A DNA stretch of 64,000 bases, taken from Deltaproteobacteria bacterium (lineage in GTDB: Bacteria > Bdellovibrionota_C > UBA2361 > SZUA-149 > JADZAE01). The notes beneath the pieces are model-generated. The model did not search any database. It saw nothing but the letters and a program-made list of their open reading frames with translations, and had not been told where the DNA came from. The stretch's first letter is position 1. Every line of letters starts with the position of its first letter. Below are positions 1-64,000 of this stretch, piece after piece. The stretch is taken from positions 192,965 to 256,964 of the forward strand of contig JADZAE010000034.1 of assembly GCA_020852715.1 (NCBI GenBank), read 5' to 3'. Both the position numbers and the translations under genes were made by a program.

Positions 1-125
1 TTCAAGGTTTTCCCGGATATCACACATCAGATGCCGCCAATCACTTACACTATCGCAATGAATTTATTAGCAGCAACCCGAATGCCTATTATAGATTCAC
101 TGCGTTCTATGCCCTTTCCTACTGG

Positions 126-1451
126 TTGCAAGCAATATACGCGGAACATTCTTTTTTTGCCTGGCGGGATGCTTTTTATCTTTCCCTATTTGGATGCTAC
201 CTTTGTCTGGCCTTGATGGGCTACGGCATTAGCCGTAAATCTTCGCTGCAGACACAGGACTTGATCAGCTTAATAATAACCTCCGGAGCAACCATCGCCA
301 TATCGCATTGGGTTCTATTACCCATTATCAGCTATAATCAAATTGATGGCTTTTATGCACATTTGTTTTCATTGTTACCCCTAACCATAATCTGGGCAAT
401 TTATAGCTTAGTCGATAGCGTTTACTGGCGATACGCTATTTTCTTACCATTAATCGTTTTTTGTCGCTTTACTTATGGATTAATCTTACCAGATCTTTTT
501 CTTACTCTTGCTATTTTGAGCACTATCGATGTTTCTGTCAGTAGGCACAAAAATTATCGCTTGTTATGGTTTCCGATAATGCTTTATCTAGCTGCCGGCG
601 TTGCTTACAAATTTTTAGCGCCGTCAATGAAAACAGCCGGTGCCGTTCTCAAAACTGATCTTAATCTTCTAAGCGCGGTCTTATTTATTACTTCGCTCAT
701 CGCCCTTAGCCTCGTTGTTTACCTGCGTCCGGCTAATGAAAATATTTTAAATTGGAAGCGCGTAAAAAGAATGATTTTATTTCCTGCCGTTTTCTCTCTA
801 GTCGGAGTAATTGCTTTAAGCATATTACGTTTTCTTGGCTATACTTCGAATTATTATCCATATAAGTATCTTCTGCTCGCTTCTCTGTTAACGGGTATGC
901 TTTTATGCCTCACTATCTACTGTCAAACGATTTACGGCTTGGCGACAGCTTTAAAATCAGAGAAAATATCGCTTGGCTATATTAGTTTGAGCAGCGCAAT
1001 TCATGTCACTATCCTCATTGCTCTTGCCTATCTTTTTACTCCGTTATTTGTTCTCTACCAGGAAAGAACAACGAGGCCTGCTGCCTATCGACATCTTACC
1101 CCGCTAACAGATCTCGAAGGAGAACGAGCGATTAATCAGATACTTAAAGCTACCAACAAAAAATTCGGCGGCTATTTAATAGAGCACTGGCCACGCTATG
1201 CCTATGTTAACGTTTCCTTTGGGCTCCGCCTATTTTATGAAGATTATCAACGAGCAACTTTTTTGCAAAAGGAAGGCTACTGTATATTTTGGGAGCATCC
1301 ACTTAGAAAAAGAAATATGGATTTACATGGTGCCCATAATGCATTAGTTAAGATAAAGAGAATTACCCAAGAGGGACCATACAAAGTTTTTGCCTATACA
1401 AGATCCGAAGGAAGACCGAAGCCAAGAATGATTGCTTATAAATGCTACTAA
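126..1451 (+). CDS. Polytopic integral membrane protein (about 10+ TM segments). Possibly a glycan polymerase/ligase-like or GtrC-like membrane glycosyltransferase.
   Basis: 441 aa ORF, almost entirely hydrophobic helices. It lies next to two GT2 glycosyltransferase genes. No catalytic motif recognised by eye. Confidence 0.45.
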   Translation: MQAIYAEHSFFAWRDAFYLSLFGCYLCLALMGYGISRKSSLQTQDLISLIITSGATIAISHWVLLPIISYNQIDGFYAHLFSLLPLTIIWAIYSLVDSVYWRYAIFLPLIVFCRFTYGLILPDLFLTLAILSTIDVSVSRHKNYRLLWFPIMLYLAAGVAYKFLAPSMKTAGAVLKTDLNLLSAVLFITSLIALSLVVYLRPANENILNWKRVKRMILFPAVFSLVGVIALSILRFLGYTSNYYPYKYLLLASLLTGMLLCLTIYCQTIYGLATALKSEKISLGYISLSSAIHVTILIALAYLFTPLFVLYQERTTRPAAYRHLTPLTDLEGERAINQILKATNKKFGGYLIEHWPRYAYVNVSFGLRLFYEDYQRATFLQKEGYCIFWEHPLRKRNMDLHGAHNALVKIKRITQEGPYKVFAYTRSEGRPKPRMIAYKCY

Positions 1452-1454
1452 AAT

Positions 1455-2267
1455 ATGCCCACTGACGCACAACATACTTTTGCCATTATTGCTTACAAGG
1501 AATCACCCTACCTAGAGACCTGCATTGAGTCACTGAAGGCTCAGACCATTGCCAGCAATCTCATACTTTGCACAGCTACACCTAGCGATTTTCTTACTCA
1601 AGTCGCCAGACGCCACGATATTGCCATGCACGTCAATAACCATCATCAAGGCATTGGCCCGGACTGGGATTTTGCTATCGCTTGCGCTAAAACTAATTTT
1701 GTAACTTTGGCTCATCAAGATGATGTTTACTACCCGCTATATACAGAGACTTGTTTGGCAGCAACAGATGCTAACGGCAATAGTCTTATCACTTTTACTG
1801 ATTACGAGGAAATCGTTGGAACAAAAACGAGAAAATACTCTCTAAATTTAATTATTAAAAAGCTTTTGCTTCATCTGTGGTTTTGCTTGCGACCGGCCTT
1901 ATCTTCTCACTTTGCTCGGAAAAATATGCTAGCACTAGGCTCTCCATTGTGCTGTCCCAGCGTCATGTTTGATCGCCAAGCTCTACAATCATTCAAGTTC
2001 TCTCGAAGTTTAAAAATCAATCTCGATTGGGAGGCTTGGCTAGAATTAGCAACATATCCGGGCAAATTCACTTGGGTGAGAAAAATACTGATGGCCCATC
2101 GCATCCACGAAGAAAGCGAAACATCTCACGGCATCAGAGACCACGTTCGGCAACAGGAAGATATCATTATGTTCAATAAGATCTATCCGGCACAGATCGC
2201 TACAATCATGTCTAGACTCTATTCATTAAGCTGCCGGTCCAATCAAATCAGCCGTAAAACTAAGTAA
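1455..2267 (+). CDS. Family 2 glycosyltransferase
   Basis: N-terminal FAIIAYKESPYLETCIESL pattern typical of GT2 Rossmann-like enzymes. A QDD (DxD-like) motif is present. Start codon is 4 nt after the upstream ORF stop. Confidence 0.7.
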   Translation: MPTDAQHTFAIIAYKESPYLETCIESLKAQTIASNLILCTATPSDFLTQVARRHDIAMHVNNHHQGIGPDWDFAIACAKTNFVTLAHQDDVYYPLYTETCLAATDANGNSLITFTDYEEIVGTKTRKYSLNLIIKKLLLHLWFCLRPALSSHFARKNMLALGSPLCCPSVMFDRQALQSFKFSRSLKINLDWEAWLELATYPGKFTWVRKILMAHRIHEESETSHGIRDHVRQQEDIIMFNKIYPAQIATIMSRLYSLSCRSNQISRKTK

Positions 2268-2313
2268 CCTTTAAGTCATCGCTGGGAATGAAATTCAAAG
2301 CCGATGCGAAGGC

Positions 2314-3285
2314 TTAACGAGAGAACTCCTGCAAAGGATCTCTGGGCACATTAGATACATCATAAGCCACCGCAGCAAGGAGCATCTGAAACCCGAGGAT
2401 AATGGAAAGAGCGGCAATCATAATTGTTCCAGTAGGCATAAAACTATTACTACTTGAACCTAGATACCAATTAATAGCCCCATAAATTACACCAAAAAGA
2501 AATAATGCCCCACCCATGATGATATTTAAGGAGCAGATATTAAAGTCTCTTAGAAAATAATTATAAAATATTCTTTTATAAAAGCGCTCAATATACTTAG
2601 AAGGAAATGAACAAAAAATCTTAAATGGATCAAGGCTACTATTTTCACCATCATAAACAGCAACCATAGGAAACTCACGCACAACAGCTCGCACGGTGTT
2701 CAGTCGAAAAAGCATGTCGCTTTCAAAAAAGTAGCGATCTTCAATCTTATCCAATGGAAGCTGGCGAAGAGCATAGCTATGAATGGCAGTAAAACCATTA
2801 GTCGGATCCATCAAATTCCAATAACCGCTAGCGACTTTACTAACAAAAGAAAGGGCAGAGTTACCAAAAAGACGAACTAACGGCATTTGCTTCAGTGATC
2901 CCAAATTAAAAAATCTGTTGCCCTTAGAATAATCAGCTTGCCCAAAAACAATCGACGCTACCAAATCGGGAATCAGCTTCGGATCCATTTGCCCATCGCC
3001 GTCAAGCTTGACAACGATCTGGGCATTAAGCTCTAAGGCTTTTTGGTAACCTGTCTTCACCGCACCACCTACCCCTTTATTTTTTTGGTGATAAACAACA
3101 TGCACGCGTTGATCCTGGCAATTTTCTTCAACAAACTTACCTGATTTCTCCGGACAGCAATCATCAACAACAATGATCTGGGTAACTTCAGCCCCAATGG
3201 CGGCAATGACTTTTAGAATCGCATCCTTGACGCGATAACAAGGGATAACCACGGCGATAGAATTATTAATTTTACTTTGCTCCAT
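2314..3285 (-). CDS. Polyprenyl-phosphate (bactoprenol) glycosyltransferase, GT2 with C-terminal TM helices (GtrB/ArnC/DPM1-like)
   Basis: VVIPCYRVKDAI...VVDDCCPEKSG...HQKNKGVGGAVKTGY...KLDGDGQMD motifs. Two C-terminal TM helices. Architecture matches the GtrB/ArnC family. Confidence 0.7.
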   Translation of the reverse strand: MEQSKINNSIAVVIPCYRVKDAILKVIAAIGAEVTQIIVVDDCCPEKSGKFVEENCQDQRVHVVYHQKNKGVGGAVKTGYQKALELNAQIVVKLDGDGQMDPKLIPDLVASIVFGQADYSKGNRFFNLGSLKQMPLVRLFGNSALSFVSKVASGYWNLMDPTNGFTAIHSYALRQLPLDKIEDRYFFESDMLFRLNTVRAVVREFPMVAVYDGENSSLDPFKIFCSFPSKYIERFYKRIFYNYFLRDFNICSLNIIMGGALFLFGVIYGAINWYLGSSSNSFMPTGTIMIAALSIILGFQMLLAAVAYDVSNVPRDPLQEFSR

Positions 3286-3331
3286 ATTTCCTCACGCACT
3301 ACCTAGGTATCTCGTATTAACCAAAGATAAT

Positions 3332-6300
3332 TTGCAATTGGGGCTAATACATGGAATGATGCCCATTCGCAAATTTGCCAGTGATTTACTAGGATTTACG
3401 ATGCGTGTTTATCAAGGGACATGGGATAGTAACGGACGATTTTTATTTTGGGGAGAAGAAGCTGCGACTTTTAACGACATCATAGCCAATGCTCATAGTG
3501 GCGAATATGATTCGGAAAATATTCTAGGCCATCCTTATTCTTGCTCCATAGAACAGATCACTCAAGATTTAGATAGCTTGGAATTTTCTGCTGACGCCTA
3601 TGGCACAATAAATGTTCTACTTCCTTCCGATAGTCTGGGCCCCTGCTCCTCTCCTCTTTTAGTCCCTGGACACGAGATACAAAGAGAAGGTCAACCTTTT
3701 GCCAAGCCTTGGAATATTCCTGTCGCTATTTTTGAACCATTTGCAGCCGCCTGTTTCCTCACTAGCCTTCCCTCTGAAGAGCCGGTCGGCACACGATTTG
3801 CCCCGTCAATTAAATATTGGCTAGAGGCAACAAAATTTATCTTGGAGCTTCTTTGTCGCGGTCGTTTCATCCCTAACTTAACTTGCACTTGCAATTTCGC
3901 TTATTCTTCTTGGCAACTAGTGCCCAATTTACCAGAGGACCTTGATAAGATAAAAATTCTCTGTCGGGCAATGCCGCAAATTTGCCGCGCTTGTAACCCC
4001 AAAGGCAATAATGAATTCAATCCTGCTGAGCCTTTATTAGATTCTTTTATTGCCACGGTTGGCGATTCGTTAATCAGAATTTTCTTAAAAAATCATCCAT
4101 TGCTTCTGACAGAAGGAATCTCGCCGTTAGCCTCAGATAAACACGCTTTAGCAAAAAAATGGCTGCGATCGCTAACAGCTACTTCCGGCATTATCGACGG
4201 TGATAGCCACGAGCTAACACCATTAGCGGAACGCTTAAAACTCTGGAGCAGTAGAATATTGTCAGGAGTTAAAAGATCTGAACTTCATTTGGGATTTTGT
4301 TTAATTAGCGAAGACGATGAAAATGAAAGTATCGGCACCCATCAGTGGAAAATTACATTTTTTCTTTATCTGGATGACGATATTAGTCAGCGTCTCTATC
4401 CCTATCAAATCTGGAACGGTGAAACGTCTTTTCTAAAAAACAGTGAATATACACCGGAACAAGTGGGAGAAATATTTCTTAAAGAATTAGGGCGCGCCTC
4501 GGTTATTATTCCACAGCTCAAAGCTACCCTATTTGAAAGCCACCCGACACAGATCACAATCCGCACAGAACAAGCCTACGAATTTTTAAAATATAAAGTG
4601 GCAATACTTGAGCAGGCCGGATTTGGAGTTATTGTCCCCGATTGGTGGAAGCAGCCTAAAATAAATTTTGGTCTCAAGTTATCTGTTGATCCGGCAACAG
4701 AGGAACAGGAATCCTCAAAAAGCTTCCGGCAAATTGGGATCAATCAGTTATTATCCTGCTCTTGGGAGTTCGTAATCGGCAACCACAGCTATTCATTAAC
4801 GCAGTTTAAGGACCTAATTCAAAAATATCCCGGTCTATTAAAAGTAGATAATGATTGGATTGAACTTAATCCGGAAAAACTTGCTGCCACTTTTGCTTTC
4901 TTAGAAGCACCGGAAAAATCCAGCAAAATGACCATACTGGACGCCCTGCGTTTTGGCTATGGCATAGATAACGATTTAGCGATGCTGCCGATTGCCGAAT
5001 TGGTCGCCAACGGTTGGGTTAAACAGCTAATTGCTTCTGCTGGGCAAGAGATCCCTAAACTGCCACGACCGGAAGGTTTTCAGGGAGAGCTAAGGCATTA
5101 CCAAGAAGAAGGGTTATCATGGATGTATTTTCTTGCCAATCTTGGTGTGGGCTATTGTCTGGCCGATGACATGGGATTAGGAAAAACTATTCAGTTTATC
5201 TCCTTGCTCCTGCAGGAAAAGCAAGCCGTGAATAGCTCCTCTGACGAACAAAATGCTCCTATCAATCTGCTTATTGTCCCCATGTCCATTTTAGAAAATT
5301 GGCAGAGAGAACTACAACATTTCGCTCCCTCGGTTAATTCTTACCTGCACCACGGCATGGGACGACTCACTGGTCATGATTTTCTCCAACGCTGCGCTCA
5401 TACAGATTTAGTGATCACAACCTACAACATTGCTTATCGTGATTTAGATTTATTATCGCAAGTAACATGGGTGCGCATTGCCTTAGATGAAGCTCAAAAT
5501 ATCAAGAACTTAACAACCAAACAAACACAGGCCATCAGAAAGTTAATTCAACAGCAGCTTGCTGACGCTAATCGTTCAACTGTTTGTCAGCGCGTCGCTC
5601 TTACCGGAACACCATTAGAAAATCATTTGGACGAACTTTGGTCGATTATGGATTTTTTAAATCCAGGTTATTTAGGCACTATCCGGAACTTTCGCAGCAA
5701 TTATTCTATTCCGATCGAAAGGTATCGTAGCAAAGAAACAGCCGGGGCCTTATCTAGAGTTGTCCGCCCTTTTATTTTGCGCCGCTTAAAAAGCGACCCC
5801 AACATTATCTCTGATTTGCCGGAAAAACTAGAAATGGTCGAAAATATCCATTTAACGGAGGAGCAGCTGGACCTGTATCAGCGCACCTTTGAAAATATGT
5901 TGCCAAAAATAGAAACAGCTGACGGTATCCACCGCAAGGGACTGGTCCTCACTACGATCGTGCGTCTCAAGCAGATCTGTAATCACCCCAACCTTATTCG
6001 TGGATATGAGGGGTTAATCGCCAACCGTTCCGGTAAATTAAATCGCTTAGTAGAACTCCTAGAAACCATTCTAGACACAGAAGATAAAGTTTTAATTTTC
6101 ACTCAATTTGCCCAAATGGGAACGATATTAAAAAGCTATCTCCAGGAAAGATTCTCGCAGGACGTTCTTTTTCTCCACGGAGCACTGAGTAGGACAGCGC
6201 GCGCCAGCATGGTTGATCGCTTCCAACAAAAAGATGGACCAAAAGTATTTATACTTTCGCTTAAAGCAGGTGGCTTCGGATTAAATCTCACTGAAGCTAA

Positions 6301-6580
6301 TCAAGTAATTCACTATGATCAATGGTGGAATCCTGCCGTAGAAAACCAAGCAACGGACCGTGCTTTCCGCATCGGACAGAAACGAAATGTGCAGGTGCGA
6401 AAATTCATTTGTCGCGGTACATTAGAGGAAAAGATAGCAGCCATGCTCGGAGAGAAGCAAGCCTTAGCAGATAACATTGTTAGTTCGACGCGCAGTGAGC
6501 TAATCAGACTTTCTTCTGAGGAGTTAAAAAATTTATTAAAACTTTCGCATCATTCATTAATAACCGAAGATGAAGAGTAA
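3332..6580 (+). CDS. SNF2/RapA-family ATP-dependent helicase with a large N-terminal bacterial SNF2-associated region
   Basis: Helicase motifs LADDMGLGKT (I), DEAQNIKN (II), LTGTPLENHLDELWSIMDF (III) and C-terminal FILSLKAGGFGLNLTEANQVIHYDQWWNP...QATDRAFRIGQ (V/VI). About 560 aa N-terminal extension with clustered Cys (CTC...CRAC). Confidence 0.85.
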   Translation: MQLGLIHGMMPIRKFASDLLGFTMRVYQGTWDSNGRFLFWGEEAATFNDIIANAHSGEYDSENILGHPYSCSIEQITQDLDSLEFSADAYGTINVLLPSDSLGPCSSPLLVPGHEIQREGQPFAKPWNIPVAIFEPFAAACFLTSLPSEEPVGTRFAPSIKYWLEATKFILELLCRGRFIPNLTCTCNFAYSSWQLVPNLPEDLDKIKILCRAMPQICRACNPKGNNEFNPAEPLLDSFIATVGDSLIRIFLKNHPLLLTEGISPLASDKHALAKKWLRSLTATSGIIDGDSHELTPLAERLKLWSSRILSGVKRSELHLGFCLISEDDENESIGTHQWKITFFLYLDDDISQRLYPYQIWNGETSFLKNSEYTPEQVGEIFLKELGRASVIIPQLKATLFESHPTQITIRTEQAYEFLKYKVAILEQAGFGVIVPDWWKQPKINFGLKLSVDPATEEQESSKSFRQIGINQLLSCSWEFVIGNHSYSLTQFKDLIQKYPGLLKVDNDWIELNPEKLAATFAFLEAPEKSSKMTILDALRFGYGIDNDLAMLPIAELVANGWVKQLIASAGQEIPKLPRPEGFQGELRHYQEEGLSWMYFLANLGVGYCLADDMGLGKTIQFISLLLQEKQAVNSSSDEQNAPINLLIVPMSILENWQRELQHFAPSVNSYLHHGMGRLTGHDFLQRCAHTDLVITTYNIAYRDLDLLSQVTWVRIALDEAQNIKNLTTKQTQAIRKLIQQQLADANRSTVCQRVALTGTPLENHLDELWSIMDFLNPGYLGTIRNFRSNYSIPIERYRSKETAGALSRVVRPFILRRLKSDPNIISDLPEKLEMVENIHLTEEQLDLYQRTFENMLPKIETADGIHRKGLVLTTIVRLKQICNHPNLIRGYEGLIANRSGKLNRLVELLETILDTEDKVLIFTQFAQMGTILKSYLQERFSQDVLFLHGALSRTARASMVDRFQQKDGPKVFILSLKAGGFGLNLTEANQVIHYDQWWNPAVENQATDRAFRIGQKRNVQVRKFICRGTLEEKIAAMLGEKQALADNIVSSTRSELIRLSSEELKNLLKLSHHSLITEDEE

Positions 6581-6582
6581 AC

Positions 6583-7428
6583 ATGAGCAGCGAAAACCAA
6601 AATTCAACGACAGCTAGCAACGCGGAACCTAAACCCGGACATCTATGGTATGTAGATGAATTTTTATTTTTAGCATACGGCCAGGAAGAAAATGCTCTAG
6701 CGGATAAGTCACTGGAGACCACACAGCGCTTCCGGCTGTTGGATTTTATTGTCTCCCCTGGCCATATTTGCGCAAAGATTCTGGAAAATAACAATAATAT
6801 ACATAAGGTTGAGATAGTAATTGCTGAATTTGATGAACAAGTTTGGCAAGACTTTTTCTTGCGCGCCGCCAAACATGCTTACGTCCTAGCAAAAATGCTT
6901 AGCGGAGATCTTTGCCCGGAGGTTAAAGGTATTTTTAGTGAAATGGATCTAAACCTGATTCCAATCAAGCAAGAACATATTCATTTTTTCTTAAATAATC
7001 AGCCAACTAACGCAGAGGACCCTTACATTTCAGCGTTAATTCAACGTTTCGTCAACCGCATGACCGAAGATCACTTTTCAATTTTCCTCTTGAGAGGCTG
7101 CGGGCACGAAGAGCTATTAGCGAAACTACGTAGCACCAGAAGACAACTTAAGCCAAACATTCAAGCAGAAGCAGCCATAATCAATAAGCTGGGGGCAACG
7201 ATAAATTCTGAGCCCTTACATCTGATAGCATTTAATAATTTTTGGTCAGCGGGGGAAGAATTAGAGAACTTAACTTTTTCAATAAAAGCCGATGAACTAC
7301 CCGCGGCCATTCTCAAATGGCTGGATCCTCTGCCGCTGGGTGGCTATGAAGAGCAGATAGAAAGGCAACTAGAAGAAAATTACGCTCAAGTTGCTACGAG
7401 GGCCCATGCTTTCGGCCTCGGGCTCTAA
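6583..7428 (+). CDS. Hypothetical protein translationally coupled to the SNF2 helicase
   Basis: ATG is 3 nt after the helicase stop (TAAACATGAGC). 281 aa with no recognisable motif. Confidence 0.5.
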   Translation: MSSENQNSTTASNAEPKPGHLWYVDEFLFLAYGQEENALADKSLETTQRFRLLDFIVSPGHICAKILENNNNIHKVEIVIAEFDEQVWQDFFLRAAKHAYVLAKMLSGDLCPEVKGIFSEMDLNLIPIKQEHIHFFLNNQPTNAEDPYISALIQRFVNRMTEDHFSIFLLRGCGHEELLAKLRSTRRQLKPNIQAEAAIINKLGATINSEPLHLIAFNNFWSAGEELENLTFSIKADELPAAILKWLDPLPLGGYEEQIERQLEENYAQVATRAHAFGLGL

Positions 7429-7454
7429 TTATACCGCACGCAAAAAGTAAGTTT

Positions 7455-7545
7455 GAAGCAAAGACCTGGAACGGTGCTTTCTGGGCAACACTATCCTTGT
7501 TGTGTACGGTATCAATAAGAACGCAGGAAGCGATTCACGCTGAGT
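7455..7545. repeat. Partial copy of the dispersed IS50-like repeat family (variant end plus subterminal segment)
   Basis: Contains cttgttgtgtacggtatcaataagaacgcag (variant of the reverse-orientation terminal repeat). tgaagcaaagacctggaacggt is the reverse complement of the segment near 33955. A gctgagttttat motif lies at about 7533. Confidence 0.4.
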
Positions 7546-7546
7546 T

Positions 7547-8557
7547 TTATTTAAACCGCGCCAGGAAACGCTTCCATTCGGCTTCGCTTGCAAAAATGAT
7601 ATGTAATCTCTTACGACCTTGATCATCGACCTGCAATTTGGCTCCTTCCAAATCAAGAATGCCTTTGATTTTCGACTCTAAGCGCACTAACTGCTCACGC
7701 AATTTCTTTTCATCATCGCTCAGCTCTTTTTTCTCTTGCTGTGCATATTCCAAAATAAGTTCCAAGTTACGCACGGATAACCCCGCGCTGACAGCCTTAT
7801 TCGCTAAACGCAGCTGTATTTTCTGATCATCTACCCCCAACAAAACTTTACCGTGGCCGGCGGTTAAATCCCCTTTTTCTATCATGACCACAATGTTGGG
7901 GTGAAGATTGAGAAGCCGCATACTGTTTGTTATAACAGCTCGACTTTTCCCTACTAATTCTGCCACATCTTTCTGCGTCAAAGAAAATGCTGCGATTAAA
8001 TTACTATATGCCCGCGCTTCTTCGATGGGATTTAAATTCTCTCTTTGTAAATTTTCAACCAGGGCTAACTGTGCAGCCTCGCTATCATCGCATTCAAGAA
8101 CCTGCGCAGGTATTTCGCGACAGCCGGCTAACTGTGCGGCACGCAGCCTACGCTCGCCGGCAATTAGTTCAAATCTATCGCTGTCTTTGGGTCTAATTAG
8201 AATTGGTTGCAACACGCCTTTTGCTTGAATAGAGGCAGCCAAAGCTTTAATTTCTTCCTCAGAAAAATGCTGGCGTGTTTGAAAAGGACTACTCTGTATT
8301 TTATCAACAGAGACGAGAGAGACGAAATCCATCGCTGCGACATTGCTTGGTTGCTGAGGAAAAGGTAAAATTTTCTGCTCCCCCGCCAATTTGTCTTCTT
8401 GTGGAGATAACACCGCTGTTGAGTCTTTTATCTCCACAGCAGTTTGATTCTTAGCCCAGCTGGGCTCTAAAATATTAGCGATCGCCCTACTAAAGTGGGC
8501 GCTGCGCGATCTTTCGATTACGGAGGTTGATTTGTTGGAATTGTTATTTTGCATCAT
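7547..8557 (-). CDS. parB: ParB/Spo0J chromosome partitioning protein
   Basis: ParB box ELIAGERRLRAAQLAG, an HTH (LTQKDVAELVGKSRAVITNSMRLL), GHGKVLL and a C-terminal dimerisation region. No adjacent parA. Confidence 0.8.
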   Translation of the reverse strand: MMQNNNSNKSTSVIERSRSAHFSRAIANILEPSWAKNQTAVEIKDSTAVLSPQEDKLAGEQKILPFPQQPSNVAAMDFVSLVSVDKIQSSPFQTRQHFSEEEIKALAASIQAKGVLQPILIRPKDSDRFELIAGERRLRAAQLAGCREIPAQVLECDDSEAAQLALVENLQRENLNPIEEARAYSNLIAAFSLTQKDVAELVGKSRAVITNSMRLLNLHPNIVVMIEKGDLTAGHGKVLLGVDDQKIQLRLANKAVSAGLSVRNLELILEYAQQEKKELSDDEKKLREQLVRLESKIKGILDLEGAKLQVDDQGRKRLHIIFASEAEWKRFLARFK

Positions 8558-8648
8558 ATTCTTACTGCTAGATTCTAATTTGCCTTCTATCTAATAATTC
8601 TAGCTTACTTTTGCAAATCTGAAATCCTCACTATCCATATGTATTGAT

Positions 8649-9812
8649 CTAAGCGATAAATTCTTCATTTTCGATATGATATCGTCGCGGCACTCTTTTA
8701 TGCGTGCAAACTAATACTTCATACGTATTGGTTTCAAGTAAGTTAGCGATTTCACTGACCGTTATTTTCTCACCGCTCTGTTGCCCTATTAAAACGACCT
8801 CATCGCCATTGTAAGCTTCATCTTGACCAATATTAATCATTAGCTGATCCATGCAAATCCTACCGACTATCGGATATCTCCGACCTCTAATGAGCGCTGA
8901 CCCTTTGTTAGTTAACCCTCTAAAATACCCATCTCCATAGCCAATCGGCACGGTTACTATCCTGGTATCTTCAGGGGCCGTCCAAGTTAAATCGTAACTT
9001 ACAGCCGCGCCTTTTTTCACGACTTTAAAATATACTACTTTCGAAGAAAGCTTCATAACCGGCCGCAAATCAACCGCTTTCGTCGCCACCCCATTTGGAT
9101 ATATCCCATAAAGAGCAATACCTGCGCGCACCGCATCCAAGCGGCTTTCCGGATAAAGAATCCCTCCAGCCGAGGCTGCTATGTGGCGCATGATTTTCCG
9201 CTGATAACAATCTTCCAATATGCTTACACAATCAAGAAAACGCTTAAGCTGTTCAGTGGTAAACTCAGGATAAAGACCGGGCGCAGCAAAATGCGAATAA
9301 ATGCCCACAACCTGACAACGTTTATACTTTTTAAGATTTTTAATTGTTTCACGAAAAGAATAATGATGTACGCCTATTCTCTCCATCCCCGTATCTACTT
9401 TTAAGTGTACTCGAGCAATCTTGCCGCTTTTCTCAGCTTCCTCATTTATTGCATCCAGCTTAAATAAAGAGGAAGCCGTGATATCCAAAGCATAATCCAA
9501 ATATAGTTTGATCTGACCACCGGATAATCCACCAAGCACCAAGATAGGAGCGCGAATTCCTGCTTCCCGCAGCTCAATGCCTTCTTCCACTAAACCAACA
9601 GCAAAAGCGCAGGCTCCCCACATCTCGAGATATTTGCTACAAGTAACAATTCCATGGCCATAGGCATTGGCTTTAACCACCGGGATTAATTGCGCGGGAG
9701 AAAACAGACTACTTAATATCTGATAGTTATGTTTCAGTGCTTCCAAGTCAACGTCAATCACCGTTGGTCTTAATAACGTTGGATCAATGTATTTTTTTTT
9801 AAACTTTGCCAT
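8649..9812 (-). CDS. alr: Alanine racemase
   Basis: PLP-lysine motif VVKANAYGHG near the N-terminus. Length 387 aa. Confidence 0.85.
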   Translation of the reverse strand: MAKFKKKYIDPTLLRPTVIDVDLEALKHNYQILSSLFSPAQLIPVVKANAYGHGIVTCSKYLEMWGACAFAVGLVEEGIELREAGIRAPILVLGGLSGGQIKLYLDYALDITASSLFKLDAINEEAEKSGKIARVHLKVDTGMERIGVHHYSFRETIKNLKKYKRCQVVGIYSHFAAPGLYPEFTTEQLKRFLDCVSILEDCYQRKIMRHIAASAGGILYPESRLDAVRAGIALYGIYPNGVATKAVDLRPVMKLSSKVVYFKVVKKGAAVSYDLTWTAPEDTRIVTVPIGYGDGYFRGLTNKGSALIRGRRYPIVGRICMDQLMINIGQDEAYNGDEVVLIGQQSGEKITVSEIANLLETNTYEVLVCTHKRVPRRYHIENEEFIA

Positions 9813-9972
9813 GACCGTAAAAAAATATTCTGGTAATTATGAATTTATGCTATCAACCAGAATGAAATGCTTAATCATAAAGACAAGAGCCGGCAATTCC
9901 TGAAGCAAAGAAACGCCAACCGTTATGCCTTCAGAAGAAATTTGTCATTCTAGCCAATAATTAAAGGAAACG

Positions 9973-10554
9973 ATGGAAAAGATTTTACACAAGTGGGAAA
10001 GATTGGAAACAAAAAAACTGCTTCAAGCCCGTGTTTTTGATCTTATGGTTTCTAAAGTCAAGCATCCTATCAGCGGGTATATAGACGACTATTATACAAT
10101 CCGCGCTAATGACTGGGTTAATGTTATTCCGATCACCCCAAGCGGCGAGATAGTTATGGTTAAGCAGTATCGCCACGGCATCGAGGAGTTTTCGCTAGAG
10201 CTGCCCGGAGGAATGCTTGATGACCATGAAAATGATCCAATTGAGGCGGCAAAGAGAGAATTACTCGAAGAAACCGGCTATGATAGCAGCGATATTTCTT
10301 ACTTGGGGAAAATCAGTCCCAATCCCGCAGTCCAAAATAACTACTGTCATTTTTTTGTGGCGAAAGAAGCAAGGCTTGTCTCGGAACAAAAACTCGATGC
10401 CGGTGAAGATATCGAAGTTCTCGTTGTGCCTTTTGCCAAAATTATCGAAATGTTGATTCATGGCGAAATTGTCCACGCCCTGATGATCTGTGCTTTTTTA
10501 AAATTTTTACTGACCAAGGTCGACACCAGTGCATTGGGTGCAATGAATTTATAG
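9973..10554 (+). CDS. NUDIX hydrolase (ADP-ribose pyrophosphatase-like)
   Basis: Nudix box GGMLDDHENDPIEAAKRELLEETGY (Gx5Ex7REUxEExGU). Confidence 0.8.
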   Translation: MEKILHKWERLETKKLLQARVFDLMVSKVKHPISGYIDDYYTIRANDWVNVIPITPSGEIVMVKQYRHGIEEFSLELPGGMLDDHENDPIEAAKRELLEETGYDSSDISYLGKISPNPAVQNNYCHFFVAKEARLVSEQKLDAGEDIEVLVVPFAKIIEMLIHGEIVHALMICAFLKFLLTKVDTSALGAMNL

Positions 10555-11576
10555 TGCAAAGGATCAGTGTTATGATTAACAAAAGTTCAGTCTTAATCTA
10601 CGCTCTTCTTTCCTGTCTTTGTTTAACACTGCCGGTGTCGGCAGAAAACGCTAAGAAAGTTTGCGCTTATGTGGATAAGAATAATCGCCAGCATATCGTT
10701 GCTTCGGTAAATCAAGCGCCGCACCGATATCGTGCTGTCACCCGCTGTCTGAGCACCGATTTTGCTGGGCAAATGACTTCTTCGGATAAAATTGAGCTTA
10801 AAGGCAATGTCCGTTCTGAAGATCTTTCTTCGCCAATAGGAGACATCTCTCTGCGCTGGCCAAGAAAAGTAGAGGCGTTGTTTGGCCGCACGCCGGTTAA
10901 AGCAACTAACGATGCTGCTAGTACTATCAAACGTACAATAATGAATTCGCCCTTTTCGCAATTACTGCGAAACTTTAAGGCAGACTGGAAAATAGTTTTT
11001 CTTGACGAAAGCAGCTCGGAGGTAATGATACCCGGCTCAATCAGTGGCTGCACTCCGGGCTGGATGACACCGCCTGCTAATATCTACGTCGTCGCTCAAC
11101 GCATAGTGTCAGGATGTTCCGGCTTGCGCCCGGAGAAAACTTCTATCGCCGATGAACAATTGGCTAGGTTAATAATTCATGAAATGGCCCACGGTGTTGA
11201 ATATGCCATACTCGGCTCTTGGAGTGACAATGATAGATCCAGGGCCGAGGGCTTTGCGACGTGGTTCACCGAGGTAGCTGCCAAACAAAACTCATTGATT
11301 GACGATAAGTCCATTGCAAATGAGCATAAATTGCTAGCTAAAGTTTCAGCCCAAGAAAGCCCCGATAAATTTTATTTTGATGGATCCGCTGGCGCCTATG
11401 CTCGATCAGCAATGCGCTTCCGCTTATTAGAAAAGAAATATGGTATCCAAGGAGTGGTTGATGTTTATGAGGTAATGAAAAAAGATAATATTTCTTGGGG
11501 TCAGGCCGTAGAAAAGCGCTTTGGTTTGAAAGAAGAAAAGCTACTACAGGAAACAAATAAACTTCTACAGAAATAA
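10554..11576 (+). CDS. Secreted protein with HEXXH zinc-metallopeptidase-like motif
   Basis: Signal peptide (SVLIYALLSCLCLTLPVSA). IIHEMAHGVEY contains HEXXH. No further family assignment possible by eye. Confidence 0.45.
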   Translation: MQRISVMINKSSVLIYALLSCLCLTLPVSAENAKKVCAYVDKNNRQHIVASVNQAPHRYRAVTRCLSTDFAGQMTSSDKIELKGNVRSEDLSSPIGDISLRWPRKVEALFGRTPVKATNDAASTIKRTIMNSPFSQLLRNFKADWKIVFLDESSSEVMIPGSISGCTPGWMTPPANIYVVAQRIVSGCSGLRPEKTSIADEQLARLIIHEMAHGVEYAILGSWSDNDRSRAEGFATWFTEVAAKQNSLIDDKSIANEHKLLAKVSAQESPDKFYFDGSAGAYARSAMRFRLLEKKYGIQGVVDVYEVMKKDNISWGQAVEKRFGLKEEKLLQETNKLLQK

Positions 11577-11586
11577 TCGATAGCGC

Positions 11587-12243
11587 TCACTCCACTGTTT
11601 GGATAAAACGATTGTAAACAGTCTCAAAGGTCAGTTTCACATCAGCTTTATTTACATACAAAATGAGTTCGTTGGCCGTGGATGCGATTTCAATAATATT
11701 GATATTCTGGAAATAAAGCTGTTGAAACATAAGAAAAAATAAACCCGGGGTATCCAAATAATTTTGCTTTAGCGTAATCCCAATTGATCCAAGATTTGGG
11801 TGCACCGAAACTGGTTTTTCTGTAGCCAAAGCTTTAGCCGCCTTATATTCGGCAGCATCCAAAATTACGGTTATTTCATGAATGCCCTGCGACACAGTAA
11901 AATAACCGCCACTTTTAGCAACGCGTCCATGAAGCGTATTAATAATTTGTCGTACTTCTTTGGTATTCGGCCAAGTAACAGCCAGCAAATCAGAATGCAC
12001 CGTCATGTTGCTAATAGCAAATTCCAAATCGGCAAAATTGTCATGGCCCTTAAAATCACTTTGTAAACGAGAAAGGCCCATAACGATAGCACTGGTTTGC
12101 ACAGTTTTCTCCGTGCGCGCCTTAATCATCGGCAGGATAAAGCGCCCTAGCTGCGAAAGATTTAGCAAACGCTGATGCATACCCATCTGTAAAAGGGTAT
12201 TGTTCTCGACAATGTCTTTAATCGCTTCTGATAATTTCTGCAT
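11587..12243 (-). CDS. Hypothetical protein
   Basis: 218 aa ORF. Ends 10 nt from the convergent upstream gene. No motif recognised. Confidence 0.4.
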   Translation of the reverse strand: MQKLSEAIKDIVENNTLLQMGMHQRLLNLSQLGRFILPMIKARTEKTVQTSAIVMGLSRLQSDFKGHDNFADLEFAISNMTVHSDLLAVTWPNTKEVRQIINTLHGRVAKSGGYFTVSQGIHEITVILDAAEYKAAKALATEKPVSVHPNLGSIGITLKQNYLDTPGLFFLMFQQLYFQNINIIEIASTANELILYVNKADVKLTFETVYNRFIQTVE

Positions 12244-12354
12244 ATGGCCACCATTGTAACTCTGGGTCTTATACCACTCCCAGGAAGTAAATTAACTTTT
12301 AAGCTGAAAAGCATAACCCTAAAAACGGCAGTAACCGTTTTATTAAACCTAAAA

Positions 12355-12425
12355 AACTCAGTCAATCTCTTTAGGTAGCCCCCCAGTAAAGCGCCGCTCG
12401 ACCTACTTCTTGTGTACGGTCTAAT
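12355..12425. repeat. Solo variant end of the dispersed IS50-like repeat family
   Basis: gacctacttcttgtgtacggtctaataagctctgc is related to the reverse-orientation terminal repeats at 33995-34022 and 7490-7520. A hairpin aaacggcagtaaccgttt lies nearby. Confidence 0.4.
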
Positions 12426-12551
12426 AAGCTCTGCTCTCTAATTGTTCATTATCTAAGGCTAGACATAATTGCAACTTTGTTGTCTATATGTTTTCGCCTA
12501 GGCAAAGATTGCAGATAACCTTTATGGCTTTTCTTAGATAAACCGAACGTC

Positions 12552-13301
12552 ATGCTAAAATCGATCAGTACAAGCATTACCCTTGCTCAAAGCGATTTTA
12601 AGCTTAGAAACGAAAATAGTGTTTTAGGAATTTTTTGGTATCTACTCGATCCGATTTTGATGTTTGCTCTGCTTTACCTGGTATTTAATGATCGTATTGG
12701 GCAGAATATTCATTGTTATCCGCTACAGCTAATTATTGGTATTGTATTTTTCAATTTCTTTCAGAAAGCGACAAGCGATGCGACAGGTGCTATCGTAAAC
12801 AATGGGCAATTGCTACATACTTTTCCTTTTCCTCCTGCCGTCCTAGTCTTAAGTATTATCGTAAAACATCTGATTGGTCATGCTATCGAATGGGTATTGT
12901 GTTTGCTTATCTTTGCCTATTATGGATGGCTATCCTGTTATCTTTTTTATTACCCTTTGCTTATATGCGCTTTTCTTGTTTTTATTTTAGGTCTCTCATT
13001 CACTTTGGCTGCTCTTAGCGTTTATATTTCTGATATTATCTATCTCTACAGTTTCTTTTTGCGCTTACTCTGGCTAGCTACCCCGATATTTTATTCGATT
13101 GATGGCCAGTCCCGCCTATATTTACTAAACCTTTTTAATCCTATTTATTACTATATCACTGCCGGCCGCGAATTGTTTGTCTACCAGCATAGCCCATCGA
13201 TCTTGATTATCGGCGGAGCTATCTTTTACGCCATCCTTTCGCTGTGTGTCGGGGTGTGTATTTTCAATAAATTGCAGCTTAGATTTGCTGAGAGGTTATA
13301 A
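12552..13301 (+). CDS. ABC-2 type polysaccharide/teichoic-acid exporter permease (Wzm/TagG-like)
   Basis: 249 aa with six hydrophobic segments. Immediately followed by a Wzt/TagH-like ATPase. Confidence 0.7.
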   Translation: MLKSISTSITLAQSDFKLRNENSVLGIFWYLLDPILMFALLYLVFNDRIGQNIHCYPLQLIIGIVFFNFFQKATSDATGAIVNNGQLLHTFPFPPAVLVLSIIVKHLIGHAIEWVLCLLIFAYYGWLSCYLFYYPLLICAFLVFILGLSFTLAALSVYISDIIYLYSFFLRLLWLATPIFYSIDGQSRLYLLNLFNPIYYYITAGRELFVYQHSPSILIIGGAIFYAILSLCVGVCIFNKLQLRFAERL

Positions 13302-13304
13302 GCT

Positions 13305-14066
13305 TTGCAATTAATACTTGAAAATATTAACAAGGATTTTCAACCACAGTTTTCGCGCCAGTCAGCACTAGCCGCCCTGCTGAAATTATTTAAAACCAAC
13401 ACCAATGGCAGCAATATCCGAGCACTTGCCGATATCAATTTGTCAGTTCGTTCGGGGGAGATAATCGGCATTATTGGCCAAAATGGTGCCGGCAAAACCA
13501 CGCTTTTAAAAACCATTGCGGGTATTTATCACCACGACAGCGGCAGTATTAAGATACGCGGTAAATGTTTATATATTAGCGGATTAGGCAACGGCTTAAA
13601 GCCACGTCTCTCTGTGGCTGAGAATATTAACCTCCTCTGCTGTTTGTTGGGACTAAGCAAAACGCAAATCAAAGAGCAATTTGCGCCGATTGTTTATTTT
13701 GCTGAGCTTCAAAATCAAATTGACACCAAGGTTTACACTCTTTCGCAGGGCACAATTGCTCGTTTACTATTTTCTATTATGATTTCTTGTGTCGAGCAGG
13801 CTAACTCCGATATTTTACTGGTCGATGAAGTTTTTGGCGGCACAACCGATATGAGCTTTACCCAAAAAGCGGAAAGTAGAATGCTAGCATTAATCAAATC
13901 CGGGTGTTCGATATTACTAGCAACACATTCGCTGCATATAGTTCAACATATATGTTCGCGGGCAATATTAATGGAAAAAGGCCGAATAATTAAGGACGGA
14001 CTACCGGACAACATCCTTACTAACTATGAACAGTTAGTTGACGTTAAGAACAAATGTGGCCTTTAG
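13305..14066 (+). CDS. ABC transporter ATP-binding protein (Wzt/TagH-like)
   Basis: Walker A GQNGAGKTTLLKTIAG, degenerate signature LSQG, Walker B ILLVDEVFGG. Confidence 0.8.
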   Translation: MQLILENINKDFQPQFSRQSALAALLKLFKTNTNGSNIRALADINLSVRSGEIIGIIGQNGAGKTTLLKTIAGIYHHDSGSIKIRGKCLYISGLGNGLKPRLSVAENINLLCCLLGLSKTQIKEQFAPIVYFAELQNQIDTKVYTLSQGTIARLLFSIMISCVEQANSDILLVDEVFGGTTDMSFTQKAESRMLALIKSGCSILLATHSLHIVQHICSRAILMEKGRIIKDGLPDNILTNYEQLVDVKNKCGL

Positions 14067-14067
14067 C

Positions 14068-14445
14068 TTAGAGTTTACGACCAAAGCGCGAGACCTTAAG
14101 CTGCGTCAGGCGACCATAGGCTTCTTTGATCTCTATAAATTTTCTCACATTTTCCTTATCTTGGTCTTCAAATCCGCGCGGATAATTTTGCTTAACCAAA
14201 TTTCGATATGCGGTTTTAATATCTTCTTCTGTGGCGCCATCATCTAAAGAGAATATTTCCAGCAATCGGGTCAACTCGTCCTTACGTTCAATGGGCTTAT
14301 TATAGCCAACCGGCCTATTTTTTTCCTGATTCTTCTTAAACTCCAACCAAAGATAAACGGAGACTATACAAAGGGTACAGAAAAACACCCCACCAACAAT
14401 TATTAAAATTATCAGGTTAAATGTTCTTGAAAACATATCTATCAT
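14068..14445 (-). CDS. Small membrane-anchored protein with a degenerate J-like domain
   Basis: N-terminal TM helix. C-terminal region resembles a J domain (DIKTAYRNLVKQNYPRG...IKEAYGRL) but the HPD tripeptide is replaced by YPR. Confidence 0.35.
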   Translation of the reverse strand: MIDMFSRTFNLIILIIVGGVFFCTLCIVSVYLWLEFKKNQEKNRPVGYNKPIERKDELTRLLEIFSLDDGATEEDIKTAYRNLVKQNYPRGFEDQDKENVRKFIEIKEAYGRLTQLKVSRFGRKL

Positions 14446-15452
14446 TCCCCTTGTTTAGCTACGATCGCGTACACCGGAATGGAAATTCCCTCTGTCTCTT
14501 CGCCTTCCAAACGAACAGCAACATGTGCACGAACATTGCCCGAGGCTGAGGATTTGAGTGCGATACGCAATATTGCTACCGAACCTTCTGTTTTAACTAG
14601 ATCCGCAACAACAAGCTCATTGCTGGAATTAACAGAAATATTTTCGGCGTTAATTTCCTTTTTAAAATCAACTTTTACTGTTTCGCCAACAGAAGCCAGA
14701 GATTCTGGCTTTATTAGCCCCAAAGAAACCTCCGCCGGAGTGATTTCATAAGCAGATTTAATCATTGCTAGCAAAGGGATACTAAAAGCACGCACCCCTT
14801 TCCCCTGAATATCTACTGCGGCTTTAATATTCACCCTTAAAGGGCCAACTGGGAATGGTGGAATAAGAGTTGCCGTTAATTCTATCTGCTTACCTTGTGC
14901 AGCAGTAATCTCTACCTTTACCCGTTCATTATCGACCAAAGCCTCCTTACAGATCATATTCAGGCCTTCGTTGCTAATAATGGCCACTTTCTGACTTAAC
15001 CCTTGTTGCTTGGTTTCCACTTCACTAAAATAAATACGATTCGGGGTGATTGTATAGTCACTAAGAACCGTTCCCTCTAATCTTAGAAAAAAATATGGCA
15101 CTTGCGCATTATCCAAATAAACCCTGATAACCTTAGACTTAAACCCGGAAAAACCGGCAGTATTGAAAGTAACTTCAATCTCAGTTTCCTCGCCTTTTGC
15201 TATGAGCTTTTCACCGGCTAGAGTAGAAATACAACCGCAATCCGGACGAACATCAATAATTTTTATTTCTTTGTCCGATATATTTTTGAGGAGAAAGTTT
15301 TTCTTGACCCTCTTCCCGGATTCAATTGTACCGAAATTATACACCGGCTCTTCAATTTGCAGTATGCTGGCTAACTTATCTTCCGCCGCCACAGGAGAAA
15401 CAAAGCCCACTGTCAGTAAAAAAAATATCACTAGCAATAAATACCGATGCAT
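14442..15452 (-). CDS. Secreted protein, DUF1573-like (conserved PDCGC motif)
   Basis: Signal peptide. VRPDCGCIST motif recalled as typical of DUF1573. Overlaps the downstream ORF by 4 nt. Confidence 0.45.
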   Translation of the reverse strand: MHRYLLLVIFFLLTVGFVSPVAAEDKLASILQIEEPVYNFGTIESGKRVKKNFLLKNISDKEIKIIDVRPDCGCISTLAGEKLIAKGEETEIEVTFNTAGFSGFKSKVIRVYLDNAQVPYFFLRLEGTVLSDYTITPNRIYFSEVETKQQGLSQKVAIISNEGLNMICKEALVDNERVKVEITAAQGKQIELTATLIPPFPVGPLRVNIKAAVDIQGKGVRAFSIPLLAMIKSAYEITPAEVSLGLIKPESLASVGETVKVDFKKEINAENISVNSSNELVVADLVKTEGSVAILRIALKSSASGNVRAHVAVRLEGEETEGISIPVYAIVAKQGE

Positions 15453-15467
15453 AAATTTCGCCCAAAG

Positions 15468-16823
15468 TTAGAGTTTTATTTGCTCAATAAACTTCGTAAA
15501 GACCTTACCTGCTTGGAAATCAGGATGAGAGAGAACAGCTCGGTGCAAATCAACGTTAGTCTTGATGCCACCAATAATAAATTCATCAAGCGCAACCAAT
15601 AAACGATTAATTGCTTCTTCTCTTGTTTTGCCGCTGCAAACAATCTTAGCCACTAGTGAATCATAGTAAGGCGGCACTACGTAACCGTCATAAATAGCTG
15701 AATCAACCCGCACCCCCGGACCACCGGGAGGATGAAAGCCGACAACTCTACCCGGGCAAGGGGCCAGCGTTCGGGGATCTTCAGCATTGATACGCGCCTC
15801 AATAGCATGTCCGATAGGCTTAACCATATCTTGTGAGTAAGACAGCTCCTCGCCGGCAGCCAACTGAATTTGCTCTTTAACTAAATCCAAGCGACTGACA
15901 ACTTCGGTGATCGGATGCTCAACCTGCAGACGCGTGTTTATCTCCATAAAGTAAAATTGCTCGGTCTGCGGATCATAAAGAAACTCTATTGTACCTAAGC
16001 TGTTATATTTAAGTGCTCGGCATAAACGCACAGCACATTCATGGAGCTTGCTGCGCACTTGATCACTCAAGCAAGGCCCGGGAGTTTCCTCAATGAGTTT
16101 TTGATAACGCCGCTGAATAGAACAGTCACGCTCTCCCAAATGAATGACATTGCCATAAGCATCCCCTGCAATTTGCACTTCTACATGACGAGCGACCGGA
16201 ATATATTTCTCGAGATAAACATTAGGATCTTTGAAGGCAACTTCCACTTCGTGCTTTGCTTGGTTAAACAAACGAACAAATTCATCAGGAGAATTGACGA
16301 TTTTCATTCCACGTCCGCCACCACCGGCGGTCGCCTTAATAAGCACAGGAAAACCAATACGCTCAGCATCTTCCAGAGCTTTTTTCTCATCTGTACCCGC
16401 CGATTCACTGCCCGGAGTAATAGGCACATCATACTTTTGTGCCATTTTGCGCGCTGTTGCCTTATCCCCCATCTGCATCATGTTGCGCACGGTTGGCCCA
16501 ATAAAAACAATATTACACTTGTTGCAGATTTCAGCAAAACGGGCATTTTCGCTTAAAAATCCGTAACCCGGATGAATAGCTTCACAGCCAGTGGCTGTAG
16601 CCGCGGAAATAATGGCATTGATATTCAAGTATGATTCCGCTGAGACTGCCGGTCCAATACAAACACTTTCTTTGGCTAACTTAACATGCAAAGCATCGGC
16701 ATCAGCAGTAGAGTGGACAGCAACTGTTTTTATCCCCAGCTGATGACAGGCGCGAATAATTCTTAAGGCAACTTCTCCTCGATTAGCTACGAGGACTTTC
16801 TTAAAAGGTGGCTTTTTCATCAA
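15468..16823 (-). CDS. accC: Acetyl-CoA carboxylase, biotin carboxylase subunit
   Basis: N-terminal KVLVANRGEVALRIIRAC, an ATP-grasp region and C-terminal biotin carboxylase motifs. 451 aa. Confidence 0.9.
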   Translation of the reverse strand: MMKKPPFKKVLVANRGEVALRIIRACHQLGIKTVAVHSTADADALHVKLAKESVCIGPAVSAESYLNINAIISAATATGCEAIHPGYGFLSENARFAEICNKCNIVFIGPTVRNMMQMGDKATARKMAQKYDVPITPGSESAGTDEKKALEDAERIGFPVLIKATAGGGGRGMKIVNSPDEFVRLFNQAKHEVEVAFKDPNVYLEKYIPVARHVEVQIAGDAYGNVIHLGERDCSIQRRYQKLIEETPGPCLSDQVRSKLHECAVRLCRALKYNSLGTIEFLYDPQTEQFYFMEINTRLQVEHPITEVVSRLDLVKEQIQLAAGEELSYSQDMVKPIGHAIEARINAEDPRTLAPCPGRVVGFHPPGGPGVRVDSAIYDGYVVPPYYDSLVAKIVCSGKTREEAINRLLVALDEFIIGGIKTNVDLHRAVLSHPDFQAGKVFTKFIEQIKL

Positions 16824-16835
16824 CTAATTCACCCA

Positions 16836-17411
16836 CTATGCGGCTTTTTCAATTCTAACTAGCACTTCACCATATTCAGCCATCTGACCATCCTCAACGT
16901 AAATCTCAGCGACACGGCCGGAGACATCCGCCTCAATTTCGTTCATAATCTTCATCGCTTCAATAATACAAAGGACATCGCCTTTTTTCACTAAATCACC
17001 AACCTGAACATAAGGATCAGCATCAACCGCCGGGCGACTATAAAAAGTGCCGACCATTGGAGAAATGATCTCGTGGTAATTTACTGTCGGCTTGCTCGCC
17101 GGAATCTCTACTACCTCTTCGCGCTGCTCAACTTTGCCCGGAGCTACCTCTCTCAGCACATCTCTCGCTTGTTCAACCGGAGCCACCACCTGTTGGCCGA
17201 TCAGCGGCGCAACTGCCGTTGGCAGCGGCGCACTAGCAACAACATTTACTTCCGGGGTGCGTTTTAACCATAATTTATCATTGCCACGTTCTAAGCAAAA
17301 TTCATAAACATCATTAGCGCGCAACATTTCCATGATAGTAGAAACGTCAGCAATACTAAAACTCATTTCAGCGCTAGAACATTCACAGGATTTTTCTTTC
17401 TTTTTTGCCAT
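16836..17411 (-). CDS. accB: Acetyl-CoA carboxylase biotin carboxyl carrier protein
   Basis: Biotinyl-lysine motif EAMKIMNEIEA. A Pro/Ala-rich linker. Located immediately upstream of accC. Confidence 0.85.
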   Translation of the reverse strand: MAKKKEKSCECSSAEMSFSIADVSTIMEMLRANDVYEFCLERGNDKLWLKRTPEVNVVASAPLPTAVAPLIGQQVVAPVEQARDVLREVAPGKVEQREEVVEIPASKPTVNYHEIISPMVGTFYSRPAVDADPYVQVGDLVKKGDVLCIIEAMKIMNEIEADVSGRVAEIYVEDGQMAEYGEVLVRIEKAA

Positions 17412-17433
17412 AACTTATCCGTTTATCTCGGTT

Positions 17434-17988
17434 TTATACACGCTCGATATACTCGCCACTGCGGGTATCGATCTTTACCATTTCTCCTTCATTAACAAAC
17501 AGGGGCACTTGCACTTTGGCTCCTGTTTCTAAAGTCGCCGGCTTGGTGGCACCAGTAACCGTGTCCCCCTTAACCCCCGGCTCACAATAGGTAATTTTTA
17601 GATTTACAAAAGATGGCAAATCAATATTTAAAACCTCACCACTCATCATCAAGATCTTAACCATCATATTTTCGGTAAGATAATATTTACTGTCTCCAAT
17701 CACCTTCTCGGAAAGGGAAATCTGCTCATAACTTTGAGTATCCATAAAATGATAGTCGCCATCACAATAAAGAAACTGCATCTCAACATCTGAAATATCA
17801 GGCTTATCAACTTTTTCACCTGACCTAAATGTCCGCTCAATAACACTGCCATCACGTAAGTTCCTGATTTTAGTGCGCACGAAAGCGCCACCCTTGCCCG
17901 GCTTTACATGTTGAAAATAGGTAATTGCGTAAGGCTTACCATCAAGCAGAATCTTTAATCCGTTTTTAAAATCATTAGTTGAATACAT
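17434..17988 (-). CDS. efp: Elongation factor P
   Basis: N-terminal FKNGLKILLDGKPYAI...VKPGKGGAFVRTKIRNL matches the KOW domain of EF-P. 184 aa. Confidence 0.9.
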   Translation of the reverse strand: MYSTNDFKNGLKILLDGKPYAITYFQHVKPGKGGAFVRTKIRNLRDGSVIERTFRSGEKVDKPDISDVEMQFLYCDGDYHFMDTQSYEQISLSEKVIGDSKYYLTENMMVKILMMSGEVLNIDLPSFVNLKITYCEPGVKGDTVTGATKPATLETGAKVQVPLFVNEGEMVKIDTRSGEYIERV

Positions 17989-18165
17989 AACTACTTCCTA
18001 ATTAACAGCTCAATATCTCTAAAATTTATGCATAAATAATCTGTGGGGGTTCTTAACAAAATTTGCTTAAGGAATAAAGGCAGGAATAGTATTAAAATAC
18101 CGCTATATATTCAGTGGGTTACAAAGGATTAGGTGCATAAGTTAATGAGTGACCGGAAAGACTGC

Positions 18166-20922
18166 TTAACGAGGTTTCCCTTTCTTGCTCTGCGCATCCA
18201 TAGCCCTTCTTTGTTGTCTGTTCCCCCCTTGTGCGGGCGCCGGCTTGGCGCTTTTTGCCACGATCACATCCTCATGGACGCTTTTTGCGGTTTCTGCTTG
18301 TTTTTTGCGGCGAAGAAATTCCTCTTCTTCGCGCTTTTTAATCTCCTCTTCGCTCAATAATTCGGCATTAAAAACATTAGCCAGCACAACAGAACTAACC
18401 GTAGACATCATATTAGTAAACAGCTCAAATGACTCTTTCTGGTATTCATGAAGCGGATTTTTCTGTCCATAAGCACGCATCGAAATACCTTCACTTAAAT
18501 GCTCCATGTTAGTTAAGTGTTCTTTCCAGTAATAATCTATGCCTTGCAAATGAACAAACCGCGAGAGCTTTTCCAGCATTTCAGCGCCAAATTTGGCTTT
18601 GCGCGCCTCATAAGCGCGTAAGGCTTCATCACTTAAATGATCAAATAAGTTTTGCGCCAGAGTCTTAGCCGATTCTTTTCCTGACGTCGAAGGTAGCTTT
18701 TCAGCAGCTAAAGACAAGCCGAAAAGCTTATTATACTCAGTGAATATTGCGGAAACATCCCAGCTCTCAGTCGGCTCATTTTCGCTAACCCGACTTAAAA
18801 TCATATTTTCCACAACATCAGAAACCATAGTCAAAATATGCTCTTCTATCTCCTCGCTGCGCAGAATGGCATTTCTTAGCGTATAAACAACTTCTCTCTG
18901 CCTATTTAATACATCATCGTATTCTAAAAGGTGTTTACGTATATCAAAGTGATACCCCTCAACTTTCTTCTGCGCATTTTCAATGGCATGGGCAACTATC
19001 GGGCTGGACACGGCATCTTCGTCAGTCATGCCGACACGCGACATAATCGCTTGCAAACGGTCTCCGCCAAAGCGTTTCATCAGATCATCTTCCAATGAAA
19101 CATAAAACTGCGAGCTACCCGGATCGCCTTGACGTCCCGAACGACCGCGCAGCTGATTATCAATACGCCTGCTCTCATGGCGCTCTGTCCCCATAACATG
19201 CAAACCGCCTGCCGCAACTACACGCTTACGCTCTTCCTCGCATTGTTGTTTATAGTAGCTGATGCGCTCTTTATATTTTTCGGCATTAAATTCAGTATCT
19301 AGCGGGTCACAGATTACCCCTTCCGCAGCAGTCATGAAGTCCGAATTACCACCAAGTAAAATATCAGTTCCACGGCCCGCCATGTTAGTAGAGATAGTCA
19401 CGGCATTAAAACGTCCTGCTTGGGCGATAATCTCCGCCTCGCGTTCGTGATGTTTAGCATTGAGCACATGATGCTTAATCCCGCGCTTCTGTAGCAATGC
19501 ACTGATTAACTCCGAAGCCTCAATACTTGTGGTGCCCACCAAAATCGGCTGGCCTTTCTCATGAAGCTCTTCAATTTCATCACAAGCGGCTTTATACTTA
19601 GCCCGTTGTGATACAAAAATCACGTCGGGATAGTTAGTGCGCACCATCGGCATATTAGTTGGCACAACTACGACATCAAGATTATAAATTTTCTTAAACT
19701 CGACAGCTTCGGTATCAGCCGTTCCGGTCATGCCACCAAGCTTCTTGTACATACGAAAATAGTTCTGAAAAGTGATCTTTCCCAGGGTCTCGCTTTCTCT
19801 GGCAATAGGCACGCTCTCTTTAGCTTCTACCGCTTGATGCAAACCATCTGACCAGCGCCGACCTTCCATTTGTCGGCCGGTAAACTCGTCAACAATCACT
19901 ACCTGCTGATCGCGCACGATGTAATCAACATCACGCTTCATCGTAATATGAGCTTTCAAGGCCTGTGTAACGTGATGCACAAGCTCAATGTTTTCCGGCG
20001 CATAAAGATTATTCAGCTTCATCATCTGTTCAATGGCGTGCACCCCGGCATCATTGAGCATTACTTGCTTGCCCTTCAAATCAACAAAAAATAATTCGCC
20101 GGTTTTATTGGCATCTTTACTATCCTGTGCCAGAGTAAGGCCTTGTTTCTCTAACCCGCGAATCACAAGATTGTTATCTTCGATGATGCGCTTAACGATT
20201 TTATCAGCCACACCGTATGTTTCTGTGGGGTTAGCACTAGGGCCGGAAATAATCAGTGGCGTGCGTGCTTCATCAATTAAGATCGAATCTACTTCATCGA
20301 CAATGGCGAAATTGTGACCACGCTGAGCCATCTCGGCAAGTTCCGGCTTCATATTGTCACGCAGATAATCAAAACCAAACTCATTGTTTTGACCGTAGGT
20401 GATATCCGCGCCATAAGCAATGCGACGTTCCGCATCCTCCATAGAATTAACCACCACGCCAACAGTCATGTCTAGAGAACGATAGATTCGTCCCATCCAC
20501 TCTGCGTCACGGCGAGCTAAGTAATCGTTGACCGTTACTAAATGAGCACCTTTTCCGCTAAGGGCATTAAGATACAAAGGCAACGTGGCGCAGAGCGTTT
20601 TTCCTTCACCGGTTTTCATTTCAGCAATCTTGCCCTCATGAAGTACAATACCGCCGAGCAACTGCACATCAAAATGGCGCATTCCCAATACACGTCGGCT
20701 GGTTTCACGCACCACAGCAAAGGCTTCCGGTAGCAGAGCGTCCAATGACTCACCATTAGCTGCACGATTTTTAAAATCAGCAGTTTGCGCACGTAAGTCA
20801 TCCATTAACATCCCCTGGTATTTGGGCTCCAGGTTGTTAATCGTTTCGACAATTGGCCAAAGACGTCTTAACTCTCTTTCGTTTTTTGAACCGAAAATTT
20901 TAGTTAACAGTAACTTAAACAC
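18166..20922 (-). CDS. secA: Preprotein translocase ATPase SecA
   Basis: 918 aa. N-terminal LGMRHFDVQLLGGIVLHEGKIAEMKTGEGKT is the SecA DEAD motor. A C-terminal basic tail is present. Confidence 0.95.
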   Translation of the reverse strand: MFKLLLTKIFGSKNERELRRLWPIVETINNLEPKYQGMLMDDLRAQTADFKNRAANGESLDALLPEAFAVVRETSRRVLGMRHFDVQLLGGIVLHEGKIAEMKTGEGKTLCATLPLYLNALSGKGAHLVTVNDYLARRDAEWMGRIYRSLDMTVGVVVNSMEDAERRIAYGADITYGQNNEFGFDYLRDNMKPELAEMAQRGHNFAIVDEVDSILIDEARTPLIISGPSANPTETYGVADKIVKRIIEDNNLVIRGLEKQGLTLAQDSKDANKTGELFFVDLKGKQVMLNDAGVHAIEQMMKLNNLYAPENIELVHHVTQALKAHITMKRDVDYIVRDQQVVIVDEFTGRQMEGRRWSDGLHQAVEAKESVPIARESETLGKITFQNYFRMYKKLGGMTGTADTEAVEFKKIYNLDVVVVPTNMPMVRTNYPDVIFVSQRAKYKAACDEIEELHEKGQPILVGTTSIEASELISALLQKRGIKHHVLNAKHHEREAEIIAQAGRFNAVTISTNMAGRGTDILLGGNSDFMTAAEGVICDPLDTEFNAEKYKERISYYKQQCEEERKRVVAAGGLHVMGTERHESRRIDNQLRGRSGRQGDPGSSQFYVSLEDDLMKRFGGDRLQAIMSRVGMTDEDAVSSPIVAHAIENAQKKVEGYHFDIRKHLLEYDDVLNRQREVVYTLRNAILRSEEIEEHILTMVSDVVENMILSRVSENEPTESWDVSAIFTEYNKLFGLSLAAEKLPSTSGKESAKTLAQNLFDHLSDEALRAYEARKAKFGAEMLEKLSRFVHLQGIDYYWKEHLTNMEHLSEGISMRAYGQKNPLHEYQKESFELFTNMMSTVSSVVLANVFNAELLSEEEIKKREEEEFLRRKKQAETAKSVHEDVIVAKSAKPAPAQGGNRQQRRAMDAQSKKGKPR

Positions 20923-20930
20923 TACTTTTC

Positions 20931-22088
20931 TTACCTTCTTAAATCGTCATTGCAGCTACAAAGGCCAGCTCTTCCGACACAATAAATTTCTTTGATTTCC
21001 GATCCCGCAATCGGCAGACCACCCGAAACGGCACGCCAAACGGCTGGGCTTTCCATACAAAAATAAACGGGTATATTCGCAGCAACTGATTTAAGTTCTT
21101 GCCACATAAAACGCAACATTTTTAATCTAATTGGCTGCAAATAACGTATTTTATAATCTTTGGCTAAAAATTGTTCGCCATAAGGCAGCTTACTTTCAGG
21201 AAAACGCGCTATCATAATCGACTGTAAATCTTTGTGATAGCGCAAAGTAGAAAGGCTTATCCAGGCCACTTGGCTTGGCCGAACATGCTCAAAAATACTC
21301 TTAATTGTTTCCCGATATTCGTCCTGCCAACCCGAAAAATGAACAATCGGATCAAAATGAAAACCGACTCTATACCCGGCTTCAGCCGCCAATGCCGCAG
21401 CCTTCAATCTTTCCTTTAATGGATGCGCGCCCAGCTCGTCATGTTCGGTAACAGATTTCGCATTCAGCGACCAGGATACCACTGTTTTACCTTGGTGCTC
21501 GTTTTTCAGCGTTAACAGATTATTGATGTTGGCCGTCTTAGTTTTCAGCTCCAGCACCCCATTTTCCAAGCGGGCAAAAAGCGGCACCATCGACAAAGAG
21601 AAATCTGTCAAATTATCCCAAACCAAACTATCTCCCATTTCCCCAGTACAAACGCGAAACAACCTACTAGGCTCAGCTTCCAAGCGCTGCTGAACCGTTG
21701 CCATTAAATTTTCAGTGTTTGTATAAATTTTTAAAGTCGGATTTCTTCGTAAATAAGCTTGCAAAATACAATACGTACAATCCAGCGGACAACCTTCAGC
21801 TTGGTTAACCACATATAGATTACAACAGATATGCCGCGCTGTGCCTGGACAGGCCTTAAGCCAATTGCCTTTATAGCGCGTCAAAAGGAGAGTTTGCTTA
21901 CCTTCTGCCATGCGTGCGTCTTGTTCTAAAGCAGCACTTGTAGCCAATGGATCTTTCGAAGAGGGGTACTTGATTATCTGCACATTTGTACCCAGACGAC
22001 CTAAAATACGCTTACTGAGCTGATCTTCAGCAGCTTCCGCACTAACATAAACAGTCTGAATATCTTGATAAGTAAAAACCCGCTCCAT
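20931..22088 (-). CDS. Radical SAM protein of the spore-photoproduct-lyase (SplB/COG1533) family
   Basis: CPLDCTYCILQ (Cx3Cx2C) cluster. 385 aa. Confidence 0.6.
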   Translation of the reverse strand: MERVFTYQDIQTVYVSAEAAEDQLSKRILGRLGTNVQIIKYPSSKDPLATSAALEQDARMAEGKQTLLLTRYKGNWLKACPGTARHICCNLYVVNQAEGCPLDCTYCILQAYLRRNPTLKIYTNTENLMATVQQRLEAEPSRLFRVCTGEMGDSLVWDNLTDFSLSMVPLFARLENGVLELKTKTANINNLLTLKNEHQGKTVVSWSLNAKSVTEHDELGAHPLKERLKAAALAAEAGYRVGFHFDPIVHFSGWQDEYRETIKSIFEHVRPSQVAWISLSTLRYHKDLQSIMIARFPESKLPYGEQFLAKDYKIRYLQPIRLKMLRFMWQELKSVAANIPVYFCMESPAVWRAVSGGLPIAGSEIKEIYCVGRAGLCSCNDDLRR

Positions 22089-22093
22089 CTATT

Positions 22094-22624
22094 TCACTTC
22101 TTACCCAAAAGAAGGTCGAAGATTTCTTTTAAACGCTGATCTATCGCCAGAGAGGCGAGACGTTCAGTATTTTCTTTTAATTCCCCCGGGGAAGCAAATG
22201 ACAAGGAGAGTGTTAAGTTATCGCCCTCCAACTCTTCAGGAACTTTCATGCTAAAGCCGTGGTCGGTAAGCAAAGATTTCTGCAAAGACTGCAGCTCCTC
22301 CAGCAGCGCCTGCTTAAGCGGGTATCTTTTAGTCTCTAGCCATTGACGCAATTCCTTTTGTTTTTCTTTGCGGCTATTTTTTTCAGCCAATATCGCCTGC
22401 CATAGCTCCACGCTAACTATCGCTTCCGTCCCCACTCCCTCACGACCGGCTATCTCTAGCAATAAAACAATAATCTGCCTTAAATAATTTAAACTGGGTC
22501 TTAACTCGACAAGTAGGCTTTCAATAAACGGATAAGACTGAGGCGAGAGCTTAGTCACCAAATCAGCCAAGGCGTTGTCCGCCCGGTAGCGGTTTAAATA
22601 ATCAGAGATTTGCGTTGAGACCAT
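22094..22624 (-). CDS. Hypothetical protein
   Basis: 176 aa ORF that closely follows the radical SAM gene on the same strand. Confidence 0.4.
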   Translation of the reverse strand: MVSTQISDYLNRYRADNALADLVTKLSPQSYPFIESLLVELRPSLNYLRQIIVLLLEIAGREGVGTEAIVSVELWQAILAEKNSRKEKQKELRQWLETKRYPLKQALLEELQSLQKSLLTDHGFSMKVPEELEGDNLTLSLSFASPGELKENTERLASLAIDQRLKEIFDLLLGKK

Positions 22625-22728
22625 AGAAATAGCAATAAAAAAGCCAACGTTTTGTTATCACTAGTCACTAATCCAAACTAATAACTATGTCAAAACGTCG
22701 GCTATTTCTTCGCTTTACGCTATTTCCC

Positions 22729-25572
22729 TCAAGGGATATACTTTTTGCTTCCCCTTCTCGGCAAAACAATTTTCTCAATCAGACTCTTGCCTGTGCCTTC
22801 ATTAGTCGTTTTGTAGTAATATACCGCATTCTCACTCGGACGGTAGATAGCGACATCAGCATACATGTCCCCATCTAAACTTAAAACGAGAGGCAAATCA
22901 CCCGGCTGGCCAAAGTTATAATAATATTCGGTCTTGTAATTACTATTGTAGTAATAGAAGTAATATGTGCCGAAAGCTTTATTGGCCGAATAAAGCACTG
23001 CATCATCCTTACCATCCCCATCATTATCAAATGCCAACGGAATCGAATTTTTGCGTGCAATAAATGAAATGCTGTTATATGGATCCGATGAGGGCTTAAT
23101 TTTCCACTCCCCGGTAGCTGCATAATAAACAGCAAGATCAGTAAATCCATCCCCATCATAATCGCCGGGCACCGGCCGACCCAGAGGAGCAAAGTTCACG
23201 GTCTTCACTTCCTGTGTTGCACAATTTTTCCTGAGCCATAATCCGTCTTTCTTGCGATAAAGGGCAAGATCCACGCATTGGTTGCCGTAATAACGCCCGG
23301 GCACAGGAACATAAGAGCTGCTCGGCCCAAAATTCACTGCCCCGACTTGCGCTATCCCCGCCATATTCTTGGTTGAATATAACCAAGAACCATTATGATA
23401 GCTGACTTTGTCGCTAATTCCATCGCCGGTCATATCCATCGGTAAACCAACAATGCGCTTGCTTTTCTTTTTCCACTTCTTGGATGCGCCAACAAGCTGA
23501 TTGCTATTGGAATAATAGAGCGTCAAATTCCCTGTGCGGCGATTATAGATTCTAAAAGCAAGATTGGTTTTAGCATTACCATAAGGAATTACTACTTCGC
23601 CTTTGCCGTCACCGTTACTGTCAGTATCGGCGACTATCTTATTTTGCCGAACCGAAAACACGCATGGCTTGCCATCATTATAGGACTTTCTGCACTCAAG
23701 CGAAGTCACCGGGAAATTATCTTCGGTTAAGGCTTGACCATTACTATCTAAGAAAAAATAATTGGTCAGCTGAGCAATGACGCGATAGTTGACTCCGTAA
23801 GGAAGCGCCTTAGTAAACCGACCGTCGCTATTTGTGTAGAGAACATAATCAGCAGTTGTATTATCATATAAATACATTGTGATCTTTGCACCGGCTACCC
23901 CCTTACCCGCTTTATTTAACACGTAACCGACAATATTATTCACTGCCTCATCGCCCGGCTGCAGATCAAAGTTTAAGACTTTATTACTGCCGATATTAGT
24001 AACACCCTGAGTTATGAGCGAGCTTGTCTTTACGCGTGCATCAGCTGCCGGTACCAGCATGCAAGAAGCACCGCGTGGTATGTTTTCTATTTTATAATTA
24101 CCATTGGCATCAGCGACTTGATTGCTGCCACAAGTGGTAGTTACTGTTATTCCGGCTAGCGGATGATTATAGATACTTACTGTTCCCGATATCGAATATT
24201 TAGGTAAGTTAATAATCGACTTCGATACAGCGCGAAAATTCGCGTCTGCTCTGCTGCTATAAAGCGTGCCACTAATCTCATTAGCATCGCCAATAGCGCT
24301 ATGAAATGTATAGTCAACACTATATTCCGGAGCTATTCTATATTGGTAATTAGGAACTATTTTTTCAAATTTATAAACTCCATAACTGTCAGTAGAAGCG
24401 ACAACATAAGCTGATGGATTCCTGGTAGCATCAAAATAACCCCTAACCTTAATACCGCTTAATGGATAACCATTCATGGTCACCTTCCCGCTAACTACCA
24501 CATTTCGCTCAGCTAAAACTTTTGCCAGGGCTGTGGAAGCATTTGCTATACCACCGGAAACTGTTTTACCACTAAGTGAAGAAAGCTCAGTCCTGGTAGC
24601 TATTAAGATGTCACGTACTTGGCGGGGCGTTAAATTTGGATCTTCACCAAATATCAGCGAGGCAATACCGGCGACATAAGCTGTTGCCGGCACACCTCCG
24701 TCAATATTTCCATGGCTATCACCATTTATCGCTGAATAAATCTCTTTACCCGGAGCGGCAATATGCACAGAAGTCGCCCCATAATTAGCCGTAAGAGCGC
24801 CAGTTTTTGCTACTCCGGTAACTGTAATGATATTTTCTAATCCCAAGTTGGCCGGATAACGCTTATTATTAGGATTATCGAGATCTAAATTGGAAGTCCC
24901 GGCATTAGCTACAATCAAAATTTTTCGTTTATTGCTTTCATTTATGGCAGCCTTAAGCCCATCAATTTCTTCGATGCTTAGACTGGGGAGGGCATAGAGA
25001 AAATAAATCACGCGCACATTAACACCCCTGTCACTCATAGTGTTCACATAGGTAATCGCCTTTTTAACCGTATTTACCGCAACCGATGAACCCGATTGAA
25101 CATTTAGAATCATTAATTTAGCTGCCCAGTTCACACCGGTTGTGCCAATAGCATTATTGGAACTTGCCCCGATAATGCTGGCAGCCGCAGTACCTCTGCT
25201 GCCGGAATCAACTTCCTGCGGATAAGCATCGTTATAGGCACAATCGTAGCCATTGTAGTCATCGATAAAACCGTTACCATCATCGTCAACACCGTTGCCC
25301 GGCTTTTCGGATGCGTTAACCCAAAGTTTACCTTTTAAGTCCGGATGATCAAGGTCGATTCCGCTACCAATGACCGCCACCACTGAATTGCTCTGTCCGG
25401 TCGTACGATCCCATGCCTCCGGAGCATTGATATCCATAGATTGGTTAGACGTATTATTTAATCCCCACTGCTTACCATAATAGAGGTCATTAGGAGCGCG
25501 TGCCAAACAAGTTACCGCACTTAAACCAAAACTAAGCGCAGTAGCAGCAAACAAACGAGTGAAATTTTTCAT
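22729..25572 (-). CDS. Secreted catalytically inactive subtilase (S8) homologue fused to C-terminal beta-sandwich and FG-GAP-like repeat domains
   Basis: Signal peptide. Aligns by eye along the subtilisin core: VAVIGSGIDLDHPDL, GSRGTAAASIIGA, APGKEIYSAINGD...GGVPATAYVAGIASL. D32 is replaced by G, H64 by R, and S221 by V. C-terminal DYDGDGFTDLAVY-type repeats. Confidence 0.8.
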   Translation of the reverse strand: MKNFTRLFAATALSFGLSAVTCLARAPNDLYYGKQWGLNNTSNQSMDINAPEAWDRTTGQSNSVVAVIGSGIDLDHPDLKGKLWVNASEKPGNGVDDDGNGFIDDYNGYDCAYNDAYPQEVDSGSRGTAAASIIGASSNNAIGTTGVNWAAKLMILNVQSGSSVAVNTVKKAITYVNTMSDRGVNVRVIYFLYALPSLSIEEIDGLKAAINESNKRKILIVANAGTSNLDLDNPNNKRYPANLGLENIITVTGVAKTGALTANYGATSVHIAAPGKEIYSAINGDSHGNIDGGVPATAYVAGIASLIFGEDPNLTPRQVRDILIATRTELSSLSGKTVSGGIANASTALAKVLAERNVVVSGKVTMNGYPLSGIKVRGYFDATRNPSAYVVASTDSYGVYKFEKIVPNYQYRIAPEYSVDYTFHSAIGDANEISGTLYSSRADANFRAVSKSIINLPKYSISGTVSIYNHPLAGITVTTTCGSNQVADANGNYKIENIPRGASCMLVPAADARVKTSSLITQGVTNIGSNKVLNFDLQPGDEAVNNIVGYVLNKAGKGVAGAKITMYLYDNTTADYVLYTNSDGRFTKALPYGVNYRVIAQLTNYFFLDSNGQALTEDNFPVTSLECRKSYNDGKPCVFSVRQNKIVADTDSNGDGKGEVVIPYGNAKTNLAFRIYNRRTGNLTLYYSNSNQLVGASKKWKKKSKRIVGLPMDMTGDGISDKVSYHNGSWLYSTKNMAGIAQVGAVNFGPSSSYVPVPGRYYGNQCVDLALYRKKDGLWLRKNCATQEVKTVNFAPLGRPVPGDYDGDGFTDLAVYYAATGEWKIKPSSDPYNSISFIARKNSIPLAFDNDGDGKDDAVLYSANKAFGTYYFYYYNSNYKTEYYYNFGQPGDLPLVLSLDGDMYADVAIYRPSENAVYYYKTTNEGTGKSLIEKIVLPRRGSKKYIP

Positions 25573-25787
25573 ACAACCTCAAAATAAAAAATACCGAAAA
25601 ACCAGACTACAATAATTATGGGCAAACGCTAAAAAAGTGTGGCACTCAGCAACATGAAATTATGACTCGATATGAGCCAAATTAAATGTTACCGAGGGGG
25701 TAATGCATAGTGTTGAAAATACTAGATTAAGTTATACGATGAGTCATAATTCCGGTTACCGAAAAGCAAGAAAGGGAGTAACCGAAG

Positions 25788-26873
25788 ATGAAACAAGAGC
25801 TAACAGGCATAGGATTAGAAAGGTTTAGGCGGTCGTATCTAAGAGCGGGAAAAGGCAAAAAAGGTGAGAATTTAACAAGCTCCGGATTTAGATCAGTAGT
25901 TCAAGTTACCGGTCCGGCTGAAGCCATTTATTCAACATTATCCAATAATATCTATAGGCAATATACCAAATCTTATCTAGGAGCAGCCCATGTTGCAGGC
26001 ATAGCGTCGCTAATGCTCGTAGAAAATCCAGATCTAACCCCGATGGAAGTCATCACTAAATTAAAAGAAGCCAAGCGAAGCAGTAGCAATATAGTTGATG
26101 CTAATAGCGCAGTGGCAAAAGCTAAAATCTCTAGAAGTTTCATTGTTCGCCGACAGGTGGTTTTAAAAGTAAACAATACAACATATCCGCTGCGAGGAAT
26201 TAAAGTTACTGCCAATTTCACTAAGGCTCAAGGGGGAAACGTTTCCGATGATCTTACTACAGATGTCAATGGTCAATATAGCTTCAAAAACATTGGTAAA
26301 CTTGGGGATACTTACAAAATCACAATACCACAAACTGATGGTTATTTTTTTACTAATTACACTAATAGCGCCACAATAACCGATAGAGTCAGCATTGCAA
26401 ATTTCACCACAACTTCCATTCCCGCATTTAGCAGTGGTACAAGATATAAAATTTCAGGACGATGCAGTGTCTATATCAAGCCATCAGGAGAATGGAAAAT
26501 AAAACTATCTAAACCGGGGGGAAAATTTGAAACAATAAGCTTTGACGCTCGTCCTAACGCTATCCCGTTGGCGATTGATTACGACGGTGATGGTTTCGAC
26601 GAAGCAGTTGTCTATGATACTAGCAATATCTACGGTATATGGTTTTTCTATCATTATGATCACTTGTTCCAATTTCAGAAAAATAATTGGTATAAAGTGG
26701 GTCAAGCCGGAGATTTACCAATGACATTAAATCTTGATGGAGACAACAGAGGGGACATTTATCTCTATCGCCCCAGCACAAATACTATTTATAATTATGT
26801 AACAACAAAGGAATCGGCCCAGGCAATTTATCTTCCTGACGTGGCTGAAAAAAATATATTTCCTAATATGTGA
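25788..26873 (+). CDS. Truncated paralogue of the subtilase-like protein (C-terminal S8 segment plus FG-GAP-like repeats). Possible gene remnant.
   Basis: GPAEAIYSTLSNNIYRQYTKSYLGAAHVAGIASLML aligns with the Ser221 region of subtilisin (Ser->Tyr). C-terminal 110 aa are clearly paralogous to the 947-aa protein. No signal peptide or N-terminal catalytic half. Confidence 0.5.
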   Translation: MKQELTGIGLERFRRSYLRAGKGKKGENLTSSGFRSVVQVTGPAEAIYSTLSNNIYRQYTKSYLGAAHVAGIASLMLVENPDLTPMEVITKLKEAKRSSSNIVDANSAVAKAKISRSFIVRRQVVLKVNNTTYPLRGIKVTANFTKAQGGNVSDDLTTDVNGQYSFKNIGKLGDTYKITIPQTDGYFFTNYTNSATITDRVSIANFTTTSIPAFSSGTRYKISGRCSVYIKPSGEWKIKLSKPGGKFETISFDARPNAIPLAIDYDGDGFDEAVVYDTSNIYGIWFFYHYDHLFQFQKNNWYKVGQAGDLPMTLNLDGDNRGDIYLYRPSTNTIYNYVTTKESAQAIYLPDVAEKNIFPNM

Positions 26874-26901
26874 AGATAAAACAAATAAGGTCACATTTAT
26901 C

Positions 26902-27561
26902 TTAGGCGTTTTGCTTTTCGTATAGCTGGGCGTATTCAATATCCAGCGCGTCATAGGCTTTTTTCAGCTGGGCGTATTGTTGATTGACTTCGGTAATTCG
27001 CTCTTGATACCAGATAACTTTCTCTTGGCTTTCGATTAGCTCTGTCTTCGTTTTGTTTAGCGTCTGCACGGCCGCTTGCGAATGCGATAATTGCTCTAGT
27101 AATCGATCTAACTCTTCTAGTGAATCATCGAGCTCGACTTTAATCTTTTCTGTCTGCTTACCCAGGTCTAACTCTTGTTTTTTTAATATCTCCAGCTCTT
27201 TGGAAGCTTCTAAGGCGCTAGCTTCGAGTTCACGGGAAATCTCTTCCAGCTCCGAAGCGCGCTGTCTTGCGTGATCGAGCTCGGCAGAGGAGAGCTTACT
27301 TTTATCCTGCTCTTCTTCTAAGGTCTCTTTAACTTGCTCATAATGCCTGACGGTTTTGTTGTAATCCTCTTTGTTGACATAACCACTTAAGGAGTTAACC
27401 ATCTCCTTAGCAACGATCTCTTTTTGCTCTTTTTCTTTTCTTAAAATAACAATATTTTCTCTGAGTACTTTAGCCAAAGCTAAGGATTTACGGTAAATAA
27501 CCATTCCCCATCCGCCTACAGCAAGAGCAAACATCGTGATTAATGCTATTATACCAAACAT
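26902..27561 (-). CDS. Membrane-anchored coiled-coil protein
   Basis: N-terminal TM helix followed by about 190 aa of heptad-like E/K/L/Q-rich sequence. Confidence 0.5.
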   Translation of the reverse strand: MFGIIALITMFALAVGGWGMVIYRKSLALAKVLRENIVILRKEKEQKEIVAKEMVNSLSGYVNKEDYNKTVRHYEQVKETLEEEQDKSKLSSAELDHARQRASELEEISRELEASALEASKELEILKKQELDLGKQTEKIKVELDDSLEELDRLLEQLSHSQAAVQTLNKTKTELIESQEKVIWYQERITEVNQQYAQLKKAYDALDIEYAQLYEKQNA

Positions 27562-27569
27562 AAAAGACT

Positions 27570-30185
27570 TTATAATTTACCGTTTAACATCTCTTCGGCC
27601 AACTTCTGCGTATCCTCTTCGCTCATCGCTCCCGTTTGCGATTCCGCTTCTTCCTGAGGCAAGGAATTTTCTTCGCTTTTATTGCCCGCATCTTCAACCG
27701 GTGACTCCACCGCTTCTTGAGCTTCTTCTTTAGGCATGGTCGGCTCCGGCTTTACCTCTGAAACTGCCGCTTCTTCATTTATAGCTTGAGTCACTGCCTC
27801 GTTTCCTTCTACTGGGGCATCCCCAGAAACTTCTGCTGATGGCTCCGGCGTCGCATCACGAGCATCTCCCATTAACCAATCCAGTCCTTGCTCAGAATTT
27901 TCACTGGGCAAGTTAACTTGGAGGACCTGTAAGCGATTGGCAAGTTCTTGTTCATCCGCTACCAAAAGACGCTTATTTTCCGAAATATGGTTTTTGATTT
28001 CCATCACCTGCACAACCAGATCCTTGGGTAAGTGAAAATCAGTGAGCGATAGCACTTCTTCCTGCTTTTCGCCGGCCATGCGCTTCAGAGCAAGAACCCC
28101 GCAAGCGCTGTAGCAACAAAATAGCAGAATGCAGCTACCCAGCGCCCAGCCCGTGCTAACCGGCTCGCCAAAAATGTCGCGTCCATCGTCTTCCGTAGCC
28201 TCCACCTCGACAACAGCGGTCGCTTCATGCTCGGCAACAACGTAACTGATGGGTTTAGAAACTGTCGCCTGAACATGTCCGGGTTCGCCAATTTCAATTT
28301 TAGCTTGAACTTCATAAGTTCCGGGCTCGACCAAATTACTCGTCGCTATATCTCCGCTACCATTTTGCAGAGACTCTGAGGCTATAGCAAAATGCAAGAT
28401 CTCACTCTGGCCTTTCTTTTTCGCTTCTACCAATATTCTTGACTTACTAGCCAACATCTGTTTGGCAATGCTAACTCTAAAAACCTCTCGACCGGGCGCT
28501 CCCGTTGTGGCTTCTTTATTAACGACATTGAGAATTACCGGCTCAGCTTCAACGCGATAAGACATTACCTGCTGACGAGTGAAAGTTGGCGAGCGCGCTG
28601 TCACGAAAAGCTTATATTCGCCCAGCTTATCCATTTTAATTACGCTCGAATACATATTATCGCCGGCGGTCTGGTCTCCTTCTTGCCCGTCATCTTTTAG
28701 ACTTCCTTCGGCCACTACTTGACTACTAGCCATATCCAGTACTCGATAAGAGAAGAAAAGCAGTTCTTTGATCTGCGGATCGGCAATCACTTGGTTATCC
28801 TGGGATAAACGAGCTACTAATCTGGCTTGATCGTCGATACGAAATCCACCTTCCGGCCACTGAACCTGCATTTTTATATTGGTTAGCAACGTGGCAAAGC
28901 CTTGTTTAACCTCGACTCCATCTACTGTCCATGCCCCTTCGGTTGGGGTGCGCACAGTGATAATATCGAATAGCTCGGCTTTGTACCATCTTACTCCCAC
29001 CGGCAAATTGTTACTGCTAATCTGTTTCCCAAAAGGATCGGACAAAATAACATTATCCGACTCTTCTTTCTTCCTATTGATATAGAAAGTGGCTTCATCA
29101 ATGCCCGAAGAAATTTCAAAACCGTTAGGGTCGAGAACAGCTAACTGAGGTTTCTTTAGATTGAGAAATAAATCAGAAAATCTTAGATGAATCTGGTCAA
29201 CGGAGTTTGCAAACCAGTTCATGCCGCCTGTCGCTTGCGCTAATTTATCAAGCAGCATTTGGTCCGCCTCTTCACTGAAAGATAAAGTATATAATTTGAC
29301 GTGGCGCTTACGATACAAGGGTAAATCAATTTTTTGCAGTTCTTCGGTGAAATGTCGTGCTGTGCCTCGACTGGGACGTGGATCCATCTTGCCATCGCTA
29401 AGCAAAATCACGGCTTTGGTTGCATTTGGACGCCCCTGCGCGATCAGCGCGTCTATCGCCTGTCGAATACCGGCTTGCAAATCAGTAAATCCGCCCTCAT
29501 TGCTAACGCTACTAATTGCCTTGTCTAACTGAGGAATTCTATTTTCCGACAAAGTCATAAACGGCTGCACTTCTTTAGCCTCAGCGTCAAATTGGTAAAT
29601 CGCAACTCTGTCTTGGCTATCTAATATACGCAGTAGTAATTTAGCTCCCTGCTCTCTAAGCTTGTAAGGATCCGTTCTCTGCATGCTCCGCGACGAATCT
29701 AAGAGCAGCACTACATCCAAAGAGTCAGACGAACTCATTTCTTCATCTAACTGTTTAGCTATTTCTTTGGATGAGAGACTAATATTAGTTGTCTTTTTGG
29801 GTAGCGGTTCGGCAGGTGCTTCAACCTTTGCTGTTGTAACTTCTTGTTCAACTTCTACCGGCTCTAAAACGCCAGCAGCTTCTTGTTCGGCCTGCTGTTT
29901 ACGAATTCTTTCTAGGCGTCGCTCTCTTTGTTTCTCGCGAATCTTCTTGATCATTTCCCCGTCAATAGCCGACCTAGCTTCACCTTCTCCGCCTTCTGCC
30001 TTTTTCTCTTTTTCCTTACCCTTCTCTTTTTCAGCCTTATGCTCGACTTTCTTAGCCTCAGTTTTTTTCTTCTCGCCGCCGCCTTCAACGTTTTTATCAC
30101 CGGAGGCAAAAACATCTGGCGGCATGGAAGCACAGAAACAGCAAAACAGCAGTAAGACCAGTAATAGTTGTGTTATCTTATTCAT
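27570..30185 (-). CDS. von Willebrand factor A domain-containing bitopic membrane protein
   Basis: Signal peptide. Lys/Glu-rich low-complexity N-terminus. vWA MIDAS motif VVLLLDSSRSM. C-terminal TM (ILLFCCYSACGVLAL) followed by an acidic coiled-coil tail. 871 aa. Confidence 0.7.
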   Translation of the reverse strand: MNKITQLLLVLLLFCCFCASMPPDVFASGDKNVEGGGEKKKTEAKKVEHKAEKEKGKEKEKKAEGGEGEARSAIDGEMIKKIREKQRERRLERIRKQQAEQEAAGVLEPVEVEQEVTTAKVEAPAEPLPKKTTNISLSSKEIAKQLDEEMSSSDSLDVVLLLDSSRSMQRTDPYKLREQGAKLLLRILDSQDRVAIYQFDAEAKEVQPFMTLSENRIPQLDKAISSVSNEGGFTDLQAGIRQAIDALIAQGRPNATKAVILLSDGKMDPRPSRGTARHFTEELQKIDLPLYRKRHVKLYTLSFSEEADQMLLDKLAQATGGMNWFANSVDQIHLRFSDLFLNLKKPQLAVLDPNGFEISSGIDEATFYINRKKEESDNVILSDPFGKQISSNNLPVGVRWYKAELFDIITVRTPTEGAWTVDGVEVKQGFATLLTNIKMQVQWPEGGFRIDDQARLVARLSQDNQVIADPQIKELLFFSYRVLDMASSQVVAEGSLKDDGQEGDQTAGDNMYSSVIKMDKLGEYKLFVTARSPTFTRQQVMSYRVEAEPVILNVVNKEATTGAPGREVFRVSIAKQMLASKSRILVEAKKKGQSEILHFAIASESLQNGSGDIATSNLVEPGTYEVQAKIEIGEPGHVQATVSKPISYVVAEHEATAVVEVEATEDDGRDIFGEPVSTGWALGSCILLFCCYSACGVLALKRMAGEKQEEVLSLTDFHLPKDLVVQVMEIKNHISENKRLLVADEQELANRLQVLQVNLPSENSEQGLDWLMGDARDATPEPSAEVSGDAPVEGNEAVTQAINEEAAVSEVKPEPTMPKEEAQEAVESPVEDAGNKSEENSLPQEEAESQTGAMSEEDTQKLAEEMLNGKL

Positions 30186-30738
30186 AACCCAACTCCATAC
30201 TTAAAATCTTATCCCCGATACGCAGCCGACGGACATTATCCATACCGGAAATAACCTCAGCAAAAGTAGTAAACATTCCATCCAAATGATTTGCCCGACG
30301 CAGACAAATAAAGAACTGGCTACCACTGGATAATCTTTCCGGATTAGATTCGCCCATGGCACGCGCCATGCTAATTGTTCCTTCGTAGTGTTTTACATCA
30401 GAAAATTCCGGTGGCAGGTTATAACCCGGACCACCTTTACCATTTCCCTTAGGATCGCCGGTTTGAATAATGTAACCTTCTTGATACAAATGAAAATCTA
30501 TTCCTGTATAAAAACCTTTACTAACTAAATACTCAAAGTTACGCACATGAAGTGGCGCCTTATCCGGATAAAATTTTATTTTGAATAAGCCTTTAGTCGT
30601 ATCAACGCTGGCGCTATGTGGAAGTTTAGCCGGGTTCACCGGAAGTTCAAAAGGCAGCACGTTGCTCGCTTTGCTCTGAACGCAAAGAAAGCAAAATGAC
30701 AAAACAAGAAAAACTTTCTTTATTAACCAGCTACCCAT
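30178..30738 (-). CDS. ppiB: Cyclophilin-type peptidyl-prolyl cis-trans isomerase (secreted)
   Basis: Cyclophilin signature region YTGIDFHLYQEGYIIQTGDPKGNGKGGPGYNLPPEF, with a signal peptide. Overlaps the downstream vWA gene by 8 nt. Confidence 0.8.
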   Translation of the reverse strand: MGSWLIKKVFLVLSFCFLCVQSKASNVLPFELPVNPAKLPHSASVDTTKGLFKIKFYPDKAPLHVRNFEYLVSKGFYTGIDFHLYQEGYIIQTGDPKGNGKGGPGYNLPPEFSDVKHYEGTISMARAMGESNPERLSSGSQFFICLRRANHLDGMFTTFAEVISGMDNVRRLRIGDKILSMELGYE

Positions 30739-30839
30739 AAACGTTTAAAAGAACACTCTATGTTCAACCCTACCCATGAACGGTGACCCCATGACTAAGT
30801 AATCGGAAAAAAACGCTGTTTTCATAATGGTAAAATACG

Positions 30840-30877
30840 TTTTTCCGACTATTCTTCTAGTTTTAATAGTCGGAAAA
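30840..30877. promoter_or_regulatory. 13-bp perfect inverted repeat in a divergent intergenic region (candidate operator)
   Basis: TTTTCCGACTATT-(11 nt)-AATAGTCGGAAAA, between the divergently transcribed cyclophilin/vWA operon and the FG-GAP protein gene. Confidence 0.4.
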
Positions 30878-31096
30878 ATAAAAGACTATTATATTAACTA
30901 GTTAAGCCCGTAACTGAATATTTCACTCGTTATTCCGCAGTAGAGGCACAAAAGATTTCGTGGTCTTAAGCAACTAATCAACAGTGCATTGCTTGACTTG
31001 TCCAATTCAGGCTTAAATGCTAACGATCCACTCTAAAGTTTTTCAGTATCAAGAAATAAACATCAAAAGAGTATTACTTTTAATAACGACTGAGTC

Positions 31097-33394
31097 ATGA
31101 AAGAGGTGCGTGACATGAGTATCGGAAAAAAATATTTATTGACCTTAACTGCTTTTGTCTTGCTTACCGGCATGGCATCGGCAAGCGTCGAGGTTGCTAA
31201 TAAAGGCATCGCCAGCGATAGCCTCACCGTTTCCACAGATTTTGATGGTGACGGCAAGGGAGATCTCTTTGCTTACGATCCTTCCATTGGTAAATTTTAT
31301 GTTCGCCGCAGTAGTAATAAAACTGTTGGTAGTTTTATTTTAGGCGGAAAAGGTCTAACCCCGACATTGGGCGATTTTAATGGCGATGGTCGTGGGGATT
31401 TGGCTGTATTTAGCCGCACTTCGGGGAGATGGATAGTGCGTCTCACCGGCATTGCATCATACCGCCTTACTTTAGGGTCACGTGGCGATTATCCGGTTCC
31501 CGGTGACTATTTGGGATTAGGGTGCACTCAATTGGCGACTTATAACCTTAGACGAGGCCGTTGGACCATTGGCAGCTGCGTTAATCCCTCTAGCTCACTA
31601 CAAGTTAAAGCAGCCGCGCCGACAACTGTCACTTTCGGTGGCTCGGCTGGCGGATTGATGGCTGTTCCCTCTGACTATGACTGCGATGGTAGAACGGATC
31701 TCGCGGTTTTTAATCGTTATACCGCTCGCTGGACAATAAAAAAATCCTCGAACAGCGCGACTATATCTTTTAGATACGGGGCAATCGGAGACATGCCTGT
31801 TCCTGCTGATTATCGAGCACAGGGATGCACTCAGGCTGCGGTTTATAAACTTAATACTAACCGTTTTTACGTCTGCAAGGACTGCCGCAACGGAGTAACC
31901 GGCACATCTTATCGCAGCGTTCAGTGGGGATTGTTAGGGGATAGACCGGTATTAGCTAATCCCGATGGAACTCCCGGAGCGAATTACATAGTTTATCGCC
32001 CAAAAGAGCAGAGATTTTATAACTATAGATCGACTAATCCGATGATCATTAGCTCGGCAGCCACTGCCTTAAGCGGTATGCCTGCTAGTTTATTGCCCGT
32101 GTCCCCTCTGCATGTTCTTAATTCCTACCAAAAGGGAGACTATAACCGAGATGGGTTAAGCGATTTTGCCACCGCTGAAGGAAATGACAGTTCGGCGACC
32201 TGGAAAGTCCGCTACAGCATCGACCTAGCTAATCAGCGTAGTGCCATTGTCGCCGCTAAAGGCGATGCCTTGGTCCCTGCTGACTATGATGGTGATGGAG
32301 TAGTTCAGCCGGCCACGGTTACAGCGATTAGTGCTGATGTAATTCGTTGGCGCATTAAGAACCCTTCGGGAAGCGATACAGTTGTCGATTACGGGAAAAA
32401 CGGGGATAAGCCGCTGCCTGGAGATTTCGACTGCGACGGCAAAGCTGATTTGGCCGTTGTGCGCAAGAAAGACGGGATTTTCCTTTTCTGGTATATGCAG
32501 CTTTCTAGTGGCACGAACATCAACGATAAGCTTTTCGGCTTAAATGCTGATTTGCCATTTGTCGGTGATGTTGACGGGGATGGTTGCACAGAAATGGTTG
32601 TCGCTCGTCCGACAGGCACTACTGTTGAATGGTATTATAAGGATATCTACAACAGCACACATAAGATGCTTAGCTGGGGACTACCGACAGACACCGTATT
32701 ATCACCGATGGATATGAACGGAGATAACATCGATGACTTCATTGTCCAACGTGATGTGAACGGAGCTAATGTTGTTTATGTGCGTTATTCACGCTTAGAT
32801 AAGAATAGCTTAAGCTACCCGAACTTCCCTTGGAAGGCGATTAACTTCGGCTTAACAGGCGATGTCACAGCAGTCGGTAACTATGATGGCCCCGGACGTG
32901 CGGAAGTAGCAGTATATCGTCGCAGCACTCCGGCGTACTACTGGAATAAATATCGCTCGCAAACAGTTGTCGTCCCACACGGTGCAGCAACAGACAAAGT
33001 AATTAGACCTGACGGCACTGTTGTTTTACCAGGCGAGACGCCGGGCGGTGGTAGCAATCGTTGCGATGTGAACAAAAGCCCCTATGACGGTGCAAGCAAT
33101 GGTTTTACTTGGAAACCTCATGCCGAGGGAGGAGCTTACGGTGGTCATCCGACCGTCCTTATTCCTTCCGGTTATAGCAGCGTTCGCGAGTTAACATTGT
33201 TATCCTCAAGTGGCGAAGAATTACCTGGTCAACCAAAATTCCGTTACATCCGTCCGGAAGATGGTAGGCCAACGTTCGATAACCCAATGAGCGCAAGCGA
33301 TATGCAAGACTATGCACCGATAACCGTGCTCTTCAATTATGGTGGCAGTAATGTCTGCTACGAAATTGATGATCCGTCGGACCGCCACGACTAA
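31097..33394 (+). CDS. Secreted FG-GAP-like (integrin-alpha-type beta-propeller) repeat protein
   Basis: Signal peptide. About 11 repeats of GDFDGDGKGDLFAY / GDFNGDGRGDLAVF / SDYDCDGRTDLAVF type. Paralogous to the C-terminal parts of ORFs 22729-25572 and 25788-26873. Confidence 0.7.
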   Translation: MKEVRDMSIGKKYLLTLTAFVLLTGMASASVEVANKGIASDSLTVSTDFDGDGKGDLFAYDPSIGKFYVRRSSNKTVGSFILGGKGLTPTLGDFNGDGRGDLAVFSRTSGRWIVRLTGIASYRLTLGSRGDYPVPGDYLGLGCTQLATYNLRRGRWTIGSCVNPSSSLQVKAAAPTTVTFGGSAGGLMAVPSDYDCDGRTDLAVFNRYTARWTIKKSSNSATISFRYGAIGDMPVPADYRAQGCTQAAVYKLNTNRFYVCKDCRNGVTGTSYRSVQWGLLGDRPVLANPDGTPGANYIVYRPKEQRFYNYRSTNPMIISSAATALSGMPASLLPVSPLHVLNSYQKGDYNRDGLSDFATAEGNDSSATWKVRYSIDLANQRSAIVAAKGDALVPADYDGDGVVQPATVTAISADVIRWRIKNPSGSDTVVDYGKNGDKPLPGDFDCDGKADLAVVRKKDGIFLFWYMQLSSGTNINDKLFGLNADLPFVGDVDGDGCTEMVVARPTGTTVEWYYKDIYNSTHKMLSWGLPTDTVLSPMDMNGDNIDDFIVQRDVNGANVVYVRYSRLDKNSLSYPNFPWKAINFGLTGDVTAVGNYDGPGRAEVAVYRRSTPAYYWNKYRSQTVVVPHGAATDKVIRPDGTVVLPGETPGGGSNRCDVNKSPYDGASNGFTWKPHAEGGAYGGHPTVLIPSGYSSVRELTLLSSSGEELPGQPKFRYIRPEDGRPTFDNPMSASDMQDYAPITVLFNYGGSNVCYEIDDPSDRHD

Positions 33395-33402
33395 CAATCG
33401 AA

Positions 33403-33433
33403 GGCGGCTGGCGAAAGTCAGCCGCCTTTTTTT
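33403..33433 (+). terminator. Rho-independent terminator
   Basis: GGCGGCTG-gcgaaagt-CAGCCGCC followed by TTTTTTT, 9 nt after the FG-GAP gene stop. Confidence 0.75.
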
Positions 33434-33497
33434 ATTTCCACAAATCGACATAGAGCAAAAAAGAGATTCTGCGTATTTCTTCGTAGGGGCGACCGCC

Positions 33498-34022
33498 GCT
33501 GAGTCTTATACACAAGTCCATCAAATGCGTTACTTTATAGCAGCACGCGTAAGCGCCATTGGCTTATGGAAATGCCGCGTGCGTAATGGAACGCGCGGCA
33601 TGATCTGGAGGCTGCAGGCCGGAAGATCTGACGCGCCAGCGTTGGAAATGCCGGCGATGGTGTGCGGCGAAATGGATAAGCCTTCTCTCGGTAGAAAATT
33701 TAATTAAATAACGCTATTATAAAAATATTTGATTAGTCACTGCCGTTTCCTTATCGGAAACGGCTAAATATGTGAAGGCTTATTCTTCGCCTCCATGATT
33801 TTGCTACGCAAAATCCGCCCCGATGGGGCTTAGTTTCATTTTGCCCATAGATAAGCTATCCATGGCTTGTTTATTGGTATTTACGGAAGCGAATCGGGGT
33901 TACGCTTCCGCAAAAAGCATCCTTGCTTTTCTTTATACCGTACACAAAACTTAATTACTTAGTAATATACCGTTCAAGGTCTTTGCTTCAACTTACTTCT
34001 TGCGTACGGCATAAGACTCAGC
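33498..34022. mobile_element. MITE-like non-autonomous element with IS50/Tn5 outside-end-like terminal inverted repeats
   Basis: Left end GCTGAGTCTTATACACAAGT has 18/19 identity to my recollection of Tn5 OE CTGACTCTTATACACAAGT. Right end in inverse orientation is acttcttgcgtacggcataagactcagc. Interior has no intact ORF. It carries a remnant ...GATCTGGAGGCTGCAGGCCGGAAGATCTGA that translates to DLEAAGRKI*, resembling the Tn5 Tnp C-terminus DLMAQGIKI*. Confidence 0.55.
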
Positions 34023-34048
34023 AAAAGCTTCGGGCCTTCTCTTTATGA

Positions 34049-36409
34049 TCAGAACTCGTCGCTTTGTAAGTAATCGTTAGGAATTTTAACCTCAGGCGCA
34101 TCAGTGTTAGGCTCAGTCCCGGATTTAAAATATTCGACAAAAGCATCATCGGCATTCGAGGCCGTGCCCGAATTTAAATCGATACGCACAGGATTAACAC
34201 CCTCAGGGGGAACAAAATCCTGAGGTACATCATTAGCTAAAAACTTCTCCATAAAGTGTAAGAAAATAGGCGCAGAGACTCTACCGCCTGTTTCTTTATC
34301 GCCAATGGATTTTTTAGTATCGAAACCAACCCAAACCGCGCCCACCCACTCTGGCGTGTAACCGATAAACCAAGCGTCCATTTGCTCATTAGTTGTTCCG
34401 GTTTTCCCGGCGACGGGGTGGCCAAGCTTTTTCACGACAGTAGCTGTTCCCCGCTCAACCACACCTTTCATCATGTTGGCCATAATAAAAGCGGTATCAT
34501 CGGGAATAACTCGCACTTGCTTAGGTTGCTGCTCATAGACAACCTTGCCCTGACGATCGACGATTTTGCTGATGACTATTCTTTCCGCAAGCCAGCCACG
34601 CGCAGCAAAAACGCCGTAAGCACTAGCTAACTCTATGGGCTTCACTTCGGCAGTACCCAGCGAAATAGACATATCTCGACCAATTGGTGTGCTAATACCA
34701 AATTTACGCGCCAAAGAGATAATCCTATCTATTCCAATTCGCTGCAGTAAATGTACGGACACGACGTTACGCGATCTCTGCAGCGCTGTGCGTATCGTAA
34801 TTGGGCCTAAAAACTCGCGGTCATAATTTTGCGGCGACCAGAGTTCACCATTTCCCGCTGTGAGACTAATAGGAGAATCGGGAACCATAGTCGTCGGAGT
34901 GTAATTTAAGTATTCAACGGCCGCGGTATAAATAATCGGCTTAAAAGACGATCCCGGTTGGCGCAGAGCTTGCGTAGCACGATTAAAGTTACTGCGATCA
35001 AAACTGTACCCACCAACTACAACTTTAACCTGCCCGGTCAAAGGATCAAGTAAGATAAAAGCCCCTTCAATATCCGGCGTTTGATCAAGTTTGAGCTTAG
35101 CTTCCTGTTTAAGATCGCTAAACACTTGCGCCTTTTCCAGCTCAGAATCCAAAACTACATCTATCCAAGAATCAGGCTTAATGGTCCTAAGTAGATCGGA
35201 AGCAATGATGTGATCCTCCGGCGTTCGCAAGCGATTAGCCCATGTGGCTTTCTTCAAATTAACCACTCCCATAACTTCGCCAATGCGGACTCTGGCCATA
35301 GCTGTCTTGGCGTTTATTTCCAAAACTTTTGCCGGGTAAACCTCTTCGGCAAAGAGATGATCAGTGCGTTCCCACTTATCCTCTGAAAAATTGGAGTAAT
35401 GCTGTTCAGGAGTAAACGTTCCGCGCCAGCCGCGGCGTTTATCTAATTCTCTCAACCCCTTTCTTAACTCTAACTGAGCAATGTCATAAGCATCGACATT
35501 AGCTTCGGTATGAATAGTAAATCCTCCAGGGTTTCCGGCTGTCCAAGTAGGGTTCACTGATTTTAACCGCTCATCAAGCTCCTGGAGCACATACTGGGCA
35601 TAGTAAGGAGCCGCATAAATCGTTTGAAAATCTGGCGCCTGCGCTTCTACTTTTTCCGCTAGTGCTTTTTGCATTTGTTCATCGGTAATCATCTCGTTTT
35701 TACGCATCTGTTCTAGCACATAAACACGCCGTGCTTCGGAGTCCTTGCGATGACTTTTACTGGCTAAATAACTTGGCCGAGGTGGCAGTCCGGCTAGAAA
35801 AGCTATCTCTCCCAAAGATAGATCCTTCAATTCTTTGCGAAAATGCATCCAGGCAGCAGCTTTCACTCCATAAGCGTTAGCACCAAGGAAAATTTCATTA
35901 AGATAGATAGAAAATATTTCGTCTTTGCTTAGAGCATTTTCAATGCGATAAGAAAGGATTGCTTCCTTTAATTTGCGCTCATATGTCTTTTCTCTCGTTA
36001 AAAGTAGAGATTTAACAATCTGCTGCGTAATCGTAGACGCCCCTTGCTTACTTGCCTTGTTCCGAAAATTTTTATAGGCAGCGCGCATAATACTCATCAA
36101 ATCGATACCCGGATGCTTGTAGAAATTAGCATCTTCGGCCGCAAGAAATGCGTTTTTTACCGCTTGAGGAATTTCGTCGAATTTTACCGGCAGACGAAAA
36201 TCTTCCCAGGCTTTAGCAATTAAAGTTCCATCATCCGCTACTATACTGCTCACTGCTTTAGGCTGATAGTCGCTAACCTTCTCAATACGTGGCAGATCTC
36301 TGGTGATACGAATATAGAAATAGGCGACACCGAGCCCACCGAGAGCAACAACGATTAGCAAAAATATTGAGAAAATAATGAATCCGATCTTGGCAACTTT
36401 TCTAAGCAT
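34049..36409 (-). CDS. mrcA: Penicillin-binding protein 1A (bifunctional transglycosylase/transpeptidase)
   Basis: N-terminal TM. GT51 motifs EDANFYKHPGID, QGASTITQQIVK and RKLKEAIL. Transpeptidase SSFKP (SxxK). 786 aa. Confidence 0.9.
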   Translation of the reverse strand: MLRKVAKIGFIIFSIFLLIVVALGGLGVAYFYIRITRDLPRIEKVSDYQPKAVSSIVADDGTLIAKAWEDFRLPVKFDEIPQAVKNAFLAAEDANFYKHPGIDLMSIMRAAYKNFRNKASKQGASTITQQIVKSLLLTREKTYERKLKEAILSYRIENALSKDEIFSIYLNEIFLGANAYGVKAAAWMHFRKELKDLSLGEIAFLAGLPPRPSYLASKSHRKDSEARRVYVLEQMRKNEMITDEQMQKALAEKVEAQAPDFQTIYAAPYYAQYVLQELDERLKSVNPTWTAGNPGGFTIHTEANVDAYDIAQLELRKGLRELDKRRGWRGTFTPEQHYSNFSEDKWERTDHLFAEEVYPAKVLEINAKTAMARVRIGEVMGVVNLKKATWANRLRTPEDHIIASDLLRTIKPDSWIDVVLDSELEKAQVFSDLKQEAKLKLDQTPDIEGAFILLDPLTGQVKVVVGGYSFDRSNFNRATQALRQPGSSFKPIIYTAAVEYLNYTPTTMVPDSPISLTAGNGELWSPQNYDREFLGPITIRTALQRSRNVVSVHLLQRIGIDRIISLARKFGISTPIGRDMSISLGTAEVKPIELASAYGVFAARGWLAERIVISKIVDRQGKVVYEQQPKQVRVIPDDTAFIMANMMKGVVERGTATVVKKLGHPVAGKTGTTNEQMDAWFIGYTPEWVGAVWVGFDTKKSIGDKETGGRVSAPIFLHFMEKFLANDVPQDFVPPEGVNPVRIDLNSGTASNADDAFVEYFKSGTEPNTDAPEVKIPNDYLQSDEF

Positions 36410-36412
36410 TAC

Positions 36413-37870
36413 TTATTTATTAAAAAAATAACTGTTTTCTCTAACCAATGTTCCCAGCTGCAAAGCATCCACTATCCCATATACATCTCCCGTCTTCGGG
36501 CTGTGAACAAACACATAATAAGGAGGAATATCTTGCGGGCTGACATTGCCTTCCTGCTTTTGCACTTGCCCGCCAATAACCAAACGCCAATATTCAGCAC
36601 CACCTTTTTGGGCACACTCTATAGTAAAGGCCGGCGTTTCGATTTTCTCTTTCATGTCCGTTGGTAAATAAAACATGACTTGCAAAGTTTTTAGCTGATC
36701 CAAAAAATAATTTATCGCCTGAGAATTAACTTTTTTATCCGCATCTGCCACGCTCCAAATTCCGGCGCTATCAAGTTTAAAGTTTAACGCTCCTTGTGGT
36801 GAGACAACATCAAGTCTCCCTAACTGAGTAGGATCCAGATCAGCAAATGCTTTGTGTAACAGATACTCCCGGGCTTCTTTGGTAAAGGCTTGCTGCAATG
36901 GCGACGACATTTTATAAACCCAAGGCTCAGATTCAAGCTTGGTATAATAATCGGTTTCGTATTCGATTTTACTTAAATCCAGCTTCTCTTTGTTTTCCAT
37001 TTTTTCCAAAACCTTAGGACGCTTAACTGCCCCAAACAAAAAGCGCAGTGCGGACTGCTTAGCATCAGTAAAACGAAACTCAATGGCGAAATCAGCAGGC
37101 TCAAGATTAAAAACTGCCTTTTTTTCCATGGCGATATCCATAAATTTTTCCACTTGAAAAGAGCCGAGTGCCCTGATCGCGTCTTCCACCACTGAGGCAT
37201 CGGCTATTACCTCTCCCTGCGGAGAATAAAACTTCCAGTTACCTGTAGCTTCCTTAACAAATTGCGTTGCCGGACGACCAAAGGGCGTAACAATAACTTC
37301 TTTCACTTCGGCTTTGGGAAGAACATAGGGCGTGGTCTGTCTTATCGCTCCCGGAAGCAAGTCAAAAGCTCTGTGCGTCAAACCATCTATTAAATAAAGA
37401 TTATCATCTCCACTAATTTCCATGTAACGCCTACCGCTGATGAAATTGAGCGCGCCAAAATTTAGTTTCTTCTCACTTTTACCACTACTCAAGATTACGG
37501 TTAGCTCCGGCGGATTTAGCCCATAATTCTGCATATCATCTTTCTTATCGGCAGCCGGAATGCGGGCGGAAATCTTGAGGCTATTAGCAGCCAACAGCAG
37601 CTTTTCTACCGCTTTAGCATCGGTTGGTGCACCGGGAGGATCCATTAGAACCCAGTGATTACCTAGTCGATCGGGCTTATCTGCTTTTTTAATAGCAAAA
37701 TATTCGTCTTTGCGCTGAAAGCTGACAAGGTTAATTTTATCTGCCTCTAAAACTTGAACCGGGCCGCTGCTCAGCTCATTTGCCTGGTTTATCGGCCGCT
37801 CATACGCCCAGTAATAAGCGAGGCCAAAAGCAAGTAGCACCAGCATAATTAAAGCATTGGATAATTTCAT
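36413..37870 (-). CDS. DUF4340-like periplasmic protein associated with a GldG-type ABC system
   Basis: N-terminal TM/signal. 485 aa. Its conserved position downstream of a GldG-like gene supports the assignment; no motif was seen directly in the sequence. Confidence 0.5.
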   Translation of the reverse strand: MKLSNALIMLVLLAFGLAYYWAYERPINQANELSSGPVQVLEADKINLVSFQRKDEYFAIKKADKPDRLGNHWVLMDPPGAPTDAKAVEKLLLAANSLKISARIPAADKKDDMQNYGLNPPELTVILSSGKSEKKLNFGALNFISGRRYMEISGDDNLYLIDGLTHRAFDLLPGAIRQTTPYVLPKAEVKEVIVTPFGRPATQFVKEATGNWKFYSPQGEVIADASVVEDAIRALGSFQVEKFMDIAMEKKAVFNLEPADFAIEFRFTDAKQSALRFLFGAVKRPKVLEKMENKEKLDLSKIEYETDYYTKLESEPWVYKMSSPLQQAFTKEAREYLLHKAFADLDPTQLGRLDVVSPQGALNFKLDSAGIWSVADADKKVNSQAINYFLDQLKTLQVMFYLPTDMKEKIETPAFTIECAQKGGAEYWRLVIGGQVQKQEGNVSPQDIPPYYVFVHSPKTGDVYGIVDALQLGTLVRENSYFFNK

Positions 37871-37874
37871 AGCT

Positions 37875-39470
37875 TCAGTCTTTTGACTTTCTTAACCACC
37901 AAATGGCCAGGCCCACCAATAGTAATAATTCCGGCACATAAATACCGCCGAACAAAAATAGAGCTCTAAACTCAGCTTCACTGATTGCCTTTGTCGAGCG
38001 GCGCATTGAACCGGCACGAATGGTCACAGCATCACCATCTCCCACTACCCAATTAAGCGAGTTAAGAAAAAAGTCTTGGTTAAATAACTTACGAATGGTT
38101 TGGTTATTCACAAATTCAGCATTACCGAAAACGACAACGCGCGTTTCTTTCGCGGTTGTTTGCTCTGTCCCCTCAGGCTGCGGAAACACTCTTTGAAAAG
38201 TGCTGACTACAGAAACCGGTCCGGCTATGTCTTCTTTGTCCTGCTGCGCTTGGGGATTATCACTAAATAGTAGCGCCAAGTTAGTCTCGGCCCAGCTATT
38301 TTTGCCGGTAAGTGCCAAGTCCACTACGCGCCCGCCAGCAACCACTTTCCCTGTTTTTTGTACAGAAGAAGTCAGTCCGAAAATCGCACCATCTTTTGGT
38401 CGCTCCTTGGTGATATCATGCGCCGCAAAAGCCGTAATCATCGGCGATACCCCCAGGCTAGCACCAGAAAAGATTTGCACTATCGGCTCAACGATTATGT
38501 CTTTGCCAATTTCAATACCTAGCGGCTTAACCAAGCGGACAATATCGTCACTGGATTTGGGTTGATGGAGAAATACCATGCGCCCACCGGCAGCCAAATA
38601 ACTCTCAATTGCCTGAAACTCGGTTGGCAACAACTCCTTTTGCGGGCTAGCCAGAATCACGGCAGCAGCATCGGCGGGAATATTGGCGCTGTTACCAATA
38701 TTTAAATCCTTTACTTCATAATTTTCGCCGGCAATGGCGTCTTTCAGAAAGAGATAACCGCTTGCTGCTTTCTCATCCAGCGACGGTTCCCCATGACCGC
38801 TGATGTAATAAATAGGCCGTGCTTTACCACGACTAAGACGGATAATGGCGTTTACTATGTCTTCCTCTTTAAAATCACGAACGAGTTTGGTATCTTTGCT
38901 TTTCTTCTCCCCATCAGGCACTTGGTAACTTAAATGCAAAGTTCTGTTCTCACTGACTCCATATTTTTCCACCAGTGAAGGCTGCTTCTCCGGATCAATA
39001 ACTTGAAAAGAAATAAGACTTGATTGTCTAACTAAGCGTTTAATTAAATCTTCTGTCTTGGGATCATCTACTTTTCCACCCAAATAAAAGGCCCGAATCT
39101 CCAGCGGTGCTGATAGCTTAGCTAAAACATCTATTGTCTGGGGTGCTAAAGTGTAGATTTTTTGCTCAGTGCTATCAAAGCGAAAAAGCTCATGTTTTTG
39201 CGACATATAATTAACAACAATCAGCACGCCGACAAAAAGTAGGGTATAGATAAAAACTGTTAAACTAAAGCTAGCAAGCCGCTTGACGGCGCTGGAACGT
39301 AAGCTTCCCGTACCACCGCCGAGTAAAAAAAGCAGGATAAATATCACTCCCAGCCCTAAATGCGTTAGCGCGATAGTGTAGCTTTCATTGGAAATGATTC
39401 CGGCACAGATCAGACCAAAAGCAATGAGCACAAGACCGGCAATTCCTGAATATTGATAGTTGCGTTTCAT
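37875..39470 (-). CDS. GldG-like ABC-transporter accessory protein
   Basis: 531 aa with N-terminal TM helices and a single C-terminal TM (VPELLLLVGLAIWWLRKSKD), matching GldG topology. Adjacent to an ABC-2 permease and ATPase. Confidence 0.6.
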   Translation of the reverse strand: MKRNYQYSGIAGLVLIAFGLICAGIISNESYTIALTHLGLGVIFILLFLLGGGTGSLRSSAVKRLASFSLTVFIYTLLFVGVLIVVNYMSQKHELFRFDSTEQKIYTLAPQTIDVLAKLSAPLEIRAFYLGGKVDDPKTEDLIKRLVRQSSLISFQVIDPEKQPSLVEKYGVSENRTLHLSYQVPDGEKKSKDTKLVRDFKEEDIVNAIIRLSRGKARPIYYISGHGEPSLDEKAASGYLFLKDAIAGENYEVKDLNIGNSANIPADAAAVILASPQKELLPTEFQAIESYLAAGGRMVFLHQPKSSDDIVRLVKPLGIEIGKDIIVEPIVQIFSGASLGVSPMITAFAAHDITKERPKDGAIFGLTSSVQKTGKVVAGGRVVDLALTGKNSWAETNLALLFSDNPQAQQDKEDIAGPVSVVSTFQRVFPQPEGTEQTTAKETRVVVFGNAEFVNNQTIRKLFNQDFFLNSLNWVVGDGDAVTIRAGSMRRSTKAISEAEFRALFLFGGIYVPELLLLVGLAIWWLRKSKD

Positions 39471-39498
39471 AACTTTAACTTATTAGGCAGTTAATAAT

Positions 39499-40260
39499 CT
39501 ATTGTCTCCAGCGTTGGGCATCAAGCGCACGGTTGGCGATAAAAGCGCCAACTAACATTAAGCTAAGAAAGTAAATAACATCAATGCTCGATAATACCCC
39601 TTTCAAGAAACCAACAGTATGACTAGTCGGGGCAAGATAACGAAGAAACTCTCCGATCACTGTTGGCAGCTTAGTAGCTGGAGCATCAACAACATAAAAT
39701 AAAAGCAGCAATATCAAGCTAACTACCCCGGAAATAACCTGCGAACTAGTAAATGCGGAAACGGCTACGCCCAAAAAGGTAAAGGCGATGGCGAAAAGGA
39801 CTACACCTAAAAATCCGATCAGCACAGGCAAAACTTCAGGGTCAGAAAAGATAATCAAAAGTAAGCTATAGGTAAAGGAAGTTAGGAGCATGAGCACGAC
39901 AATCACCGCTGTCCCTAGTAATTTTCCCCACACCAGCTGAGCAACTGAAATCGGCGAGGTCATTAGAAGTTCAAAAGTGCCATTTTTCTTTTCCTCAGCC
40001 AAGCTACGCATGGTCAGAATGGGAATTAAAAATAACAAAATCACCTCCAGCGTCTGATAGTAAGGTATGATCACCCACTCATTAAGATTGGGCGAAATGT
40101 TACGCATCATAGAAGCTTGAGCCAGCACAGCATTAAACTGCTGCAGCAAACTAAAAAAGAAAAATCCTGAGACGACAAGAAAGCCGGCGCAAATAATATA
40201 AACCAGCGGTGTAACAAAACTACTACGAATCTCTTTTGCTGCAATTCTTAAAATAACCAT
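39499..40260 (-). CDS. ABC-2 family permease (GldF-like)
   Basis: 253 aa with six hydrophobic segments. Lies between the ABC ATPase and the GldG-like gene. Confidence 0.7.
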   Translation of the reverse strand: MVILRIAAKEIRSSFVTPLVYIICAGFLVVSGFFFFSLLQQFNAVLAQASMMRNISPNLNEWVIIPYYQTLEVILLFLIPILTMRSLAEEKKNGTFELLMTSPISVAQLVWGKLLGTAVIVVLMLLTSFTYSLLLIIFSDPEVLPVLIGFLGVVLFAIAFTFLGVAVSAFTSSQVISGVVSLILLLLFYVVDAPATKLPTVIGEFLRYLAPTSHTVGFLKGVLSSIDVIYFLSLMLVGAFIANRALDAQRWRQ

Positions 40261-40272
40261 TGTTATTTACCC

Positions 40273-41109
40273 TTAACCATTAACAACATTCCCCACATAT
40301 TTCTCTGAAGCAACAGCCTCTAAAAAGCGCTGCTCTAAAGTCTTTTCTTTAGTCAGCTCAGCGAAATCACCTTCGACGACTATGCACCCCCGGGCAATAA
40401 TCAGCACACGCGAGCAGACTTCCGCCACCTCTTGCAAAATATGGGTGCTTAAAATCACCGTGTGATCACGTCCCAGGCTCTTGATCAATTGGCGTATCTC
40501 AATAATCTGCGCCGGATCCAGGCCGCTAGTTGGTTCATCGAGAATTATCACTTTGGGGTTATGTATCAGCGCCTGGGCCAAACCCACACGTTGGCGATAA
40601 CCCTTAGAGAGTTCGCCGCATAAGCGCTTGGCGCTTTGTGTTAATGCACAGCGCGTTAACATGTCATCCACCGCTTCTTTTATTTTCTTGCCACTTATGC
40701 CTTTAATGCCAGCGACAAAGCTTAGGTATTCCTCTACTGTCAGCTCCGGATAAATCGGCGGGGTTTCCGGTAAATAGCCAATTTGCTTACGCACTTCTTG
40801 GGCCTGCTTATTGATATCATAACCGCAAACTTTAGCTGTGCCGCCGCTCGGTGGAAGATAAGTGGTTAACATGCGCATGGTTGTGGTTTTGCCAGCACCA
40901 TTTGGCCCGAGCAAACCAACCACCTGCTTATCTGCAATCTTGAAGCTCACTCCGGCAACTGCTTCTAGCTCTCTGTAGCGCTTAGATAAATTAAATGTCT
41001 CAATCATAAGTCCTTGCTTCTGATGGATTTGGCACGCCGATGGAAACACTGCGGGCAATGTGCCAATAACTTTGATATGTCTGAGGTAATAAATTCCCTC
41101 AGCTTTCAT
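40273..41109 (-). CDS. ABC transporter ATP-binding protein (GldA-like). True start probably the internal Met at about 41007.
   Basis: Walker A GPNGAGKTTTMRML, signature LSKGYRQRVGLAQAL, Walker B VIILDEPTSGLD. The first 34 codons of the ORF look like read-through before MIETFNLSKRY. Confidence 0.8.
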   Translation of the reverse strand: MKAEGIYYLRHIKVIGTLPAVFPSACQIHQKQGLMIETFNLSKRYRELEAVAGVSFKIADKQVVGLLGPNGAGKTTTMRMLTTYLPPSGGTAKVCGYDINKQAQEVRKQIGYLPETPPIYPELTVEEYLSFVAGIKGISGKKIKEAVDDMLTRCALTQSAKRLCGELSKGYRQRVGLAQALIHNPKVIILDEPTSGLDPAQIIEIRQLIKSLGRDHTVILSTHILQEVAEVCSRVLIIARGCIVVEGDFAELTKEKTLEQRFLEAVASEKYVGNVVNG

Positions 41110-41370
41110 TCAATAACGCAGAATTGTTTAGACTTTGGCTATAGATCAGTCAACAATTGGGGTTAGAAACTTGGCTGATATCCACCTCAATTAAATTTAG
41201 CCACTAGATAGCTGCGCCAATGAGATTTGCCCTACGTAATACTTCTTATTGCTTAATCAAAATTTCTGTCTTGCCGATACATCCAACTCATATAGTATTC
41301 GCATCAAAAATGCAGACGTTGAGTAATACAAAGACAAGCTAAATTTAGGTTAACTTTAGGAGATTTCTTC

Positions 41371-43524
41371 ATGAGCGGACTAAATGCTATTTTCTCACCT
41401 CGGTCAGTTGCACTAGTCGGCGCTTCCACACAGCCCGGAAAAGTAGGACATGACATTTTTGCCAACATTTTGCGCGGCGGTTACACGGGGATTCTCTATC
41501 CCATTAACCCCAAAAGCAAATCCATCTTAAGCGTGAGAACTTATCCATCAATGAAAGACATTGATGATGAAGTAGATTTAGCGATTTTTGTTGTCTCTCC
41601 CGAAGTCACGCTCAAATCCATGGAAGAGGCGATTAAGAAAAAAATCAAAGGCGCTGTTATTGTATCTGCAGGATTTAAGGAAGTTGGTGGTCGGGGCGCA
41701 GAAATCGAGAAAGAAATTGTAGCAATGGCGCGCAAAGCGGGAATTCGCATCATTGGACCGAACTGCCTGGGGATCATCAACCCCAGCCCGGCAATTAGCT
41801 TAAATGCTAGCTTTTCTGCACGTATGCCGAGCCCGGGAAATATCTCATTTATTTCGCAAAGCGGCGCTCTTTGCACATCGGTATTAGACTTCGCTGCCGA
41901 AAAGAAAATCGGTTTTTCCAAGTTTGTTTCTATCGGCAACAAGGCGGACATCGACGAGCTCGATTTACTACAATATCTGCATGAAGACGAGGAAACCGAA
42001 GTAATTATGGCCTACGTCGAAGAGTTGAAGCGCGGTCCGGAATTCATTGAAGCCGTTAAGAAAATAACCGGTGGCAAAAAGCCCACACCGGTCTTAGTTA
42101 TTAAGTCCGGTCGCACGTCAGCCGGTGCCAAAGCTGCCGCCTCTCACACCGGAGCATTAGCCGGATCTGAAGAAGTTTATAATGCCATTTTTGAACAATC
42201 CGGCATTATCGCCGTTGATTCCATCGACGAGCTTTTTGATTACGCCAGTGCTTTTGCTTACAAAAACGAAAGCTCTTGCGGCAAATTCATGCGCAAAGTT
42301 CCCGAGAAAAATCGCATGGCTATCGTTACCAATGCCGGTGGTCCGGGCATTATTGCAACCGACATGACAATATCTACCGGACTGGAGCTAGCCACATTTG
42401 ACGAAGCTACAGTAGCTGAGCTGGCCAAACATTTACCGGCAACAGCTAATTTACATAACCCGGTTGACGTGATCGGAGATGCTTCTCCTGATCGCTACGA
42501 AAACGCACTGCGCGCCGTTATCAACGATAAGAATGTTGATGGCTCAATGGTTATTCTTACGCCGCAGTCAATGACCAATGTGCTAGCTATCGCAGAAGGC
42601 ATTGTAAAAATCGCCAAACAAACACATAAGCCGATTATTTGCAGTTTTATGGGCGTAGTCGACGTTTCGCGAGGAGTACAATATTTACAAGATAACGGCA
42701 TTCCTGTTTATCGTTTCCCCGAAAAAGCAGCCAAGGCGCTAAGCGCCTTGTTCCGTTACTCGACTTATATTTCCCGCGCCAAAGTAATTCCTTTTGATTT
42801 GAAATACGATCAAAATACAGCCGGCAACATCATTCGCGGCTGTCTAGAAAAGGGTATTAATTATCTGGGCGAAATCGAAGGTTTGGATGTGCTAAAATGC
42901 TATGGCTTTAACGTATTGCCCACGCAGTTAGCTACCAGCCCCGAACAGGCTGCCGAAATAGCCGAGAAAAACGGCTATCCTGTGGTAATGAAAATTGTAT
43001 CTAAGCAAATCATTCACAAGTCAGACGCCGGTGGAGTAATTTTACGTCTGGAAAATGCCGAGGACGTCAAGAAGGCTTATAACAAAATCGTGCAAAACGC
43101 TAAGAAGTTCAACGAAAGCGCCGTCATTGATGGCGTGCTTGTACAAAAGATGGCCACACCCGGAGAAGAAGTTATTCTCGGTATGAACCGTTATAAAACT
43201 TTTGGCCCCTTGATCATGTTTGGAGTCGGCGGTGTGTTTGTAGAAATCTTCAAAGACGTTTCTTTCGGTCTAGCGCCGCTAAACCGCGAAGATGCGCAGA
43301 AGATGATTCGCAAGATCAAAGGCTATAAGCTCTTCCAAGGATTTCGCGGAATGCCTGTAGCTGATATCGAAACACTGGAACGCTCCATCGTTTCGCTCTC
43401 CGATCTGGCTTTAAATCATCCGGAAATCAGCGAAATGGATATCAACCCCTTACTCGTTCACGAGAAAGGTAAAGGAGCAACAGTCGCTGATTGCCGCATT
43501 ATTTTAAGCCAAGACGAAAAGTAA
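41371..43524 (+). CDS. Acetyl-CoA synthetase (ADP-forming) / NDP-forming acyl-CoA synthetase, fused alpha-beta
   Basis: N-terminal CoA-binding AIFSPRSVALVGASTQPGKVGHDIFANIL, a succinyl-CoA-synthetase-like ligase domain, and a C-terminal ATP-grasp (VVMKIVSKQIIHKSDAGGV). 717 aa. Confidence 0.8.
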   Translation: MSGLNAIFSPRSVALVGASTQPGKVGHDIFANILRGGYTGILYPINPKSKSILSVRTYPSMKDIDDEVDLAIFVVSPEVTLKSMEEAIKKKIKGAVIVSAGFKEVGGRGAEIEKEIVAMARKAGIRIIGPNCLGIINPSPAISLNASFSARMPSPGNISFISQSGALCTSVLDFAAEKKIGFSKFVSIGNKADIDELDLLQYLHEDEETEVIMAYVEELKRGPEFIEAVKKITGGKKPTPVLVIKSGRTSAGAKAAASHTGALAGSEEVYNAIFEQSGIIAVDSIDELFDYASAFAYKNESSCGKFMRKVPEKNRMAIVTNAGGPGIIATDMTISTGLELATFDEATVAELAKHLPATANLHNPVDVIGDASPDRYENALRAVINDKNVDGSMVILTPQSMTNVLAIAEGIVKIAKQTHKPIICSFMGVVDVSRGVQYLQDNGIPVYRFPEKAAKALSALFRYSTYISRAKVIPFDLKYDQNTAGNIIRGCLEKGINYLGEIEGLDVLKCYGFNVLPTQLATSPEQAAEIAEKNGYPVVMKIVSKQIIHKSDAGGVILRLENAEDVKKAYNKIVQNAKKFNESAVIDGVLVQKMATPGEEVILGMNRYKTFGPLIMFGVGGVFVEIFKDVSFGLAPLNREDAQKMIRKIKGYKLFQGFRGMPVADIETLERSIVSLSDLALNHPEISEMDINPLLVHEKGKGATVADCRIILSQDEK

Positions 43525-43618
43525 GTTTTCACCTATTGGGAAAAAGTGATGGCGATACCATTCAGTGAACGCACCTCGCAAAGCCACTAATTTTATATCG
43601 ACTGTATTCCCCAGACTA

Positions 43619-43720
43619 TAAACCTTGTTGGCGAAGGCCGACGCTGAGTCTTATACACAAGTTCGTGAAATGTGTTACTTGAGAGGATTCCGACCCGCGA
43701 AGACCAACGATGAAATTTCC
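43619..43720. repeat. Solo IS50-OE-like end plus subterminal segment of the dispersed repeat family
   Basis: cgctgagtcttatacacaagttcgtgaaatgtgttact (TIR plus beginning of the conserved module). Followed by cgacccgcgaagaccaacgatg, which resembles cgacccccgaagtccaacaacg at 51463. Confidence 0.5.
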
Positions 43721-43738
43721 GCCTAATTTCGCCCCAAA

Positions 43739-44833
43739 CTACCAGGCGTAGGAACCCGAACGATACTCCACCCTCGCCACCTCCCCCTTAGCCTTATCGG
43801 CGGGCAAAAAAGTAACACGCGTTGGCAAGCAGGGAATTTGCAAAGAAAGGGCCCATTGGCGCCAGAAGTTATTACGTTCTGAATATTTTACGGCGGGATC
43901 ATCAATGCCCATATCGAAGTTACTGGGAAGTGCGTACGGAATAACTAAAGTCTTAGCGCCGCGGACTTTACTAACTTGGGAATAGTCAGTGGGATTATAC
44001 CAAGTGGCCTCATATTTTTTAAGATGTGGTCCCCAAGTGGCTAAAGGACGCATTTCTATTTTTGACTCACGACAAATATTCAGAGTTTTCATTTCAGGAT
44101 AGCCATCGGTATTGAGTTGAAAAATAGATTCGCTTTGTTGTTGTTCGGCCAGCGCCTCGTCCGCAGTGGTCTCCGGAGTAGTATCTCCTTGGTTAGAATA
44201 ATAAGAGCGCATAGTCATTAACGTAAGCACGTTTATTAATTGCGTCTTTTCCTCTGTGGGCTTTTCGTTCTCATCGTCATAATAGTAATCAGTGTCGGCT
44301 TGGTAATCTTCAAAAGTATAATCGCGAAAAGCCTCATCCTGCTCGGGGCTAGAACCGGTATTAGTCGTATCAAATAACGGCGTTACATTCTTCTGCTGAA
44401 TAAGAGGAGCGGCGGAGCTTGATGAGCAACCCATAGCCGTCATGCAAAATTTGTTTTTCTTTTTTGGCAGGACTTCTAACAAAGCAGTTTGTATGTCTTT
44501 TACCGGAATAGAAAGTAGGTCTTCAGGATCACAGCGCATAAAAGGAATGGGTTTGGTAAAATCTAGTTTTTCCGAGCAATTTATCGGCTTAACATCCTCA
44601 AGATCAGCGCTGATCTCATCAAGATTTAGTTCGCTTTCGTCTTTATTGGTATCTTCGCTAGCATAAGGAGAAGCTCCCGGTTTTTGTGCCTCGCTGCCAG
44701 GTTTCGAAAATAAATAATCACTGCGCACATTGTTAGTGTTTTGGGCAAAAGAAATAGGTAATGCAACACACAGCAGCAGGATGAGGACAACAATTGCATG
44801 ACTCTTTAACAATTTTGATAATTGACTATCCAT
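43739..44833 (-). CDS. Secreted acidic low-complexity protein with conserved C-terminal domain (paralogue A)
   Basis: Signal peptide. Asp/Glu/Pro/Thr-rich middle. C-terminal about 100 aa (...WYNPTDYSQVSKV...IPCLPTRVTFLPAD...) is similar to the C-terminus of ORF 47439-48512 (...YYDASDYKQVQKA...VECLPTSVEFVQAE...). Confidence 0.5.
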   Translation of the reverse strand: MDSQLSKLLKSHAIVVLILLLCVALPISFAQNTNNVRSDYLFSKPGSEAQKPGASPYASEDTNKDESELNLDEISADLEDVKPINCSEKLDFTKPIPFMRCDPEDLLSIPVKDIQTALLEVLPKKKNKFCMTAMGCSSSSAAPLIQQKNVTPLFDTTNTGSSPEQDEAFRDYTFEDYQADTDYYYDDENEKPTEEKTQLINVLTLMTMRSYYSNQGDTTPETTADEALAEQQQSESIFQLNTDGYPEMKTLNICRESKIEMRPLATWGPHLKKYEATWYNPTDYSQVSKVRGAKTLVIPYALPSNFDMGIDDPAVKYSERNNFWRQWALSLQIPCLPTRVTFLPADKAKGEVARVEYRSGSYAW

Positions 44834-44851
44834 GACATTTTTGTGGTCTAA

Positions 44852-47422
44852 TTATTGCCAACCACCTGTATTACCACCAGCATTGCCACCGCCATCTAAT
44901 CCGCCAATACTTCCCCAATTAATCATAGGTTGCCCGCCCTGCTGCTGAATAACCATATTCAGCATATCCATAAGCGGGTCATTTGGATTCTTCTTTTTAC
45001 TTGGTTGGCGGGGGGGGTTACTGTTTTTACCGCAACCGCGATCAGAACCAACAGGGCCCCAAATCGCTTCGCATTTTGCGCGATTTGCCCGGTTCACGGT
45101 TCCAACAAATGGATAAATTTGATAGGCCGAACAGGCATAAGGGAAATCTGCCGGAAAGCCTTTTCTTACAGTCCCATAAAGCTTATCTTTGGTGGGGAAC
45201 TCATCTCCTTGATCACGCCAAGGGTTAGAGCCAAAGGCATTATAGGCTTGGCAACCCCAACCTTTCTTTTTAATAGGCAGATTATCTTCGATAATTGAGC
45301 GATACTGACAAGAGCAGGCTGTTCTTCTATTCCAGAACATCAAGCGTACAGAACCCAAATGCCATGACTGCATCAGATCGGCAGGAAATTCCGCATGATT
45401 TTGCTCCCAGACCCAGGGGACATCTATACCTGAATCTTGAGATTCAGAAGATGAACTACTGGAACTGAAGCCGGAAGAAAGCTGATTATACATATAAGGT
45501 GTCGAGCTGGCGCTAGACGAACTTTGGCTACTAGACTCAAAGGTTACATCTTTGGACTTCATTTCCCCTTTGTCGCTAGGATTCATGCGAAAGCAACGAC
45601 TCACTTTAGGGTAAACCAACTGCAGTTTATCAATATACATTTTCCTAGCCGAGGGATCTTTGCCAAAAAAATCAGTAAATAGCGGTAAGCCTACATGCGG
45701 CACATAAGGAATATTATGTCGCGGCCAGTTATATTGTGTCGGATATTTCTCACGCATTTCTTGCACAAGTTCTAAAAAACGGCGCGCAGCTACAGTCGCT
45801 GAGGTTAACGGATGATGGAAACCACAAACTGTATTGGTTGGCGTCCAAAGAATAGAGCCGTGATAATAACAAAACTCACAATCCCCCTTATCCACCTTTC
45901 CCTGCCCAAATAATCCCGCTAGTGGCGATTGGGGAATGGCATTATTAAACAGCTCTTCACCGCCAACTTTACCCGAGATGTTGCCAAACAATGGATCAGG
46001 AACACCGGCCATATTAGACCAAATTTCGTGGCGACATTTTAGGCATTTATTGATCATCGGTAAAGCTGCTGCTGTTCCACCAAAATACTTTCCCTGAGCA
46101 GCCATCATTTCCTGGGTAGTGACTTCAAATTTAAAATCGCCCATTCCGGGGATACCGGAAAAGTCAGGATGCTCGCCGCGCTTATATTTGTCCTTATTTA
46201 CAAACTGCGTCATGATAGGCTGGCGCCAGAAACGAGCATATTCCGGATATTCTTCTGACCAAGCAACGGGACGAAACTTCTTTTCTAAGTCACCATTTTT
46301 AACCGGTTTATCGGGGAGCGAATCAAGAAAGCAAGGGATATTATTTTTCCAGATATAACCGTTCCACCAATAAGGCCGACTGCAGCAACCTTTACGACAT
46401 CTATAAAACCAGCAACCGTCGGCACCATGACCCGCTCGGCTTTTAGGCCAAGTATAATTAGAGGCTGTGACCTTAGGACGGTAAATATGCGCTTCGAAAG
46501 TCTGGCACTGATCAAGTGGGCTTATACCTCCGGTATGTGTTTGGCCTTTGCCTAATTTCGCCAACGGCCCTTGATAAACATCTTCAATATTCGAAGATTT
46601 ACCTTCCATATCCAAGGCACGGTTAGTTTCAGTTACATTCTTTTCATATTCCGGATAAAAGCTCGAGTCTTTACGTTTGATCAAAGACTTAGTGGATAAA
46701 TCAGGTCGATTAAAAAGCTCTATTGGTTCGGGGTTCACTGCGCTGACACCAAAGTTATTGACGTCGATTTCCCATTCCGGCCACCAATACTCCCAGATCT
46801 CTCCGGGGTTACGACGCGGCATACAGTCGTTAAATGGGTAAACGATTTTCGGCTGACAATATTCACAGTTTTGTCTTTTTAAACGTGGCTCAAAGCATTC
46901 ATGAAACATTTGCCAACCGGCACGACTGGCTTCTCTTGCCGGCGCCGCTTTAGGATTATACTGAAGGTTTGGGTTGGCTAATAATTCTTTCTGGGTTGGC
47001 TTTTTGGGTGCCTCAATATCTTTGGCTACTCCGGCAGGACCTAGAATAGCAACGGTAGAATCAGCTGACCAGTCACCTCCTGAGTATTTGATGTCGCGCC
47101 CATCGCGCCACGGATGTTCTTCAAAAGAACGCTCTTCGATGTTGCTTTTTATGTGTTTGGCCAACTCGCTGGCATCATATTGATAGCTAGGTTCCATCGC
47201 TCTACCCACAGCCTCTTTAACGCGCTGATGCATTATCGGATTATCAATAATCGCACCCGGGTTGTTAATCGTAGCACCTGGGATTGCGCCCCCGGTTGGT
47301 GCAGCTGTAGGCCCGGGATTGTTGATCGTCGGATCACCGCCAACCGTATTATCCATCCACTGTGCCCTAGCCTGACCATAACCTAGTAAAACAAATAAAA
47401 TTGCCACAATTAATTTCTTCAT
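44852..47422 (-). CDS. Large secreted Cys/Trp/Pro-rich protein of unknown function
   Basis: Signal peptide. 856 aa with about 30 Cys in clusters (CEYCQPK, CWFYRCRKGCCSRPYWWNGYIWKNNIPC, CLKCRHEIW, CEFCYYHG). Very high Trp/Tyr content. A Ser-rich tract. A C-terminal Gly/Asn-rich tail. Confidence 0.55.
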   Translation of the reverse strand: MKKLIVAILFVLLGYGQARAQWMDNTVGGDPTINNPGPTAAPTGGAIPGATINNPGAIIDNPIMHQRVKEAVGRAMEPSYQYDASELAKHIKSNIEERSFEEHPWRDGRDIKYSGGDWSADSTVAILGPAGVAKDIEAPKKPTQKELLANPNLQYNPKAAPAREASRAGWQMFHECFEPRLKRQNCEYCQPKIVYPFNDCMPRRNPGEIWEYWWPEWEIDVNNFGVSAVNPEPIELFNRPDLSTKSLIKRKDSSFYPEYEKNVTETNRALDMEGKSSNIEDVYQGPLAKLGKGQTHTGGISPLDQCQTFEAHIYRPKVTASNYTWPKSRAGHGADGCWFYRCRKGCCSRPYWWNGYIWKNNIPCFLDSLPDKPVKNGDLEKKFRPVAWSEEYPEYARFWRQPIMTQFVNKDKYKRGEHPDFSGIPGMGDFKFEVTTQEMMAAQGKYFGGTAAALPMINKCLKCRHEIWSNMAGVPDPLFGNISGKVGGEELFNNAIPQSPLAGLFGQGKVDKGDCEFCYYHGSILWTPTNTVCGFHHPLTSATVAARRFLELVQEMREKYPTQYNWPRHNIPYVPHVGLPLFTDFFGKDPSARKMYIDKLQLVYPKVSRCFRMNPSDKGEMKSKDVTFESSSQSSSSASSTPYMYNQLSSGFSSSSSSSESQDSGIDVPWVWEQNHAEFPADLMQSWHLGSVRLMFWNRRTACSCQYRSIIEDNLPIKKKGWGCQAYNAFGSNPWRDQGDEFPTKDKLYGTVRKGFPADFPYACSAYQIYPFVGTVNRANRAKCEAIWGPVGSDRGCGKNSNPPRQPSKKKNPNDPLMDMLNMVIQQQGGQPMINWGSIGGLDGGGNAGGNTGGWQ

Positions 47423-47438
47423 TGTGTAGTCCTTTTAT

Positions 47439-48512
47439 TCACTCCCAAACCTTAGCCCCGGTGCGTGTCTCTAAATAATTACCATCTTCAGCCTGCACAA
47501 ACTCCACACTAGTTGGTAAGCATTCAACGCCGGAAATCACTGCAAACTCCGACCAAAAATCGTAGTTATTAGGGTTAGCATAGTCATAATCCACAGCCTT
47601 AGGATTATAGGCCACCACATGTTTCTTGGAATTTTTTGCCTTTTGCACCTGTTTATAATCGCTAGCATCGTAATAAACGGAGTTATAAAGCTGCACGCCT
47701 AAAGACAGACTGCCTAGAGGATCTCGCTTAACTGTCGAAGCAGCACATGGCGGTAAAGAATAATCCGGCTCATACTTGGGCGTTTTCTCCGTGTTTTCGT
47801 CTTCCTTGCTATCGCTATCTTCGTCCTCGTCATCATCTTCTTCAGTCTGCTCTAACCAGCCGCGCGAAGCAGTGGCCGTAGGCGCTTGCACTGGTTGTCT
47901 AACAGTTGTAGTTGTCGCTGATGGCTGTCTTGTTAAGTTACTCCAATCATTCGCGCCTTTCTTATTGCCACCATCATCAGCCACTGCTGGTGGCGTTTTT
48001 TCTGTATTTTGCGTGCCTTGATTAGCATTCCCCCAAAGACGATTATCTGATCTGGGTTCAGTTTTTACCGCCGGCTGCGTAGTTACGTTGTCGCGTGGAG
48101 CAAATACATCTCTGCCGGGCAATGGCTGCATTGCTGGTCTTTGCGGCTGAGTGACTACCGGTGGCGGAGTTTGTTTATCGTTCTCTGCTGCTGGAGCATT
48201 GTTATTCATAAGGTTATCAAGATAATTTCTCATATCGCCGGGAAGGGGCTTAGCTGTCGGGACAGTATTTACAGTCGGAGCCGGCGGAGCAATAGGCAAA
48301 GCTCTGCTTGGAGCTTGTTGCGCTGCGCGATTGGCATTTTTAATGATATCATCAACAGAAGAAGACGGTTTAGAAGGTTGAGTTCTTGGTGACGGTTCAG
48401 GACCGAATGCAGACTCTCCATAAGCCGTGAAATTAACAGCCAGCAAAGCTAGTGATGCTACCGTCAATAAAAGAAGCAGATAGGAAAATTTAACTCGACC
48501 GTTCATCAACAA
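47439..48512 (-). CDS. Secreted Pro/Thr/acidic low-complexity protein with conserved C-terminal domain (paralogue B)
   Basis: Signal peptide. Pro/Thr/Gln-rich region and a DDDEDEDSDSKEDE acidic block. The C-terminal domain is shared with ORF 43739-44833. Confidence 0.5.
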   Translation of the reverse strand: MLMNGRVKFSYLLLLLTVASLALLAVNFTAYGESAFGPEPSPRTQPSKPSSSVDDIIKNANRAAQQAPSRALPIAPPAPTVNTVPTAKPLPGDMRNYLDNLMNNNAPAAENDKQTPPPVVTQPQRPAMQPLPGRDVFAPRDNVTTQPAVKTEPRSDNRLWGNANQGTQNTEKTPPAVADDGGNKKGANDWSNLTRQPSATTTTVRQPVQAPTATASRGWLEQTEEDDDEDEDSDSKEDENTEKTPKYEPDYSLPPCAASTVKRDPLGSLSLGVQLYNSVYYDASDYKQVQKAKNSKKHVVAYNPKAVDYDYANPNNYDFWSEFAVISGVECLPTSVEFVQAEDGNYLETRTGAKVWE

Positions 48513-48777
48513 AATTTTTGCACAACCCGTTAATTAGATCTAACAACAAACAACCGAAAGGACCCTCAATGATATTGTGATAACATTAAGAAATAATTGT
48601 GCATTTATTATTTTATCAGCAATAAACTACCCATATGCCCAAGATGAAAAACAACCAGCACTAAATTACCCCACACATACTCACTCTTTTGCTCTAACAC
48701 CCACAATCTGAAAAGCATTATTTATCTTTTTATTGCTTAAACCTTTATAACCCCCTTGCCAGACAAAGAAAACTTCA

Positions 48778-48819
48778 CTTTTCCCTAGCACCCCCCACCT
48801 TTTCCCTAGCACCCCCCAC
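48778..48819. repeat. Tandem direct repeat 2 x 21 bp (cttttccctagcaccccccac)
   Basis: Exact duplication read directly, in the AT-rich region upstream of minus-strand gene 47439-48512. Confidence 0.8.
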
Positions 48820-48950
48820 TATTTTTTTCTGATGCCCATAATGTTCTTAGGGAACTGCGCAAAATCGAAAAATATGGCTCCAATAAAATACTAAGCTCTT
48901 ATAGCGAAAGGGTTTTTATTGGTTTTGATTGGTGCCCTGCACCAGCGAAA

Positions 48951-51002
48951 TCATGGAAATAGATAGGGGATTAACTCCTTACCGCTGAGTCCAGCACCGA
49001 AATATAGGGGCTTTTCAGGATAGAGCTGATTGTAATGCGTTTGCTTTGCTTCATAGGTGCTGATGCGCTCTTGCTTAAGAATTTCGCTCCACTGGGCTAC
49101 TTCCTTAAGATAATTAAGATTAATGCTTGCCCGCGATTGAAAATCTAGGTCATTCGATACTGCCCAAAACTGAGAGGCTAGGTGCAGGGCCAAAATAACA
49201 GTAAGGCATTTTCTAGCTAAGGCGTTTTTTAACTTAGCATCTGAGATAATATAGTAAGCAAAGATGCAGATCCCAACAAAAGCTAAGTGCTGATAACGTA
49301 ACGATAAAGATTGCTGATAACAGTAAATCCAGCGCCCTATAGCCGGTAGCAGCAGAGAAATAATAAGCCAAGCCTGAGATATTAGATATACGCCTATAAC
49401 GCTGCGGTTATTCTTTTTGGTTTTAAAAGTCAGCCCCATGGCCAGCAAAGACACAAGCAGACCACAAAGAGCAAGCGTGATTTCCGGAAAATATCGGATA
49501 AAGGGCACTGCATTTAAAAGTTCATTCGGCGCATAAAGCGATAAAAACGGAAAAAGCCCCAAGCCACGTAAAATAGTTCCTAATTGTGAACCAATAAAAA
49601 GATAAGCCAAAAAACGCCGAACTATTTTTCCCGTACTAAATTCGCTGGCCATAGTAGCTTGCGCGCTTGGCGCCTGCAGGACCTCGGTAAACATATAAAG
49701 CACCAACACAAGCACAGCAGCAAGCATAGAAATTATTCCCAGCCTAAGCACGGCGCGGCGATTAAAATGACCGTTAATCGCCAACTCCAAAATGCAAACT
49801 AGCCCCACTAAAGCAAAGGCGGCTAAGCCATTGCCAAAGGACAAACAAGCAAGTAAAAGAAGAATATTTGCCTTAATTAAGGCCAGAGATTTATTTTCGC
49901 GAAGATACTGCAAGCCAAAACAAAAGCCCCAGAGCACAAAAACCTGCATCAACAACAAGCATTGAACAAAAGGCCATTGCAGCACTTCAGCTTGCAAACA
50001 GCTTATGGCAAAGAACAACAAAAGCATGCGCCGAGTAATAGTATTACTATTTTTGTAAAACAACGCGGCCAGAAATTTATCCAATGATAAAACGCTAAGC
50101 ATAAACAAAAGATAAGTCACGAGCGAATAACCTAAATACCAACTACCGAATACCTTAAGCTGAATAAAATATAAGGCAAAGAAAAGCGGAATAAAATGCT
50201 CATTATGACTTTGAAAAATCATACGCCACCCTTCGTCCACGCTCTTTATCAAAATATTCCATTCATCAGCATAAAAAGACAAAGGCATCTTAAAATGAAC
50301 CAAGGCACTTAGCGCCAGCACAAGCAAGGCAAAATTAGCAGTTTTTGTTAAATACGGCCCACATTTAAGAATAAACAAAGCAAGCGCAGCACCCAATAAA
50401 ACACAAATAACCAGGCGGCCACCTTTGAGCGGCTGAACCCAAGCGTCACCAGCTGCGGCACGAAAGAAATTCAAGCGCCGCTTAACTGTCAGCTGTTGAA
50501 AAACAGCACTGGCAGCGCTCACCTGTATATAAACATCTTTACCAATATGCTCAGGGGAAACAGTAAACTGAAAAGGTATAAAATACTTTTTCTGTTCTTC
50601 ATTTACTATCGATAAGGGAACAATAAATTGCGCAATTTGCTCGCCGTCTTTGCTCTTTACTTGCAGCTTAAAATCGGCACGACTTTTGTAAACAAATTCT
50701 ATGATGTTTCGAGTCAATTTGAAGCTCGACGAGCGACAAAATTCTTGTGCAATAATCGCATCGCCTTGAAAATAGCATTCCCTACGCTCCGGCCTAGCGC
50801 CCTGTTCCCAATTAAGACCAATGAAAGAATCATAATCAGCCGTCGGATAAACAAGTAGCAAACGATAAAAAATCACCGCCGCCAGAAACAGTAAAAGCCA
50901 GGTAATTTTCTTAATAGTTGGTGACACCGGGTTCCTTAAATTTTCACAATTTAACCCAGGCGGTCGTATAGCAGTATGGCTAATAAAAGCCAAAGCCTGC
51001 AA
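48951..51002 (-). CDS. Polytopic membrane protein (about 14 TM) with N-terminal extracytoplasmic domain. Possibly a GT-C-type glycosyltransferase.
   Basis: 683 aa. One N-terminal TM, a soluble domain of about 150 aa, then many TM helices. FYADEW acidic motif in an early loop. No family assignment possible by eye. Confidence 0.5.
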   Translation of the reverse strand: MQALAFISHTAIRPPGLNCENLRNPVSPTIKKITWLLLFLAAVIFYRLLLVYPTADYDSFIGLNWEQGARPERRECYFQGDAIIAQEFCRSSSFKLTRNIIEFVYKSRADFKLQVKSKDGEQIAQFIVPLSIVNEEQKKYFIPFQFTVSPEHIGKDVYIQVSAASAVFQQLTVKRRLNFFRAAAGDAWVQPLKGGRLVICVLLGAALALFILKCGPYLTKTANFALLVLALSALVHFKMPLSFYADEWNILIKSVDEGWRMIFQSHNEHFIPLFFALYFIQLKVFGSWYLGYSLVTYLLFMLSVLSLDKFLAALFYKNSNTITRRMLLLFFAISCLQAEVLQWPFVQCLLLMQVFVLWGFCFGLQYLRENKSLALIKANILLLLACLSFGNGLAAFALVGLVCILELAINGHFNRRAVLRLGIISMLAAVLVLVLYMFTEVLQAPSAQATMASEFSTGKIVRRFLAYLFIGSQLGTILRGLGLFPFLSLYAPNELLNAVPFIRYFPEITLALCGLLVSLLAMGLTFKTKKNNRSVIGVYLISQAWLIISLLLPAIGRWIYCYQQSLSLRYQHLAFVGICIFAYYIISDAKLKNALARKCLTVILALHLASQFWAVSNDLDFQSRASINLNYLKEVAQWSEILKQERISTYEAKQTHYNQLYPEKPLYFGAGLSGKELIPYLFP

Positions 51003-51077
51003 TCTTTTCCATGGGAATTCCCTCTTATTTTAGCAATCGTCTGGTTTGAACAATATTGCATTGTTTAGGTAGGGGCA

Positions 51078-51434
51078 GCGCTGAGTCTTATACAAGAGTC
51101 GTAAAAACGTGCCTTCGTGATTAATTTTTGCAACACCCTCGGCCATGCCGCCACGGGGGTAGATAATTTTGCAACCGCTTGTGGAACGCGACCCATCTTT
51201 GGAAGCGAAGCGAACAAAGTGGGTCGCCTGCGCCCAATAGTTACACGGCATTTGGCGGCTTAGCCACATACCGCAGCTGGCATTTCCAGCCTCGGCGCCT
51301 CAGATCTTCCGGCCTACAGCCTCCAGATCATGCCGCGCGTTCCATAGCGCACGCGGCTTTTCCATGAGCCGATGGCGCTTACGCGTGCTGCTCCAGAGTA
51401 ACGCATTTGATGGACTTGTGTATAAGACTCAGCA
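51078..51434. mobile_element. MITE-like element of the same family, flanked by inverted IS50-OE-like repeats
   Basis: Left gcgctgagtcttatacaagagtc (forward). Right acttgtgtataagactcagc (reverse complement of GCTGAGTCTTATACACAAGT). Interior 51245-51414 is the reverse complement of 33518-33690 at about 90% identity, including the Tnp C-terminal remnant. Confidence 0.55.
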
Positions 51435-51634
51435 GCAATCGGAAGCCCAGTAGCGGCTCTCGACCCCCGAAGTCCAACAACGTATCCACCCAAAATTCCA
51501 TAATACAGGCGGCTACGATTTTGGGCCGAATACGAGGAAGACGAGTGGCGAGCACCGCAAGTGTAGTAAACTACTCGCGGAGCGCAGCCACGAAGTCTGA
51601 CAAAGTAGTCGGCCAAAAGCGTAACCGCCTGCCC

Positions 51635-51970
51635 TTAGCTGACGCTGACCTCGGATACAAGGGCCAACACCTCCTTCGTCTCCACAATTCTCAAATCCTC
51701 ATCCCACGCTACGGCCACGCCGGCATGTTCGGGAATTAAAACGACAGAGCCGTTGGGAATGCCGCTGATATTGGCTTCTTCTTCTGTTTCATCATCCACG
51801 GCCTTGGCTACTTCCAGCACATCGCAAAGAATACTTTCCTTGCGATTAGAACGAGCCGTTTCGGGTAAATATAATCCGGCGTCAGTTTGACTGGCTGCCT
51901 TTCTGACTTTTACCAAAATCCGCATACCGAGCGGATGAACTTTTCTGATTTTCTTGCGACTAGAAGCCAT
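51635..51970 (-). CDS. Cpn10/GroES-family co-chaperonin-like protein (no adjacent groEL)
   Basis: HPLGMRILVKV...TDAGLYLPETA...GSVVLIPEHAGV...EVLALVSE aligns with GroES (PLHDRVIVK...SAGGIVL...GDIVIF...DILAIVE). Confidence 0.55.
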   Translation of the reverse strand: MASSRKKIRKVHPLGMRILVKVRKAASQTDAGLYLPETARSNRKESILCDVLEVAKAVDDETEEEANISGIPNGSVVLIPEHAGVAVAWDEDLRIVETKEVLALVSEVSVS

Positions 51971-51991
51971 AAAACAACACTCTTATTCCTT

Positions 51992-53851
51992 TTATTCTAC
52001 AGTAACACTTTTTGCTAAATTTCTTGGTTGATCGACATCGGTTTCTCGGCAGATTGCGGTGTAGTAAGCAAGTAACTGAAGGGGAATAACCAGCACAATG
52101 GGCAGCATTTGCGAAGGAATATCACCGACAGCGATTACGCGATGAGCAAGCTTACTTAAATGCGCGTTTTCCAAATCCGTGACTGCAATTATTTTAGCTT
52201 TGCGTGCGACGGCTTCGGTTAAATTAGACATAGCCTTTTCGTAATTGCCATCATCGTGACCAAGTACAACGACAACGGGGGTTTCTTCCGTTATCAGCGC
52301 AATGGGGCCATGCTTCATTTCACCGGCCGGATAGCCTTCGGCATGTATATAAGAAATTTCTTTTAGTTTCAGCGCGCCTTCTAAAGCAATGGGATACAAA
52401 AGCCCGCGCGCCAAATAAAGGAAATTAAAACTTTTGCTAAACTCCTGCGCCAAGTCTTTTATCTTGTCTTCTTGGCCTAGCGCAGCTGTCAGCCACTTTG
52501 GCAAATGCACTACTTGATCAATATAATTAGCCAGCTCGTCTGCCGATAAAGTATTACGCACCAAAGCTAGCTTTAGTGCCAGCAGATACCCGGCAACCAG
52601 CTGAGTAACAAAAGCCTTGGTTGAGGCGACGCTTATCTCGGGCCCCGCCTGAGTATTGATGATATTACCGGCACGCCGCGCAATTGTAGATCCAACAACA
52701 TTACAAATGGCCAGAGTCTTAGCCCCTTTCTCAATAGCAATCTGTAATGCGCCTAGCGTATCGGCGGTTTCTCCGCTTTGCGAAATGGCAATAAAAAGCG
52801 TTTTGTCATTAAGTAGCGGATTGCGATAACGAAATTCCGAGGCATAATCAACATCCACCGGCATGCGCGCAAATTTCTCAATATAAAACTTTGTTGTTAG
52901 CGCCGCATGCCAAGCAGTGCCACAGGCGACAATAACTATGCGCTCAATCTTAGCAAAATCATCATCGCTAAAAAAAACATCATCAAAATGCACATTGCTA
53001 TGTTCTTGATCTAAACGCCCACGCAGCGTTTCCATTACCACACGCGGCTGCTCATGGATTTCTTTGAGCATAAAATGCTCAAAGCCGCCTTTCTCGGCAG
53101 TAATCGGATCCCAAGCAATAGTGATAGGTTTTCTTTCGGCCGCTACGCCTTCATGCTCTATCTTAATCGCTCCGCGAGAAATCTCGGCAAAATCACCATC
53201 TTCAAGCACATAAAAATCGCGCGTATATTCCAAAATCGCCGGAATATCAGAAGCAATAAAAGATTCATCTGGCGTAATACCAACAATTACGGGCGTAGCA
53301 TTTTTAGCGACCACCAGCTTATCCGGCTCAGATAAAGACATGACCACCAGCGCATAGCTGCCTTGCATTTCAGAACAAGCTGTTTTAGTGGCAGCAAATA
53401 ATCCCAAACCCTGCTCGATGTGCGAATTAATCAAGTGCGCGGCAATCTCAGAATCAGTCTCCGACTTAAATACGCATTTCGTAGCAGTAAGTTGCGCTTT
53501 TAGCTCGACATAGTTTTCAATAATGCCGTTATGCACCAGACAAACTTTGCCCGCCAAATGAGGATGTGCATTGGTCTCAGAAGGGCGCCCATGCGTTGCC
53601 CAACGCGTATGGCCAATGCCGATATTTACCCCTTCGGCTGATTTATTTTCGCCGGCAGCAAGCTTGCCGTTTTCGCTTAAAAGATTTTTTAACTTGGCAA
53701 GCTTTCCTTCTGCGCGCATCACTTCAAATTGCGCATTTACAATTTCAGAAACGCCGGCGGAATCATAACCGCGATATTCGAGTTTTTCTAAACCACCGAG
53801 CAATACCGGCAGCACCGGTCTTTTACCGATATAACCTACTATTCCACACAT
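51992..53851 (-). CDS. glmS: Glutamine--fructose-6-phosphate aminotransferase
   Basis: N-terminal MCGIVGYIG (Cys2 amidotransferase) and two SIS domains. 619 aa. Confidence 0.95.
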   Translation of the reverse strand: MCGIVGYIGKRPVLPVLLGGLEKLEYRGYDSAGVSEIVNAQFEVMRAEGKLAKLKNLLSENGKLAAGENKSAEGVNIGIGHTRWATHGRPSETNAHPHLAGKVCLVHNGIIENYVELKAQLTATKCVFKSETDSEIAAHLINSHIEQGLGLFAATKTACSEMQGSYALVVMSLSEPDKLVVAKNATPVIVGITPDESFIASDIPAILEYTRDFYVLEDGDFAEISRGAIKIEHEGVAAERKPITIAWDPITAEKGGFEHFMLKEIHEQPRVVMETLRGRLDQEHSNVHFDDVFFSDDDFAKIERIVIVACGTAWHAALTTKFYIEKFARMPVDVDYASEFRYRNPLLNDKTLFIAISQSGETADTLGALQIAIEKGAKTLAICNVVGSTIARRAGNIINTQAGPEISVASTKAFVTQLVAGYLLALKLALVRNTLSADELANYIDQVVHLPKWLTAALGQEDKIKDLAQEFSKSFNFLYLARGLLYPIALEGALKLKEISYIHAEGYPAGEMKHGPIALITEETPVVVVLGHDDGNYEKAMSNLTEAVARKAKIIAVTDLENAHLSKLAHRVIAVGDIPSQMLPIVLVIPLQLLAYYTAICRETDVDQPRNLAKSVTVE

Positions 53852-53858
53852 AGCTTAC

Positions 53859-55277
53859 CTACTTTTTATCTTTTTGAGCGCGCAGCGCTGCCCATTTCTC
53901 TTTTGCCCAACCGGCAATATTTTTTTGCTCGGCTCGGGTTACCCCTAGCGCATTAGCCGGCACATCTTTGGTAATCACAGAGCCGGCGCCAATAATTGCC
54001 CCGGCACCAACGGTTACAGGCGCGACTAAGGAAACATCGCTACCAATAAAAGCACCCGCGCCGATTTCGGTCTTATGCTTATTCACGCCATCATAATTAC
54101 AAGTGATGGTGCCCGCACCAATATTGACCCCTTCATGCACCACAGTATCGCCAAGATAAGTTAAGTGATTAGCTTTTACGCCTTTGTGCAGCTCGGACTT
54201 CTTTACCTCGACAAAATTTCCGACTTTCACCTTTTCATTTAACTTAGCCTTGGGTCTTAAATGAGCAAATGGCCCAACTTCGCAGTTCTCGCCAATCTCA
54301 GACTCTTCTATCACCGAATAATATTTAATGATACTACCGCGACCAACAGAACTATTTTCGATAACACTAGAACCTTGCACAACTACTCCGGCAGCAATTT
54401 TGGTATTCCCAATTAGTCGCGTATCCGCTCCGATAAAAGCATCAGGAGCAACGCTTACGTCTTCTTCTATATAAACTTCGCTAGCCTTTTCAAAAGTAAC
54501 CCCTTCCTCCATCAAGCGGGCAATGATGCATTTTCTCTGCAGCAATTCTAAATCATAAAGCTCGGCTCTAGAATTAGCGCCCAACGTATAAATAGGATCA
54601 GAAACAGCACTAGCACTTACCTCTTTTCCTAAATTCACTGCATAAGAAACTATATCGGTAAGATAATATTCTTTCTGCGCGTTGTTGGTCTTCAAGCTCT
54701 GTAACCCTTCGGCCAGTAAGTCCTTTCTTACGAAATAAATTGAGGTATTTACCTCCGAAACTTGAGCTTCGGCTTCATTACAATCTTTCTGCTCGCGAAT
54801 GGCAATCACGCTCCCGGAAGCATTTCTTAAAATGCGCCCAAAACCTTTAGGATTATCGAGCTTCATCGAAAGAAGCGCTAACGTGCTTTGCTTGGATTGA
54901 TCAACAAACTCTTTTAGCACCTCAGCTGTTAATAGCGGCACATCACCAGGCAAAATTAAAACTCGCTCGCTTTCTTTGCTGCACGAAGGATAAGCAACTT
55001 GCGCAGCATGTCCGGTACCGAGCTGTTCTTTTTGCTCGACGCAAACTATCTCAATGCCCTTAGCCCATGATTTACTTTTTAAACTTTCGATGTGTTCGGC
55101 TACCAAGTCGCCGCGATAACCGACCACGATCACAATGCGCTTTGGTCCCAGAGCGCAAACCGCGCGTAGAAGCCGCTCAATCATAGTAAGCCCGCAGACC
55201 TTGTGCATGACTTTAGGAAGCTCAGACTTCATGCGCACGCCTTTACCGGCCGCTAAAACAATACAATCAAAACTCAT
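53859..55277 (-). CDS. glmU: Bifunctional UDP-N-acetylglucosamine pyrophosphorylase / glucosamine-1-phosphate N-acetyltransferase
   Basis: N-terminal nucleotidyltransferase motif (IVLAAGKGVRMKSELPKVMH). C-terminal left-handed beta-helix hexapeptide repeats. Confidence 0.9.
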   Translation of the reverse strand: MSFDCIVLAAGKGVRMKSELPKVMHKVCGLTMIERLLRAVCALGPKRIVIVVGYRGDLVAEHIESLKSKSWAKGIEIVCVEQKEQLGTGHAAQVAYPSCSKESERVLILPGDVPLLTAEVLKEFVDQSKQSTLALLSMKLDNPKGFGRILRNASGSVIAIREQKDCNEAEAQVSEVNTSIYFVRKDLLAEGLQSLKTNNAQKEYYLTDIVSYAVNLGKEVSASAVSDPIYTLGANSRAELYDLELLQRKCIIARLMEEGVTFEKASEVYIEEDVSVAPDAFIGADTRLIGNTKIAAGVVVQGSSVIENSSVGRGSIIKYYSVIEESEIGENCEVGPFAHLRPKAKLNEKVKVGNFVEVKKSELHKGVKANHLTYLGDTVVHEGVNIGAGTITCNYDGVNKHKTEIGAGAFIGSDVSLVAPVTVGAGAIIGAGSVITKDVPANALGVTRAEQKNIAGWAKEKWAALRAQKDKK

Positions 55278-55419
55278 AAAGACCCCGTGTTAAAATAAAC
55301 TCCGGCGTATACTAGACAAAAATAGGCCTTGTTTCCACATCTTTTCTGCCCAATTTAGCTATTCAGTTAAAGCTAAATTCTGACGAATATCATAATGAAA
55401 ACTATAAAATTGGGAACAA

Positions 55420-56001
55420 ATGCCTGAAGCGCAAAATAACAACTCATCGACGAGAAACTTCGACAGCGAACTGGCGCGCCTTGAGCGCTTAACAGAAGAG
55501 CTGCGCGTTCAGTATGAGCAGTATTTTATTGATATTGTGCCGCTGCCACCGGATAAACTTCACGCACAAGTAAAATCCCTCATCCGCACACTACTCAAAG
55601 CTCCATTTAAAAACTCCGCCGACCGCTTTCGCCTGCGCACAGCCGTGCAGCGCTATAAAACTTTTGAAACCTATTGGACACGCATTCTCAAACAACGCGA
55701 AGAAGGCACTTACAGCAAAGATGTTTTTAAATTGGAGATGCGCCAAAAAATGCTCGAAGAAGCCGAGCGCCAGGCCTCCGAACTTGGCAAGGCCGAGAAA
55801 GGCATCAAGCAGCTCTTTAACAGCTATCAAGAAGCACTTAAAAAATCCGGTAATAGCCAAGCAAATTTAGAATTTGATTCCTTCAAAAAAACCCTACTCG
55901 CCAAAGCCAGACAGCTGAAAAAAGAGCACAATGTCACCAAACTCAATTACAAAATCGTCATGAAAAACGGCAAGGTGCTCATCAAAGCCCAAGCCAAATA
56001 A
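55420..56001 (+). CDS. Hypothetical Lys-rich coiled-coil protein
   Basis: 193 aa ORF with no recognised motif. Confidence 0.4.
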   Translation: MPEAQNNNSSTRNFDSELARLERLTEELRVQYEQYFIDIVPLPPDKLHAQVKSLIRTLLKAPFKNSADRFRLRTAVQRYKTFETYWTRILKQREEGTYSKDVFKLEMRQKMLEEAERQASELGKAEKGIKQLFNSYQEALKKSGNSQANLEFDSFKKTLLAKARQLKKEHNVTKLNYKIVMKNGKVLIKAQAK

Positions 56002-56243
56002 ATTAATCATTTTCGATTGTGGTCGATTACTTTGTCAGACTTCGCAGGTCGAGAGCTACTGCTGGGCTCTTGACTCGAACAACAAAACTGCCCGGTTGAC
56101 TCGATAACTAGCTATTTATATTAAATTAACCCTTTCCCTTAACAGCCAGGTGCCAGGCACCCACTTCGCATGCTTCCGTTTCTTTAATCTTCAGCATAAC
56201 ATCCTCTGAAACTTTACCCTAAGAGGCAGAAAGGAGGCACGGT

Positions 56244-56760
56244 GATGAAACTCATCGTGTTTGATATTGGTAACGTTATCTGTTCTGTCGAGATCGGCAG
56301 AACAGCAGTAGCGTTGTCAAAACAATTTCCCTGCGGCGTCAGCGCTGATTAAATCGTCACGTTGGCCCGCGAGATGCGGTTGGCGCAAGGGGGCTACAGC
56401 GGGCAAGAGTTTTATCTTCAGTTGACTGCAAGTCTCGGCTATCTGGCCGGGTATCAGCAGTTCGTAGAGGATTGGAACTGTTGCATGGGAGAAGTCGCGG
56501 AGGGGATAGAATTCCTGATCTGCGATTTGCAGGCCGCCGGACACCGGCTTGCGATTCTCTCGGACAATAATCCGCTTCATTGGGAGTATTGTCTGGAGGA
56601 TTTTCCGCGAGTCCTCTTCCCTTTTGTGGGGCACATTTTCTTGAGCTTCCAAATCGGAAGCTGCAAGCCCAGTTCTGAAGCTTTTAGGACTGTGTCAGTG
56701 CCAGTCGCCCTTTCTAACTGCGAAACTGTGCTGACGCGAACAATCCTTCTCGGTCGTGCC
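56244..56760 (+). pseudogene. Frameshifted/truncated HAD-superfamily hydrolase gene fragment in a locally GC-rich segment
   Basis: MKLIVFDIGNVI (HAD motif I) then a stop after 36 codons. In another frame: LAILSDNNPLHWEY...FVGHIFLSFQIGSCKP (HAD motifs II/III). GC content is visibly higher than surrounding DNA. Confidence 0.5.
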
Positions 56761-56839
56761 GCTTGGCTTCGGGTTACCCACATGTTATGAGCACATAAGG
56801 GGTAGGGTCATTGCTGGTAATTTAAATTAAGGAGAGCAC

Positions 56840-57817
56840 ATGACAAACAAAATTAAAATAGCGATAGTCGGCTGGGGAAATGTGGGTAGAGGTGTCGAGG
56901 CCGCAATTAAACAAATAAACGACATGACAATCAGCGCTGTTATCTCGCGCGACACAGACAGAGTAAAAAAAGAAATCGACAATCGCCTACCGATGTTCAG
57001 CACAGAGAAAGTCAACGAAGTAAAAGCCGATCTGGCCATACTTTGTGGCGGTTCGGCTACAGACTTACCCTATCAAGGACCATTCTACGCCAACCTTTTT
57101 AACACTGTAGATAGCTTTGATACACACAGCGACATACCTAAATACTTTGCCGCGATGAATGAAGTATCACAGTCAAAAAAGCATATCTCGATTATCTCTG
57201 CCGGTTGGGATCCGGGCACATTTTCCCTAGAAAGAGTGTTGGCCAACTCTTTTATTCCGCAATCCAAAGCCTATACATTTTGGGGCCGCGGCGTGAGCCA
57301 AGGACACTCGCAAGCAATCAGAGCAATCGAAGGCGTAGCTGACGGCATTCAATATACAGTTCCTGCCGAACAAGCCCTAGCCACAGTTAGAAGCGGCACC
57401 AATCCGGAGCTAACAACAAGGCAAAAACATACTCGTGAATGCTTCATTGCTTTAAAACCCGGCGCTGATGAAAAGAAAATTAAGGAGCTTATCGTTAATA
57501 TGCCCAAATACTTTTCAGATTTTGACACAACGGTGACCATAGAAAGCGCCGAGCAAGTGGCCGAAAGGCGCAAAGCCATGCCTCATACCGGCTTTGTTAT
57601 AACTTCGGGAAAAACCGGTAACAATAAGGCGCTCATTGAATATAGAAATCAGTGGGACAGTAACCCGGATGCAACGGCCTGCATATTAGTCGCTTGTGCG
57701 CGCGCTGCTTTTCGCCTGCGCCAAGAAGGCAGATGCGGAGCACTAACCATGCTCGACATTCCACCTTCTTATTACTCACCGTTATCTCACGCTGAGCTGC
57801 TAAGAGATTGGATGTAA
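56840..57817 (+). CDS. ddh: meso-Diaminopimelate D-dehydrogenase
   Basis: MTNKIKIAIVGWGNVGRGV...CGGSATDLPYQ...SAGWDPGTFSLERV...FWGRGVSQGHSQAIR...HTGFVITSG matches recalled Corynebacterium Ddh along its length. Confidence 0.85.
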   Translation: MTNKIKIAIVGWGNVGRGVEAAIKQINDMTISAVISRDTDRVKKEIDNRLPMFSTEKVNEVKADLAILCGGSATDLPYQGPFYANLFNTVDSFDTHSDIPKYFAAMNEVSQSKKHISIISAGWDPGTFSLERVLANSFIPQSKAYTFWGRGVSQGHSQAIRAIEGVADGIQYTVPAEQALATVRSGTNPELTTRQKHTRECFIALKPGADEKKIKELIVNMPKYFSDFDTTVTIESAEQVAERRKAMPHTGFVITSGKTGNNKALIEYRNQWDSNPDATACILVACARAAFRLRQEGRCGALTMLDIPPSYYSPLSHAELLRDWM

Positions 57818-57833
57818 ATAGGGCTAAGCAAAA

Positions 57834-58574
57834 ATGGAAGCCCGGCAAGAATTCTATGACTTTGAATATTACCTAAGCCTGGAGTATCGTTATTTCTCTC
57901 GGTCGCACCGAGGCCGGGTTTCCTCTTTATTGAATTTCCTCGGTGACATTTCTAATAAATCCATATTGGACTTTGGCGGCGGCGCAGGGCACTTGGCCTA
58001 TTTCATGTCCCAGCGCGGCGCTAAAGTAACTGTCGCTGATTATTCCAAAGCAGCGCTTACCTTTGGTGCTGCGCGTTTTCCCACTTTAAGCTTCGTCGAA
58101 GCTGATTATAAAAACCTAAGCTCAATAAAGGAAGAGTATCCGATCATCACTTGCTTTGATGTCATTGAACATTTAGCCGAGCCGCAACTGCTTCTAGCGA
58201 ACCTTGCTCAGTGCTTAGAAGCGGGTGGCAAGCTCTACATTTCCACAGATAATGAAATGAGCCCCTTTGCCACAAACCACTTACTCAAGCGGCTGGATAA
58301 TTATTGGCGCTGCTTATCCGGCGAAGGGCGCGATTATGCCTTAATCAAAAAAGTAGAAAGCTATCGGCGCAGCATTTTAAATAAGGACTATCATCAAAGC
58401 CATGTGCAAGAATTCTCGCCGACGCGCCTAAAAGAGCTACTTGAGCAAAATGGCTGGCAAACAGACATGTTCATTGGCTATCACCTTTGGTCAAACCCCT
58501 TAAAAAACCTCATAACCAAGCTACTAGGAAAAGAAAGCGCAACAGCTTTTGCTTATTGCTGCTCGAGGCGTTAG
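57834..58574 (+). CDS. Class I SAM-dependent methyltransferase
   Basis: Motif I ILDFGGGAGHLA and DVIEHL. Confidence 0.7.
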   Translation: MEARQEFYDFEYYLSLEYRYFSRSHRGRVSSLLNFLGDISNKSILDFGGGAGHLAYFMSQRGAKVTVADYSKAALTFGAARFPTLSFVEADYKNLSSIKEEYPIITCFDVIEHLAEPQLLLANLAQCLEAGGKLYISTDNEMSPFATNHLLKRLDNYWRCLSGEGRDYALIKKVESYRRSILNKDYHQSHVQEFSPTRLKELLEQNGWQTDMFIGYHLWSNPLKNLITKLLGKESATAFAYCCSRR

Positions 58575-58583
58575 ATACAGGTA

Positions 58584-59309
58584 ATGATTTATAAAATTAA
58601 AAACAAAATCACTAAAATGCTAAGCGACTTTTATCTAGGTCTTTTTGGCTACCCTTCTGCCGATTTTAGCGTTGACTACAATAAATATGGGCTTAAAAAA
58701 TTTCCGCAAGATCCCCACAATATCTCGGTATTCCGGAAAAAACGCGCCGAGCTGGTTAATAGCTTAATCAGCCCTAACTCCACTGTGCTCGACCTAGGTT
58801 GCGGCGACGGAGCAATCTTAATTTACATTGATGATCATAATCTCATCGACGGCACAGGAGTTGATATCACGGAGCAGAGCAAGGTAGCGCTTGGCGACCA
58901 TGACTTAAAATTCATCAAAGCCGACATCAGCGACCTAAAAAATACAACGCTGATCCCCGCAGCAGATCATGTTTTATTATTAGAACTAATCGAGCACTTC
59001 TCTAATCCCGAAGCACTACTTAGTGCCTACTTAGCCAAGGCAAATAAGGGTGTAATCTTCTCTGTTCCTAACACAGGCTTTGTGCTTCATCGCCTGCGCC
59101 TCTTGTTCGGCCGCTTTCCTCTGCAATGGCAGCTCTACCCCGGGGAGCACTTAAGATTCTGGACAATTAAAGACATGCACTGGTGGCTTAAAAAGCAAGG
59201 CTTTCAAAATGCCCAATGTCATTACTATCGCGGCGTGCCTGTATTAAATAACCTTTGGCCTAATCTTTTTGCCGCCGGCATCATAGTTCAGATCCCTAGC
59301 GAAAAATAA
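58584..59309 (+). CDS. MetW-like SAM-dependent methyltransferase
   Basis: VLDLGCGDGAIL and a C-terminal FSVPNTGFVLHRLRLLFGRFP...LRFWTIKDMHWWL that resembles the MetW C-terminal region. Confidence 0.65.
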   Translation: MIYKIKNKITKMLSDFYLGLFGYPSADFSVDYNKYGLKKFPQDPHNISVFRKKRAELVNSLISPNSTVLDLGCGDGAILIYIDDHNLIDGTGVDITEQSKVALGDHDLKFIKADISDLKNTTLIPAADHVLLLELIEHFSNPEALLSAYLAKANKGVIFSVPNTGFVLHRLRLLFGRFPLQWQLYPGEHLRFWTIKDMHWWLKKQGFQNAQCHYYRGVPVLNNLWPNLFAAGIIVQIPSEK

Positions 59310-59315
59310 ATTTAT

Positions 59316-59356
59316 AGCCATACTTTAGATTTACAATATAAATCTAAAGTATGGCT
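59316..59356 (-). terminator. Strong hairpin (18-bp perfect stem, 5-nt loop) between convergent genes. Likely intrinsic terminator for the minus-strand giant gene.
   Basis: AGCCATACTTTAGATTTA-caata-TAAATCTAAAGTATGGCT. On the minus strand it is followed by a T-rich run (reverse complement of aaaaataaatttata). Confidence 0.65.
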
Positions 59357-59464
59357 AATGATTGTCATTATAAAATCAAATGCTTACCACTAATTCATTA
59401 AGTTTTACCGGGACGATTACATATCTATATTGGATGTGATCAAAACAAGAAGGATTAGTGAATC

Positions 59465-62400
59465 CTAGCGCGCTTGTTGCAAGGTTTGTAAAGCCGCTTC
59501 GATGGCTTTTAGGCGTTCGTCTTGTTGAGAAATTTGCAGGCGCTGTTTTTCGATTTCTTCTTTCTGTTTGGTGATTTCTTCATTTTGCTTAGCTAGGTCT
59601 TCTTTTTGCTGCGCAATGACCTTTTGTTGTTCTTGCAGGGCCGATACCAGTATTGCCTCCATACCGCTAGGATTATAGGTTAAGTAGCCATTAGGATCAG
59701 TGCCAATAAATTCCGGTATTATCTTTTCTACTTCTTGGGCGATAAAACCATAATGCTCTTTTTCATTTTCACCGCCGTATAACTCTTTCATCTTGTCGTT
59801 ATATTTAAACTTAACCGGATTTAAAGCGAGCACTTTAGCCAAGCCATCATTAACCTCGCCTAATATATTTTTTAACCTGCCATCAGATGTTGCCGCCCAG
59901 GTATTTCCGCCTTCGGTCTTATAAGCATCCCCCACTACATGCAAAGCCTGAGAGGGAGTATTGGTGCCAATACCAACCTCATTATCTGCGGCATCGACAT
60001 ACAAAGTATTGGAATCAACATTAAGACCGCCAAAGGCCACAGTAGAGGTAGTCGTTAAATGTTGGCCGGTATTATATGCTAGCTGCGTATCACCTACAGA
60101 ATCAGCAGTGATCGAGACGGTCACCGTATCTGTCGCTCCCGCACTCGTTGTTATACCGGTGCCTGCCGCAATCGTAACAGTATCGCCATTGGCAATTGTC
60201 TGAGTAGAACCGCTAGTGCCCGCTAGCTGAAAACTGCTCATGCCGCTTTGCGCCGAAGCACAAGTAAATGCACCGGTCGAATCAATATTAGAAATACCGT
60301 AAGTGCAAGGACCACCATCAAAGAAATTAGAAGCATCGGCACTGTCATAGAGATTATCCAGCTCCGCACCGCCAACAACCTCTAACTTACTAGTTGGCCC
60401 ATTTGTTCCCACACCAACATTACCCGTCCCATTTGGCATAAGAGCAATATGCTGATTGGAAACTGTCGTAATATCGTTTGTCACGCCAGAGAAAACTAAG
60501 CTGCCGGTCATGGTATCACCAGCATCTAAAACGAAGGCGGCCGCATGTGAACCATCAACAGTATCGGCATCTACTGATCCGCCAGTCCCGGCGGCTGACC
60601 AGCTTAGAGCTCCGCTGCTGTTGGAAGTTAAATATGCCGAGGCTGCTGGTTTTGCGCTTGGTAAGGTGTAAGTTGTGCTTTCGGACATCGCCGCATTCGG
60701 CTGGAAAACGACGTTGTAGTCTGTCGCACCTTGTTCTGAGTATATTGTCAGTGATCCATCTGCACCGTTGCTACCCAACTGCAGAGCATTATTCACTGTC
60801 AGCGTCTTGGTAACGACTGTGCTGCCTACTCCGACATTACCCGTAACTACTAAATCTCTAATCGCTCCGGTATTACCAATGCCCACATTACCTGTTCCGG
60901 CAGGAACTAACAGCAGATCTTCATTTCCCGCGGTGACAATGTCAGAAACAGCACCATTTAAAGTAAGCGCTCCCGACACCTGCAGCTTTGTTGTTGGCAT
61001 GGTAGTACCAATACCAACATTTTCACTGCTATTAATAGTTACAGCAATAGCATCCGAGCCATCGCTGATGCCGCTATCTGCTAAATTTGCACCGCTGTGC
61101 TTTACTAGGCGATTATCTGTTGTGGCAGTGATATTATGGCCATCGACTGACGTCGCGTCACCGGCAAATGTAGTTGCCGTTAAAGTTCCAGAACTTGGAT
61201 TAAACGTTAGTTTGCTAGAAGAAACTTTCTGCGCCTGATTTCCGGATGCTGTCGTAACCCAAGTAGGATACATTGTGGCGTTCGTGGTCGTATCATCAGT
61301 AATCGCCGTATTCGTTGCATTAGTCGCTGTGGTCGCCGTGTCCGCATTGCCGATTAAGGATCCAATAAAACTTGTCGCGTTAACTGAACCATTTACTTCC
61401 AACTTCTGCGTTGGCGCAGTAGTACCAATACCGACATTTCCCGTGCCGTTTGGCATAAGAGCAAGATGCTGATTAAGGCCTGTCGTAATATCGTTTGTCA
61501 CGCTAGAGAAAACTATATTTGAGTTGGCGCCAGACATGGTTAAGGCACCGGTCATGGTATCACCAGCATCTAAAACGAAGGCGGCCGCATGTGAACCATC
61601 AACAGTATCGGCATCTAGCCCGCCACCCGAACCTTCCGCCGTAAACGTAAGTCCATGCACATTGCTCGTCGCGGTACTGTGACTAGCAGCACTGTCCCAA
61701 TTTGCGCTGTTATCAGTGATTGTAGAGTAAGTACTAGCGCCCGTTCGTTTTAATAGCCCCGTCGTGCTAAATGTTCCATCCAGCTCATCACCGCTAACTG
61801 TATCATTAGTAGAATCAATACCATCAGCATCCAAGAAACCGGTCTTTAATACTGATGTGGTAGCACCATCGCAATATTCGAGGGCACCGCTATCTAAAAC
61901 TTGCATTTTGCCTTGGTTGCTAGCGCCGCAAGTTAAGCTAGTAGACCCACCATCTGTTAAGAAAGCTGCCTCCGTGGAAGCAGTGTTCACAGTAGGAGTC
62001 CAGCCTTCTCCCGCTGACCCGGAGACCACAATACCAGCTCCACCTGTAACACTAAGAACATAATTTCCGGTGGTATCAGTTCCTAAGGCAACAGCATTAG
62101 CCGCAATGGCAACAGTTCCCGTTGTGCCAATAGTCGCATCACCATTCATCGTTACTAGTGCCGGCGCATAAGGACTAGCTCCAGTAACAAAAACTTGACC
62201 AGAGGCAGTTCCATTAGACAAAGAAACTGTCTTTGTTGCACCTTCTCCATCCGCTCCGCTCACGGTAATCTGCCCCATAGTTCCGGCAACTGTTGCCACG
62301 TAGTTACCAGTTGTATCTGTAGTTAGCGCTACAGCATCGTTAGCGATAGTAGCACCGACAGATCCGGGACCACTAGCAGTAACATCACCGGTTAGCGCAG

Positions 62401-64000
62401 TAATATAATTGCCGCTGGCTTGCTTACTATTAAACGTGGTCCAGTCGCCTGAGCTTAAGTAACCATTAGTCGAACCATTAGCCTGCGTTATGGAAAGCGC
62501 TCCGGCAGCCGATAAAGACAGTGGGGCACTGGCACTTACAGCTACAGTTCCTGAAGCATCAGGTATAGTAATCGTTCTATCCGCGGTCGGATCTGTTACC
62601 GTGACTAATGTTTCATTGGCATTTGCTGTAGCACCTTCGAAGATCAGTCCTGTTGTGGCAAATGCTGCATAGTTAGCAGTTAAAGCCGGGTCGGCAGCCA
62701 AGGTTGCTGTGCGATCCAGCGTTAAAGTCGGGTTTCCGGAAACACCGTTACCGTTGGAAACAGCAACATCAAACGTCGTTCCGGTTAGGGTGCGGCCGGT
62801 AAAGGTATCAGCGGCTGTTTGTGTTAATAAGCCGTTAGTGTTGTATGAAGCTAAAGCGCTTAAAGTGGCATCGCTTGCTTGATACCCTGAGTGTCCGTGT
62901 CCACCCGCACAAAAATAACCGCTATCACAATCACCGGTAGCGTCTCCGGTTATCGTATAGGCGGTTGTCCCGCTACCGCTACAACTGGTAGCAGCATTGG
63001 TACATGTTAAAGTGCTTAACTCATTGGTCGTGCTGCCATCAACTTCAGTAGCGCTGATAGTCAAAGTATCGCTCGCGGCATTTCCGGTAATAGAAACGAT
63101 TCCACCAGCAGCTAAGGTCAGAGTATCGGTTGTGCTGTCGGCTACCGGATCTGTGCCCGCTGGTGCGTCAAAAGTCTGGAAGATATTCTGCAACTCATTG
63201 CTCGTGCTGCCATCAACTTCAGTAGCGCTGATGGTTATAGTGTCAGTGGAGGAGTCACCGGTTACCGTAACTATGCCACCACCACTTAGGTTTAATGTGT
63301 CTGTTGTGCTGTCAGCTACGGGATCTGTACCGGAAGAAGCATTGATTGTTTCAAATAGATTCTGGCTATAGGCGCTATGTGTATGGCCGCTGGAAGCAAA
63401 AGCTCCCGAATCCAGGCCGTCTAACAAATCAGCGTTAAGGTTGGTGTTAAGCGTAGTTGAGGTGATAGCAAATGGCGATGTGCCGTTGGCCACAGTGGAA
63501 GTGTAGCGCGTGGCTGAAACTAGGCCATTAACGGTCAAATCCTTACTGACTGCTGTCGTGCCAATGGCGACATTGCCTAATAAGCTCGCATCGCCGCTGA
63601 CACTTAGAGTGTTGCTTAAAGTAGTGGTGCCCGTAACATTAGCCGTTCCGGCTACAGACAACTTGTAATCAGGCGCAGTGGTGCCAATACCAACATTTGT
63701 TCCGTTGTCATAAATAATAGAATCGCCAACGCTTCCCGAGCCGAAAAATTTGGTGACATAGTTAAGCGTTCCGCTTCCGGTTATTCCCGTCAGGTCAGTG
63801 TCACAACTCCACGTTCCGTTTGTACCATTATAAAGAAGCTTATCTCCGGCTCCGGAACAATTGGAGCTATAGTTGATAGATACCGTCGGAGCCGGGCCTG
63901 TTGAATTGCTTACCGAGATACCGTTTCCGGCATTAACATCGGTTAAGTCACCGCCGGCGTCGCCGGTGATAGAATCCCAACTAAGCACACCGTTAGCGCC
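59465..64000 (-). CDS. Giant tail-fibre-like surface protein with C-terminal S74-type intramolecular chaperone domain (N-terminus lies beyond the window end)
   Basis: ORF open at the window edge (more than 1507 aa). Recurrent [13 protein letters not shown] repeats. Gly/Thr/Ser/Ala-rich beta-strand composition. C-terminal ...[12 protein letters not shown]...NPVKFKYN...[13 protein letters not shown] and a final coiled coil, matching the autoproteolytic chaperone domain of phage tailspike/endosialidase-type proteins. Confidence 0.75.

Follow-up and report, generated by a model that had tools for sequence, protein, structure and literature searches.

A probably secreted, non-catalytic pseudo-subtilase fused to an FG-GAP beta-propeller and annotated as an S8 family serine peptidase

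The prodomain of the subtilases is an N-terminal intramolecular chaperone that is removed autocatalytically. Dead subtilase homologues have been described that are kept for a signalling or binding role, namely CspC and CspA, S8 proteins of Clostridioides difficile (PMC7200643). These are spore proteins that retain an uncleaved prodomain and act together with an active paralogue, CspB; each carries two pseudoactive-site substitutions, which were reverted in the '2xcat' constructs (Q757 and A1064 in the case of CspA) (PMC7200643). For their folding, subtilases normally depend on the prodomain as a chaperone (PMC7200643). Another example of a protease fold put to non-catalytic use is UmbA of the Streptomyces umbrella toxin particles, whose protease-fold domain has an incomplete triad and is inactive (PMC11062931). 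Its cleft binds the extended N-terminus of a partner without cleaving it, and the propeller lectins fused to it target cell-surface glycopolymers (PMC11062931). Dead S8 domains are already known from CspC and CspA, and they recur independently in the subfamily of the protein analysed here.

That protein, P0001, is encoded on the minus strand at positions 22729..25572 of the window, by which we mean the whole 64-kb stretch of DNA that was analysed, in an open reading frame that is complete at 947 amino acids plus stop. An earlier note on 22729-25572 had given no strand. P0001 is known as one MAG sequence, whose NCBI record is entitled 'MAG: S8 family serine peptidase [Deltaproteobacteria bacterium]'; this public name is a misannotation, which probably extends to the few percent of domains in the subfamily that are dead. 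On balance we regard P0001 as probably a secreted, non-catalytic pseudo-subtilase that arose from a multidomain S8 protease and has been kept as a binding protein.

The frame begins with a signal-peptide-like segment (residues 1-24; 25501..25572, minus strand), recognised from the sequence and with an uncertain cleavage site, in which K2 and R6 precede the hydrophobic stretch LFAATALSFGLSAVTCL. P0001 is probably secreted by way of this N-terminus. A lipobox was considered and set aside, the A-V-T-C at residues 19-22 departing, by eye, from the usual pattern. The ATG is preceded, at a distance of about 6 nt, by a GAGG ribosome-binding motif, and the 2844-nt frame contains neither a stop nor a frameshift; it cannot be extended upstream, because no earlier start codon follows the stop that precedes it. 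Scans of positions 22000-27000 returned 12 promoter-like sites against 13.3 expected from shuffled sequence, and 3 terminator-like sites against 4.2 expected. Nothing separates the signal-like peptide from the S8 domain. The S8 match begins at residue 25, compared with a median of 115 in 119 homologues, and the prodomain, about 115 amino acids long in relatives, is missing.

Residues 25-355 (24508..25500, minus strand) constitute a subtilase domain of the S8A, deseasin/thermitase-like type with a dead active site, delimited by profile, alignment and model. The Pfam family Peptidase_S8 (PF00082) matches residues 61-330 at E=5.3e-23 and 82.2 bits (cutoff 21.8), with profile positions 2-276 of 288 covered, and a search of PDB sequences returned 110 subtilases at E<=0.01. 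Deseasin MCP-01 (3vv3) is the closest by both sequence and fold (phmmer E=3.3e-47, 34% identity), followed by the catalytic domains of Plasmodium SUB1. P0001 is a true S8 homologue, as the earlier note had maintained, and the three peptides quoted there are present at residues 65-79 (VAVIGSGIDLDHPDL), 124-136 (GSRGTAAASIIGA) and 273-302 (APGKEIYSAINGD..GGVPATAYVAG). The AF2 model exceeds a pLDDT of 90 over most of residues 25-355, a value driven largely by the alignment of active homologues and not independent proof of folding. Superposed by Foldseek on deseasin 3vv3 (TM 0.93, rmsd 1.6 A), the model predicts that the subtilisin fold is retained.

The residues that make this fold an enzyme have been replaced. 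Across a MAFFT alignment of 124 S8 domains, the catalytic Asp, His and Ser and the oxyanion-hole Asn are found in 123/123 others, and G69, R126, T226 and V294 occupy these columns in the query alone; the same four residues are intact in 189 of 198 further S8 domains. Residue numbering was fixed by adding subtilisin BPN' to the alignment. All four positions lie on the minus strand: Asp32 corresponds to Gly69 (codon GGT, 25366..25368), His64 to Arg126 (AGA, 25195..25197), Asn155 of the oxyanion hole to Thr226 (ACT, 24895..24897) and Ser221 to Val294 (GTG, 24691..24693). Around the His and Ser columns, the family motifs HGTHVxGT and SGTSMAxPH read RGTAAASI and DGGVPATAY. In the phmmer alignment to 3vv3, the catalytic D, H and S likewise face G, R and V, in agreement with the Gly, Arg and Val that had initially been proposed for Asp32, His64 and Ser221. 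As aligned, the catalytic four are replaced by residues incapable of their chemistry. The codons of R126 and V294 are at least 2 nt changes away from any His or Ser codon, and the loss is therefore neither recent nor a sequencing error. Sedolisins (S53) employ a variant triad on the subtilase fold, keeping the Ser, with Glu for the His and Asp for the oxyanion Asn. A triad of this kind was rejected for P0001 on the corresponding columns, V294, R126 and T226.

The alterations extend into the substrate cleft. Aligned with NNSWGG of the substrate-binding strand (BPN' 123-128) is YFLYAL, residues 190-195 (24988..25005, minus strand), with L192 for S125, Y193 for L126, A194 for G127 and L195 for G128; in the strand at BPN' 100-104, S163 stands for G100 and V164 for G102. 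Both main substrate strands, which are Gly-rich in active S8 peptidases, are, by this alignment, rewritten with bulkier, mostly hydrophobic residues. What is kept is a Ca-binding-type loop at residues 96-110 (25243..25287, minus strand), which has the family's invariant columns in the form D96-x-D98-x-N100-G101-x-x-D104-D105-x-x-G108-x-D110. The view that P0001 is unable to act as a serine protease is thus supported beyond the triad on which it was originally based, since the losses further include the oxyanion Asn, both substrate strands and the prodomain.

Downstream of the S8 domain, residues 356-640 (23653..24507, minus strand) comprise about three CarboxypepD_reg/transthyretin-like regions, with Pfam matches at 360-410, 461-505 and 547-605. 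PF13620 (CarboxypepD_reg) scores 45.2 bits against a cutoff of 32.3 over two stretches, and DUF6795 scores 29.2 bits against 27.4; the structural model of residues 356-640 is of low confidence. Neither this CarboxypepD_reg-type middle region, of about 285 residues, nor the missing prodomain featured in the earlier note. The remainder of the protein, residues 641-947 (22732..23652, minus strand), forms an FG-GAP/VCBS beta-propeller that has about six blades and carries motifs of the DxDxDG type at 651, 713, 804 and 849. The fusion to FG-GAP-like repeats that had been noticed at the outset is confirmed by Pfam PF01839 (E=2e-6, 27.9 bits against a cutoff of 22.1) and by the propeller model, and the region has 2142 FG-GAP/VCBS homologues with a repeat consensus of about 47 amino acids. 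Modelled with a pLDDT of 80, the propeller finds its best, though modest, PDB match in UmbA4 (chain 9oee_A; E=2e-7, TMq 0.66, 16% identity), and the next fold matches are the fungal GlcNAc lectins PVL and AAL2 and integrin alpha-V. The C-terminal FG-GAP beta-propeller belongs to the lectin/integrin type, and the resemblance of its modelled fold to UmbA4 and PVL/AAL2 suggests that it may bind a carbohydrate or protein ligand.

P0001 stands apart from all its relatives. No protein more than 47% identical to it was found among about 15 billion proteins, in searches that comprised a word-indexed search of 5.8 billion clusters and an exhaustive HMMER scan of 1.84 billion representatives, and it forms its own 50%-identity cluster. 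There is no orthologue in the searched collections, and a look-up of contigs encoding P0001 found none on record. When synteny was sought by way of SecA in 185,579 species genomes, the best SecA was just 57% identical and no syntenic copy of P0001 was found; at the sole syntenic locus (L001, in the nearest genome), bioF, bioA and bioD occupy the site of the S8 block. Active relatives that combine an S8 domain with C-terminal FG-GAP repeats come from metagenomes and Bdellovibrionales MAGs (P0004, P0005, P0006, P0008, P0010, P0012 and P0013). They resemble P0001 in their S8 domains (35-38% identical) and repeat regions (25-40%), but differ in having D/H/N/S intact and an N-terminal region of about 100-130 amino acids that in most includes the prodomain family PF22148. 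Deseasin MCP-01 shares with P0001 an N-terminal PNDxxxxxQWGL motif, the DxDxNGxxDD insertion of the Ca-loop and the possession of C-terminal accessory domains; deseasin/thermitase-like enzymes, however, have D/H/N/S and a cleavable prodomain, in place of the G/R/T/V, rewritten substrate strands and absent prodomain of P0001.

Dead domains are also found elsewhere in the same S8 subfamily, as the first domains of the tandem-S8 proteins P0263, P0271 and P0282, where the D/H/N/S columns read S/A/D/L, D/R/D/A and G/Q/D/P, respectively. Like P0001, these domains have several catalytic columns replaced and show H67>A- and P225>A-type changes. Unlike P0001, each is joined to another S8 domain, and the three form a clade of their own with about 50% mutual identity, at 30-34% identity to P0001 (rank 271-315 of 321). 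Kinship with them was rejected, as they are among the sequences least similar to P0001, whose sisters are intact single-domain proteases. The triad was therefore lost independently of P0263, P0271 and P0282.

Oriented divergently to P0001, on the plus strand at 25788..26873, lies a truncated old paralogue, 'hypothetical protein IT292_04605' (P0381, 361 aa). It consists of the last ~100 residues of the S8 domain, one beta-sandwich domain and about 2.5 FG-GAP repeats, and it is 30% identical to P0001 over query residues 253-471 and 43% over 814-947; a homology search with P0381 returned itself alone. The earlier description of it as truncated and without the catalytic Ser stands, the Ser221 column being Tyr. 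As a second case of triad loss it says little, because two thirds of the S8 domain, with the Asp and His regions, and the signal peptide are absent. The other genes of the neighbourhood encode vWA, coiled-coil, cyclophilin and SPL-like radical-SAM proteins, among which no partner gene for P0001 is identifiable.

Whether such a protein is maintained is the issue on which the best-surviving rival explanation turns. It holds that P0001 is being lost: an S8 gene, duplicated or inserted by horizontal transfer, would have become inactive and useless and would now be drifting, so far without interruption, with P0381 as a later stage of this decay; we consider this unlikely, albeit with several observations in its favour. 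Both P0001 and P0381 are orphans, the nearest syntenic genome lacks the S8 block and has bioFAD in its place, and the neighbouring P0381 is clearly truncated and has no signal peptide. Moreover, P0001 is the most divergent of the 124 S8 domains, with the lowest mean identity (39% versus 58%), and its terminal branch is the second-longest in the tree (0.70 versus a median of 0.30). Even outside the cleft it has lost about 24% of conserved columns, compared with about 5% in active relatives, and the whole S8 domain is therefore under relaxed constraint. Against decay, the losses are concentrated in the cleft, whose segments were defined in advance: 21 of 29 conserved columns are lost there, compared with 21 of 89 outside these segments (odds ratio 8.5, p=3.5e-6). 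Most conserved columns are kept in the N-terminal third of the S8 domain, and so is every invariant column of the Ca-loop and of the Gly/Pro scaffold; neither the signal-like N-terminus nor the GAGG motif has been damaged, and the FG-GAP repeats score level with those of ordinary family members. Simulated neutral drift to the excess divergence of P0001, on the assumption of uniform mutation and of a divergence that affects the gene throughout, introduces 5-17 stop codons and leaves 0 of 200 runs open, whereas the actual 2844 nt remain uninterrupted. That the frame is open despite its excess divergence thus speaks for a non-catalytic binding protein that is maintained, and against a gene in decay. 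The support for continued function is indirect, coming from this open frame and from the focus of the losses on the cleft, with scaffold and Ca-site residues kept. The dN/dS ratio between P0001 and its paralogue was rejected as a measure, synonymous sites being saturated at 30-43% amino acid identity.

A regulatory role is improbable. P0001 would then be an inhibitor decoy or regulator of an active S8 paralogue encoded elsewhere, as CspC and CspA are for CspB. Pseudoenzymes do often regulate active paralogues, with CspC and CspA an instance within S8 itself (PMC7200643), and tandem active-plus-dead S8 proteins occur in the subfamily of P0001; yet no active S8 gene is present anywhere in the 64-kb window, and the canonical inhibitor and substrate strands (BPN' 100-104 and 125-128) now carry bulkier residues, which argues against canonical inhibitor binding. 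Identity with the Csp-type pseudoproteases in particular was rejected on the missing prodomain, the lack of an active S8 gene in the window and the absence of Csp structures from the top 60 PDB sequence hits of P0001. It is most improbable that P0001 is still an enzyme, whether through migrated or non-canonical residues (a sedolisin-like Ser/Glu/Asp or a different nucleophile) or by using its remodelled cleft for some other reaction. Although migrated catalytic residues occur in some proteins labelled pseudoenzymes (PMC10211241), and two threonines, Thr226 and Thr297, are close to where the active site was, the G, R, T and V at the four columns preserve no nucleophile, base or acid, the Ser required by the sedolisin pattern is Val, and the peptide-holding strands are rewritten.

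As a maintained pseudo-subtilase, the reading that we favour, P0001 would be exported by its signal-like peptide, would fold and would be kept by selection as a binding protein; counting against this reading is the absence of the prodomain, on which subtilases normally depend for folding. P0001 descends from an active S8 ancestor, probably one with C-terminal FG-GAP repeats already in place, and the triad was lost independently in its lineage. The propeller, and perhaps the beta-sandwich domains too, would bind a surface carbohydrate or protein ligand, while the remodelled S8 domain would act either as a structural head or by docking a partner peptide, which it would hold uncut; by analogy, we infer a binding, scaffold or adhesin role. 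If maintained, P0001 would represent an unusually complete conversion of a subtilase into a non-catalytic module, in which the triad, oxyanion hole, substrate strands and prodomain are lost and the Ca-site and most of the scaffold are kept, and the folding of a subtilase domain that has no prodomain chaperone would then call for an explanation.

Among the known dead proteases, the Csp proteins share the S8 fold with P0001, which differs from them in the loss of four catalytic residues, the absence of a prodomain and an exported-type multidomain architecture. The best-documented analogue is UmbA, in which a dead trypsin-fold domain is joined to a propeller lectin. Membership in an UmbA-type spoke was rejected, given the S8 head and the vWA, coiled-coil, cyclophilin and radical-SAM neighbours, and the 64-kb window contains no gene recognised as UmbB- or UmbC-like. 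The head of UmbA has a trypsin (S1) fold and that of P0001 a subtilase (S8) fold, and the resemblance is therefore convergent at most; it is the working principle alone, a dead protease fold combined with a propeller, that can be compared. A long shot along these lines would make P0001 an S8-fold equivalent of the UmbA spoke, the subunit that targets an as yet unrecognised extracellular assembly of a Bdellovibrionota-like lineage. Its remodelled, hydrophobic cleft would then grip an extended peptide belonging to a partner encoded elsewhere (a toxin, enzyme or anchor), and its propeller would recognise a glycopolymer of another cell. If true, this would be a second, independent case in which a dead protease cleft has become a plug-in socket joined to a lectin.

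The dead S8 homologue at 22729-25572 (minus strand) is a single open reading frame of 947 amino acids, an exact fit to the coordinates in the earlier note. It is a pseudo-subtilase, with an S8 fold but a complete loss of the catalytic apparatus, and this loss is real and well documented. The identical sequence is publicly deposited as 'MAG: S8 family serine peptidase [Deltaproteobacteria bacterium]', a mis-annotation as a serine peptidase; it lies on a 258-kb contig and forms a cluster of its own. Pfam places Peptidase_S8 at residues 61-330 (E=5.3e-23; 82.2 bits, cutoff 21.8), matches of CarboxypepD_reg type within residues 346-605, DUF6795 at residues 360-410, and FG-GAP near residue 800. The closest solved structure is deseasin MCP-01 (3vv3; E=3.3e-47), aligned over residues 25-349, followed by Plasmodium SUB1, AprV2/BprV, thermitase, and the classical subtilisins.

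The protein cannot work as a serine protease, the groove for its substrate has been reshaped, and its C-terminal region is a propeller of the lectin/integrin type. The earlier note had read Asp32, His64, and Ser221 as replaced by Gly, Arg, and Val; its three peptide strings are all found in the protein, and a phmmer alignment puts G, R, and V at the D, H, and S columns of 3vv3. When 124 S8 domains, this one and those of the 120 best homologues, were aligned, its catalytic columns likewise showed no D, H, or S, and the loss proved wider than first described. Subtilisin BPN', added to the alignment, fixes the numbering of these columns, with its D32, H64, N155, and S221 landing as expected. All 123 other domains carry D, H, N (the oxyanion hole), and S at these positions, against G69, R126, T226, and V294 here. 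Both strands that hold the peptide substrate are rewritten (in the BPN' alignment, G100>S163, G102>V164, S125>L192, L126>Y193, G127>A194, and G128>L195), as are the residues flanking the former serine (T220>G, M222>P, and P225>A). The codons at the four catalytic columns are GGT, AGA, ACT, and GTG; since AGA and GTG each lie at least two substitutions from any His or Ser codon, respectively, the loss is old and not a base-calling artefact.

The S8 match starts at residue 25, where the deseasin chain of 3vv3 also starts, right behind an N-terminus that by eye resembles a signal peptide (K2, R6, then a 17-residue hydrophobic stretch). Among 119 homologues, the S8 domain starts at a median of residue 115 and before residue 60 in only two, one of them with a non-Met first residue and possibly partial. 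The reading frame, whose upstream extension is impossible, leaves no room for a prodomain between the signal-like peptide and the S8 match; a GAGG motif lies about 6 nt upstream of its ATG. In the AF2 model, pLDDT exceeds 90 across most of residues 25-355, and this part superposes on 3vv3 with a TM of 0.93 and an rmsd of 1.6 Å, a confidence that stems largely from the alignment of active homologues and is thus weak independent evidence that this particular sequence folds. Models of residues 356-640 are rich in beta-strand and of low confidence; judging by its Pfam matches, this stretch would hold about three CarboxypepD_reg/transthyretin-like sandwiches. Residues 641-947 belong to a very large FG-GAP/VCBS family (2142 matches; repeat consensus of ~47 aa), and their model (pLDDT 80) resembles other beta-propellers. 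Its top PDB match is the Streptomyces UmbA4 chain from teichuronic-acid complexes (9oee_A; E=2e-7, TMq 0.66), and further matches include the fungal GlcNAc lectins PVL/AAL2 and integrin alpha-V. Family membership and model together therefore support the beta-propeller repeats proposed earlier.

Of the 124 domains, this one diverges most (mean identity 39% vs 58%, with a minimum of 46%, for the others), and its terminal branch is the second-longest in a neighbour-joining tree (0.70 vs a median of 0.30). It keeps 76 of the 118 columns that are at least 85% conserved across the 123 active domains, where other domains keep 94-118 (mean 111.5). Within cleft segments fixed beforehand (BPN' 30-34, 62-68, 96-107, 123-130, 152-156, and 217-226), the domain has lost 21 of 29 conserved columns, vs 21 of 89 elsewhere (odds ratio 8.5; one-sided Fisher p=3.5e-6). 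The N-terminal third is nearly unchanged, and a Ca-binding-type loop is kept (invariant D96, D98, N100, G101, D105, and G108, and nearly invariant D104). A serious rival is that the gene is decaying, as might be read from the relaxed constraint outside the cleft (24% of conserved columns lost there too), the lineage-specific locus, and the truncated copy that adjoins it. Yet 4.2% of random single-base changes in the gene create a stop codon, and neutral drift simulated to the observed excess divergence yields a mean of 5 (S8 domain only) to 17 (whole gene) stops, leaving none of 200 runs open; at a milder excess of 15%, the count is likewise 0/200. We regard decay as rather unlikely. An open frame despite excess divergence, losses focused on the cleft, the kept Ca-loop, and the intact signal-like N-terminus and GAGG motif jointly favour, as indirect evidence, a protein still made and selected for a non-catalytic function.

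When 1.84 billion cluster representatives (~15 billion proteins) were scanned exhaustively with HMMER, no closer relative came up: the protein forms its own 50%-identity cluster, and the best other domain is 44-47% identical. It is an orphan from a MAG, which limits its interest. Seven proteins with intact active sites (P0004, P0005, P0006, P0008, P0010, P0012, and P0013), one of them from a Bdellovibrionales MAG, combine S8 with C-terminal FG-GAP repeats 25-40% identical to its C-terminal region, which suggests that S8 and the repeats were joined before the triad was lost. When the adjacent SecA gene was used as an anchor across 185,579 species genomes, the best match (57% identity) fell in L001, a syntenic locus of an uncultured Bdellovibrionales MAG. 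The two loci share a cyclophilin gene on one flank and, on the other, genes for a hypothetical protein, an SPL-like radical SAM enzyme, SecA, EF-P, and a biotin carboxyl carrier protein-like product. L001 has bioF-bioA-bioD where the window has the vWA, coiled-coil, paralogue, and dead-S8 genes, and no counterpart of the last at its position.

The truncated paralogue at 25788-26873 (plus strand; 361 aa) is divergent from the dead-S8 gene across a 215-bp, AT-rich spacer (25573-25787). Its identity to the dead S8 protein is 30% over residues 253-471 and 43% over residues 814-947 of the latter; it comprises only the last ~100 residues of an S8 domain, a single beta-sandwich domain, and ~2.5 FG-GAP repeats, without a signal peptide. 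It does lack the Ser, as had been noted, with Tyr at the Ser221 column (TKSYLGAAHV). Both proteins have P225>A and a VAGIASL string, which weakly hints that the Ser motif was under relaxed constraint even before duplication. The paralogue has no other homologue at E<=1e-5 and is probably a remnant, though its frame is also open. Shine-Dalgarno-like motifs precede both genes (GAGG and AAGGGAG), and a promoter scan over 22000-27000 did not rise above shuffled sequence. A third FG-GAP/VCBS protein (31097-33394, plus strand; 765 aa) is 31% identical to the propeller region, placing three FG-GAP genes within about 11 kb; the 64-kb window holds no active S8 gene. The region 26902-30185 (minus strand) encodes an 871-aa vWA-domain protein whose low-complexity tail is acidic and a 219-aa coiled-coil protein whose N-terminus is hydrophobic; with the S8 block, these genes sit between the cyclophilin gene and the hypothetical, SPL-like radical SAM, and SecA genes; the corresponding place in L001 (3942-8360) also holds two small proteins with hydrophobic N-termini. 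The hypothetical protein (22094-22624, minus strand; 176 aa) has a 154-aa counterpart at L001 8357-8821; both contain ERYPLK and lack any Pfam match. In both genomes its gene is found directly upstream of the radical-SAM gene and SecA, and this conserved placement suggests that its function is tied to that of the radical-SAM enzyme. Elsewhere, a 1507-aa ORF (59465-63988, minus strand) has as its only Pfam match a C-terminal Peptidase_S74 (endosialidase intramolecular chaperone), a domain of tail-fibre or tailspike-like self-cleaving proteins, and the ORFs at 44852-47422 (856 aa) and 48951-51002 (683 aa), both on the minus strand, have no Pfam match at E<=1e-5.

S8 domains with dead active sites have been described before, and within this subfamily they turn up repeatedly. 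The search of cluster representatives found intact D/H/N/S in 189 of 198 further S8 domains. Three tandem-S8 proteins have dead first domains, P0263 (S/A/D/L), P0271 (D/R/D/A), and P0282 (G/Q/D/P), and two more first domains show Ser>Ala only (P0274 and P0275 are also in this group). The three dead domains, from proteins outside the window, form a separate clade; they are ~50% identical mutually and 30-34% identical to ours (rank 271-315 of 321), whose sister sequences are intact single-domain proteases. This distance and the intact sisters indicate that triad loss is recurrent and that the present case is a separate event.

The protein would be exported, with its propeller and perhaps its sandwiches binding a surface ligand; the S8 domain would be either a structural head or a socket into which a partner peptide fits. 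By one estimate, pseudoenzymes make up 10-15% of a typical genome (PMC7200643). The literature offers two precedents. In Clostridioides difficile, the S8 pseudoproteases CspC and CspA retain their prodomain uncleaved, have two pseudoactive-site substitutions each, and regulate germinant signals alongside the active protease CspB (PMC7200643). Our protein is not a Csp family member. P0263, P0271, and P0282, in which a second S8 domain, its state unlisted in at least one case, follows in the same polypeptide, are reminiscent of CspBA. Streptomyces UmbA has a trypsin-fold domain that lacks a full triad and shows no detectable activity; this domain binds the UmbB N-terminus without cleaving it, and is fused to beta-propeller lectins aimed at another cell's surface (PMC11062931). 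The pseudo-subtilase lies outside the UmbA family, and the two are alike in design only.

Follow-up and report, generated by a model that had tools for sequence, protein, structure and literature searches.

An intergenic stretch of 525 bp (33498-34022) in the genome of an uncultured bacterium begins with a sequence that resembles the outside end of Tn5/IS50 and closes with an imperfect inverse of that sequence, and it had been described in an earlier note on this DNA as one MITE-like element. We asked whether these 525 bp represent a single mobile element and how its ends relate to those of IS50. All coordinates refer to the window, i.e. the whole 64-kb stretch of DNA that was analyzed.

The locus and its Tn5/IS50-type end

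The window has a GC content of 44.1%, and its source is a Bdellovibrionota-like MAG. The flagged 525 bp are located inside a 654-bp gap in which an FG-GAP-repeat gene (31097-33394, plus strand) and a PBP1A gene (34049-36409, minus strand) converge. The product of the latter is 100% identical to the NCBI protein MCC6932525.1, which comes from a MAG labelled 'Deltaproteobacteria bacterium'; its next-best matches are an ENA protein at 81% and then proteins at 57% or less, some of which are labelled Bdellovibrionales, Bdellovibrionota, or Oligoflexia. In the relative with the 81% PBP1A, synteny ends at PBP1A with a scaffold gap downstream, which makes an empty-site comparison uninformative, and no copy of the end was found in the sequence of this relative. 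Another convergent gap of the window, between the ORF at 58584-59309 and a 1507-aa ORF (59465-63988), holds a 43-nt near-perfect palindrome (59315-59357, 93%) that is probably a bidirectional terminator. The 1507-aa ORF itself contains internal DNA repeats (60378-60573 and 61395-61617, 77% over ~220 nt) and a tandem pair of ~173 nt at 73% (63018-63364), and these internal repeats point to a repeat-domain protein.

Both terminal sequences of the 525 bp, GCTGAGTCTTATACACAAGT at 33498-33517 and acttcttgcgtacggcataagactcagc at 33995-34022, are present where the earlier note had placed them, as are the two hairpins that it quoted. The sequence used here for the first 208 nt of IS50 is 100% identical to natural plasmid copies, the neighbours of which are aph(3')-IIa and a gene annotated as 'IS4-like element IS50R family transposase'. 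This identity gives CTGACTCTTATACACAAGT as the outside end. The left end of the 525 bp, CTGAGTCTTATACACAAGT, agrees with it at 18 of 19 positions, the sole difference being C to G at position 5, and the match proposed earlier thus holds against real IS50 copies. The same 19-mer occurs exactly at 33499 (plus), 43644 (plus), and 51432 (minus) and with two mismatches at 51081 (plus), and no match was seen in 100 dinucleotide shuffles of the window. These four ends, which we assign to family A, accordingly match the IS50 outside end at 18/19 (three ends) or 16/19 (51081). An extra G precedes CTGAG at all four of them, as well as at the right end of the 525 bp (the right end of element B1 below), whereas IS50 begins at C. 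The TTATACACA core, which is DnaA-box-like, is intact in three of the family-A ends.

Elements of the IS50 subgroup have the end consensus CW------Y---CA-A--W- and generate direct repeats of 8-9 bp (De Palmenaer et al. 2008, PMC2266710). The family-A end agrees with every conserved position of this consensus. Full-length IS50-like elements that we used as references have transposases 44-58% identical to Tn5 Tnp and left ends that match the outside end at 15-17 of 19 positions: those on an ENA contig and in Vibrio sp. SS-MA-C1-2 read CTGACTCTTCTACACAAAT (17/19), with the two Vibrio copies flanked by clean 9-bp duplications (tttagagac and ccctagggc), and that of Endozoicomonas sp. 4G reads CTGTCTCTTAGTCACAAAT (15/19). 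Because left ends are conserved across IS50-like elements, such ends are diagnostic of a Tn5-type transposase. The fit of the family-A end would thus put its cognate transposase in the IS50 subgroup, a placement distinct from recent descent from IS50 itself. We also noted that in the ENA contig and Vibrio elements (Tnp 55-58% identical to that of Tn5) the right end equals the IS50 inside end at 19/19 positions, GATC sites included; as judged from these sequences, the IS50 inside end is far more conserved than the transposase protein. Further, Endozoicomonas sp. 4G (CP082909.1) carries two IS50-like copies with swapped 9-bp flanks, the left flank of each being equal to the right flank of the other, which indicates a ~53-kb inversion by recombination between the copies.

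The motif also resembles the Tn5 end that is used in library preparation, and it might therefore be suspected to be a Tn5/Nextera tagmentation adaptor. The Nextera mosaic end, which we take to be CTGTCTCTTATACACATCT, matches at 15/19 positions, compared with 18/19 for the natural outside end; further, the copies are diverged, share 150-330 bp of non-adaptor interior, are intergenic, and lie internal to a 258-kb contig. We regard an adaptor origin as so improbable as to be negligible, and the same evidence speaks against the assembly artefact that the earlier note had allowed for.

Make-up of the 525 bp and the two families of elements

Self-comparison of the window and searches for the two kinds of end resolved the flagged segment and its relatives into the following features.

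33400-33437, plus strand: intrinsic terminator, the true 3' end of the FG-GAP-repeat gene; outside the elements.
33498-33671, plus strand: A1, truncated family-A element, with the 20-nt terminal repeat GCTGAGTCTTATACACAAGT at 33498-33517 and then 154 nt of interior.
33672-33921, no strand assigned: spacer, AT-rich and unique intergenic DNA, with small hairpins at 33753-33775, 33817-33829, and 33875-33919.
33922-34022, no strand assigned: B1, family-B mini-element of ~101 bp, with a well preserved right repeat at 33976-34022 (reverse complement GCTGAGTCTTATGCCGTACGCAAGAAGTAAGT).
43643-43689, plus strand: A3, solo family-A end, in which ~28 nt of subterminal homology adjoin an exact 20-nt repeat (self-BLAST fragment 43638-43685).
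51080-51433, minus strand: A2, complete family-A element of 354 bp, with 20-nt inverted repeats GCTGAGTCTTATACAAGAGT and GCTGAGTCTTATACACAAGT that match each other at 18/20 positions.
7421-7524, minus strand: B2, family-B mini-element with the core TTATACCG(Y)AC(R)CAA at both of its ends, where the outer 8 nt are decayed.
12259-12434, plus strand: B3, family-B element of ~170 bp with a different interior and the ends CTCTGGGTCTTATACCACTCCCAGGAAGTAAATT and, as reverse complement, GCAGAGCTTATTAGACCGTACACAAGAAGTAGGT.

Family A thus has four ends at three loci in the window, where 0 are expected. The self-BLAST alignment of A1 with A2 (33490-33671 versus 51441-51260, minus) runs over 182 nt without gaps at 87% identity, the minus strand of A2 being collinear with A1. 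Homology of A1 to the family may fade by ~33700, and neither a right end nor a partner for a target site duplication was found for this copy, the 8- and 9-mers of its left flank having no partner up to 34120. The GC content of the family is 55-56% (55.7% in A1), i.e. 11 points above that of the genome, and A2 folds more stably than its shuffles (z = -4.8). The 8-mer AGCAATCG follows the right end of A2 directly (51434-51441). A second, perfectly matching occurrence at 51032-51039 is separated from the left repeat, on its outer side, by 40 nt; when one boundary was kept flush, such an 8-mer was seen in 0.27% of 3000 controls. This offset duplication is suggestive, and we treat it as an anomalous candidate, which possibly originated either from transposition with a pseudo-end, in which donor flank was taken along, or from a later 40-bp insertion. 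The 40 nt concerned (within 51032-51079) start with CTG, lie in the upstream region of the ORF at 48951-51002, and are not repeated elsewhere in the window. Both A1 (33482-33489) and the left end of A2 (51069-51076) are preceded by the 8-mer GTAGGGGC, at a distance of 5-8 nt from the terminal repeat; we considered it as a shared flank and dismissed it, as it was not significant in a flank shuffle test. Between A3 and A2 lie four consecutive large minus-strand ORFs (364, 856, 357, and 683 aa; 43739-51002), none of which has a Pfam match.

Family B has six ends at three loci in the window, as found by a core search and nhmmer. With 2 mismatches or fewer allowed, the core TTATACCGTACACAA matched the window five times, compared with 0.11 expected, and this search exposed B3. 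The end can be written as (GCTGAGTC)TTATAC-CGTAC-ACAAGAAGT, and in comparison with the A/Tn5 end all six contain the same insertion of 5 bp (TTATAC-CGTAC-ACAA), so that they fit the outside end only if this insertion is allowed for. The presence of the insertion in both repeats of each copy implies that it was a property of the ends of the parent element; that each end acquired it by a separate mutation would not be plausible. The outer bases are decayed in five of the six ends; GCTGAGTC is fully preserved at 34015-34022 alone and almost so at 12261-12269.

Among the family-B copies, B1 and B2 are alignable (33917-34014 versus 7531-7429, 73% over 104 nt). The left repeat of B1 is degenerate (33922-33956, CTTGCTTTTCTTTATACCGTACACAAAAC), and nhmmer finds both ends of this element (the inner one at 33924-33956, E = 2.5e-4). 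Its flanks, AAAAGCATC (33913-33921) and AAAAGCTTC (34023-34031), are flush and agree at 8/9 positions, which narrowly exceeds the 95th percentile of the random controls, and their length of 9 bp is that made by IS50-type transposases. The flanking direct repeat extends to 24 nt (18/24; 33913-33936 versus 34023-34046), and we observed a second degenerate left-end-like stretch, GGGCCTTCTCTTTAT, after the right-hand duplication and just before the PBP1A stop codon; the 24-nt repeat and this stretch could represent a partial tandem or a re-insertion event. No direct repeats were found flanking B2 or B3. One end of B2 supplies or overlaps the stop codon of the ORF at 6583-7428. At 15 nt from B2, the sequence GCTGAGTTTTAT (7539-7550) differs at one position from the 12-nt terminus and overlaps the stop of the ORF at 7547-8557 (minus strand). 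Possibly it represents a further remnant of a solo end, although ~0.38 such matches are expected by chance per window.

Considering these features together, the 525 bp could still be viewed as one composite MITE, with a single transposase acting on the two outermost GCTGAGTCTTAT ends. In keeping with this, the extremities form a perfect inverted repeat of 12 bp, both ends are of the IS50 type, and the fold of the whole segment is far above shuffles (z = -7.0). However, perfect inverted repeats of 12 bp within 1 kb number 24 in the window, compared with 1-12 in shuffles, and the repeat of the 525-bp unit alone is therefore unremarkable. Of the imperfect inverse that the earlier note described at the right end, only these 12 bp are shared perfectly with the left end; the remainder aligns only with the 5-bp insertion, which is common to the six family-B ends and marks the right end as belonging to family B. 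Further, no 8-9-bp duplication is found around the 525 bp, including the 9-bp target site duplication that had been proposed as a check, and the left flank has no downstream partner, whereas B1 has an inner end and an 8/9 flanking repeat to itself. The middle 250 bp are unique and low in GC: the spacer has no significant match elsewhere in the window, contains one terminator-like site (33817-33829), and is set off by a step in GC content from 55.7% in A1 to 39.6% (33672-33916), followed by 37.7% in B1. Finally, A and B are each found alone elsewhere, A2, B2, and B3 each being solitary with both of their own ends. We thus hold a single 525-bp element to be very unlikely. What the earlier note took for one element consists of a truncated A arm, ~250 bp of spacer, and an independent B mini-element with its own two ends, and the best reading, in our view, is that a truncated A copy and a complete B copy would have come to lie on either side of this spacer in a convergent gap by chance or because the juxtaposition was tolerated.

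Overall, we consider it probable that the window contains two families of small, non-coding, non-autonomous MITEs with IS50-subgroup ends and that the 525 bp are a juxtaposed A relic, spacer, and B element. MITE-like, non-coding, repeated elements with terminal inverted repeats of the Tn5 outside-end type are real, and the additional copies on which the earlier note made its claim depend do exist. The note identified the end correctly, and usefully so, but overstated the boundaries of the element and its unusualness.

Coding capacity, host function, and copies beyond the window

The elements are 100-354 bp in size and have neither a transposase gene nor a coding signal. The absence of an intact ORF from the 525 bp, as claimed before, is right in substance, with the qualification that NCBI annotates a 60-aa hypothetical ORF (IT292_04630, 33525-33707) over A1. 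Two more annotated ORFs overlie family-A copies, namely IT292_04685 (51314-51616) over A2 and IT292_09530, which is located on a different 42-kb contig of the MAG. A HMMER search with the open A1 frame against 1.84 billion representative proteins returned these three ORFs as the relevant matches, all from this MAG, and two weak ones to unrelated repetitive proteins. The alignment of IT292_09530 with the A2 frame spans 83 codons, is free of gaps, and shows 59% amino acid identity; this ORF thus represents a fourth, more diverged copy of family A. The 24 mismatches between A1 and A2 (182-nt alignment, 8 flank bases included) are distributed over the codon positions as 8/6/10, i.e. without bias, and 17 of them are transitions; A2 has stop codons in the NCBI-annotated A1 frame, and no Pfam domain was found in any tested frame of the elements. 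The three 'hypothetical proteins' are most likely spurious ORFs in MITE copies.

A tblastn search of the 64 kb with Tn5 Tnp and three relatives found no transposase in the window. An LQS..DG likeness to the C terminus of Tn5 Tnp was considered as a transposase remnant and rejected, as neither Pfam (E<=10) nor tblastn supported it. These results bear on the possibility that no short element was ever amplified and that each copy is instead what separate internal deletions left, in place, of a full-length IS50-like insertion sequence. The IS50-type ends would be expected in this case, and the truncated copy and the solo end show that deletions do occur. However, A1, A2, and the IT292_09530 copy share a collinear non-coding interior of 174-249 nt without indels, and the transposase gene of IS50-like elements starts ~90 nt from the left end, so that separate deletions would not give the same interior; in addition, no transposase remnant was detected (Pfam, tblastn). 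Decay in place is therefore extremely unlikely, and we favor amplification of elements that were already short.

Alternatively, the repeats could have been exapted or could be chiefly host-functional, e.g. by giving rise to a structured small RNA or by serving as terminator modules or as binding sites for a protein. In favor of this, folding is significantly better than in shuffles for both A2 and the 525-bp region, the DnaA-box-like TTATACACA of the Tn5 outside end is intact at its core in three A ends, four of the six loci are at gene 3' ends with three of them in convergent gaps, and the QMITEs of Coxiella yield sRNAs (PMC5896051). Against this, fold stability above shuffles is expected for anything with inverted repeats; Rfam returned nothing, either for the whole window at the gathering threshold or for both A loci at E<=1, the sole sub-threshold match being L20_leader at 21 bits (cut-off 58.7), which is due to chance; no promoter excess over shuffles was found; the copies are truncated at different points; and they are too few for a covariation test. 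The structured RNA that the earlier note had suspected in the interior is thus without support, and a chiefly host-related role is, to our mind, quite unlikely. Convergent gaps are places where insertions are tolerated.

We found no A or B copies outside this MAG in the searches made. When 185,579 species genomes were scanned for the exact 19-mer, a single match emerged, in the Psychromonas MAG contig JBFGZH010000160.1, and the corresponding scan of metagenomes gave one match only, a chance occurrence inside a coding sequence. Viral contigs scanned with C or G at position 5 yielded nothing, BLASTN of A2 against plasmids yielded no match, and a homology search for ORF-called element copies with a six-frame chimeric protein query yielded nothing. 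The Psychromonas match is a mini-element of ~115 bp (4170-4290) with the ends CTGAGTCTTATACACAAGT and CTGACTCTTATACGCATCT, and a further outside-end-like end, CCGACTCTTATACACAAGT, is located at 6086-6104 of this MAG sequence, near the contig end; together they imply that Tn5-type MITE relics are found in marine Gammaproteobacteria too.

Origin of the elements and comparison with known systems

We propose that each family would descend from an insertion sequence of the IS50 subgroup (IS4 family). A Tn5-like DDE transposase acting in trans would bind two ~19-bp ends and form a synaptic complex, excision would follow the cut-and-paste pathway with hairpin intermediates that is established in the case of Tn5, and insertion would produce an 8-9-bp duplication; family B would have been served by a related enzyme tolerating ends that are 5 bp longer. 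The repeat families, the identity of the ends, and the lack of both a coding signal and a transposase in the window are direct results, whereas the parent insertion sequences, the mobilization in trans, and the present inactivity are all inferred from sequence. A1 and A2 differ by ~12%, and the fourth copy differs by more. This divergence, together with the facts that A1 is truncated, that A3 consists of a solo end, and that outer bases have decayed in most family-B ends, indicates that the copies are most likely immobile relics. They are probably old and inactive now, and their present effects would be passive: larger 3' intergenic regions, hairpins, overlap with stop codons, and spurious 'hypothetical protein' calls. 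We note that the target site duplications are unclean, that of A2 being offset by 40 nt, that of B1 extending to 24 nt, and those of B2 and B3 being absent, and this counts against our reading, as do the extra G before CTGAG, the lack of a cognate full-length insertion sequence or transposase among the sequences covered, and the lack of this lineage among the named relatives of Tn5 Tnp in the best 120 matches; further, with three loci per family in the window, the consensus sequences and boundaries are provisional.

A more far-reaching possibility is that an IS50-like transposon entered this Bdellovibrionota-like, possibly predatory lineage horizontally, gave rise to at least two end variants, and burst into an abundant lineage-specific MITE superfamily. 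If so, the GC content of 55% of family A, equal to that of IS50 and 11 points above the host, would be a fossil of the transfer, the 5-bp longer end would imply a transposase with altered end spacing, and the offset duplication of A2 would reflect the use of a pseudo-end carrying 40 nt of donor flank. The density of MITEs in the window is about one locus per 10 kb. The IS50-like genera met in our comparison (Aeromonas, Shewanella, Vibrio, Moritella, Endozoicomonas, and Psychromonas) are Gammaproteobacteria, and the named relatives of Tn5 Tnp among the best 120 matches are likewise all Gammaproteobacteria, with none from this lineage. We consider this scenario unlikely and return to the more modest one of two MITE families with IS50-subgroup ends. 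Its implications are that unusually long 3' intergenic gaps are explained by MITE copies, that IS50-type ends extend to a Bdellovibrionota-like lineage, and that the end exists in two natural variants, one with the C5G change and the extra G and one with the 5-bp insertion.

In comparison with IS50/Tn5, the elements share the 18/19 outside end, the fit to the subgroup consensus, and the conserved TTATACACA core, their candidate duplications of 8-9 bp would agree in length with those of the subgroup, and they differ in having no transposase gene, no end of the inside-end type, G at position 5, and an extra G before the end. They are also smaller (100-354 bp versus 1350-1550 bp in the IS50 subgroup), and their host, a Bdellovibrionota-like MAG, stands in contrast to the Gammaproteobacteria from which all named relatives of Tn5 Tnp in the best 120 matches come. 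Tn5/IS50 itself can be dismissed as their identity, given an end that matches at 18/19 only, the lack of an inside end and of a transposase, and the lack of interior similarity beyond 20 nt. The Psychromonas mini-element has the same 19-mer, CTGAGTCTTATACACAAGT, and spans ~115 bp to CTGACTCTTATACGCATCT, but it shows no interior similarity to A or B and its host is gammaproteobacterial. Titles and abstracts retrieved for MITE together with IS50, from a literature source of incomplete coverage, contained none on an IS50-derived MITE family.

Among described MITEs, QMITE1 and QMITE2 of Coxiella burnetii are similar in being small (100-400 bp), non-coding, multicopy, diverged, and truncated, in having terminal inverted repeats, and in their location in intergenic regions or at gene 3' ends with stop-codon overlap and spurious small ORFs. 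QMITE1 is flanked by direct repeats of 2-4 bp (Wachter et al. 2018, PMC5896051). The GC content and MITE-like appearance had led us to suspect QMITE1 here, and we rejected it since the frames are unlike the published DUF1658 alignment and the host belongs to a different phylum. There is no sequence relationship to the QMITEs, and, in contrast to them, the parent insertion-sequence family can here be named from the ends.

A further parallel is found in the Bacillus cereus group, the mobile insertion cassettes and MITEs of which that derive from IS231 are non-autonomous, have IS4-family ends, and are presumed to be mobilized in trans. The IS231 subgroup has CAT... ends and 10-12-bp duplications. 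The elements described here are, like these derivatives, non-autonomous with IS4-family ends but belong to another IS4 subgroup and are found in another host phylum. MITEs derived from known insertion-sequence families are common, and we see no new mechanism at work; on the best reading, the two families are ordinary relics of transposon activity.

Follow-up and report, generated by a model that had tools for sequence, protein, structure and literature searches.

A putative, very distant TraU relative with exported partner proteins in the chromosomes of uncultured, probably Bdellovibrio-like bacteria

Our data suggest that an exported Cys/Trp/Pro-rich protein of 856 amino acids, encoded on the chromosome of an uncultured deltaproteobacterium, belongs to a family of very distant, enlarged relatives of TraU; profile-profile comparison (hhalign) puts the probability of this remote relationship at 70-88%, not above 95%. 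We favor, at a probability of roughly 60%, the reading that the protein is part of a conjugation-independent, exported, disulfide-stabilised periplasmic complex, in which a TraU-like protein and partners with two unnamed domains, M and C, are encoded by a small chromosomal module. The carriers are probably Bdellovibrio-like bacteria. TraU of the F plasmid is a periplasmic protein of 330 amino acids with approximately 10 conserved cysteines, and few components of F-type conjugation machines are understood as poorly as TraU. It supports conjugative DNA transfer and pilus production (PMC7555446, PMC10939261); its structure has not been solved, it has no known activity, and it is described only inside T4SS clusters (PMC7555446, PMC4027160).

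The gene lies at positions 44852..47422 on the minus strand of the window, the whole 64-kb stretch of DNA analysed here, with an ATG start and a stop codon at 44852-44854. A preliminary description of this DNA had listed an 856-aa ORF at these positions; the ORF is present, but it reads on the minus strand, and the plus-strand frame is riddled with stops. Its product is identical to the NCBI entry 'MAG: hypothetical protein IT292_04670 [Deltaproteobacteria bacterium]'. The preliminary description had named an ORF broken in independent assemblies as a refuting outcome; intact homologues occur in independent assemblies, and Cys and Trp are conserved, so the ORF is a real gene. Compared with the 41 other window ORFs of at least 150 amino acids, the protein is rich in Cys (22 residues, 2.6% versus 1.15%), Trp (27 residues, 3.15% versus 0.97%, approximately three times the window mean, with the next-highest ORF at 2.07%), and Pro (69 residues, 8.1% versus 4.1%), while Tyr is ordinary (35 residues, 4.1% versus 3.7%). 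The excess of Trp and Pro noted earlier is borne out and that of Tyr is not. Likewise, about 30 cysteines in recurring CxxC/CxC clusters had been claimed, which overstates the 22 present with three CxxC motifs (residues 186, 460, and 515) and a single occurrence each of CxC (703) and CC (346). The three peptides quoted at that time, WWPEWEI, PYWWNGYIWKNN, and VPWVWEQNHAEF, are found at residues 213, 350, and 668, respectively.

Judged by eye from the sequence, residues 1-20 form a Sec-type signal peptide (47363..47422, minus strand; MKKLIVAILFVLLGYGQARA, followed by QW) without a lipobox Cys. The two low-complexity segments described before are both present. One is a Ser-rich insertion in the TraU-like region (residues ~630-664; 45431..45535, minus strand) that is predicted to be disordered and is lineage-specific, being missing in the three closest homologues; the other is a C-terminal tail (residues 804-856; 44855..45013, minus strand) with a Gly/Asn-rich end (~829-856). 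Both are low-confidence in the AlphaFold model of the protein, which has a confident core (pTM 0.77, 209 residues with pLDDT of at least 90).

The family is rare and was found in metagenomes only: among 1.84 billion representative proteins we detected 71 clusters (50% identity) at E<=1e-3, and 30 at the stricter E<=1e-30. When the alignment of 57 sequences was used in a word-indexed search for homologues, the same 4 proteins only were returned. Divergence is deep (22-64% identity), with Cys and motifs kept. Conservation of Cys spacing had been put forward as something to check, and we found that 13 cysteines, along with several tryptophans, are conserved over the 57 family members. Every member inspected has a signal-like hydrophobic N-terminus. 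The signal peptide, the family-wide cysteines, and these N-termini make the earlier suggestion of a disulfide-rich secreted protein a reasonable one. The most conserved Cys cluster spans residues 173-200 (46823..46906, minus strand; FHECFEPRLKRQNCEYCQPKIVYPFNDC; C176, C186, C189, and C200). By eye this cluster resembles the TraU N-terminal C-x11-CWxC-x-FP motif, but global hhalign aligned the block elsewhere, and we make no claim of equivalence. Among the closest homologues there are invariant His, Asp, and Glu columns, the His columns being H103, H174, H296, H312, H332, and H536-H537. Paralogues of the TraU-like protein are kept within the same genome or contig.

TraN, the mating-pair stabilisation protein of F-type systems, is an integral outer-membrane protein with 22 cysteines and an extracellular domain. 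We asked whether the 856-aa protein is a TraN-like or other Cys-rich outer-membrane surface adhesin or mating-pair stabilisation protein, and consider this quite improbable. Like TraN, it is large, exported, and Cys-rich, and its likeness is to a part of the same machinery; the signal peptide, the many conserved cysteines, the Ser- and Gly/Asn-rich segments, and other likely surface proteins in the window would all suit an adhesin. However, we detected no sequence or profile similarity between TraN and the family. Pfam scans of the 57 members at E<=1 gave no match to TraN or to adhesin, Ig-like, or beta-helix families, the family HMM scores F and pYJ016 TraN below zero and singles out neither, and the AlphaFold model contains no repeat architecture or beta-barrel. 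The match that does recur is to TraU, which is periplasmic. The preliminary description, which was distantly reminded of mating-pair proteins, therefore had the right machinery and the wrong protein.

TraU (PF06834) is the sole Pfam family matched by more than one member (9/57). PF06834 matched the family consensus with E=1.8e-4 (21.4 bits) and the best member, P0034, with E=1.4e-5 (25.1 bits); P0018 and P0004 match likewise, and all four matches fall at profile positions 196-304 of 306. None of the 57 members attains the gathering score of 26.5 bits, and the 856-aa protein has no Pfam match even at E<=10. Scanned directly against Pfam and NCBIfam, neither the 856-aa ORF nor any of its three neighbours on the same strand matched a family. 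The NCBIfam scan of the 57 members gave scattered single matches only, and no match came from searching PDB sequences with profiles A1 and A2 or with the 683-aa neighbour. The statements that the protein has no recognisable domain and cannot be placed in a family thus hold for direct scans and ordinary searches, but not for profile-profile comparison, in which a remote relationship to TraU is detectable. The preliminary description named an unambiguous match to a known family as refuting, and what we found goes only halfway to one: the TraU match is remote and below the Pfam cut-off, and its context is non-conjugative.

Our alignment search for TraU listed close TraUs only, and diverse TraUs were gathered from individual plasmid records. 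Against 33 close TraUs the family scored 35.9 in hhalign (E ~1e-3; permuted controls 17.1 +/- 3.1). The match was much stronger once TraU diversity was added: with six diverse sequences included (39 TraUs), the score rose to 53.6 (probability 87.8%, E=3.3e-6), approximately 14 standard deviations above 100 permutations (16.3 +/- 2.6, maximum 23.9; reversed 13.8). A second run against TraU gave a probability of 70.4% and E=3.9e-5. Residues 385-703 are aligned with TraU 161-328, and the match extends to TraU 334 at most; we take residues ~384-705 (45308..46273, minus strand) as the counterpart by homology of F TraU's C-terminal half (161-328). Residues 205-223 (46754..46810, minus strand; NPGEIWEYWWPEWEIDVNN) align with the TraU block 'IGLxIGYWEPxALTDVTR', colinearly with the main match (score 23.1, E=0.009; 100 permutations, mean 13.7, sd 2.5, maximum 21.7, all below the observed score). 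Convincing hhalign cover is confined to the C-terminal half of TraU, and the N-terminal half is matched weakly. When the C-terminal 121 amino acids of one member were searched with tblastn against 7.3 Gb of plasmids, the sole match lay within an annotated traU (E=6).

An unlikely reading, to which we give slightly more weight than to an adhesin, is that the likeness to TraU arose by convergence or chance and that the protein has an unrelated new fold, possibly that of an enzyme or redox protein with a His/Cys/Trp active or cofactor site. The 856-aa protein has no direct family match, Foldseek of its predicted structure against PDB and BFVD found no match, and HMMER with the family profile, run on the Tra proteins of F and pYJ016, does not tell TraU apart from the others; the invariant His, Asp, and Glu columns also suit this reading. 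Only two methods register the link to TraU, namely hhalign and the broader Pfam model. Chance, however, does not readily account for a Pfam HMM and hhalign agreeing on both family and region, for a match that TraU diversity strengthened to far above its permuted controls, or for several colinear motif blocks. Because TraU has no known activity, an enzymatic role is itself compatible with TraU homology.

The likeness to F-like TraU consists of export, multiple cysteines, and colinear motifs over TraU 161-328. The TraU-like region contains W-S/T-E...W-R, CYxxGsxLxPxTxxxxGxxxPLTSAxxxARR, DKLQxVYPxxSxCFR, and FWNRRTAC. Beginning with TE..P.W, which is shared, C.GSQGS.YP..G......P.Q...L..ER in TraU corresponds to CY.GG..L.P.TG...G...PLTSA...ARR in the family, RYQM..P....C.P to DKLQ.VYP..S.CFR, and W-R-K-R-N-C to W-N-R-R-T-A-C; toward the N-terminus, IGYWEP..DVTR corresponds to EYWWPE..IDVNN. 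Of the conserved cysteines, only those near C518, C610, and C703/705 adjoin TraU C215, C294, and C327 in the hhalign alignment, while several TraU-invariant cysteines have no counterpart in the family. At approximately 2.5-2.6 times the length of TraU, the 856-aa protein is lengthened by large insertions and by extensions at both termini.

We found that an exported neighbour containing domain M and/or domain C nearly always adjoins the TraU-like gene. Adjacent C and/or M genes are present in the window and at homologue loci L001, L002, L003, L005, L006, L009, L010, L012, L015, and L018; L029 contains two convergent paralogous modules, each TraU-like plus M/C. The partner genes co-vary with the TraU-like gene. 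In the window, the upstream neighbour (47439..48512, minus strand; 16 bp gap) encodes a 357-aa exported protein in which domain C (residues ~223-357; 47442-47846) comes after a long disordered stretch rich in Pro and Gln, and the downstream neighbour (43739..44833, minus strand; 18 bp gap) encodes a 364-aa exported protein with a paralogous C-terminal domain C (residues ~229-364; 43742-44149). The two copies of domain C match each other with E=9e-12, and both window partners carry domain C alone, without domain M, after long disordered regions. Farther upstream lies a gene for a 683-aa polytopic membrane protein without a family match (48951..51002, minus strand), whose synteny extends no further than L002, the closest relative, and whose membership of the module is doubtful. 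A promoter and terminator scan of the module gave counts at chance level.

With 8-sequence profiles, hhalign aligned domain M weakly with TrbC (score 19.9, E=0.025) and domain C weakly with TraW (score 22.1, E=0.012), each above all 150 permutations, while the cross-pairings M-TraW and C-TrbC did not exceed their 150 permutations. Comparison of domain M with 2-sequence TrbC and TraW alignments gave no support, Pfam scans of the M/C partner proteins gave no match, and tblastn of an M+C consensus against plasmids gave no match. These hints would give the 856-aa protein, like F-like TraU, a neighbouring gene with a TrbC/TraW-like domain. TraW is a binding partner of TrbC and, in a two-hybrid assay, of TraU, and TrbC-TraW fusions lie beside TraU in R27 (TrhW), SXT (TraW), and Rts1 (Orf216) (PMC12999216, PMC10838148). 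The order of the partner domains, M then C, parallels the TrbC-then-TraW order of these fusions, whereas the M/C similarity is marginal (E 0.01-0.03) and without a Pfam match, and the window partners have domain C only. MPF_G is the only other T4SS class reported with homologues of TraU, TraW, TrbC, and TraF, and the set therefore travels together (PMC4027160). Its TraU homologues (Tfc, ICEHin1056/PFGI-1 type), likened here by description only, lie inside complete T4SS loci.

The genomic context of the 856-aa gene is chromosomal, with no T4SS genes in the 64-kb window or at any of the 13 distinct homologue loci read. Unlike traU, the gene lies outside any traW-trbC tra operon; the order traW-traU-trbC was present in 8/8 bona fide TraU loci fetched. 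TraU is carried by plasmids and ICEs, while the TraU-like family occurs on chromosomes of uncultured 'Deltaproteobacteria'/Bdellovibrionales MAGs. The window contains genes for SecA, PBP1, AccC, GlmS, GlmU, and an ADP-forming CoA ligase, and homologue loci have MetRS, UvrD, ClpB, DHDPS, and similar neighbours. The window also encodes likely surface proteins with VWA, FG-GAP, and S74-fibre domains. Since TraU-type genes are normally limited to MPF_F and MPF_G systems (PMC4027160) and the nearest known relatives are conjugation proteins, the gene could be read as what is left, decaying and non-functional, of a conjugation system of F-type or ICE origin that had integrated. We find this the least credible alternative and highly improbable: the ORF is intact and conserved together with its cysteines and motifs despite deep divergence, paralogues are maintained, and its partner genes vary together with it. 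Housekeeping genes flank it, the 64 kb contain no integrase, relaxase, or T4SS ATPase, and GC content is flat across the region.

We therefore return to a conjugation-independent periplasmic complex as the preferred reading. Given the 16 and 18 bp gaps, the three window proteins may be co-transcribed; the 856-aa protein and its two C-domain neighbours would be secreted through Sec and oxidised in the periplasm, where they might assemble as a periplasmic or outer-membrane-associated complex. Such a complex would be the analogue of the group formed by TraU, TraW, and TrbC in F-like systems, put in Bdellovibrio-like bacteria to a new, non-conjugative use in the envelope, with a possible role in cell-cell contact or filament dynamics. 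A more specific version, which we hold only tentatively and rank below even odds by a good distance, is that the TraU-like, TrbC-like (M), and TraW-like (C) trio is a self-contained envelope module on the chromosomes of predatory Bdellovibrio-like bacteria, without a T4SS channel. The trio might descend from the F-specific periplasmic interaction group or might represent its ancestor, and could act, for instance, when cells make contact, when prey is entered, or in the dynamics of some other surface filament.

F-type conjugation machines spread antibiotic resistance. An enlarged TraU relative that is kept in ordinary chromosomes, with its own partners and in duplicate, would, if the relationship is true, mean that the fold also does work unconnected with conjugation, and the TraU-like module would offer an independent, simpler system for testing what that work is. 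Our analysis defines three protein families or domains without current annotation, the TraU-like family, domain M, and domain C, which are confined to rarely sampled, probably predatory bacteria. The M/C/TraU-like trio, if real, would allow the roles of TraU, TraW, and TrbC to be worked out in a minimal natural setting.

We found that the long open reading frame that a preliminary description had placed at 44852-47422 is present there on the minus strand, running from ATG to stop over 856 codons; the plus-strand translation of this interval is riddled with stops. The three peptides quoted in that description occur at residues 213, 350, and 668. The protein had been called rich in Cys, Trp, Tyr, and Pro. 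Compared with the 41 other window ORFs of at least 150 aa, Trp (27 residues, 3.15%; background 0.97%, next highest ORF 2.07%), Pro (69, 8.1%; background 4.1%), and Cys (22, 2.6%; background 1.15%) are enriched, but Tyr (35, 4.1%; background 3.7%) is not. The 22 cysteines counted replace an estimate of about 30, and the recurring CxxC/CxC clusters were overstated: CxxC occurs three times, CxC once, and CC once. The N-terminus (MKKLIVAILFVLLGYGQARA, followed by QW) looks like a Sec signal peptide. A poly-Ser tract and a Gly/Asn-rich C-terminal tail are both present, as described, and AlphaFold2 predicts both to be disordered; the Ser-rich tract (residues ~630-664) is an insertion that the three nearest homologues lack.

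The 856-aa ORF is a real gene and a member of a rare family. A word-indexed search of 5.8 billion proteins returned only the protein itself and three homologues (55%, 33%, and 33% identity), and HMMER, run exhaustively against 1.84 billion cluster representatives with a profile of these four sequences, yielded 71 clusters at E<=1e-3, 30 of them at E<=1e-30; most of the clusters are of 600-900 aa. The clusters looked up were metagenomic singletons, named, if at all, as "hypothetical protein" of Deltaproteobacteria MAGs; scanning a genome collection brought in a further carrier, a Bdellovibrionales MAG. One paralogue (P0015, NCBI IT292_03950, 1143 aa) lies in the same MAG on the same 258-kb contig, outside the window and approximately 144 locus tags from the 856-aa gene (IT292_04670). 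With homologues in hand, we found that 13 of the 22 cysteines are kept across a 57-member alignment (C176, C186, C189, C200, C346, C364, C460, C518, C610, C703, C705, C724, and C784), as are the tryptophans W105, W213/214, W388, W399, and W697; the remaining nine cysteines are lineage-specific. Every family member inspected carries a signal-like N-terminal segment. With the 57-member alignment, AlphaFold2 gave a pTM of 0.77 and 209 residues at pLDDT>=90, low confidence being confined to extensions and insertions. The reading of a secreted, disulfide-rich protein thus appears sound, given the signal peptide and the conserved cysteines, and the preliminary observation as a whole was confirmed in part.

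The claim that the protein has no recognisable domain holds for direct scans, since Pfam, NCBIfam, and PDB sequences gave no match, but not for profile methods, which found a remote match to TraU, a periplasmic protein of F-type conjugation. Foldseek searches with the model matched neither solved nor viral structures; the PDB contains no entry for TraU, which accounts for the empty fold searches. The TraU lead arose from reading conserved motifs against F-plasmid TraU and was then tested. In a Pfam scan of the 57 members at E<=1, PF06834 (TraU) was matched by nine (best E=0.005) and was the sole family matched by more than one. The family consensus matched PF06834 at E=1.8e-4 (21.4 bits) and the fragment P0034 at E=1.4e-5 (25.1 bits; cut-off 26.5 bits); the members P0018 and P0004 likewise match, and all these matches fall in one profile region, 196-304 of 306. 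By Pfam's own criterion, the 856-aa protein is not a PF06834 member. We also found that the 284-aa family fragment P0032 has a weak match to PF07996 'T4SS' (VirB5-like; E=0.005, residues 44-86), the only other T4SS-related match seen; falling on a short N-terminal helical stretch, this match is probably coiled-coil noise.

Alignment of the family with 33 fairly similar TraUs in hhalign covered approximately 160 columns at E=0.002 to 8e-4, scoring 35.9 against 17.1 +/- 3.1 (maximum 26.7) for 60 column-permuted controls and 15.7 for the reversed alignment. When the C-terminal 121 residues of P0034 were searched by tblastn against all 72,556 plasmids (E<=10), the single match, weak at E=6, sat within the annotated traU of Bermanella marisrubri pBma45. 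Adding six diverse TraUs to the profile (Bermanella marisrubri pBma45, Diaphorobacter, Acinetobacter, Porphyrobacter, Vibrio alginolyticus, and Raoultella) raised the score to 53.6 (probability 87.8%, E=3.3e-6), against 16.3 +/- 2.6 (maximum 23.9) for 100 permutations and 13.8 for the reversed alignment. With the diverse TraUs included, a standard comparison tool put the probability at 70.4% (E=3.9e-5), equating residues 385-703 with F TraU 161-328. When N-terminal halves alone were compared, the block EYWWPE..IDVNN aligned with TraU IGYWEP..DVTR (score 23.1, E=0.009), colinear with the C-terminal match and above all 100 controls (13.7 +/- 2.5, maximum 21.7). These data suggest, with a probability of roughly 85%, that a remote TraU-like core, carrying large insertions, lies within the 856-aa protein. 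The preliminary description, in likening the protein distantly to mating-pair proteins, was right about conjugation machinery but wrong about the protein, which resembles TraU.

The flanking genes at 47439-48512 (-; 357 aa) and 43739-44833 (-; 364 aa) lie on the same strand as the 856-aa gene, 16 and 18 bp from it, and each encodes a protein with a signal peptide and long low-complexity regions. The two have in common a C-terminal region of approximately 110 residues (E=9e-12 between them), which we call domain C. Locus L002, encoding the 55%-identical homologue, repeats this three-gene arrangement, and at more distant loci a downstream gene encodes domain C (L001, L005, L006, L012/L013, L018, and L029). 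A second conserved domain, carried by many partners and here called domain M, occurs at L001, L003, L005, L006, L009, L010/L011, L012, L015/L016, L018, and L029, and at L007 in an upstream gene. Either one gene encodes a fusion, with M before C, or consecutive genes encode the two domains, and an exported partner with one or both nearly always adjoins the family gene. Locus L029 (10001-18589) contains two convergent, paralogous three-gene modules, one with a TraU-like protein (730 aa), M+C (427 aa), and C (309 aa) and the other with a TraU-like protein (890 aa), M (311 aa), and C (192 aa); therefore, the whole module was duplicated. Read from their sequences, family members are exported, TraU-like proteins with conserved cysteines and adjacent partners.

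Neither M nor C matched a Pfam family. Against profiles of eight sequences each, M showed weak similarity to TrbC at the strand "..F.qf.v..VP..V" (score 19.9, E=0.025) and C to the C-terminal part of TraW (score 22.1, E=0.012, 61 columns), each above all 150 permutations, while cross-pairings failed, the real score being reached by 19 and 54 of 150 permutations. This hints that M resembles TrbC and C resembles TraW. The hint fits the TrbC-TraW single polypeptides encoded beside TraU in R27, SXT, and Rts1 (PMC12999216, PMC10838148), the traW-traU-trbC order in every real F-type locus fetched, and the reported contacts of TraW with TrbC and TraU (PMC12999216).

Just upstream of the module, 48951-51002 (-) encodes a 683-aa polytopic membrane protein that matched nothing in Pfam, NCBIfam, or PDB and whose C-terminus shares 62% identity with the gene fragment in the corresponding place at L002; that it is a GT-C-like enzyme with the Ser-rich or low-complexity partners as its substrates is pure speculation. 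A 111-aa ORF, GroES-like by eye, lies just upstream of glmS (51635-51970, -), and the 600-bp stretch between it and the 683-aa gene holds solely short overlapping ORFs on both strands (see also 51314-51739).

TraU-type proteins have been described solely within MPF_F and MPF_G systems (PMC4027160), where they lie inside T4SS clusters, whereas the family genes at the loci read have chromosomal surroundings with no T4SS genes nearby. The window is ordinary chromosome of uniform GC content, encoding SecA, a class A PBP, biotin carboxylase, GlmS, GlmU, an ADP-forming acyl-CoA ligase, a GldA/F/G-like ABC system, and an SNF2 helicase. At the homologue loci read, neighbours include DHDPS, MetRS, UvrD, ClpB, DnaJ, an ammonium transporter, and similar genes, and none carries VirB4/TraC, a relaxase, or other T4SS genes. 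Gene content thus indicates that the setting is not a conjugation system. At L012 alone (3107-9431; GCA_028689495.1), type IV pilus/T2SS genes (an MshEN/T2SSE ATPase, T2SSF, a sigma-54 activator, and an N_methyl prepilin-like gene) lie divergently upstream of the family gene. They may tie the module to a type IV filament system, but other loci do not conserve this neighbourhood. Nor do they conserve that of the window's Gld-like ABC system (37875-41109, -), which scores well under NCBIfam equivalog cut-offs, is followed by a DUF4340 protein (36413-37870, -), and lies 2.6 kb from the module with the oppositely oriented CoA ligase between. Full-text literature searches turned up no account of a TraU-like protein that stands alone. 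Our data point to a new branch of the TraU superfamily, enlarged and strongly diverged, that has partner domains of its own and lies in a non-conjugative setting.

Large proteins, probably located at the surface or secreted, are encoded in a cluster in the window: an S8 subtilase with CarboxypepD_reg and FG-GAP repeats (22729-25572, -; 947 aa), a VWA-domain protein (27570-30185, -; 871 aa), and an FG-GAP-repeat protein (31097-33394, +; 765 aa). A MIDAS/VWA adhesin acts in Bdellovibrio invasion (PMC11003981). At 59465-63988 (-), a 1507-aa protein carries a C-terminal Peptidase_S74 (endosialidase intramolecular chaperone) domain (residues 1368-1427), an architecture shared by the prey-recognising 'mosaic adhesive trimer' fibres of Bdellovibrio (PMC10769870), which hints at a Bdellovibrio-like predator as the host.

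We propose that the module proteins would be co-expressed, oxidised in the periplasm, and assembled into a complex like that of the TraU/TraW/TrbC interaction group. In F-like systems, this group associates with the apparatus on its outer-membrane side, promoting both the production of pili and the transfer of DNA (PMC7555446, PMC10939261). Since no secretion channel is encoded nearby, the proposed complex would have to serve some other envelope process. Given the probable hosts, Bdellovibrionales or "Deltaproteobacteria" MAGs, and the S74-chaperone fibre gene in the window, our guess is that this process may be predator-prey contact or surface-filament dynamics.

Follow-up and report, generated by a model that had tools for sequence, protein, structure and literature searches.

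A very long S74-ended fibre gene at a contig end of an uncultured 'deltaproteobacterial' lineage, probably encoding a surface fibre of its own bacterial host

Described S74-ended proteins and the gene under study

Caulton et al. 2024 described the S74-ended cellular fibres of Bdellovibrio, the mosaic adhesive trimers (MATs) (PMC10769870), so the idea of a cellular fibre with such an end is not new. In that work, self-cleavage of Bd3182 by its S74 domain was shown experimentally and was blocked by S782A. In addition, the Halobacteriovorax protein BMS_2153 (1,915 aa), which has an S74 tip, was listed among the MAT-like proteins (PMC10769870). C-terminal chaperones are also found in phage fibres and tailspikes, including the K1F endosialidase endoNF (3GW6), T5 pb1 (4UW8), the GA-1 neck appendage (3GUD) and the S16/T4-like distal fibre (6F45). 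Finally, the ICA domain of MyRF (7DC3) belongs to a membrane-bound transcription factor, in which it frees the N-terminal part of the protein.

We analyzed a stretch of 64,000 nucleotides (the window) from a 'Deltaproteobacteria' MAG. Its last 4.5 kb encodes part of a fibre protein of more than 1,861 residues, namely the 1,511 at the C-terminus. The 3' part of the gene occupies 59465..64000 on the minus strand, with 1,511 codons free of stops, a stop codon at 59465-59467 and a reading frame that is open to the window edge. The translation was 100% identical to the corresponding part of a deposited partial protein of 1,861 aa (P0001; 'MAG: tail fiber domain-containing protein, partial [Deltaproteobacteria bacterium]'). 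This protein is itself cut by the end of the 258,016-bp contig, and the N-terminus is absent from it too; the 5' end of the gene therefore lies outside both the window and the source contig. The GTG at 63988, listed as the start by the ORF finder, was rejected as the true start. The initial annotation had described a protein of more than 1500 aa with long Gly/Thr/Ser beta-rich tracts. Both points held, and the composition of the window translation was T 15%, A 12%, G 12% and S 11%.

The best homologue covered 1,047 of the 1,861 residues at ~28% identity, and no full-length homologue was found. In GTDB species genomes and in JGI metagenomes, P0001 was matched solely over short, mosaic stretches, and these came from unrelated organisms and not from the source population. 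A protein search with its first 103 residues, which consist of HxH repeats, for a complementary partial protein on another contig of the MAG gave no match. No second fibre or S74 gene was found in any frame of the window.

The C-terminal chaperone and the repeats of the shaft

The C-terminal 140 residues (1372-1511; 59468..59887, minus strand) were assigned to an S74 intramolecular chaperone, which is predicted to cleave itself off and to be released after trimer folding. Residues 1372-1431 (59708-59887) matched positions 1-56 of the 58 in the Pfam profile PF13884 (Peptidase_S74; IPR030392) with an E-value of 3e-14 and 53.5 bits, the cut-off being 22 bits. The domain begins with the motif SDGRLK (59870..59887, minus strand), in which the alignment places the predicted nucleophile Ser1372 (59885-59887) and, five residues on, the predicted general base Lys1377 (59870-59872). 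This spacing is that of the SDxxxK consensus of the S74 family (PMC10769870). In an alignment of 19 C-termini, those of the fibre and 18 relatives, the Ser, Asp and Lys of this motif were invariant columns.

The fold pointed the same way. In a 290-aa AF2 monomer model, the chaperone domain had a pLDDT of 77-98, and Foldseek matched it to 7DC3 (E 1e-5; TM on target 0.62-0.65), 3GW6 (E 1e-3) and 3GUD (E 2e-2), each with a probability of 0.99-1.0. The family profile matched 7DC3, the ICA domain of MyRF (1e-19), as well as 3GUD (GA-1 chaperone) and 6F45 (tip of a phage long tail fibre). MyRF was the best match by single sequence and by fold, and the similarity extends from the last capping loop through SDxRxK and GxIAQE to the next helix; MyRF forms no long fibre, unlike the protein studied here. 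The domain ends in a coiled coil of ~67 residues (59471..59671, minus strand), modelled by AF2 as a helix at positions 223-289 with a pLDDT of 94-98 and with a clean hydrophobic heptad register. Matches to NCBIfam FliJ and Pfam DUF16 were below their cut-offs and were discarded as coiled-coil noise. In the same model, the tip preceding the cleavage site had a pLDDT below 50, as expected for an intertwined trimer, and this part of the model is unreliable.

Upstream of the chaperone, the shaft is built from repeated units. Loops of the NVGIGT type ([NE]V[GA][IV]G[TNS]) occurred 8 times in the window part and 10 times in P0001. The stricter pattern [VI]G[IV]G[TNS] occurred 7 times; 0.096 occurrences were expected, and none of 5,000 shuffles gave more than 2. 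The last capping-loop unit (59888..59980, minus strand), which can be aligned with the stalk loop of MyRF, stands directly before the predicted cleavage site and would form the distal tip in the mature fibre. The gene is also repetitive at the DNA level, with repeats of 90-120 nt that are 81-91% identical. A module of ~75 aa, detected by protein self-comparison and as DNA repeats (D2/D3 for copy 1), has two copies in the window (copy 1 at 61388..61618 and copy 2 at 60371..60574, minus strand; 81-91% identical) and two more in the part of P0001 beyond it. A 58-aa unit is duplicated in tandem at 63018..63364 on the minus strand (DNA repeat D1, 73% identity; protein self-match, 71% identity). A further module of ~95 aa (…NATMYPTW…; 61121..61402, minus strand) is shared with many IMG/VR viral contigs and with Bacteroidota and Pseudoduganella genomes, at 60-83% identity. 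The protein also carries 11-residue HxH repeats.

Profile, alignment and fold thus support a molecular reading of tail-fibre-type repeats followed by a C-terminal S74 chaperone with a coiled coil. The initial annotation had proposed six or more repeat units, an S74 domain with a Ser nucleophile and a C-terminal coiled coil, and had named the Peptidase_S74 profile as the means of checking; the loop counts, the profile match and the modelled helix agree with each of these points.

By homology, with the cleavage of Bd3182 as the experimental precedent, we infer that the protein trimerises and is cleaved. Three chains would be set in register by the chaperone and its coiled coil. The chaperone would then nucleate the folding of an intertwined beta-helical shaft, starting at the C-terminus, in which the repeated loop units may act as 'capping loops' at the edges of the beta-helix. 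Finally, the Ser1372/Lys1377 dyad is predicted to cut the chain at the conserved Ser. This would free the chaperone of ~140 residues and expose the distal tip for ligand binding. The model of Bd3182 (922 aa) measures ~550 Å, and by scaling from it a length of at least ~100 nm may be expected for the mature fibre.

Bacterial surface or phage particle

With moderate confidence, we read the product as a very long homotrimeric S74-ended fibre of phage-tail-fibre-type modules, most likely a chromosomal, exported surface adhesin like the S74 MATs of Bdellovibrio. The bacterium itself probably bears this fibre on its surface, and fibres of this kind are already described in that genus, which has 21 fibres with or without an S74 end. 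Like the MATs, it is long, rich in Thr, Ala, Gly and Ser and ended by an S74 domain with SDxxxK, and it shares with them the repeated V-G-G/N-pi-x-x-P-x-x-x-L capping loops. MATs are encoded by chromosomal bacterial genes, and judging from the 3' flank the present gene may be chromosomal too. The length of more than 1,861 aa is comparable to that of BMS_2153 but about twice that of the HD100 MATs, which usually have ~1,000 aa. When a profile made from nine repeat units of the fibre was run against 177,635 PDB sequences, the top five matches were Bdellovibrio MAT structures. Four of them were significant (8OND, 6e-10; 8OJN, 9e-8; 8OL4, 2e-5; 8OML, 2e-3) and the fifth was not (8ON4, 0.06); no structure other than a MAT was matched significantly. 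The MAT structures were reached with profiles, whereas full-length phmmer against the PDB returned MyRF only. Beyond the loop motif and S74, no pairwise similarity to MATs was detectable (phmmer to 8OJN, E 0.044). The 11-residue HxH repeats and the virus-shared module have not been described for MATs. Furthermore, MATs are defined by a signal peptide and a beta-rich N-terminal domain of ~130 aa, and the present protein is likened to them from its C-terminal 1,861 aa. The host also differs, being a 'Deltaproteobacteria' MAG and not an established predator.

Several observations count against a cellular MAT-like fibre. One is the lack of a full-length homologue noted above. Another is that HxH repeats, GDTMTG and DATLSALA-type motifs, all present in the fibre, are typical of phage fibres. 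Tail-fibre genes, moreover, are often the outermost genes of a prophage. The fibre could be the receptor-binding tail fibre of an integrated prophage, with its gene the last one at the border and the remaining genes upstream, past the contig end. The S74 mechanism would be unchanged, and the fibre would be mounted on a virion. We consider this rather unlikely and rank it as less likely than the cellular adhesin. The S74 fold, the Ser-Lys motif and the expected mechanism of assembly and cleavage are the same in the chaperone-ended phage fibres. The S74 region matched tail fibres of cultured phages (Thermus, Synechococcus, T4-like), PHROG tail-fibre families were matched as well, and the ~95-aa module is 60-83% identical to IMG/VR viral contigs. 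Three of the relatives looked up (P0059, P0020 and P0003), which are as long as 1,849-2,108 aa, come from phage-like or crAss-like contigs. The capping-loop motif is also present in phage-context relatives, which makes it a necessary but not a sufficient mark of MAT membership. Against this, among 50,697 deposited phage genomes, only the S74 region of the fibre found matches.

The relatives of the chaperone domain also argue for the cellular reading. Its closest relatives, at 72-117 bits, were P0066, P0099, P0117, P0068, P0094, P0077 and P0065. Signal-peptide-like N-termini were present in five of these seven, and the neighbours were ordinary cellular genes in all four cases looked up. In contrast, the phage-context relatives (crAss-like L043 and L001) scored 47-54 bits, had no signal peptide and carried a chaperone of 96-97 aa, compared with the 140 aa with coiled coil found here. 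Given that the chaperone is nearest to signal-peptide-bearing, non-phage relatives and that the repeat profile significantly matches only MATs, the balance leans to a cellular fibre.

The neighbourhood was examined for the same question. Positions 1-59,309 hold core chromosome genes throughout, including SecA, ParB, AccBC, Alr, GlmS, GlmU, PBP1A and Ddh. The genes next to the fibre gene encode a diaminopimelate dehydrogenase (TIGR01921, 363 bits) and two methyltransferases, as the initial annotation had stated. In the nine nearest proteins scanned, the only PHROG matches were to generic methyltransferase families. Between the methyltransferase gene and the fibre gene, which converge, lie 155 bp that contain a hairpin with a perfect 20-bp stem (59315..59357), likely a two-way terminator. 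Apart from this hairpin, the would-be prophage border yielded no tRNA, Rfam element, att-like repeat or integrase, which speaks against a prophage. The codon usage of the fibre gene is host-like and indistinguishable from that of the host genes: its GC3 was 0.405, compared with 0.419±0.040 for the other genes, and its RSCU correlation was 0.908, compared with 0.77-0.955 for other long genes. The core-chromosome 3' flank and the host-like GC3 and RSCU thus count for a cellular fibre.

The same arrangement limits the argument. Since the fibre gene is convergent with the ddh and methyltransferase genes, all visible neighbours are downstream of it, and any phage or co-transcribed genes would lie on its 5' side, past the contig end. 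The earlier statement that no phage structural genes are adjacent is correct for the 3' side, where 59 kb are cellular, and does not extend to the 5' side, which is outside the contig. With one flank visible, the step from this statement to a host surface fibre was taken from the 3' flank alone. The absence of phage genes nearby is uninformative when a terminal, contig-breaking gene shows only its downstream side.

The unseen 5' flank could likewise hold the partner genes of a phage-derived cellular machine, that is, an extracellular contractile injection system (eCIS) or a tailocin, of which the present protein would be the fibre. The eCIS fibres known so far are much shorter than this one, which counts against the idea. 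Genes of eCIS, sheath, tube or baseplate type were absent from the 59 kb on the 3' side, and no eCIS locus was present in any of the ten gene contexts of relatives looked up. Although Peptidase_S74 genes recur as a 'shell' component in eCIS loci without an annotated Afp13 fibre (PMC8213781), we regard this explanation as improbable.

A mis-joined or mis-binned contig end, at which assembly through repeats attached a foreign or phage fibre, is very improbable: the gene is repetitive and stands at a contig end, as does a Moranbacteria relative that is likewise broken there, but the reading frame has no break over the 5.6 kb that it extends into the contig (P0001), GC3 and RSCU agree with the host genes, the intergenic region with its hairpin is normal and the internal repeats are too diverged for a false join within the window.

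Host lineage and wider meaning

The SecA of the window was 65% or less identical to those of 'Deltaproteobacteria' MAGs and 57% identical to those of Oligoflexia/Bdellovibrionales. Given these values, the notion of a Bdellovibrio-like predatory host was dropped. If the fibre is cellular, it is a very large and highly mosaic addition, from an environmental lineage, to the recently defined S74-ended adhesive fibres of bacteria. It would support the idea that the fibre modules of bacteria and phages come from a single shared pool, and it would serve as an inexpensive genomic sign of a lineage whose cells attach to others. As a prophage fibre, it would be ordinary.

Giant fibre-like proteins of Patescibacteria/CPR (for example P0002, P0009, P0055 and P0082) have short stretches of their shaft modules in common with the fibre (30-65% identity). 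Their genes stand among cellular ones (Mur ligase, MreB, ATP synthase), and the proteins examined lack an S74 end, unlike the present protein.

Tentatively, an uncultured 'deltaproteobacterial' lineage without known predators may carry a chromosomal surface fibre of more than 100 nm that is stitched together from virus-derived modules. This is possible but less likely than not. If true, MAT-like fibres extend well outside Bdellovibrio, and the lineage becomes a candidate attacher to other cells, either as a predator or as an epibiont. The modules concerned would be the HxH repeats, which are of a metal-binding type, the module that is up to 83% identical to viral contigs, and the S74 chaperone with its unusually long coiled coil.

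The C-terminal chaperone domain

The gene at 59465-64000 (-) had been annotated initially as encoding a fibre that ends in an S74 (Peptidase_S74, intramolecular chaperone auto-processing) domain followed by a coiled coil. The Pfam Peptidase_S74 profile matched the window translation at residues 1372-1431, scoring 53.5 bits (curated cut-off, 22 bits), and the same C-terminal region matched tail-fibre families in PHROGs. An SDGRLK motif begins at residue 1372. We aligned the last ~290 residues with those of 18 relatives bearing an SDGRLK-type motif; Ser151, Asp152, and Lys156 were invariant, as was G..AQ, the core of GxIAQE. The profile of this alignment matched five Bdellovibrio fibre structures (8OND (7e-25), 8OML, 8OJN, 8OL4, and 8ON4), the MyRF ICA domain 7DC3 (1e-19), two phage fibres (8JOV and, at 1e-19, the distal long-tail-fibre tip 6F45), and 3GUD, the chaperone of the GA-1 neck appendage. 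In the AF2 model made from the alignment, the pLDDT was 77-98 in the chaperone part and below 50 in the preceding tip, as would be expected where a trimer with intertwined chains is modelled as a monomer. When the model was compared with the PDB by Foldseek, meaningful matches were limited to 7DC3 (E 1e-5), 3GW6 (an endosialidase chaperone), and 3GUD. The final ~67 residues were modelled as a single long helix with a hydrophobic position regular by heptad. Taken together, these results confirm the annotated C-terminus.

Homology makes the following mechanism a well-supported prediction: the C-terminal chaperone would nucleate the fibre trimer, after which Ser-Lys autocleavage would expose the fibre tip. 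Self-cleavage of Bd3182 of Bdellovibrio has been shown by experiment and is blocked by S782A (Caulton et al. 2024, PMC10769870).

A truncated gene with a mosaic shaft

The minus-strand frame is open for 1,511 codons, from 64000 to the stop at 59465-59467. Because it stays open to the window edge and runs out of it, the GTG that the ORF search listed at 63988 is not a start. An identical protein was found in the protein search: P0001 (1,861 aa), named 'MAG: tail fiber domain-containing protein, partial [Deltaproteobacteria bacterium]' at NCBI and encoded on a 258,016-bp contig. P0001 has 350 further N-terminal residues and still starts mid-protein. Therefore, the source contig ends inside the fibre gene, ~1 kb past the window, and the full protein exceeds 1,861 aa, in line with the annotated length of more than 1500 aa. 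An exact P0001 look-up, a GTDB genome scan, and a JGI metagenome scan did not find the missing 5' part or flank, and a search for a complementary partial protein with the N-terminal HxH region of P0001 gave no match, not even P0001 itself. Assembly breaks within repeat-rich fibre genes seem to be a regular occurrence. On a Candidatus Moranbacteria contig (JAAXWW010000007.1, 1-6583), a relative of 2,193 aa that carries a Gp34_trimer domain is likewise cut by the end of the contig, and genes for Mur ligase, pyruvate kinase, and DnaG come after it.

The protein is rich in Thr (15%), Ala (12%), Gly (12%), and Ser (11%). Six or more repeat units had been annotated, and we counted 8 NVGIGT-type loops within the window and 10 in P0001; a stricter loop pattern occurred 7 times, compared with 0.1 expected from shuffling. 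Several of the loops terminate a larger module of ~75 aa (a 24-residue stretch, then one of 26 residues), whose window copies at 61388-61618 (-) and 60371-60574 (-) are 81-91% identical in DNA; two more copies lie in the part of P0001 past the window. Repeat comparison also revealed a tandem duplication of a 58-aa unit at 63018-63364 (-). The block at 61121-61402 (-) is shared, at 60-83% identity, with many viral contigs of IMG/VR as well as with Bacteroidota and Pseudoduganella genomes. Past the window, residues 1-245 of P0001 contain eleven HxH motifs, most of them 11 residues apart (SLAHDHNTNY / IGHAHSAYLT …), reminiscent of the HxH repeats that bind metal in fibre tips of the T4 type.

The Pfam/NCBIfam search of the protein found no domain besides S74. 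There was no full-length homologue; the best relative, P0065, aligned over 1,047 of the 1,861 residues with about 28% identity, and most matches were blocks of 40-100 residues with 55-80% identity. Judged from its sequence, the protein is a mosaic of fibre modules in wide exchange.

A profile built solely from the nine repeat units of the protein was searched against 177,635 PDB sequences. The top five matches were all mosaic adhesive trimer (MAT) structures of Bdellovibrio, four of them significant (8OND, 6e-10; 8OJN, 9e-8; 8OL4, 2e-5; 8OML, 2e-3; the fifth, 8ON4, 0.06). Since NVGIGT-type loops also occur in relatives from phage contexts, this match shows that the modules are akin, not that the contexts are. 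B. bacteriovorus has 21 chromosomal MAT fibres, 13 of which have an S74 end with SDxxxK; they are located at the cell surface and start with a signal peptide and a conserved ~130-aa domain, and their capping loops (consensus V-G-G/N-pi-x-x-P-x-x-x-L) occur in MyRF too (PMC10769870). MAT-like fibres elsewhere in bacteria, including a 1,915-aa S74-ended Halobacteriovorax fibre, are given in Supplementary Table S3 of that study (PMC10769870), and eCIS loci recurrently encode S74 proteins (PMC8213781). The idea of a bacterial S74 fibre outside a virion is therefore not new, and the present protein is an unusually long, mosaic addition to a kind already known.

Cellular or phage origin of the fibre

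We slightly favour a cellular, MAT-like fibre. Window positions 1-59,309 are ordinary chromosome throughout, with genes for glycosyltransferases, SNF2 helicase, ParB, alanine racemase, AccB/AccC, SecA, subtilase, VWA and FG-GAP proteins, PBP1A, a GldG-like ABC system, acyl-CoA ligase, GlmS, GlmU, diaminopimelate dehydrogenase (ddh), and two methyltransferases. The annotated neighbours, ddh and the methyltransferases, are indeed present, on the downstream side of the fibre gene. Among the nine proteins nearest the fibre gene, to which the PHROGs scan of neighbours was confined, generic methyltransferase families were the only matches, and no tRNA or Rfam element was found in the window. The fibre and methyltransferase genes are convergent; their 155-bp gap holds an AT-rich hairpin with a perfect 20-bp stem (59315-59357), probably a bidirectional terminator. 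The fibre gene is typical of the host genes in GC3 (0.405) and in synonymous codon usage (r = 0.908 vs. the rest of the window), and its higher G+C is due to second codon positions, i.e. amino-acid composition.

Ten relatives were looked up for context, seven of them with an S74 end. Five of the seven lie among cellular genes: P0066 (MFS transporter, EPSP synthase), P0065 (two-component system, T2SS-type ATPase), P0117 (kinase, ECF sigma factor), P0114 (pyruvate:ferredoxin oxidoreductase genes, a second S74 fibre), and P0094 (LuxC/LuxE). The other two, P0059 and P0020, are on phage-like contigs, P0020 adjoining a crAss_MUZ gene. The N-termini of P0065, P0094, and P0117 are signal-peptide- or lipoprotein-like, as are those of P0068, P0077, and P0102 from outside the look-up; the phage-context relatives begin MAxNQVDFKILPSDQF, without a hydrophobic stretch. 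When all 26 S74 relatives were ranked by how similar their chaperone region is to that of the present protein, P0066, P0099, P0117, P0068, P0094, P0077, and P0065 were on top (72-117 bits; chaperone tails of 119-296 residues), and the phage-type group ranked lower (47-54 bits; 96-97 residues). A pair of divergent S74-ended fibre genes (>1,877 and 1,722 aa), 5 kb apart, was seen in non-phage surroundings on JGI contig Ga0247844_1001061 (1-15169), resembling the multi-copy situation of Bdellovibrio.

Given the orientation of the fibre gene, the 59-kb flank seen is downstream, and prophage, tailocin, or eCIS partners would be expected upstream, past the contig end. A fibre at the end of a prophage is the less likely reading. 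It is unlikely that the protein is an eCIS or tailocin fibre, the recurrence of S74 proteins in eCIS loci notwithstanding. An assembly artefact at the broken, repeat-rich contig end is very improbable for a gene with the codon usage of its host. The preferred cellular, MAT-like reading concerns a host whose SecA is no more than 65% identical to any other sequence, and 57% identical to those of Oligoflexia and Bdellovibrionales; a predatory role of this host is speculation.

Other loci in the window

The four genes adjoining the fibre gene (55420-59309; unknown, ddh, and two methyltransferases) have a GC3 of 0.45-0.52, above most of the window, and a codon-usage correlation of 0.62-0.74, below most of it, a shift that may be noise because the genes are short. 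The first (55420-56001 (+), 193 aa) matches the MXAN_5187 C-terminal domain of NCBIfam (45 bits; cut-off 30); the family is named after Myxococcus, a small lineage hint. Four successive large ORFs at 43739-51002 (-) (364, 856, 357, and 683 aa) had no match in Pfam, NCBIfam, or PHROG; the N-termini of at least three are signal-peptide-like, and the four may form an operon of secreted proteins. For a 340-aa protein at 10554-11576 (+), the match to HExxH metalloproteases of the flagellinolysin type was weak and fell below the threshold (29 bits; cut-off 205). Large secreted proteins are clustered at 22729-33394: a subtilase that carries CarboxypepD_reg and FG-GAP repeats, a cyclophilin, a 765-aa FG-GAP protein, and an 871-aa VWA protein whose N-terminal part is rich in Lys and Glu.
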